A stretch of 47,357 bases of DNA, taken from Pseudomonadota bacterium. Its GTDB lineage: Bacteria > Pseudomonadota > Alphaproteobacteria > Caulobacterales > Caulobacteraceae. Positions 1 through 47,357 of this stretch are shown here, piece after piece (position 1 is the first letter of the stretch; the number at the start of each line of letters is the position of its first letter). The notes beneath the pieces were generated by a model. It did not search any database, was not told the DNA's origin, and saw only the letters and a program-made list of their open reading frames with translations. A program made the translations under genes and the position numbers. The stretch is taken from positions 1-47,357 of the forward strand of contig JAEXKM010000475.1 of the NCBI GenBank assembly GCA_023445705.1, written 5' to 3'.

Positions 1-812
1 AACCAGAAGAGGTGCTGCCACAGCAGCGGATCGCCGCCGCGCAAGGGGTCGAAGAACGGCCAGTTGAGGGCGCGTTCGAGCTCCATCAAGGTCGTCGCCA
101 GGATCACCGAGGGGAAGGCGATGATGATCATGACCGCAAAGATCAGCATCGCCCAGGCGAACACCGGCAGCTTGTCGAGGGTCATGCCTGGCGCGCGGGT
201 GCGCAGCACGCCGACGATGATCTCGATGGCGCCGGCGATGGCCGAGATCTCGATGAAGCCGATGCCGACCAGCCAGAAATCGGCGTTGATCCCGGGCGAC
301 CAGGTCGTGCTGGTGAGCGGCGGATACATGAACCACCCGCCGTTTGGCGCCAGGCCGAAGAACAGCGAGGCGAAGAAGGCCAGTCCGCCGATCAGGTAGG
401 CCCAGAAGGCGTAGGCGCTAAGGCGTGGGAACGGCAAATCACGCGCCCCGAGCATCTGAGGCAGGAGCAGCACGCCAAGCGCTTCGACCGCTGGCACGGC
501 GAAGAGAAACATCATCATCGTGCCGTGCACGGTGAAGAACTGATTGTAGGTTTCCTGGGCCAGGAAGCCGTTGAGCGGCAGGGCGAGCTGGGTGCGCATC
601 AGCACCGCCAGAGCCCCCGCCAGCACAAAGAACAGCATCGCCGCGCCAACATAGTAGACGCCGACGAAGTTGTTGTTGATGGCGGTGATCCAGCCCCAGC
701 CGCTTGGCCGACACCAGATCGCCTCGAGTTCGGCAAGTTCCTGCGGCGGGCGCCGTCCCTTGGTCGGAAAGCGCTCCTCAAGGCGCTTGAGAGGTATCCC
801 CTCCTCGCTCAC
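1..812 (-). CDS. ctaD: Cytochrome c oxidase subunit I, 5' part (runs off the window start)
   Basis: Not in the ORF track. Manual minus-strand translation from GTG at 812 (GTGA overlap with the coxII stop) gives YNQFFTVHGTMMMFLF, DLPFPRL, GWFMYPPL, GGDPLLWQHLFW, which are classic CoxI motifs. Confidence 0.95.
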   Translation of the reverse strand, partial: MSEEGIPLKRLEERFPTKGRRPPQELAELEAIWCRPSGWGWITAINNNFVGVYYVGAAMLFFVLAGALAVLMRTQLALPLNGFLAQETYNQFFTVHGTMMMFLFAVPAVEALGVLLLPQMLGARDLPFPRLSAYAFWAYLIGGLAFFASLFFGLAPNGGWFMYPPLTSTTWSPGINADFWLVGIGFIEISAIAGAIEIIVGVLRTRAPGMTLDKLPVFAWAMLIFAVMIIIAFPSVILATTLMELERALNWPFFDPLRGGDPLLWQHLFW

Positions 813-1825
813 TTCCGGCTCTCCAGATAGGCGGCCAGAGCGCCGAGATCGCGCCCGCTCAGCACCGGGTAGGCGGGCATGCGGTTGCCGGGTTTGATCG
901 CCTGGCTGTCGGCGATCCATGCGGCCAGGGTTCCCCGGTTGTTGGGCAGGATCCCCGCGCCGAGGGTCCGGCGCGATCCCACATGGGTGAGGTCTGGTCC
1001 GGCCAGTCCATTGGCGCTGGTCCCGGCGATCGTGTGGCAGGCGCCGCAGCCGGCGTCTGCAAACACCTGCTCGCCATGCGCTTCGAGTTTCGGCTCTGGC
1101 GCTGGCCCTGGCGCCGGCTGTGGCGCCGGTCCAGGCGCCGGTTCTGGCGAAAAGGCGCGATCGGCCCGCTCGGCGCGCCAGGCATGGTAGGCCTCCGGCT
1201 CGTGCGCGATCACGACAAAGCCCATAAGCGCATGGGGGCCGCCGCAGTATTCGGCGCACTGCCCTGCATAGACGCCTGGGCGATCGGCCTGCAGACGCAG
1301 CAGGTTGCGCCGCCCTGGGATCATGTCTCGCTTGCCCCCCAGTCTCGGGACCCAGAAGCTGTGGATCACATCGGCGGCCTCGAGTTCGAAGACCACGGGC
1401 TGGCCGGTTGGAATATGCACCTCGTTGGCGTCGCGAAGTTGTTCGCGACCGGCCTCGTCCAGATAGGTCACCCGCCACCACCACATCTCGCCGGTGACCC
1501 GCACGCGCAGCTCACCTGGGGCTGGCGACTGGCTGAGCTGGGCGGTCAGGCCAAGTCCGTAGACCAAGAGCGCGCTGAGGACGGCGGTCGGAAACGCCAG
1601 TCCCCCCGCCCAGACCAGCCAGGGCCGCCCGAGCGCCTTTCGCCATCGCGTGGGACCGGCCAGGGCCAGGATCAGGGCCGCAAACACGATCAGCAGGACC
1701 AGCCCGCTCACCATGAGCAGCACCCAGGAGAGCAGATTCACCGGCTCGGCGAATGGGCCAGCCGGATCAAGGGCTGGCGGGGGCCAGCCCGCCAGGCCCT
1801 GGGGCGCTGGGCGGTCAGCGTTCAT
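809..1825 (-). CDS. ctaC: Cytochrome c oxidase subunit II with C-terminal cytochrome c (caa3-type)
   Basis: WWWRVTY, DVIHSFWVP, CuA motif CAEYCGGPHALM, and C-terminal CGACH...MP haem c domain. Confidence 0.95.
   Translation of the reverse strand: MNADRPAPQGLAGWPPPALDPAGPFAEPVNLLSWVLLMVSGLVLLIVFAALILALAGPTRWRKALGRPWLVWAGGLAFPTAVLSALLVYGLGLTAQLSQSPAPGELRVRVTGEMWWWRVTYLDEAGREQLRDANEVHIPTGQPVVFELEAADVIHSFWVPRLGGKRDMIPGRRNLLRLQADRPGVYAGQCAEYCGGPHALMGFVVIAHEPEAYHAWRAERADRAFSPEPAPGPAPQPAPGPAPEPKLEAHGEQVFADAGCGACHTIAGTSANGLAGPDLTHVGSRRTLGAGILPNNRGTLAAWIADSQAIKPGNRMPAYPVLSGRDLGALAAYLESRK
1092..1149. repeat. Imperfect 12-bp tandem repeats encoding the Pro/Ala linker (PEPAPGPAPQPAPGPAPEP) of CoxII
   Basis: Repeated ggcgc(t/c)gg units between the CuA and cytochrome c domains. 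Confidence 0.7.
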
Positions 1826-2210
1826 CGAGACTGTAGAGATAGGCCGCCACGTCCCTGGCCTCTTGCTCGCTCAACCCGCTGGGCGGCATGGCGACATCTG
1901 GCGCCAGGGCCGGCGCGTTGCGTAGCCAGGCGATGAGGGTCGCAGGCTGGTTGGGAAAACGCCCGGCGATGAGCGGCCGGGCTCCGAAGCCCTCCAAACC
2001 GCCGCCGAGAGTCCCCTGCGGCCATGCCACGCCTGGTATCCGATGGCAGGCCGCGCAGCCGGCTCTGGTCATCAGCTCAGGCCCGCGCTGGGGATCAGCA
2101 CCTGCGATCTCCCTGGCTGGCGAGCTCTTGTCGGCGCACCCGCCGAGAATGGCCACGAGCATGACCGCCGCGCAGCAGATCCATCCCAGCGAGCCATTGA
2201 CCCCATGCAT
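1815..2210 (-). CDS. Small mono-haem cytochrome c, probable lipoprotein
   Basis: CAACH and distal MP; LGGC lipobox-like signal; overlaps the coxII start. Confidence 0.85.
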   Translation of the reverse strand: MHGVNGSLGWICCAAVMLVAILGGCADKSSPAREIAGADPQRGPELMTRAGCAACHRIPGVAWPQGTLGGGLEGFGARPLIAGRFPNQPATLIAWLRNAPALAPDVAMPPSGLSEQEARDVAAYLYSLDER

Positions 2211-2298
2211 CGCGCCTCCCGTTCCGCTGGTTCAACCGCCACCTCCAGCGCAGGTTCCGCTTCAGGAACCAGGCCGGGGTGATGGTGTTGCGGCAGAT

Positions 2299-3039
2299 GT
2301 GCGCCTCTCCGTCCTCGTCCTGGCCCTCGCAGGCCTGCTGGTCGCCTGCCGCCCTCCCCCAGCGCGCGAGGACCTGTTTTCCGCCGACGGAGAGACCATT
2401 GCGATGAGCGGGGGCCGTGGCGGCGCGGCCAACGCCTGTTTCCGGTGCCATGGTCTCGACGGCGCGGGCGACAAGGTCAGCGTCCCCAGACTGGCGGGAC
2501 TTGAGGGCGGATATCTGCAAAAGCAGCTGGAGGACTACGCCTCGCAGCTGAGACTGGACCGCGCAATGCACGAGGCGGCGCGCTGGCTCTCGGCGTCTGA
2601 TCGGCGAGCCGTCGCCGCCTACTATAGCGCCATGCCTGCGCCCCCAAGCCGGGCATCGCCGGTGCGAACGCCTGCGGTTTGGCACGTGGGCGATCGGGCC
2701 CGCGGCCTGGTGGCCTGCGCGGCGTGTCATGGCGATGATGGACGCGGGGTGGGATCAGGCGGCCCAGCCCTGGCCGGTCAGCCGCACGCCTACACGCTCG
2801 GCCAGATCCAGGCTTGGCGAAGCGCTGAGCGACGCAACGATCCGGGCGGCCTCATGTCGAGCGCCGTCGCGACGCTGACCCCAGAGGAAGGCCGCGCCAT
2901 AGCGTTCTGGCTCGAGCAGCAACCTGCTTTTCCACGGCCCTATAGCGACGCTGCCAGACTGTCCGGCGCCGAGGCAGCTGCGGCGCAATTGGCAGCATCC
3001 CGTGCAAAACGTCGTCCCGGTCGATCAGGTGGTGTTTGA
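2299..3039 (+). CDS. Di-haem cytochrome c4/c553 family protein
   Basis: CFRCH and CAACH, with P.LAG..YL motifs. Start moved to GTG 2299, which gives an LVAC lipobox signal peptide. Confidence 0.85.
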   Translation: MRLSVLVLALAGLLVACRPPPAREDLFSADGETIAMSGGRGGAANACFRCHGLDGAGDKVSVPRLAGLEGGYLQKQLEDYASQLRLDRAMHEAARWLSASDRRAVAAYYSAMPAPPSRASPVRTPAVWHVGDRARGLVACAACHGDDGRGVGSGGPALAGQPHAYTLGQIQAWRSAERRNDPGGLMSSAVATLTPEEGRAIAFWLEQQPAFPRPYSDAARLSGAEAAAAQLAASRAKRRPGRSGGV

Positions 3040-3586
3040 GCGCAGCCCCGACATGAATGGGGACGAGCAAAACCAGAGCTATCACCAGGCCAAGGTGCGC
3101 CCACTCCGCCACGGCCTCGATCTGCCAGCGCCGCTCGATCATCAAGTCCTGAAAAGGCGCCAGGGGCCAGCGCGCCAGACCCAGCAAGGAGAGCTCCTGC
3201 TCGCGCGCCGTGGCGGAAATCATCGCCCAACCGGTCAGCGGCAATCCGAAGAGACAGGTGTAGAAGACATAGTGGGTGACATGGGCCGCCCAGCTCTCCC
3301 AACCGGGCTTGTCGGCGTCATTGATGACCGGCGGCGCCAGAGCGCGCCATGTCCCCCGGCCAAGGATGAGCACGAACATGAGCACCCCAACCGCATAGTG
3401 CAGATCATGGGCGGCCACCTTGTCGCCCCCGACCGGCAGCCGGCCCATCCACCATCCAAGTCCGAGCTGGAAGATCACCAACGCCGCCATCGCCCAGTGG
3501 AAAACGATCGCCACCGGCGAGTAGCGCCCCTCATCGGCATGGCCCGCCGCCCACTCCAGGATGTTGACGATCAGGCGGTCGATCAT
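2852..3586 (-). CDS. Cytochrome b561 (CybB-like)
   Basis: RYSPVAIVFHW, LHYAVG, HVTHYVFY, HVGAALKHH haem-ligand pattern; ATG 3586 overlaps the ctaG stop. Confidence 0.88.
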   Translation of the reverse strand: MIDRLIVNILEWAAGHADEGRYSPVAIVFHWAMAALVIFQLGLGWWMGRLPVGGDKVAAHDLHYAVGVLMFVLILGRGTWRALAPPVINDADKPGWESWAAHVTHYVFYTCLFGLPLTGWAMISATAREQELSLLGLARWPLAPFQDLMIERRWQIEAVAEWAHLGLVIALVLLVPIHVGAALKHHLIDRDDVLHGMLPIAPQLPRRRTVWQRRYRAVEKQVAARARTLWRGLPLGSASRRRST

Positions 3587-4293
3587 GCGGCTTGTTCTCG
3601 CGCTCGCGTCGAGAGACCACGACCGAACGCCATAAGCGCGGCGAGCAGATAGATGGCCGCGGCGGGAACCCACATGATCAAGCCGGCCGCTTGCTGATCT
3701 TCGAGCGGCGTCAGCCCCCAGGCCCAGGTCGAGGCCAGATGCGGCTCATAGAAGGGCCGCTGAGAAAAGGTAAGGACGGCCCCGAGCAAACCCATCGCGA
3801 CCATGGCGCCCAGAAGGACGGCCGCGGCGCTCAGCCATGAGGCTGAGCCCAGGGCGCGCCAGAACCACAGGCTAGTTCCCAGCAGGGTGACCTGCATGGC
3901 CCAGTAGCCGGCGTCGCTGCCCAGCGCCCACCCATAGGCGGCCGGCGCGTGCCAGACCCACAAGACCAGGGCTTGCGCGGCGAGCGGCGCGCCAAGGCCG
4001 CCTGGAACTCGCGGCAGGCTTGCGGCGAGCAAGGGCGCGGCCAGGGTCAGCAGGAGCACGTGATGAACGGTGCGCGCTGAGAACAGGGCCGAGCTGAGCG
4101 CGCAAAGCGGCGAGACGAAGATCAGCCAGAGGACCGCCAGGCCGAGAAAGGCTCTCGGGCGATGCGAGGCCCGGGCCCAGATCAGCCAACCGGCCAAGCA
4201 AAGGGCGGCGACCAGCGGCGGATCAAGATTCCACCGCGCCCAGATCTCTGAAGGCGATGGCGCAGCGCCGCAGTAGGGGTTCCAGCCTTGCAC
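3583..4293 (-). CDS. caa3-type oxidase assembly factor (Caa3_CtaG family)
   Basis: SPL..LFSAR.VHH, WVWHAP, EDQQAAGLIMWVP motifs. Confidence 0.88.
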   Translation of the reverse strand: MQGWNPYCGAAPSPSEIWARWNLDPPLVAALCLAGWLIWARASHRPRAFLGLAVLWLIFVSPLCALSSALFSARTVHHVLLLTLAAPLLAASLPRVPGGLGAPLAAQALVLWVWHAPAAYGWALGSDAGYWAMQVTLLGTSLWFWRALGSASWLSAAAVLLGAMVAMGLLGAVLTFSQRPFYEPHLASTWAWGLTPLEDQQAAGLIMWVPAAAIYLLAALMAFGRGLSTRAREQAA

Positions 4294-4327
4294 GTCCGTT
4301 CACAGCCTCTGGGCCAGGCGACACTCC

Positions 4328-5662
4328 TCAATGCGGGCCCGGCGCCGTGGGTTGCGCAGCCGGGCCTGGAGCGCTCGGCGCGATCCGCCAAACCGTGTTG
4401 GAGAGATCGTCAGCGACCAGCAACATCGGCCGGCGAGGATCGAAGGCGACGCCGACGGGCCGCCCGCGAGCCTTGCCCTTCGCCGTCAGGAAACCCGTCA
4501 GGAAGTCGACGGGCTGGCCTGAAGGCCGGCCGGCGGCGAACGGGACCCAGACCACCTTGTAGCCGGCGAGATCCTGACGGTTCCAGCTGCCGTGCTGCCC
4601 GATGAAGGCGCCCTCGGCAAAGCCGGCTCCAAACCCGCTGTCGGTGACGAAGCTCAATCCGAGCGCGGCCACGTGTGAGCCGAGCGCATAGTCAGGGACC
4701 AGGGCCTTGGCCACCAGTTCGGGTTTTTGTGGCCGTACGCGTGGATCGATGTTCTTGCCCCAATAGCTGTAGGGCCAGCCATAGAAGCCGCCCTCGCGCA
4801 CCTGGGTGAGGTAGTCCGGGACAAGCTGGGGCCCCAGTTCGTCGCGTTCATTGACGACCGCCCAGAGGGCGCCGGTTCGCGGTTCTATCGCCAGGGCCGT
4901 AGGGTTGCGGATCCCCCGGGCGATCGTGCGACGCGCCCCGCTCGCCCGGTCGATCTCCCAGATCACCGCCCGCTCTTCTTCGACCGCCATGCCGCGCTCG
5001 CCGACATTGCTGTTGGAGCCGACGCCGACATAGAGACGCGCGCCGTCGGCGCTCGCCGCCAGCGCCTTGGTCCAGTGGTGATTGAGCTGGGCGGGAAGCT
5101 TGGTGACCTCCTCGCCGCGCCCAAAGGCGCGGGTCTGCCCATCCTGGTAGGAAAAGCGCAGCAAGGCGTCCTGGTTGGCGACGTAGAGCGAGCCGCCGAC
5201 CAGGGCCAGGCCGTAGGGCGCGTTGAGCTTGTCGATGAAGGTCGTGCGTAGTTCGGCGTGCCCGTCATTGTCGGCGTCCCGCAGCAGCGTGATCCGGTCG
5301 CCGCCCTTCACCGGGGTCTTGCCCAAGCTCTTGATATAGCCGGCGATGACATCCTTGGGCCGAAGCTTGGGGGCTGCGCCGCCCGATCCCTCCGCCACCA
5401 GCACGTCGCCGTTCGGCAGCACCAGCATCTGGCGAGGCACCTTCAGGTCGGTCGCGAGCGCCGTCACCGTAAACCCCGGCGGCGCCTGCGGAATTTCATC
5501 TCCCCAGCCGGCCGGCCTTGCGATCTTCATGGGCGGCAGCAAGGTTTCGTTCAGCTCAGCGAGCTGCGGACGCGGCCCGGTCTGGGCGAGCTCGTCATGC
5601 TTTCGTCCGCAGGCGGCGAGCGCCAGGAGGGCCAGGAGTCCTAGGGCGAGCCGTGAGGTCAC
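4328..5662 (-). CDS. L-sorbosone dehydrogenase family (PQQ-dependent sugar dehydrogenase) lipoprotein
   Basis: NHHWTK, GSNSNVGE, GIRNP, VNERDELG, FYGWPY, HGSWNR, GRPVGV; LAAC lipobox after GTG 5662. Confidence 0.9.
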   Translation of the reverse strand: MTSRLALGLLALLALAACGRKHDELAQTGPRPQLAELNETLLPPMKIARPAGWGDEIPQAPPGFTVTALATDLKVPRQMLVLPNGDVLVAEGSGGAAPKLRPKDVIAGYIKSLGKTPVKGGDRITLLRDADNDGHAELRTTFIDKLNAPYGLALVGGSLYVANQDALLRFSYQDGQTRAFGRGEEVTKLPAQLNHHWTKALAASADGARLYVGVGSNSNVGERGMAVEEERAVIWEIDRASGARRTIARGIRNPTALAIEPRTGALWAVVNERDELGPQLVPDYLTQVREGGFYGWPYSYWGKNIDPRVRPQKPELVAKALVPDYALGSHVAALGLSFVTDSGFGAGFAEGAFIGQHGSWNRQDLAGYKVVWVPFAAGRPSGQPVDFLTGFLTAKGKARGRPVGVAFDPRRPMLLVADDLSNTVWRIAPSAPGPAAQPTAPGPH

Positions 5663-6093
5663 CGCACGCTCCCGTTCAGAGCCCGGGGCGAAAAACCGAT
5701 CGCGGCGGCGATGAGCGCCGACACGGTGGAAACAATGGAAAGCGCCAGGCCGAGCGCGGCAACCGAGCTCCAACCGTCACGGCTGTGTTGGAAGGCGTTG
5801 ACCAGGCCTGCGGCGAACATGATCGCCAGCGCAAGCACGTAGGCGATCATCCGAAGGCGCTCGTAGGCTCGGGCCAGGATCAATGAGACCAGCGCCCAGG
5901 CGAGGACGAGGCCTCCGACCAGCAGGGCCGCGGCGATCATCCAGGATGAAAAGTTCGACCACTGGAGTTCGGCGGTGCGCAGATATGCGATGTCGGCGAC
6001 CAAGGCTCCGGTGAAGAGGGCCACCGGAAAGGCCAGCAGGATGGCGTGGATCGGGTGAAGCATTGGCCTTGCGGCCGCATAGACAGGGGGCAT
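5659..6093 (-). CDS. DUF2231-like membrane protein
   Basis: HPIHAILLAFPVALF, NAFQHSRDGW, four hydrophobic helices; coupled to the sorbosone dehydrogenase gene. Confidence 0.75.
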   Translation of the reverse strand: MPPVYAAARPMLHPIHAILLAFPVALFTGALVADIAYLRTAELQWSNFSSWMIAAALLVGGLVLAWALVSLILARAYERLRMIAYVLALAIMFAAGLVNAFQHSRDGWSSVAALGLALSIVSTVSALIAAAIGFSPRALNGSVR

Positions 6094-6268
6094 CGCCTCT
6101 CCGGCGCTGAAAGCTTTCGGGACGCCGACCTGCAATCCATTGGAGCACGATCGGTTGCAAACCTCGGCCCTGCGCCCGCTGCGATGGTCCGCACGAAAAG
6201 CCAGGGACGCCGCCGCATCCATTTCCCGGCCCAGGCGTCATTGCCCCCGCAGCAAGGGACAACGCAGC

Positions 6269-6796
6269 ATGATCCATTCGCTCCTCATCGGGCTCGCCGC
6301 AGGCGCCAGATCCATCACGCCGCTCGCAGCGGTGAGCGAGGCCGCCCGTCAAAATGCGCTTCCCGCCGACAACGGCGCCCCCGCCTATCTTGGCCATCCT
6401 CTGGTGGCCGCGGGAAGCAAGGCCTTGGCCGCCGGCGAGCTGCTGGGCGACAAGCTTGAATCGGCTCCCGACAGGATCGTGCCTGCCGGCTTAGCCGCGC
6501 GACTGGTGACCGGAGCTCTGGCGGGCGCGGCCCTGGCGCCCCGTCGCCAAGCCGCGCTCGGCGCCCTGCTTGGCGCAAGCGGCGCGATCGCCGCGGCCTA
6601 TCTGACGTTCGGGCTGCGCATGCGCGCGATGCGCAGGTTTGGGCAAAAGCCGACCGGTGTGATCGAAGACGCCCTCACCCTCGGCGCGACGCAATGGGTG
6701 GTGCGGCATGCGGCCTCCGCCCACCCAAGTCCATCGCGCCATCGTTCGCTTCGAGGTTCTGCAGGTATTGGCCGCCGCAGGCCTGGCCGCGCCTAG
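6269..6796 (+). CDS. DUF4126-like membrane protein
   Basis: GLAAGARSITPLA, GELLGDKL..APDRI, IEDAL; ATG 6269. Confidence 0.65.
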   Translation: MIHSLLIGLAAGARSITPLAAVSEAARQNALPADNGAPAYLGHPLVAAGSKALAAGELLGDKLESAPDRIVPAGLAARLVTGALAGAALAPRRQAALGALLGASGAIAAAYLTFGLRMRAMRRFGQKPTGVIEDALTLGATQWVVRHAASAHPSPSRHRSLRGSAGIGRRRPGRA

Positions 6797-7053
6797 CGGG
6801 GCTTGCCTAGCTGGGCCAACAGCAGGGCCCAAAGACCGAAGGTCACCGAGACGAGGATCGCGGCGCCGGACACAATCCGGAGATTGAGATGGCGCTCCAA
6901 TTCGGCGAGGGTCATCGGCGTGGGAGGCCGCAACCAGGTCTGCAAGGCGAGTTCGAACAGCATACCGCCACCGATCCCGAGCGCGATCAGTAGCTTGCCG
7001 ATCAGCTTGAGCCGTTCAGTGCGGGACATAGCTGCGAAGTCGGGAAATTTCAC
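6793..7053 (-). CDS. Small two-TM hypothetical protein
   Basis: 86 aa with two hydrophobic segments, filling the gap between called genes. Confidence 0.5.
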   Translation of the reverse strand: MKFPDFAAMSRTERLKLIGKLLIALGIGGGMLFELALQTWLRPPTPMTLAELERHLNLRIVSGAAILVSVTFGLWALLLAQLGKPR

Positions 7054-7136
7054 GCGCGGGGACCCCTGTTCAGGGCGCCACCGGTACCGTCCAGCGTCGC
7101 TGCCCGGTAGACGTATTTCTACGGATGTCAGCCGGT

Positions 7137-8519
7137 TTATCCGCAGATTCGCCCCGCCCTACCCCAATTCGCCATCCTCAAGGCGCGCGCAGCCTGCCTT
7201 GCACGGCCGACCGGTGTCTTCAGGTCCGCTTTTGAAAGGCGGACAAAACCCACCGCGGCATAGGCATGCGCGAGGGATCCGAACCGCGTGCGGTAATGGT
7301 CGGCGCTGGGGATGAGGCTGTCGTCGTCGATCAGCTTTCCGGTCAGATCGCCTGTTCGGTGGAAGAGATCCGCCAACCCCTGAAGCATCGCGCGGTCATC
7401 CATCTGTTTGGGATGGTGCTTGGGCTGGGCGTATCCGATCGCTTCATAGGCGCCGCGGAGGCTGCCGAACCTGCGCCGATAGGACCGATAGGAGCGCTCC
7501 ACCAGAGCTGCGAGCTTTGGTTCGCTGAGGACGCCATGGCGCGCGGCCAACGACCTGAGCGCGGCCAGAAGCGCCTCGTTCGTAGGGGGCCGCTGGCGCT
7601 CCAGGACCGCCTGGACGGCCTCGAACATCCGACGAGGCACAATCCTTGGGGCGCCTCTCGTGGATCTGACCCAGTCCTCGGGCGGCGCCCGTCTCGTTCG
7701 CCCGCCCAAGGGGGTGTGGCGCCGATGGGTGACGAGCACACCGGCGTATTTAGGGTTGGTCAAAATCTCGCGCACCTTCCGCGCGCTCCAGGGATCGCCG
7801 TTCGGACCCAGCCGGCCAGCTGCGTTCAGGTGGCGGGCGATCGCAGCAGGAGCCGCCGCCTCCTGCGCGCAGCAGGCGAAGATCTCGCGCACCAGGGCGA
7901 CCTCCTGGCGTGGCCCGGCCACCAGGATGGTGTGCTGATGCGGGTCGATCTTGCGCTCACCGTCCTCAAGGGTCCGGCCTAAGGCGCCGTCGGCGCCAAC
8001 GATCCGGCGGCGCAACCCATAGCCGGGCCGCCCATGCTGCCAGTGGCCCTGCCCTGCCAATCGTCTCTGTGCGTCGCGCACCTTCTGACCAAGCTCGCGC
8101 GAGAACTCCGCGGCCATGGCGCGCCTGACGCCCTTAAGCAGCGCGCCCTCAAGACCACCGCTGCTCAATCCGTCGACGCAATATTCGACGCAAACCCCTT
8201 CGCTGCGACACAGCCACTCGTAGTGGGCCGCCTCGTCCGGGTCCTGGAAACGACCAAAACGACTGACATCGTAGGCGAGGATGACCTCGAAATCGGCCTG
8301 ACCTGAGAGCACGACCTGAAGCATCGCCTGGAAGGCTGGCCGCCCGCGCGCGCTCAGGCCGCTCGCGCCGGCGTCCTCGTAGGTGCGCACGACCTCATAG
8401 CCTCTAAGAAGCGCATAGGCTTCGATCGCTGCGGCCTGGTTGGCCGGCGAGTTCGGTTGGTGATCGGTCGACATCCGCAGGTATTGCGCCGCGCGCACGC
8501 TGGCCCCTGGCCAAGTCAT
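7137..8519 (-). CDS. Large serine recombinase with two C-terminal Y..RFGSL..AY repeats
   Basis: AAQYLRMSTDHQ catalytic-Ser motif, D.GASG, DVSRFGRFQD, recombinase domain ILTNPKYAG. Confidence 0.9.
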   Translation of the reverse strand: MTWPGASVRAAQYLRMSTDHQPNSPANQAAAIEAYALLRGYEVVRTYEDAGASGLSARGRPAFQAMLQVVLSGQADFEVILAYDVSRFGRFQDPDEAAHYEWLCRSEGVCVEYCVDGLSSGGLEGALLKGVRRAMAAEFSRELGQKVRDAQRRLAGQGHWQHGRPGYGLRRRIVGADGALGRTLEDGERKIDPHQHTILVAGPRQEVALVREIFACCAQEAAAPAAIARHLNAAGRLGPNGDPWSARKVREILTNPKYAGVLVTHRRHTPLGGRTRRAPPEDWVRSTRGAPRIVPRRMFEAVQAVLERQRPPTNEALLAALRSLAARHGVLSEPKLAALVERSYRSYRRRFGSLRGAYEAIGYAQPKHHPKQMDDRAMLQGLADLFHRTGDLTGKLIDDDSLIPSADHYRTRFGSLAHAYAAVGFVRLSKADLKTPVGRARQAARALRMANWGRAGRICG

Positions 8520-9640
8520 GAGGATCGCCGCCGAGCTGGGACGTAGCCGATGAGCTCATAGGCCCGCGAAAGCCCGCCGAACCGGTTGCCGTAGGTCTGG
8601 GCGGTCGGCAGCTCCGGCGCGGCGTTGATGATCGCCGAGGTGAGCTGGCCCTTGACCCGCCACAGCCGCCGCAAGCCCTCGAGCATCGCGCGATCGTCCA
8701 TGAGCACGGTCTTGGCCGCGATGAGCTTGGCCGCCCGCGCCTGGTCTTCCCGCGATACGACCCCGCTCAAGGCGCCGCGCAGGACCACCCAGTGCTCGGC
8801 CGGCTGGCGCTTGGACGCGCCTTGCAGCCGCTGGCGGGTGCGCCCGAACACGAAATCGCCGGCATAGGCCGGGTGGGTGAGGATCTGGCGCACGTGCTGG
8901 TAGGTCCAGGCGTGGCCATCGGCGCGCGCACGCCCCTCCCTGTTGAGACGCCGAACGATCGCGGTGCGCGTCAGGCGTTCCTCCAGGAAGAGCCGATAGA
9001 TCTCCCGCACCGTGGCTTGCTCACCAGCCGGACCGGGGGCCAGCACCACCTTGTGGCTGGCGTTCGACTTCAGCTCGCCGGGCTTCAGGATCCGGACCAT
9101 CGCGCCGCTGGCGTCCAGCTCACAGCGCCGTAGCCCGTAGGGAGCCGGCCCGCCCTGCCATTGGCCTTCGCCAGCCAGGCGGCGCTGGGCGCCGGCCACC
9201 AGCTCCGAGAGCTTGCGGCTATATTCGGCCGCCATCACCCGCTTGAGCTGCTTGAGCACGTCGGCGGTGACGCCTCCGACACCCAGGCCCTCGGCGCAAT
9301 ATTCCACGCCGACCCCGGCTTGCCGGCAAAAGAACTCGTAGTGGGCGCTTTCGTCGGGGTCTTGGAACCGGCCCCAGCGGCTGATGTCATAGACAAGGAT
9401 GGTGTCAAAGGCGGCCTCGCCTTGCGCCACATCGGCCAGCAATTGGCGAAGGCCCCCCCTGCCCTTGACGCTAAGGCCACTGACCCCGGCGTCTCTATAG
9501 GTGCGGACGACCTCCAGCCCGCGCTCAGCGGCGTAGATTGCGATCGCGGTTCTTTGGTTCTCCAGCGAATAGACCTGCTGGTCGCTCGACATGCGCAGGT
9601 ATTGGGCCGCCTTGCGAGGTGATGGAGCGCTGCTGTCCAT
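8516..9640 (-). CDS. Large serine recombinase, paralog of 7137-8519
   Basis: AAQYLRMSSDQQ, DAGVSG, DISRWGRFQD, ILTHPAYAG; ATGA coupling to the next recombinase. Confidence 0.9.
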   Translation of the reverse strand: MDSSAPSPRKAAQYLRMSSDQQVYSLENQRTAIAIYAAERGLEVVRTYRDAGVSGLSVKGRGGLRQLLADVAQGEAAFDTILVYDISRWGRFQDPDESAHYEFFCRQAGVGVEYCAEGLGVGGVTADVLKQLKRVMAAEYSRKLSELVAGAQRRLAGEGQWQGGPAPYGLRRCELDASGAMVRILKPGELKSNASHKVVLAPGPAGEQATVREIYRLFLEERLTRTAIVRRLNREGRARADGHAWTYQHVRQILTHPAYAGDFVFGRTRQRLQGASKRQPAEHWVVLRGALSGVVSREDQARAAKLIAAKTVLMDDRAMLEGLRRLWRVKGQLTSAIINAAPELPTAQTYGNRFGGLSRAYELIGYVPARRRSS

Positions 9641-9651
9641 CACCGCACCCC

Positions 9652-10314
9652 CTAGATCGGCCGCAGGATTTTGCGGGCCTGGTGAGGGGGGATGACCGCG
9701 GTGATGTGGGCGGCCCATCGCAGCCGGCAGTCCCGGCGCGTCGGACCATTGACGCTTTCGAGGTCAAAGCGGCCGCTGCGCGATCCCCGCAACAGCCGCT
9801 TGACCAGCACCTCGTCGGTGTCTGTCTCCACCACCACCACATGACCCAGCATGTCCGGGGTCGGCGGGGTGCGCTGATCCTCGAAATAGATCAGCCCGCC
9901 GTTGTCAGCGAGGCCATGCATGGAGTGTCCGGCCACCTGCAGGGCGACGGCCTTCTCCGTGCCCCCCGGCGGCAGCGGAACAAGGTCTCCCCCGCCCTGA
10001 CCCGTCGCGAAGAGCACCGCTCCTTCCGGATCGGCGCCGACCTTGCCGATGACCGGCACAAGGCCCGCCGCCGCGGCTGGCGCCACGTCCGCTTCTGTCG
10101 GCCCCGCGCCGTCATATAACCAGTCGGCGCGCACGCCGAAGGCCGCGGCATAGGTCTTGGCCCTGGCGTAGGAGAACGGCGCGTTGCCGTTTTCATTGGA
10201 ACTGTAGGTGTTCGGGTTCCAACCGAAAGCGGCCGCGGCGGCGCTGGCGCGGGCAAAGCCGGCGGCCAGGCGCGCCTCGCGCAAGCGTCGAGCTCTGGAT
10301 AGCTGTGGCGTCAT
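9652..10314 (-). CDS. CI/LexA-like repressor (HTH plus peptidase S24)
   Basis: N-terminal HTH (RLREARLAAG...TYSSNENG), GHSM serine and VKRL lysine of the S24 dyad. Start could be 10314-10326. Confidence 0.88.
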   Translation of the reverse strand: MTPQLSRARRLREARLAAGFARASAAAAAFGWNPNTYSSNENGNAPFSYARAKTYAAAFGVRADWLYDGAGPTEADVAPAAAAGLVPVIGKVGADPEGAVLFATGQGGGDLVPLPPGGTEKAVALQVAGHSMHGLADNGGLIYFEDQRTPPTPDMLGHVVVVETDTDEVLVKRLLRGSRSGRFDLESVNGPTRRDCRLRWAAHITAVIPPHQARKILRPI

Positions 10315-10316
10315 AA

Positions 10317-10367
10317 GCATGTACATAACATACGATTTCGTTTGCGCACAGTATGTATATTACATAC
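10317..10367. promoter_or_regulatory. Two operator-like inverted repeats in the divergent promoter region
   Basis: GTATGTA-tat-TACATAC (10351-10367, perfect) and GCATGTA-cat-AACATAC (10317-10333, two mismatches) in an AT-rich gap. Confidence 0.7.
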
Positions 10368-10376
10368 AATTCTAAT

Positions 10377-10553
10377 ATGCCTACGCCCAGAAAGCCAACC
10401 GAGCCTGTGAAAGACTCCCTCTCCGTCGAGCTCGGCGGCTGGTTCAAGGCCAGCGCGACGGGGCGCGGCGTGTTCGTGATCGGTGTGATCCTGCTGTTTC
10501 TTGGGGCGATCGGCCTGCTGCAGGCGTGGCTCGGCGTCGGGCTTCCCGCCTGA
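10377..10553 (+). CDS. Small membrane protein, divergent from the repressor
   Basis: 58 aa with a C-terminal TM helix, starting right after the operator. Confidence 0.55.
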   Translation: MPTPRKPTEPVKDSLSVELGGWFKASATGRGVFVIGVILLFLGAIGLLQAWLGVGLPA

Positions 10554-10621
10554 CGCTCGGAGGGGCTTGCGGAACGCCATCCACATTTTTACATTATGTC
10601 CAAGTATGGATGGAGGCGACC

Positions 10622-11065
10622 ATGGCCCTGCGCGCCGCGCAGACTGAGATTGCCGAGCCTGAGGCCTTCGGTCTCGAGCAGCTGAAGGATCCGGTTATGC
10701 GCAAGCGGCTCTCGGCGCCGGCGGTCGCGCTATTCCTGAAGACCGCCGACCTCCTCGACCTCAAGGTGGAGGCGCGGATGGCCTTGCTGGGCGGGATCTC
10801 GCGCCAGACCTATCACAACTGGAAAGCCGGCAAGGTCGCGAGCCTGACCCGCGACCAGCTGGAGCGAATTTCGCTGGTGCTGGGCGTCCTCAAAGGCCTG
10901 CGGCTGGTGTTCGCCGAGGACCAACAGGGCGAGCGCTGGCTGAAGGCCGCCAATAGCGACCTCGGCTTTGGCGGGCGCGCCCCGCTGGAAGTTATGACCG
11001 ATGACGGCTTGAGCGGCCTGCATCGGGTGCGCCGGTATCTCGACGCCTGGCGCGGGGTGAAGTGA
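10622..11065 (+). CDS. Xre/MbcA/ParS-type antitoxin
   Basis: GGAGG RBS; HTH ISRQTYHNWK; ERISLVLG; WL.A.N..FGGRAPLE; VRRYLDAWRG. Confidence 0.88.
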   Translation: MALRAAQTEIAEPEAFGLEQLKDPVMRKRLSAPAVALFLKTADLLDLKVEARMALLGGISRQTYHNWKAGKVASLTRDQLERISLVLGVLKGLRLVFAEDQQGERWLKAANSDLGFGGRAPLEVMTDDGLSGLHRVRRYLDAWRGVK

Positions 11066-11754
11066 GTTTCGCCCGCGCGGTCATCCCGGGCCGCACCCAT
11101 CGCCTGATCGCTTCGCGCTTCCCCACGATCGGCGTCTTCGACGACATCGCGGCCAATGAGGAAGAGTTGCGGGTCGCGTTTCTTCTGGAAAATCTCACCA
11201 ATCCGCGCAGCCAGGGCCGGCTGGCGATGCTTCCGCCCGGCGAACTGGTGACGGGGCCGAGCGGCTCGATCGTCATGGCCGCCTTCCTGCATGCGAGCGA
11301 GGACGGCGGGCGCTTCAATGATGGTGATCTGGGCGCCTGGTACGCCTCGCTCGATCTCGCCACCGCCTTCGCCGAGACGGTTCATCACCATGAGCGGCGT
11401 TTGCGGGCCTCGGCGGCGGGATTTCCGGCGAAGATCCAGATGCGCGAGCTTTCCGCGCGCACGCGCGCCGAACTGCTCGACCTGCGCGGCGCCCAGGACC
11501 GCCGCCCCGAGCTCTACGACCTCGCCGACTATCGCGCCAGCCAGGCCTTCGCGCGTCAGCATCGCTGGCCCTATGGCCAGCCGGGAGAGGATGGTTTCGT
11601 GTTCGACAGCGTGCGCAAGGCCGGCGGGGCCAACATCTGTCTCTTTCGCCCCCGCGCGCTCGCCCTACCTGTCACCCAAGGCGATCACTACGAGTATATC
11701 TGGGACGCGGCCGGCGCCCTCAGCATCGTCAAGCTGACGCTCGTCCGCCGCTAG
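11062..11754 (+). CDS. RES-domain toxin (MbcT/ParT-like)
   Basis: HRLIASRFP, GRFN...GAWYA, AFAETVHH, DSVR...G.N; GTGA overlap with the antitoxin. Confidence 0.88.
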   Translation: MSFARAVIPGRTHRLIASRFPTIGVFDDIAANEEELRVAFLLENLTNPRSQGRLAMLPPGELVTGPSGSIVMAAFLHASEDGGRFNDGDLGAWYASLDLATAFAETVHHHERRLRASAAGFPAKIQMRELSARTRAELLDLRGAQDRRPELYDLADYRASQAFARQHRWPYGQPGEDGFVFDSVRKAGGANICLFRPRALALPVTQGDHYEYIWDAAGALSIVKLTLVRR

Positions 11755-11768
11755 GCCCAAGCAACATT

Positions 11769-12209
11769 TCAGCGGCCCTCGCCGCCCTCGGCGACGCCCT
11801 CGGCCCGCATCAGCTCGCCGATCGAAACCCCGCCGATCGCGCATTTGGCCACGACGCGGTCATAGCTGCGCTTCTGCGCCGTGCAGTGGGCATGGCGGCC
11901 CTTGACGATGCGCTCAAGCGCGCGCTTGGCCTCTCGCCCACCGGGAGCGTTTAGCTCCGATGCGTAGAAGTCGGCCAGCCGCACCTCCACCCATTGCGCC
12001 GGCTCTGGGCCGCGCGCTACGCAAAGGCTGTCACCGTCCCCGACATAGACGACCGGCCCGCTGAAGGTTCGGCCTTTCGCAAGGTAGGCCGGCATCGGCC
12101 CCTTGCCCGGGATGGCGTGGCACGGGTCAGCGCTCGCAGCGCCAGGAACCAGCACCGCCAGCAGCCCTAGCGTGGCTGCGGACGCAAACCCTCGGTGCAA
12201 GACGGTCAT
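11769..12209 (-). CDS. Secreted thermonuclease (SNase-like)
   Basis: Signal peptide; VGDGDSL, VRLADFYASEL, SYDRVVA. Confidence 0.8.
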   Translation of the reverse strand: MTVLHRGFASAATLGLLAVLVPGAASADPCHAIPGKGPMPAYLAKGRTFSGPVVYVGDGDSLCVARGPEPAQWVEVRLADFYASELNAPGGREAKRALERIVKGRHAHCTAQKRSYDRVVAKCAIGGVSIGELMRAEGVAEGGEGR

Positions 12210-12554
12210 GTCATCGCCCGGCGCCCTCTCCGCACGGCCCCCCGACCGATCGCGCTGGCGCGCGCGAGGTGATCGCCTCACGGATTTTCGAGGCCAGTGC
12301 CCCGACGAAAGGCTGGCTGCAGGCGTGGTCGGCATGGTCTGGCGCGTAACTATCCCGCAAGGGCGCTTTTGATGACTAGAGCCACTTAAATCGCTCCTTC
12401 GACCCTGGCGTCCGGCCAACCAAGCAGCCGGGGTCGCCGCCACGCCCCAAACCGCCATCAATAGACAAACGCCGGTAAGGGCAATGCTTCACTTCGCAGC
12501 CGCCCCTGAAACCAAGAAGCCGACGGACGGCCGCGGCGGCCGATCGAGCGGCCG

Positions 12555-13832
12555 CTAGGCGAGCTCAATCGTATCGGCCTCAGCGGTCAGGTCGTCGCAA
12601 AGTTTGTATTGCCGCCGTCGGAATGCGGCGGCCGCGGCGCTCCTGAGCAGCCGATGAGCGGCCGCAGGATATCGCCGGCGCAGTTTGGCCGCCCAAAGTT
12701 GGGCGCTATCGGGATCGACCTCGGCCTCGCCGGGGCGCTGCTCGATCATTTGAGCGGCCTCGGGCCAAGCGGGCCATTCCATCAGAAAGGAAAGACCGCT
12801 TTCGAAATCTGGATGCCGAGCGGCGATTTCGAATGCGCGATGTTCAGCCTCGACGTCCTCGAAGTCCGCCAGTCGCTTCAGGAAGTCGCGCAGGCGCCCG
12901 GGCGACAGCGTCCGCGCAAACGAGGCCCACCTGACCTCCTGGGCCATCGGCGCTCGCCCGTCCTGCTCCAGATAGTCGATCCAGACGCTCTCCCAGTCGT
13001 CGTCGACCGCCGCTTGCAAACGGGCGCCCGCTGCGGCCGGAGCAGCGGCTCTTAGCACCTCGCCGGCCCGTCCCACCTGACCGGCCCCAAGCAGTCGTGC
13101 TGCGACTTGCGCAGCGACACTGGGGGTGGCCAGCGCCTGGGCGCTGTAGGTCATTGCAAACCGATCTGGATCGCCCGCAGCGTCGGCGAGCTGGCGGACC
13201 AGGCTGACCCAACCGGGCGCGGCCGGCTGAACTGCCCCCGCCAGGGCGAGGGTTTCCCTGGCCAGCGCGGTGGGCGCCGCCGACAACAGCGCCGGCAGCC
13301 AGGCCTTCCAGCCAAGCGGGAAGCGGGCGAGGCTTTCGAGCAACCTGCGCGCATCGTCGGCAGGGTCCTCGACCAGCCCGCCAAGGTCAGCAGCGGCCCG
13401 CGCGAAGATGGGGTCCAGGTCGCTGTGATCACGCAGCCGGCTCGCAATTTGGCGGGCGGCGTCCATGAAGCGCCAGAGGCGCTCGGCGCTGGCGGGGCGG
13501 TCGAGGGGCCCCAGCCGCTCGGCGATGAGCAGCCGCAGCGTATCAAGATCGCGCAGCACGGCCGGCTTCTGCCGCCAGGTGATCTTCCCGCGACTGGTTT
13601 CGAAGGCGGCCAGACGCCTGTCGATCTGGGCGGCCAGCGCCTCGGGACCTTGCTGGGCCGCAAGTTCCATACGCAGGCGCCGCTTCAGATCTGGCCGGCT
13701 TTCAGCGACCGCGGCGAGGATTTCGGCCAGGCGCGCAGCGCCCAAGCTCGCCAGATTTTCGGCGGTGACCTTCTTGGGCGGACTCTTGCGTGGCGCGCTC
13801 ACGGGCACCCATCTCCTGGCCACGAGGTCCAT
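12555..13832 (-). CDS. Conserved hypothetical helical protein (DUF6880-like)
   Basis: NLASLGAARLAEIL...KRRLRMELA; LRDFLKRLADFEDVEAE. Confidence 0.7.
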   Translation of the reverse strand: MDLVARRWVPVSAPRKSPPKKVTAENLASLGAARLAEILAAVAESRPDLKRRLRMELAAQQGPEALAAQIDRRLAAFETSRGKITWRQKPAVLRDLDTLRLLIAERLGPLDRPASAERLWRFMDAARQIASRLRDHSDLDPIFARAAADLGGLVEDPADDARRLLESLARFPLGWKAWLPALLSAAPTALARETLALAGAVQPAAPGWVSLVRQLADAAGDPDRFAMTYSAQALATPSVAAQVAARLLGAGQVGRAGEVLRAAAPAAAGARLQAAVDDDWESVWIDYLEQDGRAPMAQEVRWASFARTLSPGRLRDFLKRLADFEDVEAEHRAFEIAARHPDFESGLSFLMEWPAWPEAAQMIEQRPGEAEVDPDSAQLWAAKLRRRYPAAAHRLLRSAAAAAFRRRQYKLCDDLTAEADTIELA

Positions 13833-13873
13833 TGGACGGAGGAAGCAAAACTGCGGGTGGCACAGCGCAAGCG

Positions 13874-14071
13874 TCAGTCCTCGGCGGTGTGGCGAAAGCG
13901 CGCGCGAATGGCTTTGTTGAAGAACTCGCCCTTGGCGAAGGCAGCCTTCATCGCAGCGTAGGTTTCAGCAGGGACCTCATGATAGCGGTAGCGACGGCCG
14001 CTGACGAAGGTGACCTGCAATGTCCTGGTTTCAGGATCGTAGGCGAAAGCGCGGATTACGGTCGATGGCAT
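13874..14071 (-). CDS. KTSC domain protein
   Basis: MPSTVIRAFAYDPETRTLQVTFVSGRRYRYHEVP...KGEFFN..IR. Confidence 0.9.
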   Translation of the reverse strand: MPSTVIRAFAYDPETRTLQVTFVSGRRYRYHEVPAETYAAMKAAFAKGEFFNKAIRARFRHTAED

Positions 14072-14207
14072 GGCGCGTCCAAGACAGTGCGACCTCTCAG
14101 TCTCCATCCTTCCCATGGGCGCAGATCGGCCATTCAGGCCTTCTGGAACGTCGCCTTCAACGACTGGCCCGCCGCAATGATCCCGCCGGGGATCGCCACC
14201 GCGCAGT

Positions 14208-14657
14208 TCAGGGCTCCACATATCCCCTGGCCGACAACTCCAGCGTCCCGTCGCGCGCGGGCCCCTTGAACATGAGCCCCCCACGTCTGGACGACCTGGC
14301 CGGAATGTCGGCGAAGGTGACCGAGGACATTTCCTCGCCTTGCGCGGTGCGCAGGACGCCTTCCACCTCGATCTGCTCTGCAGGCTCATCGCCAATATTG
14401 CGGATCTCGATCTTCACCAGGCTCGCGTCCCGTAGTGTCAGGATCTCCAACTTCCGGACCTCGAACTCGGGCGGACGTCCGGCGCCGCCGCCAACGTCGA
14501 CGAGCAGGGCGCCGATCACCGCCAGGGTCAGCACCGCGCCCAGGGCCGCGGCCGCCCATTCAAGCCATGGCGTTGCTGGGGCAGGCTTTGATTTCGTCGC
14601 GCGCGCGGGCCGGCGTCCGCGTGCTGTCGCGGGTTTGGTTGAGCTCGGCTTGGCCAT
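14208..14657 (-). CDS. TIGR02588-like protein
   Basis: LEW..A.LG TM segment, N.G..PA..I.VEG, GYVEP; coupled to the TIGR02587-like gene. Confidence 0.7.
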   Translation of the reverse strand: MAKPSSTKPATARGRRPARATKSKPAPATPWLEWAAAALGAVLTLAVIGALLVDVGGGAGRPPEFEVRKLEILTLRDASLVKIEIRNIGDEPAEQIEVEGVLRTAQGEEMSSVTFADIPARSSRRGGLMFKGPARDGTLELSARGYVEP

Positions 14658-15478
14658 CAGATCACCAGCCGCGCAGTGGCGCATCCCAGCGCCGCCGGGA
14701 GCCCCAAGGTCACCATCATGCTGACGGCTTCGCCAAGCGAGACGCCGTCCAGTCGTCCGAAGGTCCAGAGGACATAGGCGCTGGTCAGGAGGCCGATCCC
14801 ATAGCCGGGGACGCTGAAGGTCAGGAAGGTGCGAACAAACCCGCCGCCTTCCTTTCGAAGATCCTGGCCGGGCAGGCCGAGCTCATAGACCGTGACGTGG
14901 AGGAGGAGCAGAGAGAGCACCACCAGCAACAGGGTTCGTCCCACGTCCATCTGGTGGGCGATGATCGGGACCTCGTCGGTGGGCGCAATGTTGAAGGCCA
15001 GGAACAGCGCCCCGACCATCATTGTGAACAGCTCCTCGCCATAAGCGCCGCGCGAGCTTGCTGGCGCAATGTCCTCCCTGGCGCTGCTGAACTGCTTGCC
15101 GGCCAGCAGCGCGCCCATGGCCCCGGGGATGGCGCAGAGCGCGATCTTGCCGATCACCTCGCTCGGGCCTTGGTCGGCCTTCAGCGCGCCGAGCAGCCAC
15201 AGGACCGCCGCGGCCAGCAGGATGCCGATGGCCAGGGCCGCGAAGGTGTCGAGCACCTCGTCGCGCCAGTGAAAGGTCGCTTCGAAGCCTGCGAAATAGG
15301 AAAGCCCCAGCAGCATGGGCAGGCAGAGCAGGAAGAGCAGGAGCAGGCGCCAGCGCTCGATGCCGAAGCCCAGCTGCCACATTTCCATGGTCATCAGCAG
15401 CGGCAACGCAAACAGCAGCGCCCCGCCAGCTCCCAGAGCCAAGGCGCGCGCATACTGGCGATTGGCGGCCAGATCCAT
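14657..15478 (-). CDS. TIGR02587-like integral membrane protein
   Basis: GGALLFALPLLMTMEMW, FLAFNIAPTDEV, AALGCATARLVI. Confidence 0.8.
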   Translation of the reverse strand: MDLAANRQYARALALGAGGALLFALPLLMTMEMWQLGFGIERWRLLLLFLLCLPMLLGLSYFAGFEATFHWRDEVLDTFAALAIGILLAAAVLWLLGALKADQGPSEVIGKIALCAIPGAMGALLAGKQFSSAREDIAPASSRGAYGEELFTMMVGALFLAFNIAPTDEVPIIAHQMDVGRTLLLVVLSLLLLHVTVYELGLPGQDLRKEGGGFVRTFLTFSVPGYGIGLLTSAYVLWTFGRLDGVSLGEAVSMMVTLGLPAALGCATARLVI

Positions 15479-15680
15479 CAACCCTCCAGAAGCTTGGCGA
15501 TCGCCGAACGCCCCCGCCGATAGGGGGTTCCATGGCCTGGCTGGCGCGCCGGTCATGGTCTTCGCCTCCGGCCAAGGTTTCAGCCCCGCTGCGGCGGCTT
15601 GAGCGCAGGTGAGGCGCGGGCTCGCCCGGGTGATCGCAGTCTCGCCAGCCGGCGGCCGGTCACCTCGCGCCTGCGTCTGG

Positions 15681-16571
15681 TCAGATCCGATCGGAGAACC
15701 GATCGTGGGCGTCGATGCGCCGTACGAGTAGGTCGATCTCCCGCTGGTAGATTTCCAGCTGAAGGAACTGCAGCTCGGCGTCTCGCTGCGTCTCGTCCAC
15801 GTCCACAAACCACGAACGAGGGCCGGCGGCGGCCTCGGCGTTCCAACGGTATCCGCGCGCCTTCAGAACATCCTTGAGCTCGAAGGGCGAGTTCTCCGCC
15901 CAGATGCGCCAGGATGGACGTCGGGCTGCGTCCAGGAGGTGCGCCAAGGCCGGCCGGCCGCTGACCCGCATGGGACGCGCCAAGAGCTCGATGCCGGCCA
16001 GGCAGTCATTCAGCGCGCGGTGCTTGTCGTAAAAGAATCCCGCGCCTGCGGCCAGATGCGCAAGTCGCGCGCCCTCATGACCGTCCTGGGCCCAATCGAC
16101 CTGGGACATCGAGCATGCCCAGGGTTTGGTCGTGAACACCTCGCAGAAGCGCTCGAGGAAGCGTCTGTCGAAGGACGCGTTGTGCGCCACCACGAGCGCG
16201 GCCGGGGCTGCGAACCTCATCACCGCCTCCGGCTCGATCTGGCGGCCGGCGACCATCTCGGCGGTGATGCCGGTGAGCGCGGTGATCTGCGCGCTGATGG
16301 GAACGGAGGGCTCGCGCAGGGCGCTGAACGCCTCGCCTACCTCCAGCACCTCGCCGGTGAGGTCATAGGTGAAGGGCGCCATGGCGAGCTCGATGATCTC
16401 GTCACGCGCCGGATCAAGACCCGTGGTCTCGACATCCACAAAGAGGCCCTTGCGCACCACGACGCCCGCCGCCGCAGAGCGGGGCGCGCGCGGCTCGAGC
16501 TGGCGGAGCACGCGAAACCGGCCACTGGCCTCCAGGGCGGCGGCCATCGCTTCGAGATCGTCAGAGTTCAC
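15681..16571 (-). CDS. DEDDh 3'-5' exonuclease (DnaQ-like)
   Basis: VDVETTG, AHNASFDR, HRALNDC; C-terminal KDVLKARGYRWN. Confidence 0.9.
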   Translation of the reverse strand: MNSDDLEAMAAALEASGRFRVLRQLEPRAPRSAAAGVVVRKGLFVDVETTGLDPARDEIIELAMAPFTYDLTGEVLEVGEAFSALREPSVPISAQITALTGITAEMVAGRQIEPEAVMRFAAPAALVVAHNASFDRRFLERFCEVFTTKPWACSMSQVDWAQDGHEGARLAHLAAGAGFFYDKHRALNDCLAGIELLARPMRVSGRPALAHLLDAARRPSWRIWAENSPFELKDVLKARGYRWNAEAAAGPRSWFVDVDETQRDAELQFLQLEIYQREIDLLVRRIDAHDRFSDRI

Positions 16572-16656
16572 GACCAATGGCCTGCCCGCCTCCGCCAGCC
16601 CACGCTTGCGACCTGGCCACACGCAGGCCGCGCGAGGGGCTCGCCAGCCCCGCCGG

Positions 16657-17157
16657 TCAGCTGATGCGCAGATTAACGGCTGAAGCCTTGCCCGATCGGC
16701 GATCCTGCTCAACATCAAATGCGATGGGCTGGCCATCATCCAGACCGCGCAGGCCCGCCCGTTCAACGGCCGAGATGTGCACGAAGACGTCCGCGCCGCC
16801 GTCGTCGGGCTGAATGAAACCAAAACCCTTGGCTGGGTTGAACCACTTTACGACCCCGGTCCCAGCGCCAAGGCTGGGCGAGGGACGCCCGCCGCCATCG
16901 CGCGAGGACGGCGCCCGCCGTGCGCCGGCGCGGCTATTGTGCTCGGCGCGACCGACGATCCTCAGCGAGACAGCGGTGTCCTTACCGGTCTTGCGATCGC
17001 GCGCCGGCTCGAAGGTCACTTCGTCGCCTTCCTCCAGGCCCTCAAGGCCGCTTTCGTGCAAGGCCGAGATATGCACGAAGATATCTCCGCCGCCTTGCTC
17101 GGCGATGAAGCCAAAGCCTTTGGCGTGGTTGAAAAATTTGACGGTGCCTTGCGCCAT
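16657..17157 (-). CDS. Two-domain cold-shock protein
   Basis: Two GTVK(F/W)FN..KGFGFI...D(I/V)FVHISA domains. Confidence 0.93.
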
Positions 17158-17231
17158 AAGATCCCCTGGGAATGAGCAGCTTCGCCCTAGCACCGGGTCG
17201 TGCGATTGGCGAGCCGAACTGCCGACAAAAC

Positions 17232-17417
17232 TCAACCCTCTGGATTTCGATCCCGACTGAGCCCTGGCGCGCGCTCGACGCCTGACGCCTTCTCGGCTTG
17301 CTCCAGGCGCTTGCGGGCCATCCGCGCCAGCACGCCGATCAGGGGCTTTAAGATCTCAAGCTCCTCGGCGGTGATGCTCGGATGAACGGCGATGGGCGGC
17401 TGCTCGGGAGTCTTCAT
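17232..17417 (-). CDS. Small hypothetical protein
   Basis: GAGGAG RBS before ATG 17417; 61 aa. Confidence 0.45.
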
Positions 17418-17520
17418 TTGTCTCCTCGGGTAATTCCAATGACCGACCTGGCCTGCTCGGCATTGTGAACACCAGCGGGGGCCCGGCATGCTAAGTCGCC
17501 ATCATGGGGGTGGCGTCTAC

Positions 17521-17760
17521 ATGAAACACATCGCTATCGGGGTGACGCTGGCGCTGGCCGGTGCCGGTCTAGGATCGCTCGCGACCGCCGCTGCGATGAG
17601 CAACGCCGGACCAAGATGGGTCGGCGGCACCATCGCCGGCCGGCCAAATCCCACGATCTGGCGCCTAGACACGCGCACCGGGTATTCAGAGATCTGCATC
17701 GACGCCGATGGCGTATCGACCTGTCGCGCAGCAGTCCCGCCAGAGGCGCAAGGTCGCTGA
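17521..17760 (+). CDS. Small secreted hypothetical protein
   Basis: Signal peptide; WRLDTRTG..EIC...C. Confidence 0.55.
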   Translation: MKHIAIGVTLALAGAGLGSLATAAAMSNAGPRWVGGTIAGRPNPTIWRLDTRTGYSEICIDADGVSTCRAAVPPEAQGR

Positions 17761-17869
17761 GCGCGACCCGCCAACCATAGAATATAGCCCTCGCCGCAAC
17801 CCTCCTGAGGCCTATCCTCCTGGCATCGCCACAATCGGCGCCCAGAAATGCAAAAGCAGGAGAGCGGAC

Positions 17870-17986
17870 ATGATCGATACCGACATCCTCGCGACCAGCG
17901 AACTCGACCTGGGTTCGGCGCTCGAAGAAACCTTCGGGCCGCCGGGCGGTCAGTTCGAGGAGCTCACTGAGCAGCGCGAAGCCTGA
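17870..17986 (+). CDS. Lasso peptide precursor A (leader MIDTDILATSELDLGSALEETF, core GPPGGQFEELTEQREA)
   Basis: AGGAGA RBS at 17858; LDLG.A...T(-2) leader motif; core Gly1 with Glu8/Glu9; immediately upstream of B and C genes. Confidence 0.92.
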   Translation: MIDTDILATSELDLGSALEETFGPPGGQFEELTEQREA

Positions 17987-17991
17987 TCGCA

Positions 17992-18028
17992 GCGGAACCG
18001 CGCGGCCTCGTGCTGCGCGGTTCTCCGC
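17992..18028 (+). terminator. GC-rich stem-loop between lasso A and B
   Basis: GAACCGCGCGGC-ctcgt-GCTGCGCGGTTC (17995-18023, one G-U pair), extendable by GCGG/CCGC. Confidence 0.7.
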
Positions 18029-18062
18029 CTTCCTCTGCCAAATCCGGCCGGAGCCTCTCCAC

Positions 18063-18629
18063 ATGCCGCCATTACTGTCGCTCGGCGTCTTCGGCGCCGA
18101 GATGGACGGCGTCTGGCTGTTGCTCGACGTTGACGCCGACCGATATCGCCTGGGCCTGCCGCCGGAGGCGCGAGCGCATTCCTACCCGCGCTTAGGCCAA
18201 GGGGCGATCGACCCAAGGCCTGCGACGGCGATCTGGCCAACGGGGGTTCTGCGGGTTTCAGCCGCCTGGCTCGCCCTCGCCCACCTTGGCCGGATCAATC
18301 GAGCGCTCAAGCACGGCGGCCTGACCAGGCTGCTGCTCGCCCTGCTCGCTCACCAGCCTCGCGGTCGGCGGCCGCGCCTGCCCGCCGAAGATCTCGTCAC
18401 CAGCTTCGGCGCGGTCAGGCCCTATTTCCCGGCAAGCCGCATCTGCCGGCTGGATGGACCAGCCCTGCTGCTGCTGCTTTGGTCTTACGGTCACCCTGCG
18501 ACCCTGCAGTTCGGCGCTCGGCTGGAGCCGTTTTCCGGACACTGCTGGGTCGAGCTCGGCGGACGCGCCGTCAACGAAGATCCCCTCGATCTTGGCCAGT
18601 ATACGCCGCTGCTCTGCGTGCGCCCATGA
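18063..18629 (+). CDS. Lasso peptide leader peptidase B
   Basis: LLDVDADRY N-terminus; C(RLD), PFSGHCWVE and VNED giving a Cys-His-Asp triad. Confidence 0.9.
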   Translation: MPPLLSLGVFGAEMDGVWLLLDVDADRYRLGLPPEARAHSYPRLGQGAIDPRPATAIWPTGVLRVSAAWLALAHLGRINRALKHGGLTRLLLALLAHQPRGRRPRLPAEDLVTSFGAVRPYFPASRICRLDGPALLLLLWSYGHPATLQFGARLEPFSGHCWVELGGRAVNEDPLDLGQYTPLLCVRP

Positions 18630-20332
18630 TCGCCTATCTGGCGATGGTCGGGGAGATCGGCGCGCCGCCCAACCCGGCCTGGCGATGCGTCTATAGCGGC
18701 CAGCGCGTTCGGGTCTTCCTGCGCGCAGGCGCCAAGGATCCTCTCGCCGGATATCGACTCCAGGCAGGCTACTGCATTGGCCGGACTGCGGACGCCGCGA
18801 TCGCCGCCCAGGATCTGACATCCACCTGGGGCGCCTTCGTCTCGATCACCGAGGATGAAGGGTCCGTGGCGGTGCAGCGCGATCCCAGCGGCCGAATCCC
18901 GGCCTTCGTAGCCAGGACTGAAGGCGGCTACGTTGTGGCCTCGCATCTGGACGACCTGCTGACCGCCGCGCCGAGCGCACGGCAGATCGATTGGGACTAT
19001 GTCGCCTTCACGATGGTCGGGGGCCATCTGCCCGCCGCACGCACCGGGATGCGGGAGGTGCTTGAAATCCTTCCAGGCGAGCAGGTGCGCCTGGAAACGG
19101 CGGGCGCCGTCTCCAAACTCATCTGGCGACCAGCCGACTTCTATGAGCGACCGCACAGGTCCCTGCCCCAGGCTCGGCGGGCGATCCGCGAGGCGTGCGA
19201 GCTCGCCGCCGGCTTCTGGGCGGCGGCCTATCAGAACATTACGCTCGACCTTTCGGGAGGCTTGGATTCGGCCGCCATGCTGGGCCTCTTGGCCAACAGC
19301 CGCGCGAGCCCGCAGATCACATGCGTCAATCGCCGGACCGCTCACGCCGAGAGCGACGAGCGGCCCTATGCCCGAGCCGCTGCTCATCTCCACCAGTTGG
19401 AACTGATCGAAACATCCACCGACGCCGGCCCAGATGGATTTGCGCTGGGGGCCCGCGGCGCGCTGCAACCGCGCCCGACCCATGATCTGCTTCTCGGAAG
19501 CTTCGAGACCGCAGCGGCCGCCTGCGCCGGCGCCGCGGGCGCGCAGGCCTTCTTCACCGGCCGGGGCGGCGATCACCTGTTCTTCAGTGGCGTCCCTGCC
19601 TTGGCCGCGGCCGACCACCTGCGCAGGTTGGGCCACCCGCTCGCTCTGCCGAAGGTGGCCTACGAGCTCGCCCAGGCGAGCGGCTGCTCGATTTGGCGCG
19701 TTCTGCGCCAGAGCTGCAAGAGATCCTCGCCCGCCGAGCGGCTCGCAGGCCTGCTGACGCCGAACCCATTCCTATCGGAAGAGGCGACTGCAGGGCTTGA
19801 TCTGTCGAACTTCCTGCATCCATGGCTGCAAAGCGCGGCGCACGGCGCACCGCCCGCCAAGTTTGCGCAGATCGTCAATCTCGTGGAACTGCAGCGTCAC
19901 TATAGCCGCACCGGCCGCGCAGAGAGCATCGACGAGACCCATCCTTTCATCAGCCAGCCGGTGATCGAGGCGTGCCTTTCGACGCCCGCCGAGATGTTCG
20001 TGGCCGGGGGCTGGGAGCGCGGCTTGCAGCGTCAAGTCTTCGCCGACCTGATCCCCCGGGAAATCATGACCCGGCGCTCCAAAGGCGCCACAAGCAGCCA
20101 CGTCCTGCGCACCATATCCCACCACCTGGCCCAGCTTCGCCCGCTCTTGCTTGAGGGGGAGCTGAGCGGCCGCGGCATGCTCGACCGGGCGAGGGTGGAG
20201 GCCAGTCTGGACCGTCTCGCGCTCAAGGACGGCCGCTTTGCGGGGCGGCTGCTCTACGTCATCACAGCCGAATTGTGGGTGCGACGCGCCCAAGCGGCGA
20301 TCAACCGCCCGATGGACGAGCCACGGGTTTGA
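18626..20332 (+). CDS. Lasso cyclase C (asparagine synthetase-like)
   Basis: WGAFV, RDPSG, LSGGLDS, TGRGGDHLF, PFISQPVIEACL, RRSKG; ATGA coupling to B. Confidence 0.92.
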   Translation: MIAYLAMVGEIGAPPNPAWRCVYSGQRVRVFLRAGAKDPLAGYRLQAGYCIGRTADAAIAAQDLTSTWGAFVSITEDEGSVAVQRDPSGRIPAFVARTEGGYVVASHLDDLLTAAPSARQIDWDYVAFTMVGGHLPAARTGMREVLEILPGEQVRLETAGAVSKLIWRPADFYERPHRSLPQARRAIREACELAAGFWAAAYQNITLDLSGGLDSAAMLGLLANSRASPQITCVNRRTAHAESDERPYARAAAHLHQLELIETSTDAGPDGFALGARGALQPRPTHDLLLGSFETAAAACAGAAGAQAFFTGRGGDHLFFSGVPALAAADHLRRLGHPLALPKVAYELAQASGCSIWRVLRQSCKRSSPAERLAGLLTPNPFLSEEATAGLDLSNFLHPWLQSAAHGAPPAKFAQIVNLVELQRHYSRTGRAESIDETHPFISQPVIEACLSTPAEMFVAGGWERGLQRQVFADLIPREIMTRRSKGATSSHVLRTISHHLAQLRPLLLEGELSGRGMLDRARVEASLDRLALKDGRFAGRLLYVITAELWVRRAQAAINRPMDEPRV

Positions 20333-22733
20333 GATAGGTGTCGAACCAGTCGAGGGTGCGCTCCCAGGAATCGCGGATGTTTCCGGGGCCGGAGATGACG
20401 TGTTCCTCGCCCCAATAGCGGGCGAGCTGGACCGGAACGCCCAGGCGCGAGAGGCGCATGTAGAGGGCGTCAGCCGTGCGAAATCCGCTGGCGTCGAGGT
20501 CGCCCTGCAGCAGCAGCACCGGCGGCGACGCGGCGCCGATCCGATAGCGCGGACTTTTGGCGAGATAGGCTTCCAACTGCTCATGAGACGAGGACTGCAT
20601 CCGCAGGAAATAGGCTGCGTCATCCTCCAGCTCCGAGGCGTGGAAGGCATGGCGGCTCGGCGCGCAATCTTCGGCGTCGTAGGCCACGAAGGGATGGTCG
20701 CCGTAATAGACGAGATCGCCGAACGGCGCCGATGAGACCACCGCCGACAGGTCCGTCGATATCGAAGCGGCCGCGAGCGCGGAGTATCCGCCATAGGAGT
20801 GGCCATAAACGCCGACGCCGCCCGGTCTGGCGATCCCCTGGTCGATCAGCGCCTTGGCGAGGGCCTCGATCTGCCCACCGGCGGTTTCGAACGGGTCAAA
20901 CGGCTGCTGGCCAGGTGGAATAGGCATGCTCGGAATGGCGACGACGTAGCCGCTAGCGGTCAGCAGCCGTCGGTGAAAGCTTTGATAGTTGGTGGCGGCG
21001 AAGTGTCGGCCCAGGTCCCCTTTGGCCGCGTTCACCCGTGGATAGGCCTCGATCACCACCGGATAGGCGCGACCAGGACGATAGTCGTCTGGCAGCAGCA
21101 AGGCCGCGCCAAGGGGCTGGCCGAGCGCCTGGTAGGCGAGGGTTTTCGTCCGTTGAGGCCGTAGCTCGCGAAGGAAGCCGTTCAGCGCCATCAGCCGCCG
21201 CCTCGCCGCGCCCTCTGTCACCCAAAGTTCCAAGCCGTCCTCCTGCCTGCGCAGCCAGATCACTCGCCTTCCGTCGGGCGTGACCAGCTGCGCGCTTGCC
21301 CCGGACGCCGGAGCCGCCAGGGGCGTCATCTGAACGCTGCTTCCGGTCTGCCGCAGCAACCAGGTCTTCTCGCCGGCGGCGAGCAACATCACCGGGCTCG
21401 ACGTTGGCCGATCGGTCGGGAAAATCAGCCTTGAGGGGTGACGGGAAAGCCTGCGGCGCTCCTGGCCCTGTTCGTCCAGCAGCGCCGCGCCAGCTGGGCC
21501 GGCCACGACCACCTGGCCATCGTCCAGGCGTGCGACATCGACAAGCAGGTTGCGGACGTTGTTGTCCTCAACGTCGTGGGCGAAGAGGTCAGTCGGCAAT
21601 GGGCCAACCTCCTCCGGATCAAGCGCAGCAAGAGCCTCGGCCTGACTCGGCGAGGCCGCTTGCTGTGCGCGCACGCTCAATGAGCCCAGCGAAATCGAGG
21701 CGACGTAGTGGCGCCCATCGGGCGTGGCGATCGGCGCGCCGATAGCCTCCCCAGAACGACTCCACCACGGCTGGCGACGCACGCTGATGAAGCCGAGGTC
21801 GGTCAGTTGCCCATAACTGGCCCGCACGGCTCCTGCCTCAAGGTCGACGAGCTTCAGCTCGGTCTCGACGCGAGGATCGGTGTTGTAGGCATTCCAATTC
21901 AGCACGCCTTGAGACGGTTCTGCGCCCAATGGCCGGGGACGGGTCGCCAGGACCACGGCGGCCTTGCGCTTGTCTGGCGAGAGCGTGACGGCGCGGAGCG
22001 CGCCGGTCAGCAGTTCAGTCGTTTCCTGGCGACCGATCAGGGCCAGGCTGGCGTCAGCTTCGCAGACCGCCGGGCGCCGGGCGTCCCATACCGTGACCGC
22101 GCGCTCGCCTCGCCGGGTCCGGCCGGTCAGGTCGGCGTAGGGGGCGGCCGGATCGCCGACAGCACTCAGGACGTCGACCCGGCCAGCTGGCAGCAGGGCG
22201 GTGAGCAGTTCGCCCTCGCTGAGCCACCTCGCCCAGGCGCGGCCATGCGGCGGATAGGGCGAGGGGCTGCCGAAATTGGTCTCGAGCGCGACATTGCGGT
22301 CATCGAGGATGGTCAATTCGCCTGTAGCGACGTCGACCCTGGCGGCCCGCGTGTACGGCGAGCCCTGGTTGGTCAGGACCGCGAGGGAGGACCCGCCTGG
22401 GGACCAGATCGGGCTCCAGTAGGCGGCGTCCCCTACCCTTCGATTGAGCTGGCGGTTGGCCCCGGTCTCAAGGTCGATGATCACGATATCGGACCGGAAC
22501 TCGCCGTTCTGGTTGCGTGCGGCCGGCTCGGCCCGCGGGCGGCGGATCTCCACCGCCAACAGCCGTCCGGTGGGATCGGCGCGCATGACGCCGAAATCCT
22601 CCAGGGCGAGAAAGTCCTCGATGGTCGGCGCCCGCGGGGCTGCGAAGGCCGAGCCGCCGCCAGCGAACGTAAGCAGGCTCAGTCCAAGGCCCACGGCCCC
22701 GCTGATCGTTGCAAACCCTGACATGGCGCTCAC
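20301..22733 (-). CDS. S9 prolyl-oligopeptidase family, probable lasso isopeptidase
   Basis: Signal peptide, propeller region, GHSYGG nucleophile, QGDLD, EEHV; convergent with C as in astexin-type clusters. Confidence 0.85.
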   Translation of the reverse strand: MSAMSGFATISGAVGLGLSLLTFAGGGSAFAAPRAPTIEDFLALEDFGVMRADPTGRLLAVEIRRPRAEPAARNQNGEFRSDIVIIDLETGANRQLNRRVGDAAYWSPIWSPGGSSLAVLTNQGSPYTRAARVDVATGELTILDDRNVALETNFGSPSPYPPHGRAWARWLSEGELLTALLPAGRVDVLSAVGDPAAPYADLTGRTRRGERAVTVWDARRPAVCEADASLALIGRQETTELLTGALRAVTLSPDKRKAAVVLATRPRPLGAEPSQGVLNWNAYNTDPRVETELKLVDLEAGAVRASYGQLTDLGFISVRRQPWWSRSGEAIGAPIATPDGRHYVASISLGSLSVRAQQAASPSQAEALAALDPEEVGPLPTDLFAHDVEDNNVRNLLVDVARLDDGQVVVAGPAGAALLDEQGQERRRLSRHPSRLIFPTDRPTSSPVMLLAAGEKTWLLRQTGSSVQMTPLAAPASGASAQLVTPDGRRVIWLRRQEDGLELWVTEGAARRRLMALNGFLRELRPQRTKTLAYQALGQPLGAALLLPDDYRPGRAYPVVIEAYPRVNAAKGDLGRHFAATNYQSFHRRLLTASGYVVAIPSMPIPPGQQPFDPFETAGGQIEALAKALIDQGIARPGGVGVYGHSYGGYSALAAASISTDLSAVVSSAPFGDLVYYGDHPFVAYDAEDCAPSRHAFHASELEDDAAYFLRMQSSSHEQLEAYLAKSPRYRIGAASPPVLLLQGDLDASGFRTADALYMRLSRLGVPVQLARYWGEEHVISGPGNIRDSWERTLDWFDTYLKPVARPSGG

Positions 22734-25066
22734 CAGCGCTTGGTGAGATCGAGGGCGACCAGGCGGCCGACAGGGTCGGCGTTGGTCGTGTCGTAGCCGA
22801 GCGGTCCGCCATAGAAGGCGTCACGGACATAGGGCGGCGGCTCGTCGAGCGCGTTGCGGACAATCAGCGCGAGGGTTACGCCGCGCGTCAGGTCACCATG
22901 ATCGAAGGCGTAGGCGAGCCGCAGGTCGAGCGGCGCCCAGGCTCCGACCCGTCGATCCGGCAAGCCCTGCAGACGGTCGTCATAGGGTCCGACCAGATTG
23001 ATCGCTGCGTTCGCGGACCACGGACCGCTGTCGAAGCCCACCGCCGCGCGCAGACGCAGATCTGAGGGCCGGAAGGAAACCCCCGACCCGCTGACGCTCG
23101 GCCCGCCTGGCGCCGGGGTGTTCCGGTACTCGAAGAAGTAGGTCCCGCCGACCGAGGCGTTCGCCTGACCGCTCCCCAGCGCTCGAACATAGGTGAGCTC
23201 GAAGTCCGCCCCGCGGACTTTCGAGCGGGCGACATTGTTGAGACGCGCATCGGCGATCCGCTCGACCTCGGCCGGATTGGTGGTCGCCCCGGCGCCGGCC
23301 GAGACCCAGAAGGACTGCGCGTAGAGTTCCTCCACCTGCGCGATGCTCGGATTGTCCACGACATAGGCGCCGTAGATGGCCCGGTTGAACAACATCTCAC
23401 GCACGGAGGTGGCGATGCGGTCGATACGGTCGCGGTAATCATAGGCGAAATAGGTGGCGCTGAGCTTCAGGCCCGGCACGGCGGCGGCCTTGAGGTCAAA
23501 TCCGATCGTCCAGTTCGTCGAGCGCTCCGGCTCGAGCCCGCCCGGATTACTGCCGGTCAGGATCAGCGTCTTGCTGAAGCCGCTCGGCGCCAGCGGATCG
23601 GCCTGGACCGACACAAACGAGGACATGCCGCCTGGGGAGATCTCATCCAGCGCCGGCGCCTTGAACGAAGTGCCCCAGGTCGCCCGTAGCCTGAGGTCCT
23701 CAGAGGGCCGCCAGACCAACCCGAACTTCGGGTTCGTCACGTCCCCGTAGCCCTGGTAGCGGCTGGCCCGCAAGGCCAGGCTCGCGTCCAGCTCGCCGAT
23801 TGGGCCCCCTCGGGCCAAGGGGACCAGCAACTCACCAAAGCCGCTCACCTGGTCGGCGCTGGCGTCGGCGAGAAGATCGCCTTGGTCGTCATAGAGATAA
23901 CTCGAATTGGCGCCCTCAAGGCCGAATGCGGCGCGAACGGGCCCCGCAGGTCCTTCGAAGAGGACACCGGTGGCCTTGACCGTCGCGAACCAGCCGTCGG
24001 AGGCCTGACGACTTGTCAGCACTCGACTGCTCTTGAGCTGCATCGAATCGCGCCCTGCCTTGTCGCGGGAAAGCGATAGCGCGCCGGTGGCGGTCCAGGT
24101 TTCGCCAATACGCAGATCGGAACGCGCCAAGAAGAGCGAGAAACTCTTTCGCGAATCCATGAACTGGTTGATCTCGGCGGTGACGGTTCGTCGTTCGGAG
24201 TGCAGCACCGAACCCGATAGCCGCAACCGGCCGACCGTCTGGTCGGCCGAGGCGAAGAGCGAGCTGGACTTGGAGCGCGCGACCAGGGCCGCAGGCGAAG
24301 CGGCGTTGCGCGAGAACTCGCGGTCAGTCGCCTCGAGGGCGGTGTTCTCCAGATGCTCGGCTGCGAGGATGAGTCCGCCGCCGGCCCATTCCAGTCCGGC
24401 CGACTGGGATATGTCGTATTGTTGGTAGCCGCCTTTCGCCGCGCCGACGCGAACGTGGCTCTCGGCAGCCTCGCCGGGCGCCTTCAGCACATAGTTGATC
24501 ACCCCCGCAACAGCGTCCGACCCATAGGTCGCCGAGGCGCCGTCCGAGAGCACCTCGACCCTGCGCAGGGCGCTCATGGGTACGACCGACGCGTCGAAGA
24601 AGGTTCCAGCTCCCGTCGGCGCGACCCTTTGGCCATCGATCAGGGTGAGCGTCGCTCGCGCGCCCAGGCCGCGCAGGTTGGCCCCTGTCGCGTTGGTGTA
24701 ATTGGCGACCTGCTCGTAGGCGCCGGACTGCGGCCGCAGGGCGCCCACGCCGGCGAAGTTCTGCGGCAAGGTCGCCAGCAGTTCGGGGACTGACGCCAGC
24801 CCCCGCCGCTGGATCTCCTCGGCGGTGATGATGTCCACCGGCGAGGCGCCCGGTCCGCCGCCCTGGATGTTACTGCCCAAGATCACCAGTTCGGCGAGCG
24901 CGGGCGTGGTCGCCCGCGCCGCCTCCTCCGGGCTGGCGGGCGCCTGGCCCGTTTCGACCCCGTCCTGCGCACAGGCGTTCGATGCGGCGGCGAGCGACAG
25001 AGCTCCCGCCAGGATGAGGCCAAGCTGGTCTGCTTTTGACGCCTTGTACTGCAAAGGATCCCCCAA
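22730..25066 (-). CDS. TonB-dependent receptor
   Basis: ELVILGS TonB box, plug NLRGLG..TLTLIDG and VEVLSDGASATYGSDAVAGVIN, terminal Trp. Confidence 0.95.
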   Translation of the reverse strand: MGDPLQYKASKADQLGLILAGALSLAAASNACAQDGVETGQAPASPEEAARATTPALAELVILGSNIQGGGPGASPVDIITAEEIQRRGLASVPELLATLPQNFAGVGALRPQSGAYEQVANYTNATGANLRGLGARATLTLIDGQRVAPTGAGTFFDASVVPMSALRRVEVLSDGASATYGSDAVAGVINYVLKAPGEAAESHVRVGAAKGGYQQYDISQSAGLEWAGGGLILAAEHLENTALEATDREFSRNAASPAALVARSKSSSLFASADQTVGRLRLSGSVLHSERRTVTAEINQFMDSRKSFSLFLARSDLRIGETWTATGALSLSRDKAGRDSMQLKSSRVLTSRQASDGWFATVKATGVLFEGPAGPVRAAFGLEGANSSYLYDDQGDLLADASADQVSGFGELLVPLARGGPIGELDASLALRASRYQGYGDVTNPKFGLVWRPSEDLRLRATWGTSFKAPALDEISPGGMSSFVSVQADPLAPSGFSKTLILTGSNPGGLEPERSTNWTIGFDLKAAAVPGLKLSATYFAYDYRDRIDRIATSVREMLFNRAIYGAYVVDNPSIAQVEELYAQSFWVSAGAGATTNPAEVERIADARLNNVARSKVRGADFELTYVRALGSGQANASVGGTYFFEYRNTPAPGGPSVSGSGVSFRPSDLRLRAAVGFDSGPWSANAAINLVGPYDDRLQGLPDRRVGAWAPLDLRLAYAFDHGDLTRGVTLALIVRNALDEPPPYVRDAFYGGPLGYDTTNADPVGRLVALDLTKRW

Positions 25067-25107
25067 GATCTGTTGTCCTGGAGGAGAAGAGGGAGCGTGC
25101 GCAGAGA

Positions 25108-25686
25108 TCAGACAGTCGCACCGCTTGGGCAGCGCGGTTCGCAGCCGGCTCGTCCCCCTTCGTCGTAAGCGGCCAGACGCGCCGTGGCGCGCAGAATCTG
25201 CTTTTGCACCGCCGCTGTCGTCATCCCGAATTGATCTGCGATCTCGCGCTGACGAACGCCTTCGATCCGGAAGAGCAGGATGATTTTGCGGGTTCGCTCA
25301 TCGAGCTCTCCCAGCCCCCGGGCGACCTGAGCCAGCCGATCGCGCGCCATCAGGATGCGCTCTGGCGTGAGCGTCTCATGGGCGGCCAGCGGAATGGCCT
25401 CGTCGTCCAGGCTCGCCGCCCCGGCCATCGCCCGGCGCGAGGCGCAGTCGCGGTCGTCCCGGATCAAGCTGGCCGCGACCCGGAATACGAAACCATCCGG
25501 GTTGTCGACATAGTCTCGCTCGGCGCCCAGCAAGCGAAGGAAGGTTCTTTGGGTCAGTTCCTCGGCGCCGGAGCGATCCTGGCCACGGGAGAGAAAGAAA
25601 CTCATGAGCGCTCTGCGATAGCGCCCATCAAGCGTTTCCGGCGACAGCCGATTGAGACCGGGGGTTTGAACAAAGCACATAAGCAA
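25108..25686 (-). CDS. ECF sigma factor (FecI-like)
   Basis: Region 2 AEELTQRTFLRL; region 4 LDERTRKIILLFRIEG..QREIA. Confidence 0.85.
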   Translation of the reverse strand: MLMCFVQTPGLNRLSPETLDGRYRRALMSFFLSRGQDRSGAEELTQRTFLRLLGAERDYVDNPDGFVFRVAASLIRDDRDCASRRAMAGAASLDDEAIPLAAHETLTPERILMARDRLAQVARGLGELDERTRKIILLFRIEGVRQREIADQFGMTTAAVQKQILRATARLAAYDEGGRAGCEPRCPSGATV

Positions 25687-26166
25687 GCGGCCAGAGCGTG
25701 AATTTCCACGCGCTGACGCTTGAATTGACGCCGGCTCGCCTCAAGCAGGACCGACCATGTATTTCTCGCCTGACAGGCTCATTATAGTAATATTCTAGCA
25801 GGCCTCGAGCTTTCCCAGGCGTCGCCCGGATCTCCCTCTGGACGTCAACCTGATCCGCAACGACGGGGAATAGGAAATCCCAGATTCTCTATTCCGGGTG
25901 GAGGAATTCCACCTGCACAATGACTGTACAATCTAGGCTTGATGAGACACAGTCAGGGTTGAGGCAGGTGGCTCGATACCGTCTGTCTCCCGCGCAAATG
26001 CGTGTGGGAAGCACCGGCCCCTTCCTCGACCCTTGTCGGGCGGCCCGCGAAATACAAGACCGCCTGGAGCCGCCCAAGCTCCGGCTGGGAATACGCGGGG
26101 CGTGCTCACCCTGTGCTTCGCACGTATCGAACCGCCCGGCTTGGTCGCCGGCGGGCGCGGCGGAGC

Positions 26167-26637
26167 ATGGGAAATTTCGAAATGGCGCGACGACCGCGGG
26201 GCGACGCCCCGCATTACGTGGACCTCCACGTGGGAGGGCGGATTCGCAGTCGGCGACGAGCCCTGCGTTTGAGCATGGAGGCGCTGGCGACCGAACTCGG
26301 CGTCACGCACCAGGCCATGCAGAAATACGAAACCGGCGCCACGCGGGTGAGCGCCCCGATGCTCTATGAGATCGCGGGCGCGCTGAGGATCTGGGTGGGC
26401 GAGCTCTATGAGGGCTTGCCCAGCCCGGCCGACGTCTCGCGTCTGCCGCCGCGAACCCGCGACCAGGTCGAACGCTTCCTGGCCGCGCCTGGGGGCGCTG
26501 AGCTGATGAGCGCCTTTCTGGCCCTGCCGCGCAGCCTCCAGCGCCCCCTGGTGGACATGGCCCTGGCCTATGCCGGGATTGAATCCGACGAGACGCTCGC
26601 CCCGCCAGCGCCCACCCGGGTCAATGGCGCCCGATAG
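26167..26637 (+). CDS. XRE-family HTH regulator
   Basis: VDLHVGGRIRSRR...LGVT.Q.MQKYETG.TRVSA. Confidence 0.85.
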   Translation: MGNFEMARRPRGDAPHYVDLHVGGRIRSRRRALRLSMEALATELGVTHQAMQKYETGATRVSAPMLYEIAGALRIWVGELYEGLPSPADVSRLPPRTRDQVERFLAAPGGAELMSAFLALPRSLQRPLVDMALAYAGIESDETLAPPAPTRVNGAR

Positions 26638-26652
26638 AATATTCCGCTCCCA

Positions 26653-27228
26653 ATGGACGCGCGGACTCTCCCTGCTGAGACCAAGCAGGAGACGATGCTC
26701 ATGGAAGCGGCTGCGCCCGGATCGGTCTATTGGATCACCGGCCTGCCGGGTGTCGGCAAGTCGACCCTCGCGCGGCGGTTGACGCATCAGTTCACGGCGA
26801 TCGGCCAAGCCGTCGTGAGGCTGGATGGAGATCAGCTGCGGCCGATCATCGGCGCGCGCTACGGGTTCGGCCTGACCGACCGGCGCGCCATGGGAATGAT
26901 CTACGCCCGCCTCTGCGCCGAGCTGTCCGGCCAAGGCCTGCAGGTGATCTGCGCCACCGAGTCGATGCTTGCGGAGGTCCGCGCCTGGAACCGCGAGCAC
27001 ATCGCCGCCTATGTCGAGATCTATCTTCGGGCCTCGCCGGACATGCTCGCCGGCCGGGCTCCACGTGGGGTGATCGCCGCGGCCAAGGCTGGCCGGATGC
27101 GCAATGTGCTCGGCGTCGACCTGCCCTTTGAGGAGCCCGCCAGTCCTGACCTGGTCATCGAGGATGATGGCCGCCGATCGGCTGACGAGATCGCCGTCGA
27201 GGTTCTCAGCTGGCTGGCCGATCGATGA
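26653..27228 (+). CDS. Adenylylsulfate-kinase-like P-loop kinase
   Basis: YWITGLPGVGKST, LDGD.LR, YVEIYL, GVDLPFEEP..PDL. Start uncertain (26653-26701). Confidence 0.8.
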   Translation: MDARTLPAETKQETMLMEAAAPGSVYWITGLPGVGKSTLARRLTHQFTAIGQAVVRLDGDQLRPIIGARYGFGLTDRRAMGMIYARLCAELSGQGLQVICATESMLAEVRAWNREHIAAYVEIYLRASPDMLAGRAPRGVIAAAKAGRMRNVLGVDLPFEEPASPDLVIEDDGRRSADEIAVEVLSWLADR

Positions 27229-29003
27229 CCAAGCCCTCGCAGCGAGGCCTTGCGCCGTTGTTGCGCCCCGCAGTGATGAGTTCGGCTGGTCTCTGGCTCG
27301 CAGCGGCCGCCCTCATCAGCACCCTGGCTGGCGCGCTCGCCGGCCTTTCGCCTCTGGCCCTTAAGCACCTGCTGGACATGCTGGGCCAGCCGCCCGGCCA
27401 GCAAAGCCTGGCCGCGGCGGTGATGCTCTATGGGGGCGCACTGCTGGGCCAACGCGTCGCTGAGCAAGGCCAGTCCTATCTCTGCGCCCGCGGGGAGCAT
27501 CGGTTGGCCGGCCAGGTGCGTGTGGCGGCGCTTGCATCCCTGCTGCGGCTTCCGCTGGGACGTCACCTTGGCGAGCCATCCGGCGCGCTCGGCCATGCCC
27601 TTGCAGAAGGCGTGCTGGCCTTGCGGGTCATCACCTCACACCTGGTGGCCGTGGTCGCGCCACTTTGCGCGCAACTGGTGATCGCGGCTCTGGTGATCGC
27701 ACGGGTGCTCGACGCGAGGCTCGCCCTGCCCCTGCTCCTGGCGTTGCTCGCCTATGGCGCGGCTTTCGCGGCCGGCGCCTGGCGCCTGGCCAAAGCGGCC
27801 AAGGCCGCCTTGGCGGCCGACCTTGCCGCCTCCGCCTCGGCCTTCGACAGCCTCACCAATGTCGAAGCCATCAAGCTCGCAAGCGCCGAGGCGGCGCGCG
27901 CCGGCGCCTACGCCCAGCGCCTGGCCAGGGCCGAGCGCCAATGGCGAGCGCTCCAGATGGGCCGCAGCCTCAATGGCCTCCTGGTCGCCGGCGTCTTCGC
28001 CGGGATCATGTCGCTTGGGCTCTATGTCTCGGCGCTCGACGTCCAGGCCGGCGCCTTGGAGGTGAGCGTCCTTGTGATGCTCAACCTCTACCTCCTGCAG
28101 ATCATCCGGCCGATCGAGATGCTGGGCTTTGCTGCGCGCGACATCGGCCAGGCGATGGCCCGCCTCGGCGCCCTCCAAGCCTTGCTGCGCGACGCCCCCG
28201 CCCCGTCTTTGCCTAGGCAGGCTAGGCCTGCGGGAGGACCAGCCGAACTCATCTTCGAGAAGGTCAGCTTCGCCCTGACCAAGGGCCAGGGTCTGCGGGC
28301 GGTGAGCTTCCGGGCCGAGCCGGGCCAGCTTGTCGGCGTGGTCGGAAGGTCCGGGGCCGGCAAGACCACTCTGGTGCGCCTGGCCTGCGGTCTGCTGGCG
28401 CCGGACGAAGGGGAGGTGCGGCTCGATAGCCGGCCTCTCAGGATGGATATCAACACCCTTGCCGGGCAAATCGCCGTGGTGGCGCAAGATCCGGTCCTGC
28501 TGAACGACACCCTGGCCGCCAACATCGCCCTGGCTCGCCCGGACGCCTCGGACGAGGCGCTGAGGGCGGCCGCCCGCGCAGCTGGGCTCAGCGGGCGGCT
28601 GGCCGATCTTTCCGTGCAGGTCGGAGCGCGCGGCCTCAATCTCTCCGGCGGTGAGCGGCGGCGGGTGGCCCTGGCCCGGGCCATGCTGGGCGATGCGGGA
28701 CTGCTCATCCTCGATGAGCCGACCGCAGGTCTGGATGCTTTGGGCGAGGACGAGATGCTCCAGCAGCTTGTGAGCGTCTGTCGCGATCGGACCTGCCTGC
28801 TCGTCACTCACCGCCTGGCCTTGGTCCGAAAGGCCGATCAGATCCTGGTCCTGGACGCCGGGCGCATCGTTGAACGCGGCGCGCACGATGAGCTTATCGC
28901 AATCGGCGGCCTCTATGCTGAGCTCTGGGAAGCTCAATCGCCCGACTTCCAGGCGCGATCATGCGCTCGCCCCTTGCCAAGCGCTGGCGATGTGGGAGCG
29001 TGA
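27225..29003 (+). CDS. ABC exporter, fused TMD-NBD (Atm1/MsbA-like)
   Basis: N-terminal TM domain; GRSGAGKT, LSGGE, LILDEPT, VTHR. Confidence 0.92.
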   Translation: MTKPSQRGLAPLLRPAVMSSAGLWLAAAALISTLAGALAGLSPLALKHLLDMLGQPPGQQSLAAAVMLYGGALLGQRVAEQGQSYLCARGEHRLAGQVRVAALASLLRLPLGRHLGEPSGALGHALAEGVLALRVITSHLVAVVAPLCAQLVIAALVIARVLDARLALPLLLALLAYGAAFAAGAWRLAKAAKAALAADLAASASAFDSLTNVEAIKLASAEAARAGAYAQRLARAERQWRALQMGRSLNGLLVAGVFAGIMSLGLYVSALDVQAGALEVSVLVMLNLYLLQIIRPIEMLGFAARDIGQAMARLGALQALLRDAPAPSLPRQARPAGGPAELIFEKVSFALTKGQGLRAVSFRAEPGQLVGVVGRSGAGKTTLVRLACGLLAPDEGEVRLDSRPLRMDINTLAGQIAVVAQDPVLLNDTLAANIALARPDASDEALRAAARAAGLSGRLADLSVQVGARGLNLSGGERRRVALARAMLGDAGLLILDEPTAGLDALGEDEMLQQLVSVCRDRTCLLVTHRLALVRKADQILVLDAGRIVERGAHDELIAIGGLYAELWEAQSPDFQARSCARPLPSAGDVGA

Positions 29004-29024
29004 GTTCTGGCGGGGAGGAATGCG

Positions 29025-29618
29025 ATGCGGGTGCGGCCGGCGGTCAGGAGCGATCTCGCCAAGCTCGCCTCCTGTGACTACTCGTTCCCGATCACCGAAG
29101 TGGCGCTCGGGCCGTTCGACCGGGAAAAGGTCAGCGATCGGACGATCGACGTCCCCCCGCACCGCAAAACCTATGACTTCTCAAGCGAGGCCCTGGGCGG
29201 CCATCTGGAGCGCCCCGAACATCAGCTGTTCGTCGCCGAAGAGATCGTCGGCCAGCCGGTCGGATACGCCGCCGCCTCGGTCGCCTGGAACCGCTTCGTC
29301 AGTGTCGATGACCTGGCGATCGACGCCGCCAATCGGCGCGCGGGGGCTGGCCGCAGGCTGATGGACATTGTTGTGGCCTGGGCCGATCGCATGAAGGCGC
29401 CGGGCCTGCGCCTGGAAACCCAGGCCAACAACGTGGCCGCCTGCCGCTTCTACGAGAGCTATGGTTTCGTGCTGGGCGGTCACGACCGCCACCTCTATGC
29501 CGGCATGGTCGCCAACGCCCATGAGGTGGCGCTCTTCTGGTACTTCTTCTTCGGCGCCCCCATCGAGATGAACGGCGGGCCAGCGGATCACGCTAGGGAT
29601 AGCTCGCCGTCAGGGTGA
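29025..29618 (+). CDS. GNAT acetyltransferase (streptothricin acetyltransferase-like)
   Basis: WNRFVSVDDLAI, RRAGAGRRL, LETQANNVAACRFYESYGF.LGG.D..LY, ALFWY. Confidence 0.85.
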   Translation: MRVRPAVRSDLAKLASCDYSFPITEVALGPFDREKVSDRTIDVPPHRKTYDFSSEALGGHLERPEHQLFVAEEIVGQPVGYAAASVAWNRFVSVDDLAIDAANRRAGAGRRLMDIVVAWADRMKAPGLRLETQANNVAACRFYESYGFVLGGHDRHLYAGMVANAHEVALFWYFFFGAPIEMNGGPADHARDSSPSG

Positions 29619-30276
29619 AGGTCTCGGCCAGGGCGACAAGCTCTGGCAGACGGCGCCGCCGCATCGTCATGTGGGCCGCCAGGACCATCACGGCCTCGTC
29701 CAGATCGCCGCGCGAAAGCGCCAGGCCAAAGATGGCCAGCTCTTTGCGCGCCAGCTGCAACGTCGAGGGCGAGCCAAGATCCAGGGACCGGACAAGGCTC
29801 GTCCGGTCCAGCCAGAGCGGCACGAGCTGAGCGATCACGCCGTTGCCGCGCGCCTTGGCAAGGTCCAGGGCCACCTGCGCCAATTGTTGCTCGACCTGGG
29901 CGGCGCTCTCGGCCTCAGCGCGCGCGAGGCGAGCCAGCGCAGTCAGCGCGGGCTGCTGGACGCCGGACTCAAGGCAGCCCCGCAGATGCAGAAAGAGCAC
30001 ATCGTGCAGGTCGGCCTGCTCCTCAAGCGTGATCGGCTTGATGAAGTAGCCGCGGCTGGCCTCCCAGTGCAGAAAGCCCTCGGCCGCAAGCCGCACCAGC
30101 GCCTCACGGATCGGGGTCTCGCTGATCCGGAAACTGGTCGCAAGGTTGGTGGGCGACAGACGCCGGCCAGGCCGCAGGCGTCCTTGCCTCACCGCCCGGC
30201 GGATGTGCTCGTAGGCCGAGGCCGACTTGCCGAGCAGATCTGTAGAAATCGGGAAGGCGTCCACGGTTGGGTCCAC
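29593..30276 (-). CDS. GntR-family regulator
   Basis: AYEHIRR..L.PG.RL...LA...ISETPIREALVRLAAEG. Confidence 0.88.
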   Translation of the reverse strand: MDPTVDAFPISTDLLGKSASAYEHIRRAVRQGRLRPGRRLSPTNLATSFRISETPIREALVRLAAEGFLHWEASRGYFIKPITLEEQADLHDVLFLHLRGCLESGVQQPALTALARLARAEAESAAQVEQQLAQVALDLAKARGNGVIAQLVPLWLDRTSLVRSLDLGSPSTLQLARKELAIFGLALSRGDLDEAVMVLAAHMTMRRRRLPELVALAETFTLTASYP

Positions 30277-30336
30277 CTGAGCGGCCGTTCCGCCCTGCGC
30301 CGGACTCTAGGCTGTCGTGGCGCCTCATTTAACCCG

Positions 30337-31311
30337 TCAGAAATACCCATCGCCCTGGGTGAGGTCGCAGGTCCGGTAGCCGCCTTGCGTCCACGCCTCC
30401 ACGCGCAGCAACCCCTCCAGCCGCCGTCCGCTCGGCGTTCGCTTGAGAAACACGATCAGGTCGATCGCTTGGCCGATGGACCGGCAGGGCGGCTGCGCCA
30501 CCGCCTCCCCCATCAGGTCTTCCAGCCGCCAGAGCGCCTCAAAGGCGCTGTTGGCGTGCAGGGTCGCCAGACCGCCAGGATGGCCGGTGTTCCAGGCCTT
30601 GATCAGGTCCAGCGCGCTGGCGTCCCGCACCTCCCCGATGACGATCCTGTCGGGCCGCAGCCGCAGGGCGGCGCGCACCAGATCGCTCATATTGATGGCG
30701 GGAGCGCTTGGCCGGGTGAGCAGGGCCAGCTGGTCGGGCGCCGCGCACTGCAGCTCGGCGGTGTCTTCGATCAGGACGACCCGGTCTTGGGAAAAGGCCG
30801 GCAAGGCCAGAATCGCGTTGGCGAGGGTCGTCTTGCCGCTGCCGGCGCCGCCGACCACCAGGATGTTGGCCCTGGTCGCCGCCGCGCCCGCAAGGCATGC
30901 CGATTGGCCAGGGGTGATGATCCCCTGCTCGACATAGCTTTCCAGGCTGAAGATCGCCGCCGGCCGCTTGCGGATCGCAAAGCTCGGACGCCTCGAAAGC
31001 GGCGCGCACACCCCCTGGAAACGCTCGCCGGTGACCGGCAGCACGGCGCTCAGCAGCGGATGCTCGGCATTGACCACTTGGCCGGCATGGTCAGCCACTA
31101 GGCGCAGCACCCGCTCGGCCGCGGAGGCGTCCAGCCAGGCGCCGGTAAAAACTCTGCCGGCGCGCGCCCCGTCGGTCCAGATCGCTCCATCGGGATTGAC
31201 GATCACCTGCACGACGTCGGGATCAGCCAGGGCGCTCGCAATCACCGGGCCCATCGCCTGACCCAAGGCTTGGAGCTTGCGCGCCTGCGCCTCCTGCGGG
31301 ACCGCGCTCAC
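30337..31311 (-). CDS. trbB: P-type conjugative ATPase TrbB/VirB11
   Basis: GGAGSGKTT, IEDTAELQC, LRLRPDRIVIGEVR, WNTGHPGG..TLHAN. Confidence 0.92.
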   Translation of the reverse strand: MSAVPQEAQARKLQALGQAMGPVIASALADPDVVQVIVNPDGAIWTDGARAGRVFTGAWLDASAAERVLRLVADHAGQVVNAEHPLLSAVLPVTGERFQGVCAPLSRRPSFAIRKRPAAIFSLESYVEQGIITPGQSACLAGAAATRANILVVGGAGSGKTTLANAILALPAFSQDRVVLIEDTAELQCAAPDQLALLTRPSAPAINMSDLVRAALRLRPDRIVIGEVRDASALDLIKAWNTGHPGGLATLHANSAFEALWRLEDLMGEAVAQPPCRSIGQAIDLIVFLKRTPSGRRLEGLLRVEAWTQGGYRTCDLTQGDGYF

Positions 31312-33230
31312 GGCCAGCTTTCGTCATGGGAGAGATCGCAGACTGTGAGCACCGCCTGGGCCGAAGGCTGCGTCTCTCGGGCCGGCGCCTGCAAAGGCCT
31401 TTGCGCCTCGCCCACGGGCCGCACGCCCAGCCAGTCGATCTGCGGCGGCGGGGGAAGATCGGCCTGGCCGCGACGCTGGATCCAACGCGCCCGTTCACCG
31501 CCGAAATGATTGCGCGCCCGAGCCGCCAGTCCCGGCTCGGCATAGTAACGCAGCTTCTCGGTCACGAAGGGCCGGGCGTTGTTGACGAACAGAAACTGCC
31601 GGTCGGCCGCCAGGCCGCGGACATCCTGTTCGCCAAGGATGTAGCGCTCGGCCTCGGACCGGCTGCGGGTGCGATGGCCCTTGCCCAGCAGCGCCCGCGG
31701 CTCGCTGAAGCTCTCGCGCATCTCCAGGGACTTGCCCGCGCGGCGGATCACCCGGTCGATGCTTTCAGGCTCTGAGGTCGCAAACGCCACGGTGATATGG
31801 CAGTTGTCGAAGATCGAACTGCGCGAGCCATAAGCCTTGGCGATGTCGTTGAAGCTCTGGCAGATCAGGTGTGCGCTCAAGCCATAGCCGGCCATCTCGC
31901 CCAGCGCATTTTCCAGGAACGGCAGCGCCCCCAGCTTCGGAAATTCGTCCAGCATCATCAGCACCCGGTGACGCTTCGGCCGGCCGCGGTGATCGGTGTC
32001 CAGGTGCTCCATCAGTGAGCTGAACGACTGGCGCAGGAAGACCCGCGCCAGAAAGGCCAGCCGGTCGGCATGGGCCTGCGGGGTGATCAGGTAGCAGCTC
32101 ACCGGCGTGGCTGCGCAGGCCAGGTCGGCGACGCAGAAATCCGACCAGCTGGTGGCCGCATCCACCAACGGATCCGCCCAGAGCGCCAACGACTTCTGGG
32201 CGGTGGCCAGCACGCTCGAGCGGACCCTGGGTTCCATGCCCCGCAGCGCCATGGCCCCGAGCCGCACCTCCGGATGGGTCTCGGGGATGGCCGCGCCGGT
32301 CTTGTCCCGCGCCAATCCCTCAGGATCGGCCCCGTCCGGCCGCCAGCGATGGCGGACGCTGACCATTGCTTCCAGTGTCGGCTCGATGTCGATGAGCAGC
32401 CGCCGGACAAACCCGAGGTTCTTATCCTTGTCCTCGGCCGCATAGAGCACATGCAGGATGAGCCCCACGAAGAAGCTGGCCGCGCTCTGGTCGAAGAAAT
32501 CCAGCTGGCCCTGCCGGGCGCCCAGAGGATCGACCAGGATGCCGACGATGTTCTGCACGTCGGCCACCTCCATGGGGCCCTTGCGGACCTCAAACAGCGG
32601 GTTCCAGCGTGCGGTGTCTGGATCCGAGGGCGCAAAATAGAAGGTGTGGGAGATGCGCTTCCGGTGATCGGCGGTGATGTGCCAGAGCTCGCCCTTCCGG
32701 TCGTAGACGAAGACGCTCTGGTCCCAGTTGAGCAAGGTGGGCGCCACATGCCCTGCCCCCTTGCCCGAGCGCGAGGCCCCGATGATCAGGCAGTGCTCGA
32801 TCCCCTTGAAGGTCAGCAACCGCCCCTCCAGGCGGCCGAGCACCCGCCCAGAGGTCTTCTCGCCGTTCACAAGCTGCGCACGCCGCGCGTCCGCCAGGTC
32901 GCCCCAGGCCCCCGTCCCGAACGGGGCGGGCGCGGCGACGCCCCGCCCTGTCAGCGCCCCGGCCAGGCCGACCGGGAGCAGCAGCGCCCCAAGGCCTGCG
33001 AGCAAGGCCAGCTCGAACGCCTCGGGATAGGCCCGGCCATAGAGCAGGCACCAGCCGATCACCGACCAGGGCGGGTAGAGCGGCAGACCAAAAGCCGTCG
33101 TCCAGGAGGCGCCCAACCCGCTAGCGTACTCAAGCCCGTGGGCGGCCAATTGCGTGCCGATCGCTAAACCAGCCAGGCCCCCTGCGCCGCTGACACTAAG
33201 CAGCAGCCCTGCCCGCCTGCGCCCTTCCAT
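31308..33230 (-). CDS. traG: Type IV coupling protein TraG/VirD4
   Basis: N-terminal TMs, SRSGKG, DRKGE, WNPL.EVR, MLDEFP.LG, QS...I...YG. Confidence 0.92.
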   Translation of the reverse strand: MEGRRRAGLLLSVSGAGGLAGLAIGTQLAAHGLEYASGLGASWTTAFGLPLYPPWSVIGWCLLYGRAYPEAFELALLAGLGALLLPVGLAGALTGRGVAAPAPFGTGAWGDLADARRAQLVNGEKTSGRVLGRLEGRLLTFKGIEHCLIIGASRSGKGAGHVAPTLLNWDQSVFVYDRKGELWHITADHRKRISHTFYFAPSDPDTARWNPLFEVRKGPMEVADVQNIVGILVDPLGARQGQLDFFDQSAASFFVGLILHVLYAAEDKDKNLGFVRRLLIDIEPTLEAMVSVRHRWRPDGADPEGLARDKTGAAIPETHPEVRLGAMALRGMEPRVRSSVLATAQKSLALWADPLVDAATSWSDFCVADLACAATPVSCYLITPQAHADRLAFLARVFLRQSFSSLMEHLDTDHRGRPKRHRVLMMLDEFPKLGALPFLENALGEMAGYGLSAHLICQSFNDIAKAYGSRSSIFDNCHITVAFATSEPESIDRVIRRAGKSLEMRESFSEPRALLGKGHRTRSRSEAERYILGEQDVRGLAADRQFLFVNNARPFVTEKLRYYAEPGLAARARNHFGGERARWIQRRGQADLPPPPQIDWLGVRPVGEAQRPLQAPARETQPSAQAVLTVCDLSHDESWP

Positions 33231-33331
33231 CGGCCCCTCCTCCGCCAAATCCAGGGGCGCAGTTCAAACTGCGCGGCCGGCCGCGCCAATTCCGGAGAAA
33301 TCGGGAAAGAGCCCCGCGATCTTCTCGGCCG

Positions 33332-34822
33332 CTAGCGATCTGGCCAAGGGCCCAGGGGCCGGGACGCACGCAGGACCTTATCCAGGGCGGCCTGCTGAGC
33401 GGCGGGGCCATGGGCCTGCAAGGCCGCCACGACGCGGCGATCAACCTCTCGAACCGCCTGCCCCACCCCAAGACGCATCTGCGAGGGGGCCGCCATGACC
33501 TCCTGGCCAAGCTCGCGGGCCACCAGCAGCTTGGTGCGGGTTCTCGCCACCTGCTCGATCCGGCGGTCTGCGCGCTTGATCTTGCGCTCAAGCGTGCGCC
33601 GCTCGCGCTCGGCCCCGTCCTTGGCCTGCTGGCCCGGATGCAGGCGGGCGGCCACATAGGCTTTTCCAGCCGCAGAGGCCAGCCAATCACGGCGGACCCG
33701 CCAGGCCGCATCGGCCGCCGCCAACGCCTGCCGATCCCGCGTCAGCCGATTGAGTTCGGCATGGGCGGCCCAGACCATCCGGCCAGGCTGGCTGATCCAT
33801 CGCGCAAGGCTCTGACGCTTGCGTCGCGAAGCCTCGATGCGAGCCTGGCTGCGCAGGAGCCTGGCCTGGGCCGCTCGCCGCATCCGAAGGCTTTCACCCA
33901 ACACCTCTTGCGCCACCTCACGGCCACTTGGCCGCTCAGGAACGGCGATCGCATCCAGCTGCCGGCTCCAGCCGGCGCGTTCGGCCACCATGCTTTGGTG
34001 GATGGACTGGAATTCATCGATCACCAGGCCGATCGGGTAGGCCTTGGCCTCTGCCCTCGCGGCCATCTGGTCTTCCAGCGCCGCGATCTCCTGTGGCCGG
34101 CGAAGCCTTTCGGCGTTGCGTTCGGCGATCTTGCGGTTGGTCTCGCCCCGATCCGAGGCCTCGCCGCGCCGCTCCATGGCCGAGGCCGCAGGCCCAAGAT
34201 GCACCGTTGGCTCCCGGCCCTCGCCTTGGGTGCGCAGACTAAGGTGGCTCACCTGCGGCGCTTCTGGCCCCAGAACCTCGCGCAGATGCCGGTTCTGGAT
34301 CTCCGCCCACAGCACCCGCAGCTCCCGCACCACCTCTGGATTATCCCAGGCGCGGCCCTTGAGGCCGAAACCTTCGGCGCTGACCTCCCGGGTGGTGACC
34401 ATTACGTGCGCATGGTGATTGCGCGGGTCGCCGTGTGGGTCGGGACGGTGGATGGCGTAGTCGGCGATCATCCCCTTGGCGACCAGGGCCTCACCCACAA
34501 AATCGCGCAGCAGCTGGTGACGCTGGTGATCCGAAAGCTCGTGCGGCAAGGACAAAAGCACCTCGCGGGCTGTCCTGGAATCCGCCCGACGGTCGGCGGC
34601 CTCGGCCGCATTCCAGAGCCCTTCGCGTTCCAGCAGCCGGCCGGGCGTTTCGCCCGGCGCCATGATCCCAGCCACCACCACCCCGCCTCGGGCGGCGTAG
34701 TCGAAGACCATCTCCAGCCGCTCATCGCGCAGGCGAGTGGCTGAACGATAAGCAGCCGCGGCCACGGCCGAACGCCCCTCACCGCGTTTGATCGCCTGAA
34801 TTTCCAGCCGGTACTGAGCCAC
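33332..34822 (-). CDS. mobA: MobA/MobL (MOBQ) relaxase
   Basis: GTG 34822: AQYRL.I..I.RG.GRSAVAAAAYRS, LWNAAE, AREV..SLPHEL, AIH, NHHAHVM. Confidence 0.92.
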   Translation of the reverse strand: MAQYRLEIQAIKRGEGRSAVAAAAYRSATRLRDERLEMVFDYAARGGVVVAGIMAPGETPGRLLEREGLWNAAEAADRRADSRTAREVLLSLPHELSDHQRHQLLRDFVGEALVAKGMIADYAIHRPDPHGDPRNHHAHVMVTTREVSAEGFGLKGRAWDNPEVVRELRVLWAEIQNRHLREVLGPEAPQVSHLSLRTQGEGREPTVHLGPAASAMERRGEASDRGETNRKIAERNAERLRRPQEIAALEDQMAARAEAKAYPIGLVIDEFQSIHQSMVAERAGWSRQLDAIAVPERPSGREVAQEVLGESLRMRRAAQARLLRSQARIEASRRKRQSLARWISQPGRMVWAAHAELNRLTRDRQALAAADAAWRVRRDWLASAAGKAYVAARLHPGQQAKDGAERERRTLERKIKRADRRIEQVARTRTKLLVARELGQEVMAAPSQMRLGVGQAVREVDRRVVAALQAHGPAAQQAALDKVLRASRPLGPWPDR

Positions 34823-34945
34823 CCGTCTTCTCTCCAGCCGACGTCGGCGGGCCTCTGCAACAAGGCTCCGCCTGGGATCGCTAAGGGCCTTGGCCCTTGG
34901 CTCGACCTTGCGCGGCAAGGTCGAAGGTCGGCGCGCCGACCGCAG

Positions 34946-34974
34946 GCATTCAACGAATGCATAACTGCGCCCTT
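34946..34974 (+). other. Candidate oriT of MOBQ/RSF1010 type
   Basis: Inverted repeat GCATTC-aac-GAATGC followed by ATAACTGCGCCCTT (one mismatch to TAAGTGCGCCCT), lying between divergent mob genes. Confidence 0.8.
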
Positions 34975-35051
34975 GTCACACCAACGCTTCAACCGCTACG
35001 CTTCCCCTCGCCCCTGGTCAAGCCGCCGACCGCCACCACGGACCAAACCCC

Positions 35052-35567
35052 ATGGCCCCCGCCAGGCCCCGCGCCCGCCCCGGCAAGAACGAAACGCCCG
35101 AGCAGCGCGCCCGTCGCCTTGCGGCCCTGGCGGTCACCCTCGCCGAACGCGAACACCGCGCCGCCAGCGCCCTGGCCGCCGCCACCGGCGCCCTTCCCCG
35201 CAACCGCAGCCATGTCCTGCCGCTGGAAGCCATCGAAGACGAGACACGCCGCCTTGCGGTCTGGCAGGCGCGGGTGGAGCGGCTCGAAGCCCTGCTGGAT
35301 CGCACCGAGCGTCGCCGTGAGGCCCGGGCCAAGATCGTGCTCGGCGCAAGTCTGCTGGCCGAGGCCCGGGACGGTGATCGCGACGACCTGCTGAAAACCC
35401 TTGTGGACGTGCTGGACCGCCGGGTCCTGCGCCCCCGCGACCGCCAGGCCTTGGCCGAGACCCTCGGCCTGCCCTTGCAAGCCCTGCCCGCACGCGCCGC
35501 TCCCGAGCTTCCCGACTTCGAGGCCATGGCGGCCGCCCGGCTGGCCAAGCAGCCGCCGCCCCGCTGA
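35052..35567 (+). CDS. Mobilisation accessory protein (MobC/MobS/TraD-like)
   Basis: Divergent from the relaxase across oriT; RRREARAKIVLGA motif. Confidence 0.7.
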   Translation: MAPARPRARPGKNETPEQRARRLAALAVTLAEREHRAASALAAATGALPRNRSHVLPLEAIEDETRRLAVWQARVERLEALLDRTERRREARAKIVLGASLLAEARDGDRDDLLKTLVDVLDRRVLRPRDRQALAETLGLPLQALPARAAPELPDFEAMAAARLAKQPPPR

Positions 35568-35568
35568 C

Positions 35569-36225
35569 CTAGGGCGCCTGTCGCGCGTCCTCGGCGATCT
35601 CTCCGCTTTCCAGGACGAAGAGGCCACGAACGCCAGGATGACCCGATAGCCCGAGGGCCCCGCCCGCCGGCTTGAAGGTCTCAGCGCCGCTGGCGGGATA
35701 GAAGCTATGGTCGCCAATGACCGCGCTCGGCCGCCGTCCGCCAAAATCAACGAGGGCGGGGGAGACCGCCCCGGCCCGGGCCCGTTCGGCGACGATGGCG
35801 GGATTTTGGAAATAGAGCGCCCCGCCGGTCGGATCGGGAAGCCTGCCCTCAAGCGCCAGGTTGAGGATGACCTCGATGCGGGCGCGTTGCGTCGGCGAGA
35901 CCGGCGCCAGACGCCGCCAGTCGCCGCCAGCCCGCCACACCGGCTCAAACTGGCGCGGCGCATTGAGCACCGCCTCAATGCTCGAGCCCCAGGCCCCGCT
36001 GTCCAACCGGTTGAGCACCGTAAACACTACCCCGGCAAGGCCGCCATCCCCCTGCCCTGCCGCCTCGGCGTAGGCGACGCGCGCGATCGCCTCGCGCGCG
36101 CCCGGCGCCTCGACCTTGGCCTTCAAGGCCGCAAGTTCGGCCGAGCCTGCAGCCGTCGCCCAGACGGCGCCGACAACGGCGATCAGGACGGCGTTGAGAA
36201 CCCTGCGCCTCACCTCACCACCCAC
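35569..36225 (-). CDS. SleB-family cell wall hydrolase
   Basis: AYAEAAGQG, V.TVLNR, QFEP, DPTGGALYFQNP, IGDHSFY. Confidence 0.85.
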   Translation of the reverse strand: MGGEVRRRVLNAVLIAVVGAVWATAAGSAELAALKAKVEAPGAREAIARVAYAEAAGQGDGGLAGVVFTVLNRLDSGAWGSSIEAVLNAPRQFEPVWRAGGDWRRLAPVSPTQRARIEVILNLALEGRLPDPTGGALYFQNPAIVAERARAGAVSPALVDFGGRRPSAVIGDHSFYPASGAETFKPAGGALGLSGHPGVRGLFVLESGEIAEDARQAP

Positions 36226-36704
36226 AGGGGCCGGAAGACGCCGATCAGATCGGTGTCGCGGACCGGCCCGAAATAGCGGCTGTCGAAGCTCTTGGGGATA
36301 CGGCTCGAAAACGCGGCATATTCTCCGGCGCCCAGGACCCGGCAGCCCTGCCAGTGCGGAAGCTCGCGCCCGGCGCTGTCGCGCTCGATCACCGCCCCGA
36401 GCGCCTCGCCATCAAGGACCAGCATCTGACCTTCGATGCAAAGCTGCGCTCCAGGTCCAGCCACCAGCTCCTTGAGGATGCCGCCGCGGCCGATCTGCGG
36501 CATGTGGGCGGCGACATAGGTCCTGGCCGCGGGCGGCGGATGAAAGGCCACGAGCCGTCCCGGCCCCGGCTGCGCCAACGAGCGCACATAGAACCCGACC
36601 GGCTCGCTCGCAGATCCGTTGAAGAGAAGTAGCGGCTGCGGCGCAGCTAGGCTGGCGAGAGCGACTGCGGCCGGGAGGCAGCACCAGGCAAGACGGCGGT
36701 CCAT
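36210..36704 (-). CDS. Conjugative S26 peptidase (TraF-like)
   Basis: N.SASEPVGFY, LKELVAGPG, DSAGRELP.W.GC, SFDSRYFGPV. Confidence 0.88.
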   Translation of the reverse strand: MDRRLAWCCLPAAVALASLAAPQPLLLFNGSASEPVGFYVRSLAQPGPGRLVAFHPPPAARTYVAAHMPQIGRGGILKELVAGPGAQLCIEGQMLVLDGEALGAVIERDSAGRELPHWQGCRVLGAGEYAAFSSRIPKSFDSRYFGPVRDTDLIGVFRPLWVVR

Positions 36705-36767
36705 AGCCTGCGAGCATCAGCCGGCCGGCCAGCCTCCGGCAATTCCGCAGAACTCAGGATGTCGCGT

Positions 36768-36784
36768 CGGTCACTGAAACCCCG
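36768..36784 (+). repeat. Solo iteron copy CGGTCACTGAAACCCCG
   Basis: Identical to origin iteron 3 (39348-39364). Confidence 0.8.
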
Positions 36785-36795
36785 AACCTTGCCGA

Positions 36796-36811
36796 CTTGC
36801 CAATTGGCAAG
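36796..36811. repeat. Palindrome CTTGCCAATTGGCAAG (candidate parS)
   Basis: Directly after the parB stop; identical to three copies at 40384-40571. Confidence 0.8.
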
Positions 36812-36812
36812 C

Positions 36813-37844
36813 TCAGCGCGCGGGGCGCAGCTTGGCCAGTTCCCGCTCGAAGGCGGCGAGGAAGTCGGCGTTGGGGGCCTCAGCATCGAGCGCGAGCTCC
36901 AGGACCACCTTGCTCGCTCCCTTCGGCTTCAGACTGAAGAGCGGGACCGCCTTGTCGTTCTTCACCAGCTTAGGCGCAGCAGGCCGCGGCGCGGCCGGGC
37001 CCTGCCCAAGGGCTGCGGCCTTCAACGCCGCCACCACCTTGGCCGGCTCCAGCGAGGGCTGGCCCGCGGCGCGGCGCGCGGCCTGGACTTCGGCGAGCTT
37101 CTTGGCCTCGGCCATCATCCGGCTGCGGGCCGGATCGGCCGCCAGGTGCGGCTTGAGCTCGCGGGCGTGGTTTTCGCGCAAGGCCAGCACATCCCCGAAC
37201 GCCTCGACCACGCCGCGGGGCAGCTTGGCCAGATCCAGGAACCTGGAGAGCCAGGTCTCCTTGACCTCGAGCCGCTCGGCCATGCGCCGGGCCACGCCGC
37301 CGTAATAGGTCTCCACCGCCTCGCGGTAGTCGAGGGCGCGTTCATAGTCGCTGATGTCCAGGCGCGAGCGGTTTTCCACATCCGCGAGCCGGAACGCCGC
37401 CTCGTCGGTAAGCTCGCGCTCCTCGATCAGGAACTTGATGTCCCGGTGCTCGACCTGGCGCAGATAGCTGATCGACCAGTGCCGGCGGGCCCCGCAGATG
37501 ACCTCGTAGTCGTAGTTCGCGTCGCCCTCGATGCGGCGCACGATGGCCGGAAACTCCTGGGCGCCCTGCGCGCGCAGGCTTTCCAGCAGATCCCCGCAGA
37601 CCTCCGGCGAGAGCAGGTCATAGCGGCGATTGTGCCGAACCCACATCTTGCAGCGGGCCGGATCCACCAGCCGCAGGGTCTTTTCCTTGATGTCGCCGGA
37701 GGTGACCCTGGCCAGGGCCGACAGTCGCTCGGTGACGCGGCCGGGGATGACGGGCGCTGCCCCCTCCCCTGCCGATGACGGGGTTTCAGTGACCGGTGCG
37801 ACCAGACCAGCCAGGATTGAGCGGTTCTTGCCTGTCGTGGACAT
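36813..37844 (-). CDS. parB: Plasmid partition protein ParB/RepB
   Basis: Q.FPAIVR, YEVICGARRH, ENRSR.DIS.YE, HTH. Confidence 0.92.
   Translation of the reverse strand: MSTTGKNRSILAGLVAPVTETPSSAGEGAAPVIPGRVTERLSALARVTSGDIKEKTLRLVDPARCKMWVRHNRRYDLLSPEVCGDLLESLRAQGAQEFPAIVRRIEGDANYDYEVICGARRHWSISYLRQVEHRDIKFLIEERELTDEAAFRLADVENRSRLDISDYERALDYREAVETYYGGVARRMAERLEVKETWLSRFLDLAKLPRGVVEAFGDVLALRENHARELKPHLAADPARSRMMAEAKKLAEVQAARRAAGQPSLEPAKVVAALKAAALGQGPAAPRPAAPKLVKNDKAVPLFSLKPKGASKVVLELALDAEAPNADFLAAFERELAKLRPAR
37779..37795 (-). repeat. Inverted solo iteron inside the 5' end of parB
   Basis: CGGGGTTTCAGTGACCG is the reverse complement of iteron 3. Confidence 0.75.
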
Positions 37845-37855
37845 CGACTATCTCC

Positions 37856-39064
37856 CTAAGCAAGCCCGAGCCGGCGAAGCTCTGCCCGATGGCTCGGCCA
37901 GGCCTTGCGGATCAGCAGTTCGATCTCGCCGTTCACCCGATCAAGATTGTTGCGGCAGCGCTCGTGCGTGCGGTTCCCGCCGGGCGGGATCTCATAGACG
38001 GTGCGCAGCTGGACGTTGGCGTTGTCGATCTCGGCGGAGTCCAGCAGCGAGGCGTTGAGCATGTCGACGCCAAACACCGCCTCCATCATCTCGCGGATCT
38101 GCACATGGGCGCTCTTGCCTTCGTCGACCTTGGTGGCGACGACGCGGAGGAAATGGTAGCCGCGCTTGCCCAGGCCGTGCTCGTCGAGCACCTCGAGGGT
38201 GTCGACGATCATCCGCAGGAAGTGGGCGGTCGAGGCGAAATCGACCGTCGACGGCGGGGTCGGGATCAGCAGGGCGTTGGCGGCCCGTAGCACCGCCAGC
38301 GAGATCATGCCCAGAGCCGGCGGCGGGTCGAGTAGGACTACGTCATACCGCTCGGCCATACTTTCCACCCCGCGGCGAAGGCGCTCGAGCGCATCTGCGT
38401 TGCCCCGCATCCGAGCTGCGGCCTCGTACTCGGCCTGATAGAGCCCCAGATTGGACGGGATAAGGTCGATCCCCGGCCAGGCGGTCGGGCGGAGAGCGTA
38501 CTGCAGGTCAGGCGCCCCGCCATGCCGGAAGAACGGCAGCAGGGTTTCTTCGTCGTCGATGTCTATGTCGGGGTTGAACCCGCAGAGCGTGGTCGAGCTC
38601 GCCTGGCTGTCGCAGTCGACGATCGCCACCCGGTAGCCTTTCAGCGCCAAGTATTGGGCGATGTGGCAGGTGAGCGTGCTCTTGCCCACCCCGCCCTTGA
38701 AGTTCTGCACCGCCAGGATGATCGGCGGATCGCCCTCCCCGCGCCGGGGCCGGGTCCCAAAGACGTCGCGCATATGGTTCACTTCGGCCAGGCTGTAGCC
38801 CTCACGCCGGCCGTTGGCGCTCAGGCGCGGCGGCGGCAGGCGCCCCTCGGCCTCGGCCTGCCGGATGGCTTCGGAGCTGCGGCCGACCATTTCGGCGGTT
38901 TTGGTGATGGTGAAGCGGAAGTCGACGATCTTCTCATCGCCCGGCGCAAAGACGCTGGCCCGCAAGCGGGAGATCACATCCTCGGCCCGCTGGTTGAGCG
39001 CGGCCATGGCGTCAAGCAGCACCGGACCTGAAACCGGCTCTTTCACATCGGCGACAGGCGACAT
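37856..39064 (-). CDS. parA: Type Ia ParA ATPase with N-terminal HTH
   Basis: NFKGGVGKST, VDCDSQAS, LLDPPPALG; N-terminal winged HTH. Confidence 0.93.
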   Translation of the reverse strand: MSPVADVKEPVSGPVLLDAMAALNQRAEDVISRLRASVFAPGDEKIVDFRFTITKTAEMVGRSSEAIRQAEAEGRLPPPRLSANGRREGYSLAEVNHMRDVFGTRPRRGEGDPPIILAVQNFKGGVGKSTLTCHIAQYLALKGYRVAIVDCDSQASSTTLCGFNPDIDIDDEETLLPFFRHGGAPDLQYALRPTAWPGIDLIPSNLGLYQAEYEAAARMRGNADALERLRRGVESMAERYDVVLLDPPPALGMISLAVLRAANALLIPTPPSTVDFASTAHFLRMIVDTLEVLDEHGLGKRGYHFLRVVATKVDEGKSAHVQIREMMEAVFGVDMLNASLLDSAEIDNANVQLRTVYEIPPGGNRTHERCRNNLDRVNGEIELLIRKAWPSHRAELRRLGLA

Positions 39065-39302
39065 GGGCGGGCCTCCTTTGCAAATTCCAGCTTGGCTATC
39101 GTGATTTTGCCAAGTTGTCCTTCGCAATGGTAAACGCCGCCTTAATTTAGCGCGGGCGAGCGCGAACCCTCATGGTTCGCGTACCGCCCAAGCCAGCCTC
39201 TCCGCCGCCCCGTTAGGAAGATTCGATAATGGGCAGGTTAGAAGGCTTAAGCGCCGCCACGGCGCTGAAAAACCAAGCGCCACAACGCTTTCCAAACATG
39301 GG

Positions 39303-39387
39303 CGGTCACCGATACCCCGAGTGACGGTCACCGAACCCCCGAGGCCACGGTCACTGAAACCCCGGGCTCTCGGTCACTGATCCCCCG
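39303..39387 (+). repeat. Four 17-bp iterons (CGGTCACYGAWHCCCCG), candidate oriV
   Basis: Copies start at 39303, 39325, 39348 and 39371 (spacing 22, 23, 23 bp), between repA and parA, next to a more AT-rich tract. Confidence 0.85.
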
Positions 39388-40348
39388 AGGAAGCGCGCCG
39401 CCGCGCAAACATCGCGTCGACCTCCCCTGCCCTCTCGTCCTCCTGGGCCCGCCGGGCGTCTGATTCTGAAAGCGCCAGGATGCTTGCCTTGAGCTTTGCC
39501 TTCTCGGCGGCGTCGCGGCGCACGAAATGGATCGCAGCGGCGCCGTCGCGGGTCGTGGTCGGAGAGAGCGCGTAGTCGGGCAAGTCGTCGGCCGCGACGA
39601 TCTTCTTCATCAGGTAGGCGAACTGCTTGAGCGGGCTCTCGCTGCCGGTCTTCTCGTGCAAGACGCTCAGCCGGCAGACCCATCCGTCGGGCTGGTCGCC
39701 GGCGTGCTTGCGGGCGATCCGGTAGATGGCCCGCTCCAGCCCGCCTGATAGCGTGAAGTAATCAGGGTGTAGGGTGAGCAGCGAGCGCTCCTTGAGCACG
39801 CCTTCATAGACCCAGTTTGAAAGCGTCAGGCTCAGACCCTTGGACGCTCCCGTCACTGGATCGGTCTCCAGCACGAACTCGTCGAGCCAGCCGAACTGGG
39901 CGCGCTTGTTGCGCTTGGGCGCCCGGATCGAGGTTTCGATGACCGTCGACTGCAAGCGCTCGAGCGCCGCCTCCAGCTCCTTGTAACCCTTGCCGCCGGT
40001 GTCCCGGCGGATGGCCCGCAAGAGCTCGTAGGCGCTGATGTGGATGGTCCGCGGGAGATCGTTCGAACCAGCTTCGCGCATCTGATTGAGGCGTGAGGTC
40101 GCCCAGATCAGGATGTCGGCGTCCCAGATGGTGGCGATGCCAAAGCGCGGGTTGGCGCTGACATGCACCCAGACGTCACCGTCGGGACTGGTGTACTCGA
40201 TCGGCTTGAGCCGCTTGCGCTTGCTGAGCGCGAAGAAGGGCCGCTCCATCACCTCCCGCTGGTCCTTCAGCCGAAGGTCCCCCATGCGGGGCATGAAGAG
40301 ATCGAACTCCTGCTGGCGAATCGCGCGCTTGGACATGACGGGGTCCAT
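39374..40348 (-). CDS. repA: Replication initiator protein A (alphaproteobacterial RPA family)
   Basis: KDQREVMERPFFALSK, GIATIWDADILI, L.RLQST.I.T, YF.LSGGLER.IYRIARKHAG. Confidence 0.92.
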   Translation of the reverse strand: MDPVMSKRAIRQQEFDLFMPRMGDLRLKDQREVMERPFFALSKRKRLKPIEYTSPDGDVWVHVSANPRFGIATIWDADILIWATSRLNQMREAGSNDLPRTIHISAYELLRAIRRDTGGKGYKELEAALERLQSTVIETSIRAPKRNKRAQFGWLDEFVLETDPVTGASKGLSLTLSNWVYEGVLKERSLLTLHPDYFTLSGGLERAIYRIARKHAGDQPDGWVCRLSVLHEKTGSESPLKQFAYLMKKIVAADDLPDYALSPTTTRDGAAAIHFVRRDAAEKAKLKASILALSESDARRAQEDERAGEVDAMFARRRASSGDQ

Positions 40349-40383
40349 TGTGCCCAAAGCCTGGGAAGAAGGGCAGGGGAGGG

Positions 40384-40571
40384 CGAACTTGCCAATTGGC
40401 AAGTTCGGCAAACGGCTCACCCGCCGCGCCGAAATTCCTCGGCCGATCTCAAACTTGCCAATTGGCAAGTCGCCCCACCGGACGCCCACCTACGCATCCC
40501 CGGGCCGCACCAGCTGCTGCTTACCACTCCCAACGGCGACGGCTTTCCACCAACTTGCCAATTGGCAAGTT
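40384..40571. repeat. Three (A)ACTTGCCAATTGGCAAGT palindromes upstream of repA (candidate parS array)
   Basis: Copies at 40384-40407 (24-bp perfect), 40453-40470 and 40552-40571. Confidence 0.85.
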
Positions 40572-41593
40572 CACACCCGCCAAGCCCGAAAGCGCGACCG
40601 TCCGCTGATCTCGGCCACGACCGAGCCGAGCTCTTCGAGCGAGCGACGGGCGCTCTGCTGGGTAACGCCGAGCCGCGCTGCGATCATCGGCGCGGTGACC
40701 ACGGGCGAGGCCATGAGGAGCTCCATCACTTCGCCGGCCCGGGCGTGGGCGCGGCGACCTTCGACCTGCCGCGCCATCACCTGGCGTGCGAGCGCCAGCC
40801 GCTTGAGTTCAGCCTGGCCCTCGTCAGCGGCTTCCTTCATGACCAGGAGCCAGTAGGCGAGACGCCGCATCACCGAGCCGCCTCGCAACTCTCGGCCCCG
40901 TCGCTGGATGTTGCGAAGGCCCGCCTCAAGACCGAGGAGGTGGCTGACCACGCGCCGCTCCCGCTGCAGCCAAAGGCCCACCGCGATGGCGCCGAGGTAG
41001 CGCTGGCGGGGCAGGGGATCGATGATCCACCAAGCTTCCAGCAGCCCGGCTGCGCGCAGGAGGGCAGGAATGTCGGTATCCAGCGCCGACGCCACGTCCA
41101 GCCATTCGGCCATCCCTTCGCGCGCGCTGGCGGCCTCGCCGTCCTCGAGCCCTCGCAGCATCCGCTCAAGCCGCTCGATCATGCCGGGCCGGTCGGGGTC
41201 CTCACGCAGCAACGGGCGCGGCCTGGTCACTGATCCCCCGACAGCAGCCGGCGGCTTGGCCCGCTGGCCAGCCAGCCAGGTCAGGCCATCGAGATCGAGC
41301 AGGGAAGGCCCGCCGATCACCGCCTTGCGCCGCGCGGCGACCACGCCGTGGGCCGCACGAAGCCCTGCATTGGGTAAGTGCAGGTCCATGCCCTCGTCGT
41401 GCAGGACAAGGTCCTCCAGCCGCGTGACCTCGCCTTGCGTCCAGCTCCAGGCGATCGCCTCTGCAAAATCGCGGCGGGCGGCGAACCCCACCCTCCAGGG
41501 GCAGGCGGCGACCTGCTCATCGAGGCGGCTCACCGCCTCATCGGCCGCCGACAGACGTGAGAAAACCAGGTCCGCAGACGCTTCAAGCAGCAT
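40571..41593 (-). CDS. RHE_PE00001/DUF1612-like plasmid protein with C-terminal HTH
   Basis: RLDE, DFAEA, LEDLVLHD..MD, C-terminal EISGRSRFRAW. Confidence 0.75.
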   Translation of the reverse strand: MLLEASADLVFSRLSAADEAVSRLDEQVAACPWRVGFAARRDFAEAIAWSWTQGEVTRLEDLVLHDEGMDLHLPNAGLRAAHGVVAARRKAVIGGPSLLDLDGLTWLAGQRAKPPAAVGGSVTRPRPLLREDPDRPGMIERLERMLRGLEDGEAASAREGMAEWLDVASALDTDIPALLRAAGLLEAWWIIDPLPRQRYLGAIAVGLWLQRERRVVSHLLGLEAGLRNIQRRGRELRGGSVMRRLAYWLLVMKEAADEGQAELKRLALARQVMARQVEGRRAHARAGEVMELLMASPVVTAPMIAARLGVTQQSARRSLEELGSVVAEISGRSRFRAWRV

Positions 41594-41692
41594 GTGAAAA
41601 TCCCCGTTAAAACAGAGCCTTCACTCAGGCGACGAACACTTATTAACCCAAACTTTACCTTGCTTAACGCTTCCCGCAAGCCAGCGGACAAA

Positions 41693-41718
41693 GCCGCGGC
41701 GCCAACCGGCGCCGCGGC
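41693..41718 (-). terminator. Probable intrinsic terminator of ssb
   Basis: Perfect 11-bp stem GCCGCGGCGCC-aacc-GGCGCCGCGGC followed on the minus strand by TTTGT. Confidence 0.65.
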
Positions 41719-41725
41719 CCTGAAC

Positions 41726-42088
41726 CTAGGTTTCGTCCGGGGCTCCCTCGGGCCGGTCCAGCGCCTTCACCTCATGCTGGGGCGTGGCGACCATCACCTT
41801 GGAGAAGAAGCGCTCCTTGCCGGCCTCATCGACGTAGCGGTCGTGGCGGATCTCACCTTCCACATAGACCTTGGCGCCGGTCGGCAGGCCGCGGGCCTCG
41901 AGCCAGTTGATGGTTCCCTGGTTCCAGATCTCGACCTGGTGCCAGGTGGTGAAATCGCGCCGCTCACCGCCCTTCTTGCTGTAGCGGCTGGTCGCAACCC
42001 GCAGGGAGGCCACCTTCTTGCCCTCGCTGATGGTCCGGATCTCGGGCTCTGCGCCGGTGAAGCCGATCAGTTGAACCTTGTTGAGCAT
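41726..42088 (-). CDS. ssb: Single-stranded DNA-binding protein
   Basis: MLNKVQLIG..G.EPEIR, TTWH.V, G.KVYVEG.I; short C-terminal tail. Confidence 0.92.
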   Translation of the reverse strand: MLNKVQLIGFTGAEPEIRTISEGKKVASLRVATSRYSKKGGERRDFTTWHQVEIWNQGTINWLEARGLPTGAKVYVEGEIRHDRYVDEAGKERFFSKVMVATPQHEVKALDRPEGAPDET

Positions 42089-42508
42089 CGTCTTTCTCCG
42101 TCTCCCAGCGAGAAGGGCCTCGCTGGTCCGCGGCTCCGCCGCGATCACGCCGCCCAACGGGGTGGGTGAGGGGAGGGAAAAGAAGCCCGGCCACGCTGGA
42201 AACCGGCCTGCACGCGCGCAGCAAGGAAGGCCGGAGGGTCCGGCAAGACCGCCTCGAAGAGGTCGGCTTCGCACCCGAGCGCCCACCCCAGGGTTTGCGT
42301 ATCAGATCGCAGGCGCCGCTGACCGGCCGGGCCAACCACGGAGCCAGAAAGACCCATGCCAAGGGCCAACAGGCTCGCCGCCGGCGCGCCAAGCCCGCGA
42401 TCCAGCCACAGTCAGGCTGTCAGACACCCAAGGTCCAAGTTCAGACGACAAGATAAAATGGGGCAGGGGAGGGGAGAGCCTTCCGGCATGGGCGTCGCCC
42501 CAGGGGCC

Positions 42509-43435
42509 TCAGTCCTCCGCCAGCCCGGCCAGCCCGGCCAGCCCGGCCAGCCGCTCACGACACACCGCCTCGACCAGGTCCTGCAGAATCGCCACCCGCT
42601 CGGAGATCCAGGTCAGCTCGCGTTCGTTGATCTTGTAGTGCGGCGAATAGCGCGCCTCGACATAGGCGCGGCGCAGGAGCTCGAAGCACCGCCGATCGGA
42701 CCGCTTCTCACGGGGCCACGCCGCCATCAGCCGCGGGTCCAGCTGCTCGGCTTGGGAGCGCAGGAAGTTCAATCGATGGGTCTTGGGACTATAGAGCGTC
42801 GCCACCAACAGGGCGCAGACATAAAGACGCTCTGCAGCTTGGTGAAATAGAAAGGCCGCCTCCTTTGGCATGCCATCCCGGGTGGCGACCATTCCGAGAT
42901 GTACAAAACGACCGGCGCTGCCAAACCACTCCTCGAAGTACCCTTCCGCTTCGCGCAGCGCCTCCGCCGGCGCAAGCGCCTGCGGCTGATCGAACGGATG
43001 GCCCGAGGCCTCGTAGAGCGAGATCCCATCGCGCAGGACATCGACGAAGAAGTAGCGCCCTAGCCGCAGCTTCTCATTTACGTCGGCGAGGTCATGAACG
43101 ATGAAGCTCACCGGCGCGCTGAGCCGGTGCGAGACCAGGTAGTCCCTGGCCAGGCGTTCGTCAGCCCTGACCCAATACTCCTGCAGGTCTGTGAGCTTCG
43201 GATCGTTGACCACAACCAGCAGGTCGTAGTCCGAGAAGTAGCCGCCGACCGGATCGTCCACCCACTTGCCGGTCGCATATGAGCCGAAGAGCACGACCTT
43301 CAGGATCTCGGCCGACCGTTTGTGCTCGCTAGTCCCAAATGCGACCGAGGCCTCGAACTCCTTGAACAGCACCTTGAGCGCCCAGGCGATATCCTGGCGC
43401 TTGGCCTCCGGCAGGTGCTCCAGGCTTGTGCGCAT
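42509..43435 (-). CDS. Fused nucleotidyltransferase (MNT)-HEPN protein
   Basis: LFGSYATG...SDYDLL, then AAF.FHQAAER, KTH.L, LRRAYVEARY. Confidence 0.88.
   Translation of the reverse strand: MRTSLEHLPEAKRQDIAWALKVLFKEFEASVAFGTSEHKRSAEILKVVLFGSYATGKWVDDPVGGYFSDYDLLVVVNDPKLTDLQEYWVRADERLARDYLVSHRLSAPVSFIVHDLADVNEKLRLGRYFFVDVLRDGISLYEASGHPFDQPQALAPAEALREAEGYFEEWFGSAGRFVHLGMVATRDGMPKEAAFLFHQAAERLYVCALLVATLYSPKTHRLNFLRSQAEQLDPRLMAAWPREKRSDRRCFELLRRAYVEARYSPHYKINERELTWISERVAILQDLVEAVCRERLAGLAGLAGLAED
42519..42552. repeat. 9-bp tandem repeat (GCCAGCCCG, about 3.8 copies) encoding LAG repeats at the HEPN C-terminus
   Basis: Read directly from the sequence. Confidence 0.8.
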
Positions 43436-43499
43436 GTCCTTATGTTCAAGCTTGCAGCCCAGGTTGCAAGCCAGAGTTCTACGCAGATGCGCAAAGCGG

Positions 43500-43666
43500 A
43501 TGTCTGCAAGGGGCTCTAAGCGGTCCATCACGACGTCCGCTCCAGGCTAAGGTTGGCGGGCGCGGCAATGACTAGGTCGGGCTCGCAGCGGTCCACTGTG
43601 ATGCCCGCTCCGGGCCATCAAGCCCCGCGTCGCCGGCAATGACCAAGTTGGGCCCTGAATTGACCT
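43500..43666 (+). repeat. Degenerate direct repeats with about 70-bp period
   Basis: ATGNCNNNNNNGGGCTCNNAGCGGTCCA...AYGYCCGCTCCRGGC at 43500 and 43568; partial third copy at 43639. Confidence 0.6.
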
Positions 43667-43783
43667 CTCTACGTCCGGTTAAAAGCGGAAGCCCAAACCA
43701 GCCTGAAGGCAGTAGAGGGCTACGTCACAATCTGAACGCTGTCCCCCGCCGTGCGAAGCGCTTGAGTGATGCAAGCCCATCGA

Positions 43784-44329
43784 TCAGGAGAGCTGCTGAT
43801 TCCACGTGATGATCGGGATGTCCTGGCCCTTGTAGTCTGCGTCGTCGGTCACGAGCGTCAGGCCATTGCGGCGGCACAAGCTCGCGATCAGGATATCGTG
43901 GAACTCAAGTCCGCCGGCTTCCGCAGCGGCGTAGCAGGGCTCCATTTCCAAGGCGTCGAAGCCATCAGGCAATCTTGTGTGATCGCCGAGGATCGCATGA
44001 AGCAAATCACAAGCTTCTTTGATCCATGCTCCATAGTTTGCGGCGGCGTGGATCTTCCCACGGCCGTCGTGCCCGTCGGCCCTAGCCAGCATGACGACAG
44101 CGCGGTTGAGGAACTCTCCGGCGACGATCTGGGGGATAAAGATCTCCGCGCCGCTCTCCAGGGCGCGCTTATAGACGGCGCTGTATGCTGCAACTCTCTT
44201 CGGCTTGTCGGGGAACGGTCCTCCAATGCTAAGCCAGACGTTCGCATCGAACATCAGTCCCCGCGGAAGCACCTCATCAAGTTGACACTGGTCAGAGCCC
44301 TGAAGGTAGAAGCGCTCAGCCATCGCCAC
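43784..44329 (-). CDS. PIN-domain ribonuclease
   Basis: MFDANVW, AGEFLN, FHDILI, LVTDDADY give the D-E-D-D active-site pattern. Confidence 0.85.
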   Translation of the reverse strand: MAMAERFYLQGSDQCQLDEVLPRGLMFDANVWLSIGGPFPDKPKRVAAYSAVYKRALESGAEIFIPQIVAGEFLNRAVVMLARADGHDGRGKIHAAANYGAWIKEACDLLHAILGDHTRLPDGFDALEMEPCYAAAEAGGLEFHDILIASLCRRNGLTLVTDDADYKGQDIPIITWNQQLS

Positions 44330-44675
44330 GCGTGTCGGCTACAATTCCGCTTATCCGAACGGGGTCTGCAAAGAACCGTTTTGCATTGTCTACCACACGC
44401 TTAAGCAAACCAAGCTGTTCGGGGGTCGCTTGCACGGGCGGAGCCAACGCAGTGCGAACCTGCTCTTCAGAGTATTCGTTGTAGAGCTGACCGACGGCAG
44501 AATTTAGGAAGGCAGTGGTCAAGCGTGAAACGCCCTCGAACGAGAGGGAAACGCGCTCGCCGCGCCCGAGAGCAGCGATAATCGCGTCGTGCAGTCGCGA
44601 ACCATCTTCGATAGAAACGCAAATGCTGCTTCCGACGATTTCGGTTATTCGGATGCGAGAGAGAGTAGCGGCCAT
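44316..44675 (-). CDS. STAS-like protein (DUF4325-like)
   Basis: CVSIEDG..L, V.LSFEGV..LTTAFLNSAVGQLY. Confidence 0.85.
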   Translation of the reverse strand: MAATLSRIRITEIVGSSICVSIEDGSRLHDAIIAALGRGERVSLSFEGVSRLTTAFLNSAVGQLYNEYSEEQVRTALAPPVQATPEQLGLLKRVVDNAKRFFADPVRISGIVADTRGDG

Positions 44676-45550
44676 TAGAAAATGTCTCCCGGCTTGATTT
44701 CACTCGCCAGTAGATAGGACTGAGTGTCTCTAGTGTTGACGACGATTGTGACAGCGGTTCCCGGGAAGGAGTGCGAGAGCGGGCGCATATCGACACGCCC
44801 CTGGGCCTCCCGCCAGAACCCTTCGAAGGATGCGATCGTCAGTTCCCCACCATTAAGTTGAATAAATTCGCGCAGTACCTTGAGGCCGAGACCTCCTGGC
44901 ACATCGAGTTCGCGCGTCGTATTCGCGTCGGACATCGCCCAGTCAATTGCGGCATGGGCCGAGTTCGCGTAGCCGCGCTCCACGATCTTTCGAGGAATGC
45001 CGATGCCGTGATCGACCAAAGTCATTTCCACTCGCCCGCTTTGAGGAAACAACTGCCCGCAAGCCCACGCTCCGAGCGGACTCTGGGCGTGAATCTCGAA
45101 GTTGGTAAAGAGCTCATGGATGCCACTGAAAAATTGCTGCTCAAGCCCTTTGGACATGCGCGGCAGACCTTTGTTCTCAAGCCCCTTCCTCGCGTAGAGA
45201 TCGAACCTCGCGCTTTCGCCGGACGCAAACCTCATAAGCGGGATTGCGCTACTTCGCGGTCGCTGATGCTGCGCGCCGAATAGCCCGCTATCAATCAAAA
45301 CCGCCCTCACGGCCGGCTTTAAATTCACGAGGACCAATCCTCGCCCCACCGCAGAGAGCCGTGCGTGTACAGCTGCCAGCGCCGCGCTCAGGTTCCCGTT
45401 GCAGAAGTTCAGCTCGGAGCAATCTACGTGCACCTGAGCGCTCTTCGCCACGAGAGCGATCGAATAGAGCTCGGCGAAGCCAGCAAAGGTCCGGGCTTCA
45501 GTTCTTCCGAAGCGCAGATGGTATATGGGGGCGGTTGTGGCGTCGTTCAA
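44675..45550 (-). CDS. STAS plus GHKL/HATPase ATP-binding protein (anti-sigma-kinase-like)
   Basis: N-terminal VDCSELNF STAS-like segment; N-box ELFTN...HA, G1 DHGIGIP, G2 GGLGL, G3 PGT. Start codon uncertain. Confidence 0.82.
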   Translation of the reverse strand: MNDATTAPIYHLRFGRTEARTFAGFAELYSIALVAKSAQVHVDCSELNFCNGNLSAALAAVHARLSAVGRGLVLVNLKPAVRAVLIDSGLFGAQHQRPRSSAIPLMRFASGESARFDLYARKGLENKGLPRMSKGLEQQFFSGIHELFTNFEIHAQSPLGAWACGQLFPQSGRVEMTLVDHGIGIPRKIVERGYANSAHAAIDWAMSDANTTRELDVPGGLGLKVLREFIQLNGGELTIASFEGFWREAQGRVDMRPLSHSFPGTAVTIVVNTRDTQSYLLASEIKPGDIF

Positions 45551-45832
45551 ACTGGCGGGCTCGGCATTTCGTCGCAGACACTAACACAGTCGCGGTAGGG
45601 AGGCTCCATGAAGTGATGCCTAGACCGGACTTGAGCGCGGCCGGTCCTTCACCAAGCCCCGCGCCTCGAGCTCTAGCGAGCCGTTTCCGAGCTGGGGATG
45701 GATGTCCAGTAGTGGCGCTAGGCGGCGGCCATTCTGCCGCCCAACCGTGCGGCGCCGGACTGCGAACGTTCGAGACGTCTCTCCTGGGCTCATCGCTGCC
45801 CCTGACAATGTCCGCCTTTTGGAGTGGCAGCT

Positions 45833-47357
45833 TCAGTAGGCACCGACGATCTTGACGACCTTCTTGCACTGAGCCCGAAGCTGGGTCGGGTCCGGCCGCG
45901 ACGTGCCTCGGTGATGATCCGGGCGGCTGAACTCATTCAGACTACGGAGGTCGGCGCGATGGTCGTAAAGGTGGTCGGCCGACCCGGCCGCGTCAATCTC
46001 CTCGACCATGGCGCCCAAAAGCGTTCGCGCCGCGAAACGTCCTGGAAATCGCAGATCGATATACTCTTCGACGAAGACCCTGATGTCGCTGGCTAACAGC
46101 GCGGGTGAACAACCGGTGAGATGCTGGCCTGTCGAGGCATAGGCACGGATACGTTCACCCCGCCGGACGTAGTCGGTCTTCACCTCGTCCTCTACGTTCC
46201 ACGCTTTCAAGTTGGCCACCCAGTCGCTTTCAGCGACGATTTGGTGCTGGGTCACCGCTAGAGGACCCTTGTCCTTCTCGATAAGGTGCAGGAAGCGGGG
46301 ATCATGCGACAGCACCACCACCTGCCGGGCGCTGGCCGCGATCAACCGAATCTGAGACGCGGTCTCGAACTGGCGCGCCGTGTCTTGGCTGTTGAACGGG
46401 TCGTCGAATACTACGATGCAATCGTCTATGTCGACGCGCTGCCGGACTTGGGTGATGAAGAGCGCCAGCGCCAAGCTGGACTTATCGCCGGCGCTAAGGA
46501 CGGTGCGGAAACTAGGTTTGGTCACATTTCCTGACTCGCCAGCCTTCAGGATATGGCCGTTGACGTCTATGCAATATTCGGTGTTCGGGTCGCGCCCGAC
46601 ATAGCTGGCCTTGGTTTGACACAAGCGGAAGTTGGCACCGAACGCCTCCAACAGTTCATTGATTCCCGCCTCGTAGGCCGTCGCCGTGGCCTCGACGTGC
46701 GCAGTAAGGGCCTTCTGGGCGTTTGTCCGGTCGGTAGCCAGCGTAGTGCGTTCCGCTGTCTTAGCGATCCAATTGTCGCATAGGGTTTTCAGTGGCTCAT
46801 GAGCCTTGGCCTGCAGCGCGACCCGCTTGTCGACTGCCTCTTGGAGCTCGCGCAACTGCGCCGGCGTCAGCCGCGCCTCATTCTCCTTCCGGACGACCTC
46901 GATGGCCTGATTGCAAGCGAGAATCTGGCGAGCATGGTCCTCGAGACGCATGATCGCCTCCTGGGCGTGTCGCGCCTGATCCGCGTTGAGCGAGAGCGGC
47001 TCCAGAGGAGCGACGACTTTCCGCTCCAGGGCCGCCGCGACCGCGCCGAACGCTTCATCGATCACAGCGAGGTCGGCCTCGCCCAGGTCGTCGAGCGGCG
47101 GAAGCTCGCCGACCTGGCGCCAGAACTCCATCGCCGAGCGGTTGGCCTGCACAACCTCGCGGACGCTGCCGGTCTGTCCGGCCGCGAGCAGGGCCTTAAA
47201 GATCGACAATTGTGTTTCCAGGGTGCCGACGAGGGCCGTGAAGGCGACGCCAAACATCACCTTGAAGTCGGCCGCGATCGCAGAGGCCCTCAAGTCCTGG
47301 TCACAATATGGGCAGGTCTCCTTGGCCCGGTCGGTCCCGTAGACGAGCCAGCGGCGG
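45833..47357 (-). CDS. RloC-like ABC/SMC ATPase with zinc hook and C-terminal HEPN-like domain (5' end outside the window)
   Basis: Frame stays open past the window end; CPYC at 47303-47314, coiled coil, LSAGD signature, VFDDP Walker B, LSHD H-loop, C-terminal IR.FVE...RSLNEFSRPDHH. Confidence 0.8.
   Translation of the reverse strand, partial: RRWLVYGTDRAKETCPYCDQDLRASAIAADFKVMFGVAFTALVGTLETQLSIFKALLAAGQTGSVREVVQANRSAMEFWRQVGELPPLDDLGEADLAVIDEAFGAVAAALERKVVAPLEPLSLNADQARHAQEAIMRLEDHARQILACNQAIEVVRKENEARLTPAQLRELQEAVDKRVALQAKAHEPLKTLCDNWIAKTAERTTLATDRTNAQKALTAHVEATATAYEAGINELLEAFGANFRLCQTKASYVGRDPNTEYCIDVNGHILKAGESGNVTKPSFRTVLSAGDKSSLALALFITQVRQRVDIDDCIVVFDDPFNSQDTARQFETASQIRLIAASARQVVVLSHDPRFLHLIEKDKGPLAVTQHQIVAESDWVANLKAWNVEDEVKTDYVRRGERIRAYASTGQHLTGCSPALLASDIRVFVEEYIDLRFPGRFAARTLLGAMVEEIDAAGSADHLYDHRADLRSLNEFSRPDHHRGTSRPDPTQLRAQCKKVVKIVGAY

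Follow-up and report, generated by a model that had tools for sequence, protein, structure and literature searches.

A plasmid-borne kinase–STAS–PIN operon of a Caulobacteraceae bacterium as a probable member of the vapKSC toxin–antitoxin and anti-phage family

Identity of the operon

The three-gene operon described here lies in a stretch of 47,357 nucleotides of alphaproteobacterial DNA (the whole stretch analysed, hereafter the window) and is very probably (at about 0.88, by our estimate) a vapKSC system, that is, a three-component toxin–antitoxin and anti-phage module. This system has already been named by Chambers, Rani, Min, Villa and Corbett (EMBO J 2026, PMC13373217; PDB 9z7o), whose work was released as a preprint in February 2026 and as a paper in June 2026 (PMC13373217). 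The assignment is based on the agreement of sequence, gene order and homology to an operon listed in Dataset EV3, that of Nitrosomonas nitrosa Nm90, which is catalogued there as vapKSC and recovered in our sample as locus L029. The window proteins are 36% (VapK, E = 5e-57), 49% (VapS, E = 7e-37) and 28% (VapC, E = 3e-26) identical to their Nm90 counterparts. Dataset EV3 also contains the triad of Deinococcus gobiensis plasmid P5, whose products are annotated as ATP-binding, STAS-like and PIN proteins. The possible novelty raised in the preliminary description of this DNA is thus withdrawn, since the triad matches a named system on all three counts; its central proposal, a GHKL kinase and STAS protein gating a PIN toxin by phosphorylation in a toxin–antitoxin or abortive-infection system, agrees with the published vapKSC model as given in the available part of that report (PMC13373217).

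In the PADLOC search that had been recommended, run with the v2 (2023) models, VapS and VapC gave no matches, and VapK gave a weak one (E = 5.6e-6) in the DrmA region, which we regard as reflecting the common GHKL domain. The NCBIfam search returned no above-cut-off match for the operon proteins, and a megablast of 43500-45900 against the PLSDB plasmids gave no match. Because the PADLOC models miss VapS and VapC, a check of this kind with 2023-era DefenseFinder or PADLOC models would misleadingly point to novelty.

Organization of the operon

The three genes are found on the minus strand, at the positions that the preliminary description had given for three overlapping genes, and the kinase is followed by the STAS protein and then by the PIN protein, as in the VapKSC layout. 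The first gene, vapK (44675-45550), encodes 291 residues from a TTG start, a STAS domain at the N terminus being followed by a GHKL ATPase/kinase domain at the C terminus. It shares one base (TAATG) with vapS (44316-44675), which encodes 119 residues from an ATG and consists of a STAS-like domain followed by a short conserved C-terminal region. The third gene, vapC (43784-44329), encodes a VapC-like PIN-domain protein of 181 residues if read from the GTG at 44329. The ATG at 44323, yielding 179 residues, is the more likely start, in agreement with the presence of the 179-residue form in a public protein collection. The overlap between vapS and vapC amounts to 8 nt when counted from the ATG (ATGGCTGA) and to 14 nt when counted from the GTG.

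The 282 nt upstream of vapK (45551-45832, minus strand) presumably hold the promoter. A consensus scan of 43400-46000 gave no sigma-70-like promoter and no intrinsic terminator, the search for inverted repeats around the operon yielded just three imperfect palindromes or inverted repeats of 9 nt, and Rfam found nothing between 42000 and 47357 at E<=0.1. The DNA is indeed AT-rich, as had been noticed by eye: its GC content is 0.582, compared with 0.677±0.014 elsewhere in the window (mean and standard deviation of 408 same-size windows from positions 1-42508), and below the minimum of 0.64 reached by any of these. The operon is a horizontally acquired, low-GC element.

The kinase VapK

The reading of the first gene product as a STAS protein fused to a GHKL ATPase was borne out by Pfam, which placed STAS_2 at residues 18-90 (E = 1.1e-9, above the cut-off) and HATPase_c at residues 171-269 (E = 1.8e-4; 22.4 bits, slightly under the gathering cut-off of 26.4 bits). 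The GHKL motifs are intact: E146 and N150 in the N-box, D180-x-G182 in the G1 box and G219-G220-x-G222-L223 in the G2 box. These residues are invariant in a 20-sequence alignment, as is G184, and also at all 65 loci for which the kinase was counted. The loci were fetched by means of a peptide pattern covering residues 222-230, with the G2 block directly upstream, and the invariance of G2 is in part the product of this selection. When the family profile was compared with the PDB, it matched the ATP-binding domains of histidine kinases (E = 0.002) and, weakly, the STAS antagonists TM1442, RsbS and SpoIIAA (E = 0.04-0.4).

In the Escherichia protein, F54 is the predicted site for ssDNA, equivalent to W68 of CapK (PMC13373217). 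Residue F49 of the window VapK could be its equivalent. This suggestion comes from the aromatic conservation of the column (58 Trp, three Phe, two Val and one gap among the 65 sequences). A profile search aimed at Escherichia VapK itself named no Escherichia protein among the 120 matches listed.

The STAS-like antitoxin VapS

The only Pfam family matched by VapS is DUF4325, a STAS-like domain (E = 2.4e-13). The similarity to the crystallised Escherichia VapS (PDB 9z7o_A) is detected with the single sequence by phmmer (E = 9e-11) and becomes E = 8.6e-24 with a profile of 41 family members, which aligns over its full length (profile positions 3-117 with chain positions 17-129). The pair of threonines that had been noticed near the position of the phospho-serine in known antagonists corresponds to T53 and T54, and T54 falls on residue 66 of the 9z7o_A chain, which equals Ser48 of native Escherichia VapS if a tag of 18 residues is assumed (the chain has 134 residues and the native protein about 116). 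All 76 family members carry Ser (65) or Thr (11) in column 54, while column 53 holds Thr in 66 and Ile in 10. From these alignments, Thr54 is the predicted phospho-acceptor of the window protein. The C-terminal region displays a second, nearly invariant set of residues (L91, V94, A98, K99 and F102).

The PIN toxin VapC

VapC matches the PIN family PF01850 (E = 1.7e-6, above the cut-off). The intact acidic residues previously described are all present, namely D28, E72, D145, D163 and D165 (in the numbering of the 181-residue form), and are kept in 67 to 69 of 69 homologues. The best PDB match of a 15-sequence VapC profile is Escherichia VapC, 9z7o_C (E = 1.8e-5, profile positions 18-179 with chain positions 20-190). 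The family profile was required for this, since a single-sequence phmmer search of the PDB at E<=1 missed the Escherichia protein. The N-terminal stretch ERFYLQG is confined to near relatives of the window copy.

Proposed mechanism

The experiments published so far concern the homologue from Escherichia sp. E4736, in the available part of the report (PMC13373217), and all functions of the window copy are attributed to it by homology with that system. In Escherichia sp. E4736, VapC is toxic, in a manner dependent on D28, and is neutralised by VapS, for which residues 94-116 of the latter are required (PMC13373217). Both proteins form a 2:2 complex in the crystal, and the phosphomimetic S48E version of VapS loses both neutralisation and co-purification (PMC13373217). 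The complete operon provides protection of about 2 logs against phage Bas42, which is abolished by the mutations D28A in VapC, S48A in VapS or F54A in VapK (PMC13373217). The direct phosphorylation of VapS by VapK and the RNA target of VapC are inferences even for the Escherichia homologue, as is the ssDNA trigger, deduced from an AlphaFold 3 model and the behaviour of the F54A mutant (PMC13373217).

Transferred to the window operon, the model would work as follows. The VapC nuclease would be kept inactive in a complex with VapS, whose STAS domain would contact VapC while its C-terminal helix would lie near the VapC active site. VapK would phosphorylate the conserved Ser/Thr of VapS (here Thr54), which would be located in the interface between the two proteins. 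Once phosphorylated, VapS would dissociate, and the liberated VapC would cut cellular RNA, probably tRNA or rRNA, leading to growth arrest and to the abortion of phage propagation. The module would act as horizontally acquired, low-GC cargo, and may additionally stabilise the plasmid that carries it.

The likeness to Escherichia VapKSC lies in the homology of VapS and VapC to the crystallised proteins and in the retention of the acceptor Ser/Thr and of the PIN acidic residues. Several traits nevertheless set the window copy apart: the acceptor is Thr and not Ser (as in 11 of the 76 family members), the similarity is low (window VapC alone misses Escherichia VapC), VapC has the short N-terminal ERFYLQG found in near relatives only, and the operon belongs to a separate alphaproteobacterial clade and is plasmid-borne, beside ssb, rep and par genes.

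Relationship to other kinase–STAS and PIN systems

In the SpoIIAB/SpoIIAA and RsbW/RsbV pairs, as in the scheme just outlined, the target of a GHKL serine kinase is a conserved Ser/Thr in a STAS protein of a single domain (PMC13373217). It could be argued, then, that the window kinase is an anti-sigma factor of the SpoIIAB/RsbW kind, the STAS protein its antagonist and the PIN protein a passenger, the controlled sigma factor being encoded at a distance. The weak matches of the kinase profile to STAS antagonists and histidine-kinase ATPase domains are in keeping with this, and a fragment of an ECF-type sigma factor (Sigma70_r4_2) is encoded at 25108-25686. The fragment, however, is some 18 kb away from the operon and is the only sigma-like ORF; neither a sigma factor nor a PP2C phosphatase is encoded next to the operon, the immediate neighbours being an NTase-HEPN protein and an AAA_13 ATPase, so that the claim that no sigma factor is linked to the triad stands. 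Moreover, the PIN gene follows the STAS gene at 70 of 76 loci, from at least 16 phyla, and the crystal structure of the homologous proteins shows VapS in direct contact with VapC (PMC13373217). A classical partner switch is thus highly improbable, and further differences from those pairs are that the window kinase carries a STAS domain of its own and that the STAS protein is predicted to sequester a nuclease.

The closest characterised relatives are CapK and CapS, found upstream of immune operons (PMC13373217). They also comprise a GHKL kinase with a STAS domain and a STAS substrate with a conserved phospho-acceptor, and their proposed trigger is likewise ssDNA (PMC13373217). By analogy, the operon might act on transcription and turn on a defence gene nearby when DNA is damaged, for instance that of the NTase-HEPN protein, located 252 nt downstream in the same orientation. 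However, CapK carries an HTH at its N terminus, and CapS is a repressor with a C-terminal wHTH. Neither domain is found in the window proteins: Pfam at E<=0.1 gave no HTH or wHTH family for the 119-residue VapS and no HTH family for VapK, whose STAS domain begins at residue 18. The NTase-HEPN gene, in addition, recurs at none of the 76 loci. We consequently give this explanation very little credence, and retain the vapKSC assignment, in which the output is a toxin, whereas that of CapK/CapS is transcription.

The resemblance to type II VapBC modules consists of a VapC-like PIN toxin and a protein antitoxin that is encoded directly upstream, with overlapping stop and start codons, and is predicted to neutralise the toxin by binding to it (PMC5499597). 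The differences reside in the antitoxin and its mode of release. The window antitoxin has a STAS fold and matches DUF4325 only, with no AbrB, RHH, PhD or HTH domain; VapBC toxins are released by proteolysis, while phosphorylation is proposed for VapKSC; and Escherichia VapS leaves the Mg2+ in the active site of VapC in place (PMC13373217). The pairing of a PF01850 PIN domain with DUF4325 is shared, judging by domains only, with the PIN.4 cluster of Matelska et al. 2017 (PMC5499597). The available part of that work mentions no kinase for this cluster, whereas the window triad includes one (PMC5499597).

Conservation and genomic neighbourhood of the family

The examination of homologous triads that had been suggested earlier drew on 76 genome loci retrieved by means of the kinase family, from which 76 VapS, 65 VapK and 69 VapC sequences were used for the residue counts. 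The three genes are colinear on one strand at 70 of these loci, and at 60 of the 70 the kinase is encoded by one uninterrupted ORF of 240 residues or more; of the remaining six loci, three are cut by a contig end and three are decayed or rearranged. The loci span at least 16 phyla. In the tree, the window copy falls within a divergent five-row alphaproteobacterial clade with a Thr acceptor, which branches of 99% support set apart from the remaining 60 rows, the Nm90 operon included, and the trigger or target in this clade could differ from those in the rest of the family.

Whether the flanking genes form part of the system was answered by the same loci. The NTase-HEPN, AAA_13, SSB, DUF1612 and RepA proteins recur at none of the 76, so the triad constitutes a self-contained cassette, and a five-gene system made of the triad and its flanking genes was ruled out. 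An immediate neighbour belonging to a PADLOC family (E<=1e-40) was found at 19 of 72 loci, a raw count with no background control; the published figure is 103 of 289 vapKSC operons with defence genes within 10 kb (PMC13373217). At some loci the relationship with defence genes is closer: the triad lies between HmaA and HmaB in five cases, between the mod and res genes of Type III systems in two, and between cas7c and cas4 in one. vapKSC has been inserted repeatedly inside other defence operons. The copies embedded in Hma are grouped in the tree and have a Thr acceptor in common. Such insertions could be explained if the toxin formed a second line of defence, armed when the host system damages DNA.

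Plasmid context and the possibility of an addiction module

The window encodes RepA, ParA/ParB, a MobA/MobL relaxase, a TraG/VirD4 coupling protein, a VirB11-like ATPase and SSB, and the operon is located 1.5 kb from ssb. Downstream of the triad, the MNT-HEPN neighbour of the preliminary description was recognised by Pfam as a fused nucleotidyltransferase and HEPN protein (42509-43531, minus strand), and upstream lies the AAA_13 ATPase gene (45833-47356, minus strand), whose product matches the PADLOC candidate PDC-S06 (E = 3.9e-29). On related plasmids of Caulobacter and Phenylobacterium, the same place past ssb is occupied by a HipA toxin–antitoxin system and a HEPN protein, or by Lit and AbiE, in a cargo region where ssb is accompanied by DUF2493 and by a gene for a zincin-like metallopeptidase. 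The operon is, in short, variable toxin–antitoxin or abortive-infection cargo, carried next to the ssb/rep/par backbone by a conjugative or mobilisable plasmid of Caulobacterales type.

This setting raises the alternative that the operon serves mainly for plasmid addiction (post-segregational killing) or plasmid competition and not for phage defence, the kinase, antitoxin and toxin working by the same chemistry to maintain the plasmid. Besides the plasmid genes, the closeness to ssb and the toxin–antitoxin or abortive-infection cargo at the same place on related plasmids, this explanation could invoke a second toxin–antitoxin pair in the window, formed by an Xre-like antitoxin and a RES toxin (10526-11754). 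Classical addiction would depend on the stability of VapS. A kinase match, however, was present on just one of 72,556 PLSDB plasmids, so the family is rarely plasmid-borne, and phage protection is the sole functional readout in the available part of the report on the Escherichia operon (PMC13373217). We regard addiction or competition as an unlikely main role, albeit one to be taken seriously, and it is compatible with the identification of the operon as vapKSC.

Two more specific ideas concern the plasmid setting and the insertions in defence operons: beside ssb, the module might be tuned to the ssDNA of conjugation or of the plasmid, and inside defence operons it might serve as a second-line toxin. 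Taken jointly, these two ideas are rather doubtful. A module so tuned might be directed at rival plasmids or phages entering the cell, or might be silenced by the plasmid SSB, and would not be part of a generic DNA-damage response.

Implications

The names vapK, vapS and vapC can now be assigned to the genes of the operon, which escapes recognition by PADLOC v2 (2023), and the reading of its raw sequence recovered a mechanism that was given an experimental footing only in 2026. The known family gains a divergent branch that is alphaproteobacterial, plasmid-borne and endowed with a Thr acceptor. The plasmid setting, together with the embedding of vapKSC in Hma, Type III restriction–modification and CRISPR-Cas loci, offers modest leads on how DNA-damage-sensing toxins may be layered with DNA-targeting defences.

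The operon and its products

The preliminary description had placed three overlapping minus-strand genes at 43784..45550, and the open reading frames were found exactly there: vapK (44675-45550, minus strand), encoding a STAS+GHKL kinase of 291 residues, vapS (44316-44675, minus strand), encoding a STAS-like protein of 119 residues, and vapC (43784-44329, minus strand), encoding a PIN protein of 181 residues. The junction sequences show that the three genes are tightly coupled: the kinase stop and the vapS start have one base in common (TAATG), and the vapC start, either GTG 44329 or ATG 44323, overlaps the vapS stop (ATGGCTGA). ATG 44323 is the more likely start, since the form of the protein held in the public collection has 179 residues, which fits this codon. 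In Pfam, the kinase matched STAS_2 at residues 18-90 (E=1.1e-9) and HATPase_c at 171-269 (E=1.8e-4, slightly under the gathering score), the second protein matched DUF4325, a STAS-like domain (E=2.4e-13), and the third one PIN (E=1.7e-6). The GC content of the operon is 0.582, compared with a mean of 0.677 (sd 0.014, minimum 0.64) over 408 windows of the same size in 1-42508, so that the DNA is indeed more AT-rich, as had been claimed, and it looks acquired.

Identification as VapKSC

Judged by sequence, the operon is VapKSC, the system described by Chambers et al. (EMBO J 2026, PMC13373217), who count 289 vapKSC operons, and every VapKSC feature that can be tested in sequence was found. The earlier reading of the triad as a kinase-gated PIN toxin was therefore correct, while its possible novelty was not upheld. 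In the literature searched, VapKSC is mentioned only by the EMBO J paper and its preprint; in addition, a 2017 survey (PMC5499597) recorded the coupling of PIN and DUF4325 but gave it no function.

Structural evidence came from PDB entry 9z7o, the crystal structure of Escherichia VapS2VapC2. As a single sequence searched against PDB, the window STAS protein matched 9z7o_A (Escherichia VapS) with E=9e-11, and a 41-member VapS family profile matched the same chain over its full length, including the C-terminal region, with E=8.6e-24. The window PIN protein as a single query had no PDB match at E<=1; a 15-member PIN profile retrieved 9z7o_C (Escherichia VapC) as the best match over nearly the whole protein (E=1.8e-5, the runner-up being at E=0.54). 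For the vapK product, the family profile found no close relative with a solved structure in PDB, giving weak matches to histidine-kinase ATP-binding domains (E=0.002) and, at its N-terminus, to STAS antagonists (E=0.04-0.4). A direct link to the published set was provided by locus L029, from Nitrosomonas nitrosa Nm90, a vapKSC operon of Dataset EV3 (PMC13373217), whose proteins are 36% (K, E=5e-57), 49% (S, E=7e-37) and 28% (C, E=3e-26) identical to those of the window.

The operon can be told apart from three related arrangements by what defines them: an HTH / wHTH in CapK/CapS, a sigma factor and a phosphatase in the sigma-factor partner switches, and a DNA-binding antitoxin in VapBC, all of which are absent here; the preliminary description had likewise seen no linked sigma factor. 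An ECF-type sigma fragment (Sigma70_r4_2; 25108-25686, plus a neighbouring TonB-dependent receptor gene at 22730-25066, both on the minus strand) lies about 18 kb from vapKSC and is unlinked to it.

Functional residues and predicted mechanism

A TT pair had been noticed near the position of the phospho-Ser in related proteins. This pair is T53-T54, and T54 aligns with residue 66 of chain 9z7o_A, the Ser of 'FASPFF', which would be the published phospho-site S48 if the chain carries an 18-residue tag (chain length 134, native about 116). T54 is the predicted acceptor, because column 54 is always Ser or Thr (65 and 11 of 76 family members), whereas column 53 contains 66 Thr and 10 Ile. In the kinase, the GHKL residues of the N-box (E146, N150), G1 (D180, G182) and G2 (G219, G220, G222, L223) are invariant, and F49 falls in an aromatic column (among 65 sequences, W in 58, F in 3, V in 2 and a gap in one) that may correspond to the published ssDNA-site residue F54. 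The PIN acidic residues, described beforehand as intact, are all present, with D28, E72 and D145 conserved in 69/69 members, D163 in 68/69 and D165 in 67/69. An N-terminal 'ER(Y/F)YLQG' stretch (residues 3-11) is common to the window VapC and the proteins nearest to it (51-64% identity), and is gapped in 66-67/69 genome-locus family members.

By homology, each step of the VapKSC mechanism would apply to the window copy: VapC would be kept inactive by VapS; ssDNA arising from DNA damage or phage infection would activate VapK, which would then phosphorylate T54 in the VapS-VapC interface; and VapS would depart, leaving VapC to cleave RNA and growth to stop. As reported for the Escherichia system (PMC13373217), VapC toxicity needs D28, VapS neutralises VapC by means that require its C-terminal region, the S48E change abolishes both neutralisation and binding, and the operon gives about 2-log protection against phage Bas42, requiring D28, S48 and F54. 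Phosphotransfer and activation by ssDNA were only inferred in that work, since VapK was insoluble.

Conservation of the triad

One genome per species was scanned with the kinase family by means of the peptide pattern GLK[ILV]LR[ED]FI, yielding 76 loci in which the columns of the pattern are conserved by selection, as it was also used to fetch them. When all ORFs of these loci were scanned with profiles of the three families, K, S and C were found colinear on one strand in 70/76, so that the triad is conserved, as the preliminary description had asked to be checked. In 60 of these the kinase is one ORF of 240 residues or more; in the other 10 it is short or split, and two of these 10 are truncated at the contig start. 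Three of the 76 loci (L007, L010, L058) are cut by a contig end. The last three are decayed or rearranged: L072 (818-1710) keeps vapS and the C-terminal third of the kinase, with the PIN gene absent, L076 (8001-9133) has only a kinase fragment ahead of intact S and C, and in L038 (467-2463) S-C lies upstream of K. The five proteins encoded around the triad in the window were all absent from the 76 loci, so that the cassette consists of these three genes alone.

Among 1.84 billion cluster representatives, 712 belong to the family at E<=1e-10. In PLSDB, the kinase matched a single plasmid, Deinococcus gobiensis P5, whose triad is annotated as ATP-binding / STAS-like / PIN and is also in Dataset EV3. 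The sole match among 50,697 phage records was a GenBank contig of 7 kb that bears the label 'UNVERIFIED: Bacteriophage sp.' (MT837343.1, L078) and has a complete K-S-C triad at 1420-3192. A quick kinase tree joined the window with four other Pseudomonadota rows, including Brevundimonas, Neorhizobium and Rhizobium (SH-aLRT 99), in a clade apart from the other 60 rows, all five with a Thr acceptor; long-branch joins were flagged, making deeper placements unsure.

Defence neighbourhood and plasmid setting

When the closest large ORF to either side of the operon was scanned against PADLOC (137 proteins, 72 loci), 19/72 loci had a defence-family neighbour at E<=1e-40, a raw, uncontrolled count; the first batch alone, at the looser E<=1e-10, gave 14/38, three of them weak or generic. 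For comparison, 103/289 operons lie within 10 kb of defence genes according to PMC13373217. In eight loci of the scan, vapKSC is inserted inside another defence operon: with HmaA upstream and HmaB downstream in L024, L053, L055, L059 and L065 (about 4400-12600 each), between the methyltransferase and the restriction enzyme of a Type III pair in the two Nitrosomonas loci L029 and L037 (about 5670-12620), and between cas7c and cas4 in the Desulfuromonadales locus L017 (6910-10628). In the kinase tree, the copies that lie within Hma group together, and their acceptor is Thr.

The window is plasmid-like, encoding RepA, ParA/ParB, a MobA/MobL relaxase, a TraG/VirD4 coupling protein, a VirB11-like ATPase and SSB. 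Over the backbone (30300-42300) it shares 76-80% identity with plasmids of Phenylobacterium and Caulobacter, and this similarity ends at ssb. Beyond this point (41726-43531 in the window, set against the related plasmids L079 and L080), one relative carries a HEPN protein and a HipA TA pair, and the other Lit and AbiE, while the window has an NTase-HEPN gene, vapKSC and an AAA_13/PDC-S06 gene, all below backbone GC; this variable site appears to be a hot spot for cargo in plasmids of this family. Directly downstream of vapC, the 340-residue product of 42509-43531 (minus strand) fuses nucleotidyltransferase (71-118) and HEPN (200-306) Pfam domains, in agreement with the MNT-HEPN neighbour noted earlier; in PDB, the C-terminal half has a match in 4nqf ('Nucleotidyltransferase', E=7.8e-31), and the protein may represent an MNT-HEPN (type VII TA-like) module in a single chain. 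This gene does not recur with vapKSC in the 76 loci. On the other side, an AAA_13 ABC-type ATPase gene by Pfam (45833-47356, minus strand, cut by the window end) has a PADLOC match to PDC-S06 (E=3.9e-29), a candidate system of a single gene, which two Dataset EV3 operons also have inside 10 kb (PMC13373217). Elsewhere, a second TA pair at 10526-11754 (plus strand) consists of an Xre-like HTH / MbcA-ParS-type antitoxin (179 residues) overlapping a RES-domain toxin (230 residues), and at 7137-9718 (minus strand) two large serine recombinases of 460 and 400 residues, each with Resolvase + Recombinase domains, are encoded in tandem, the first with an extra weak HNH_repeat match. With the window copy, the VapKSC family gains a divergent member that is carried on a plasmid and has Thr as its predicted acceptor.
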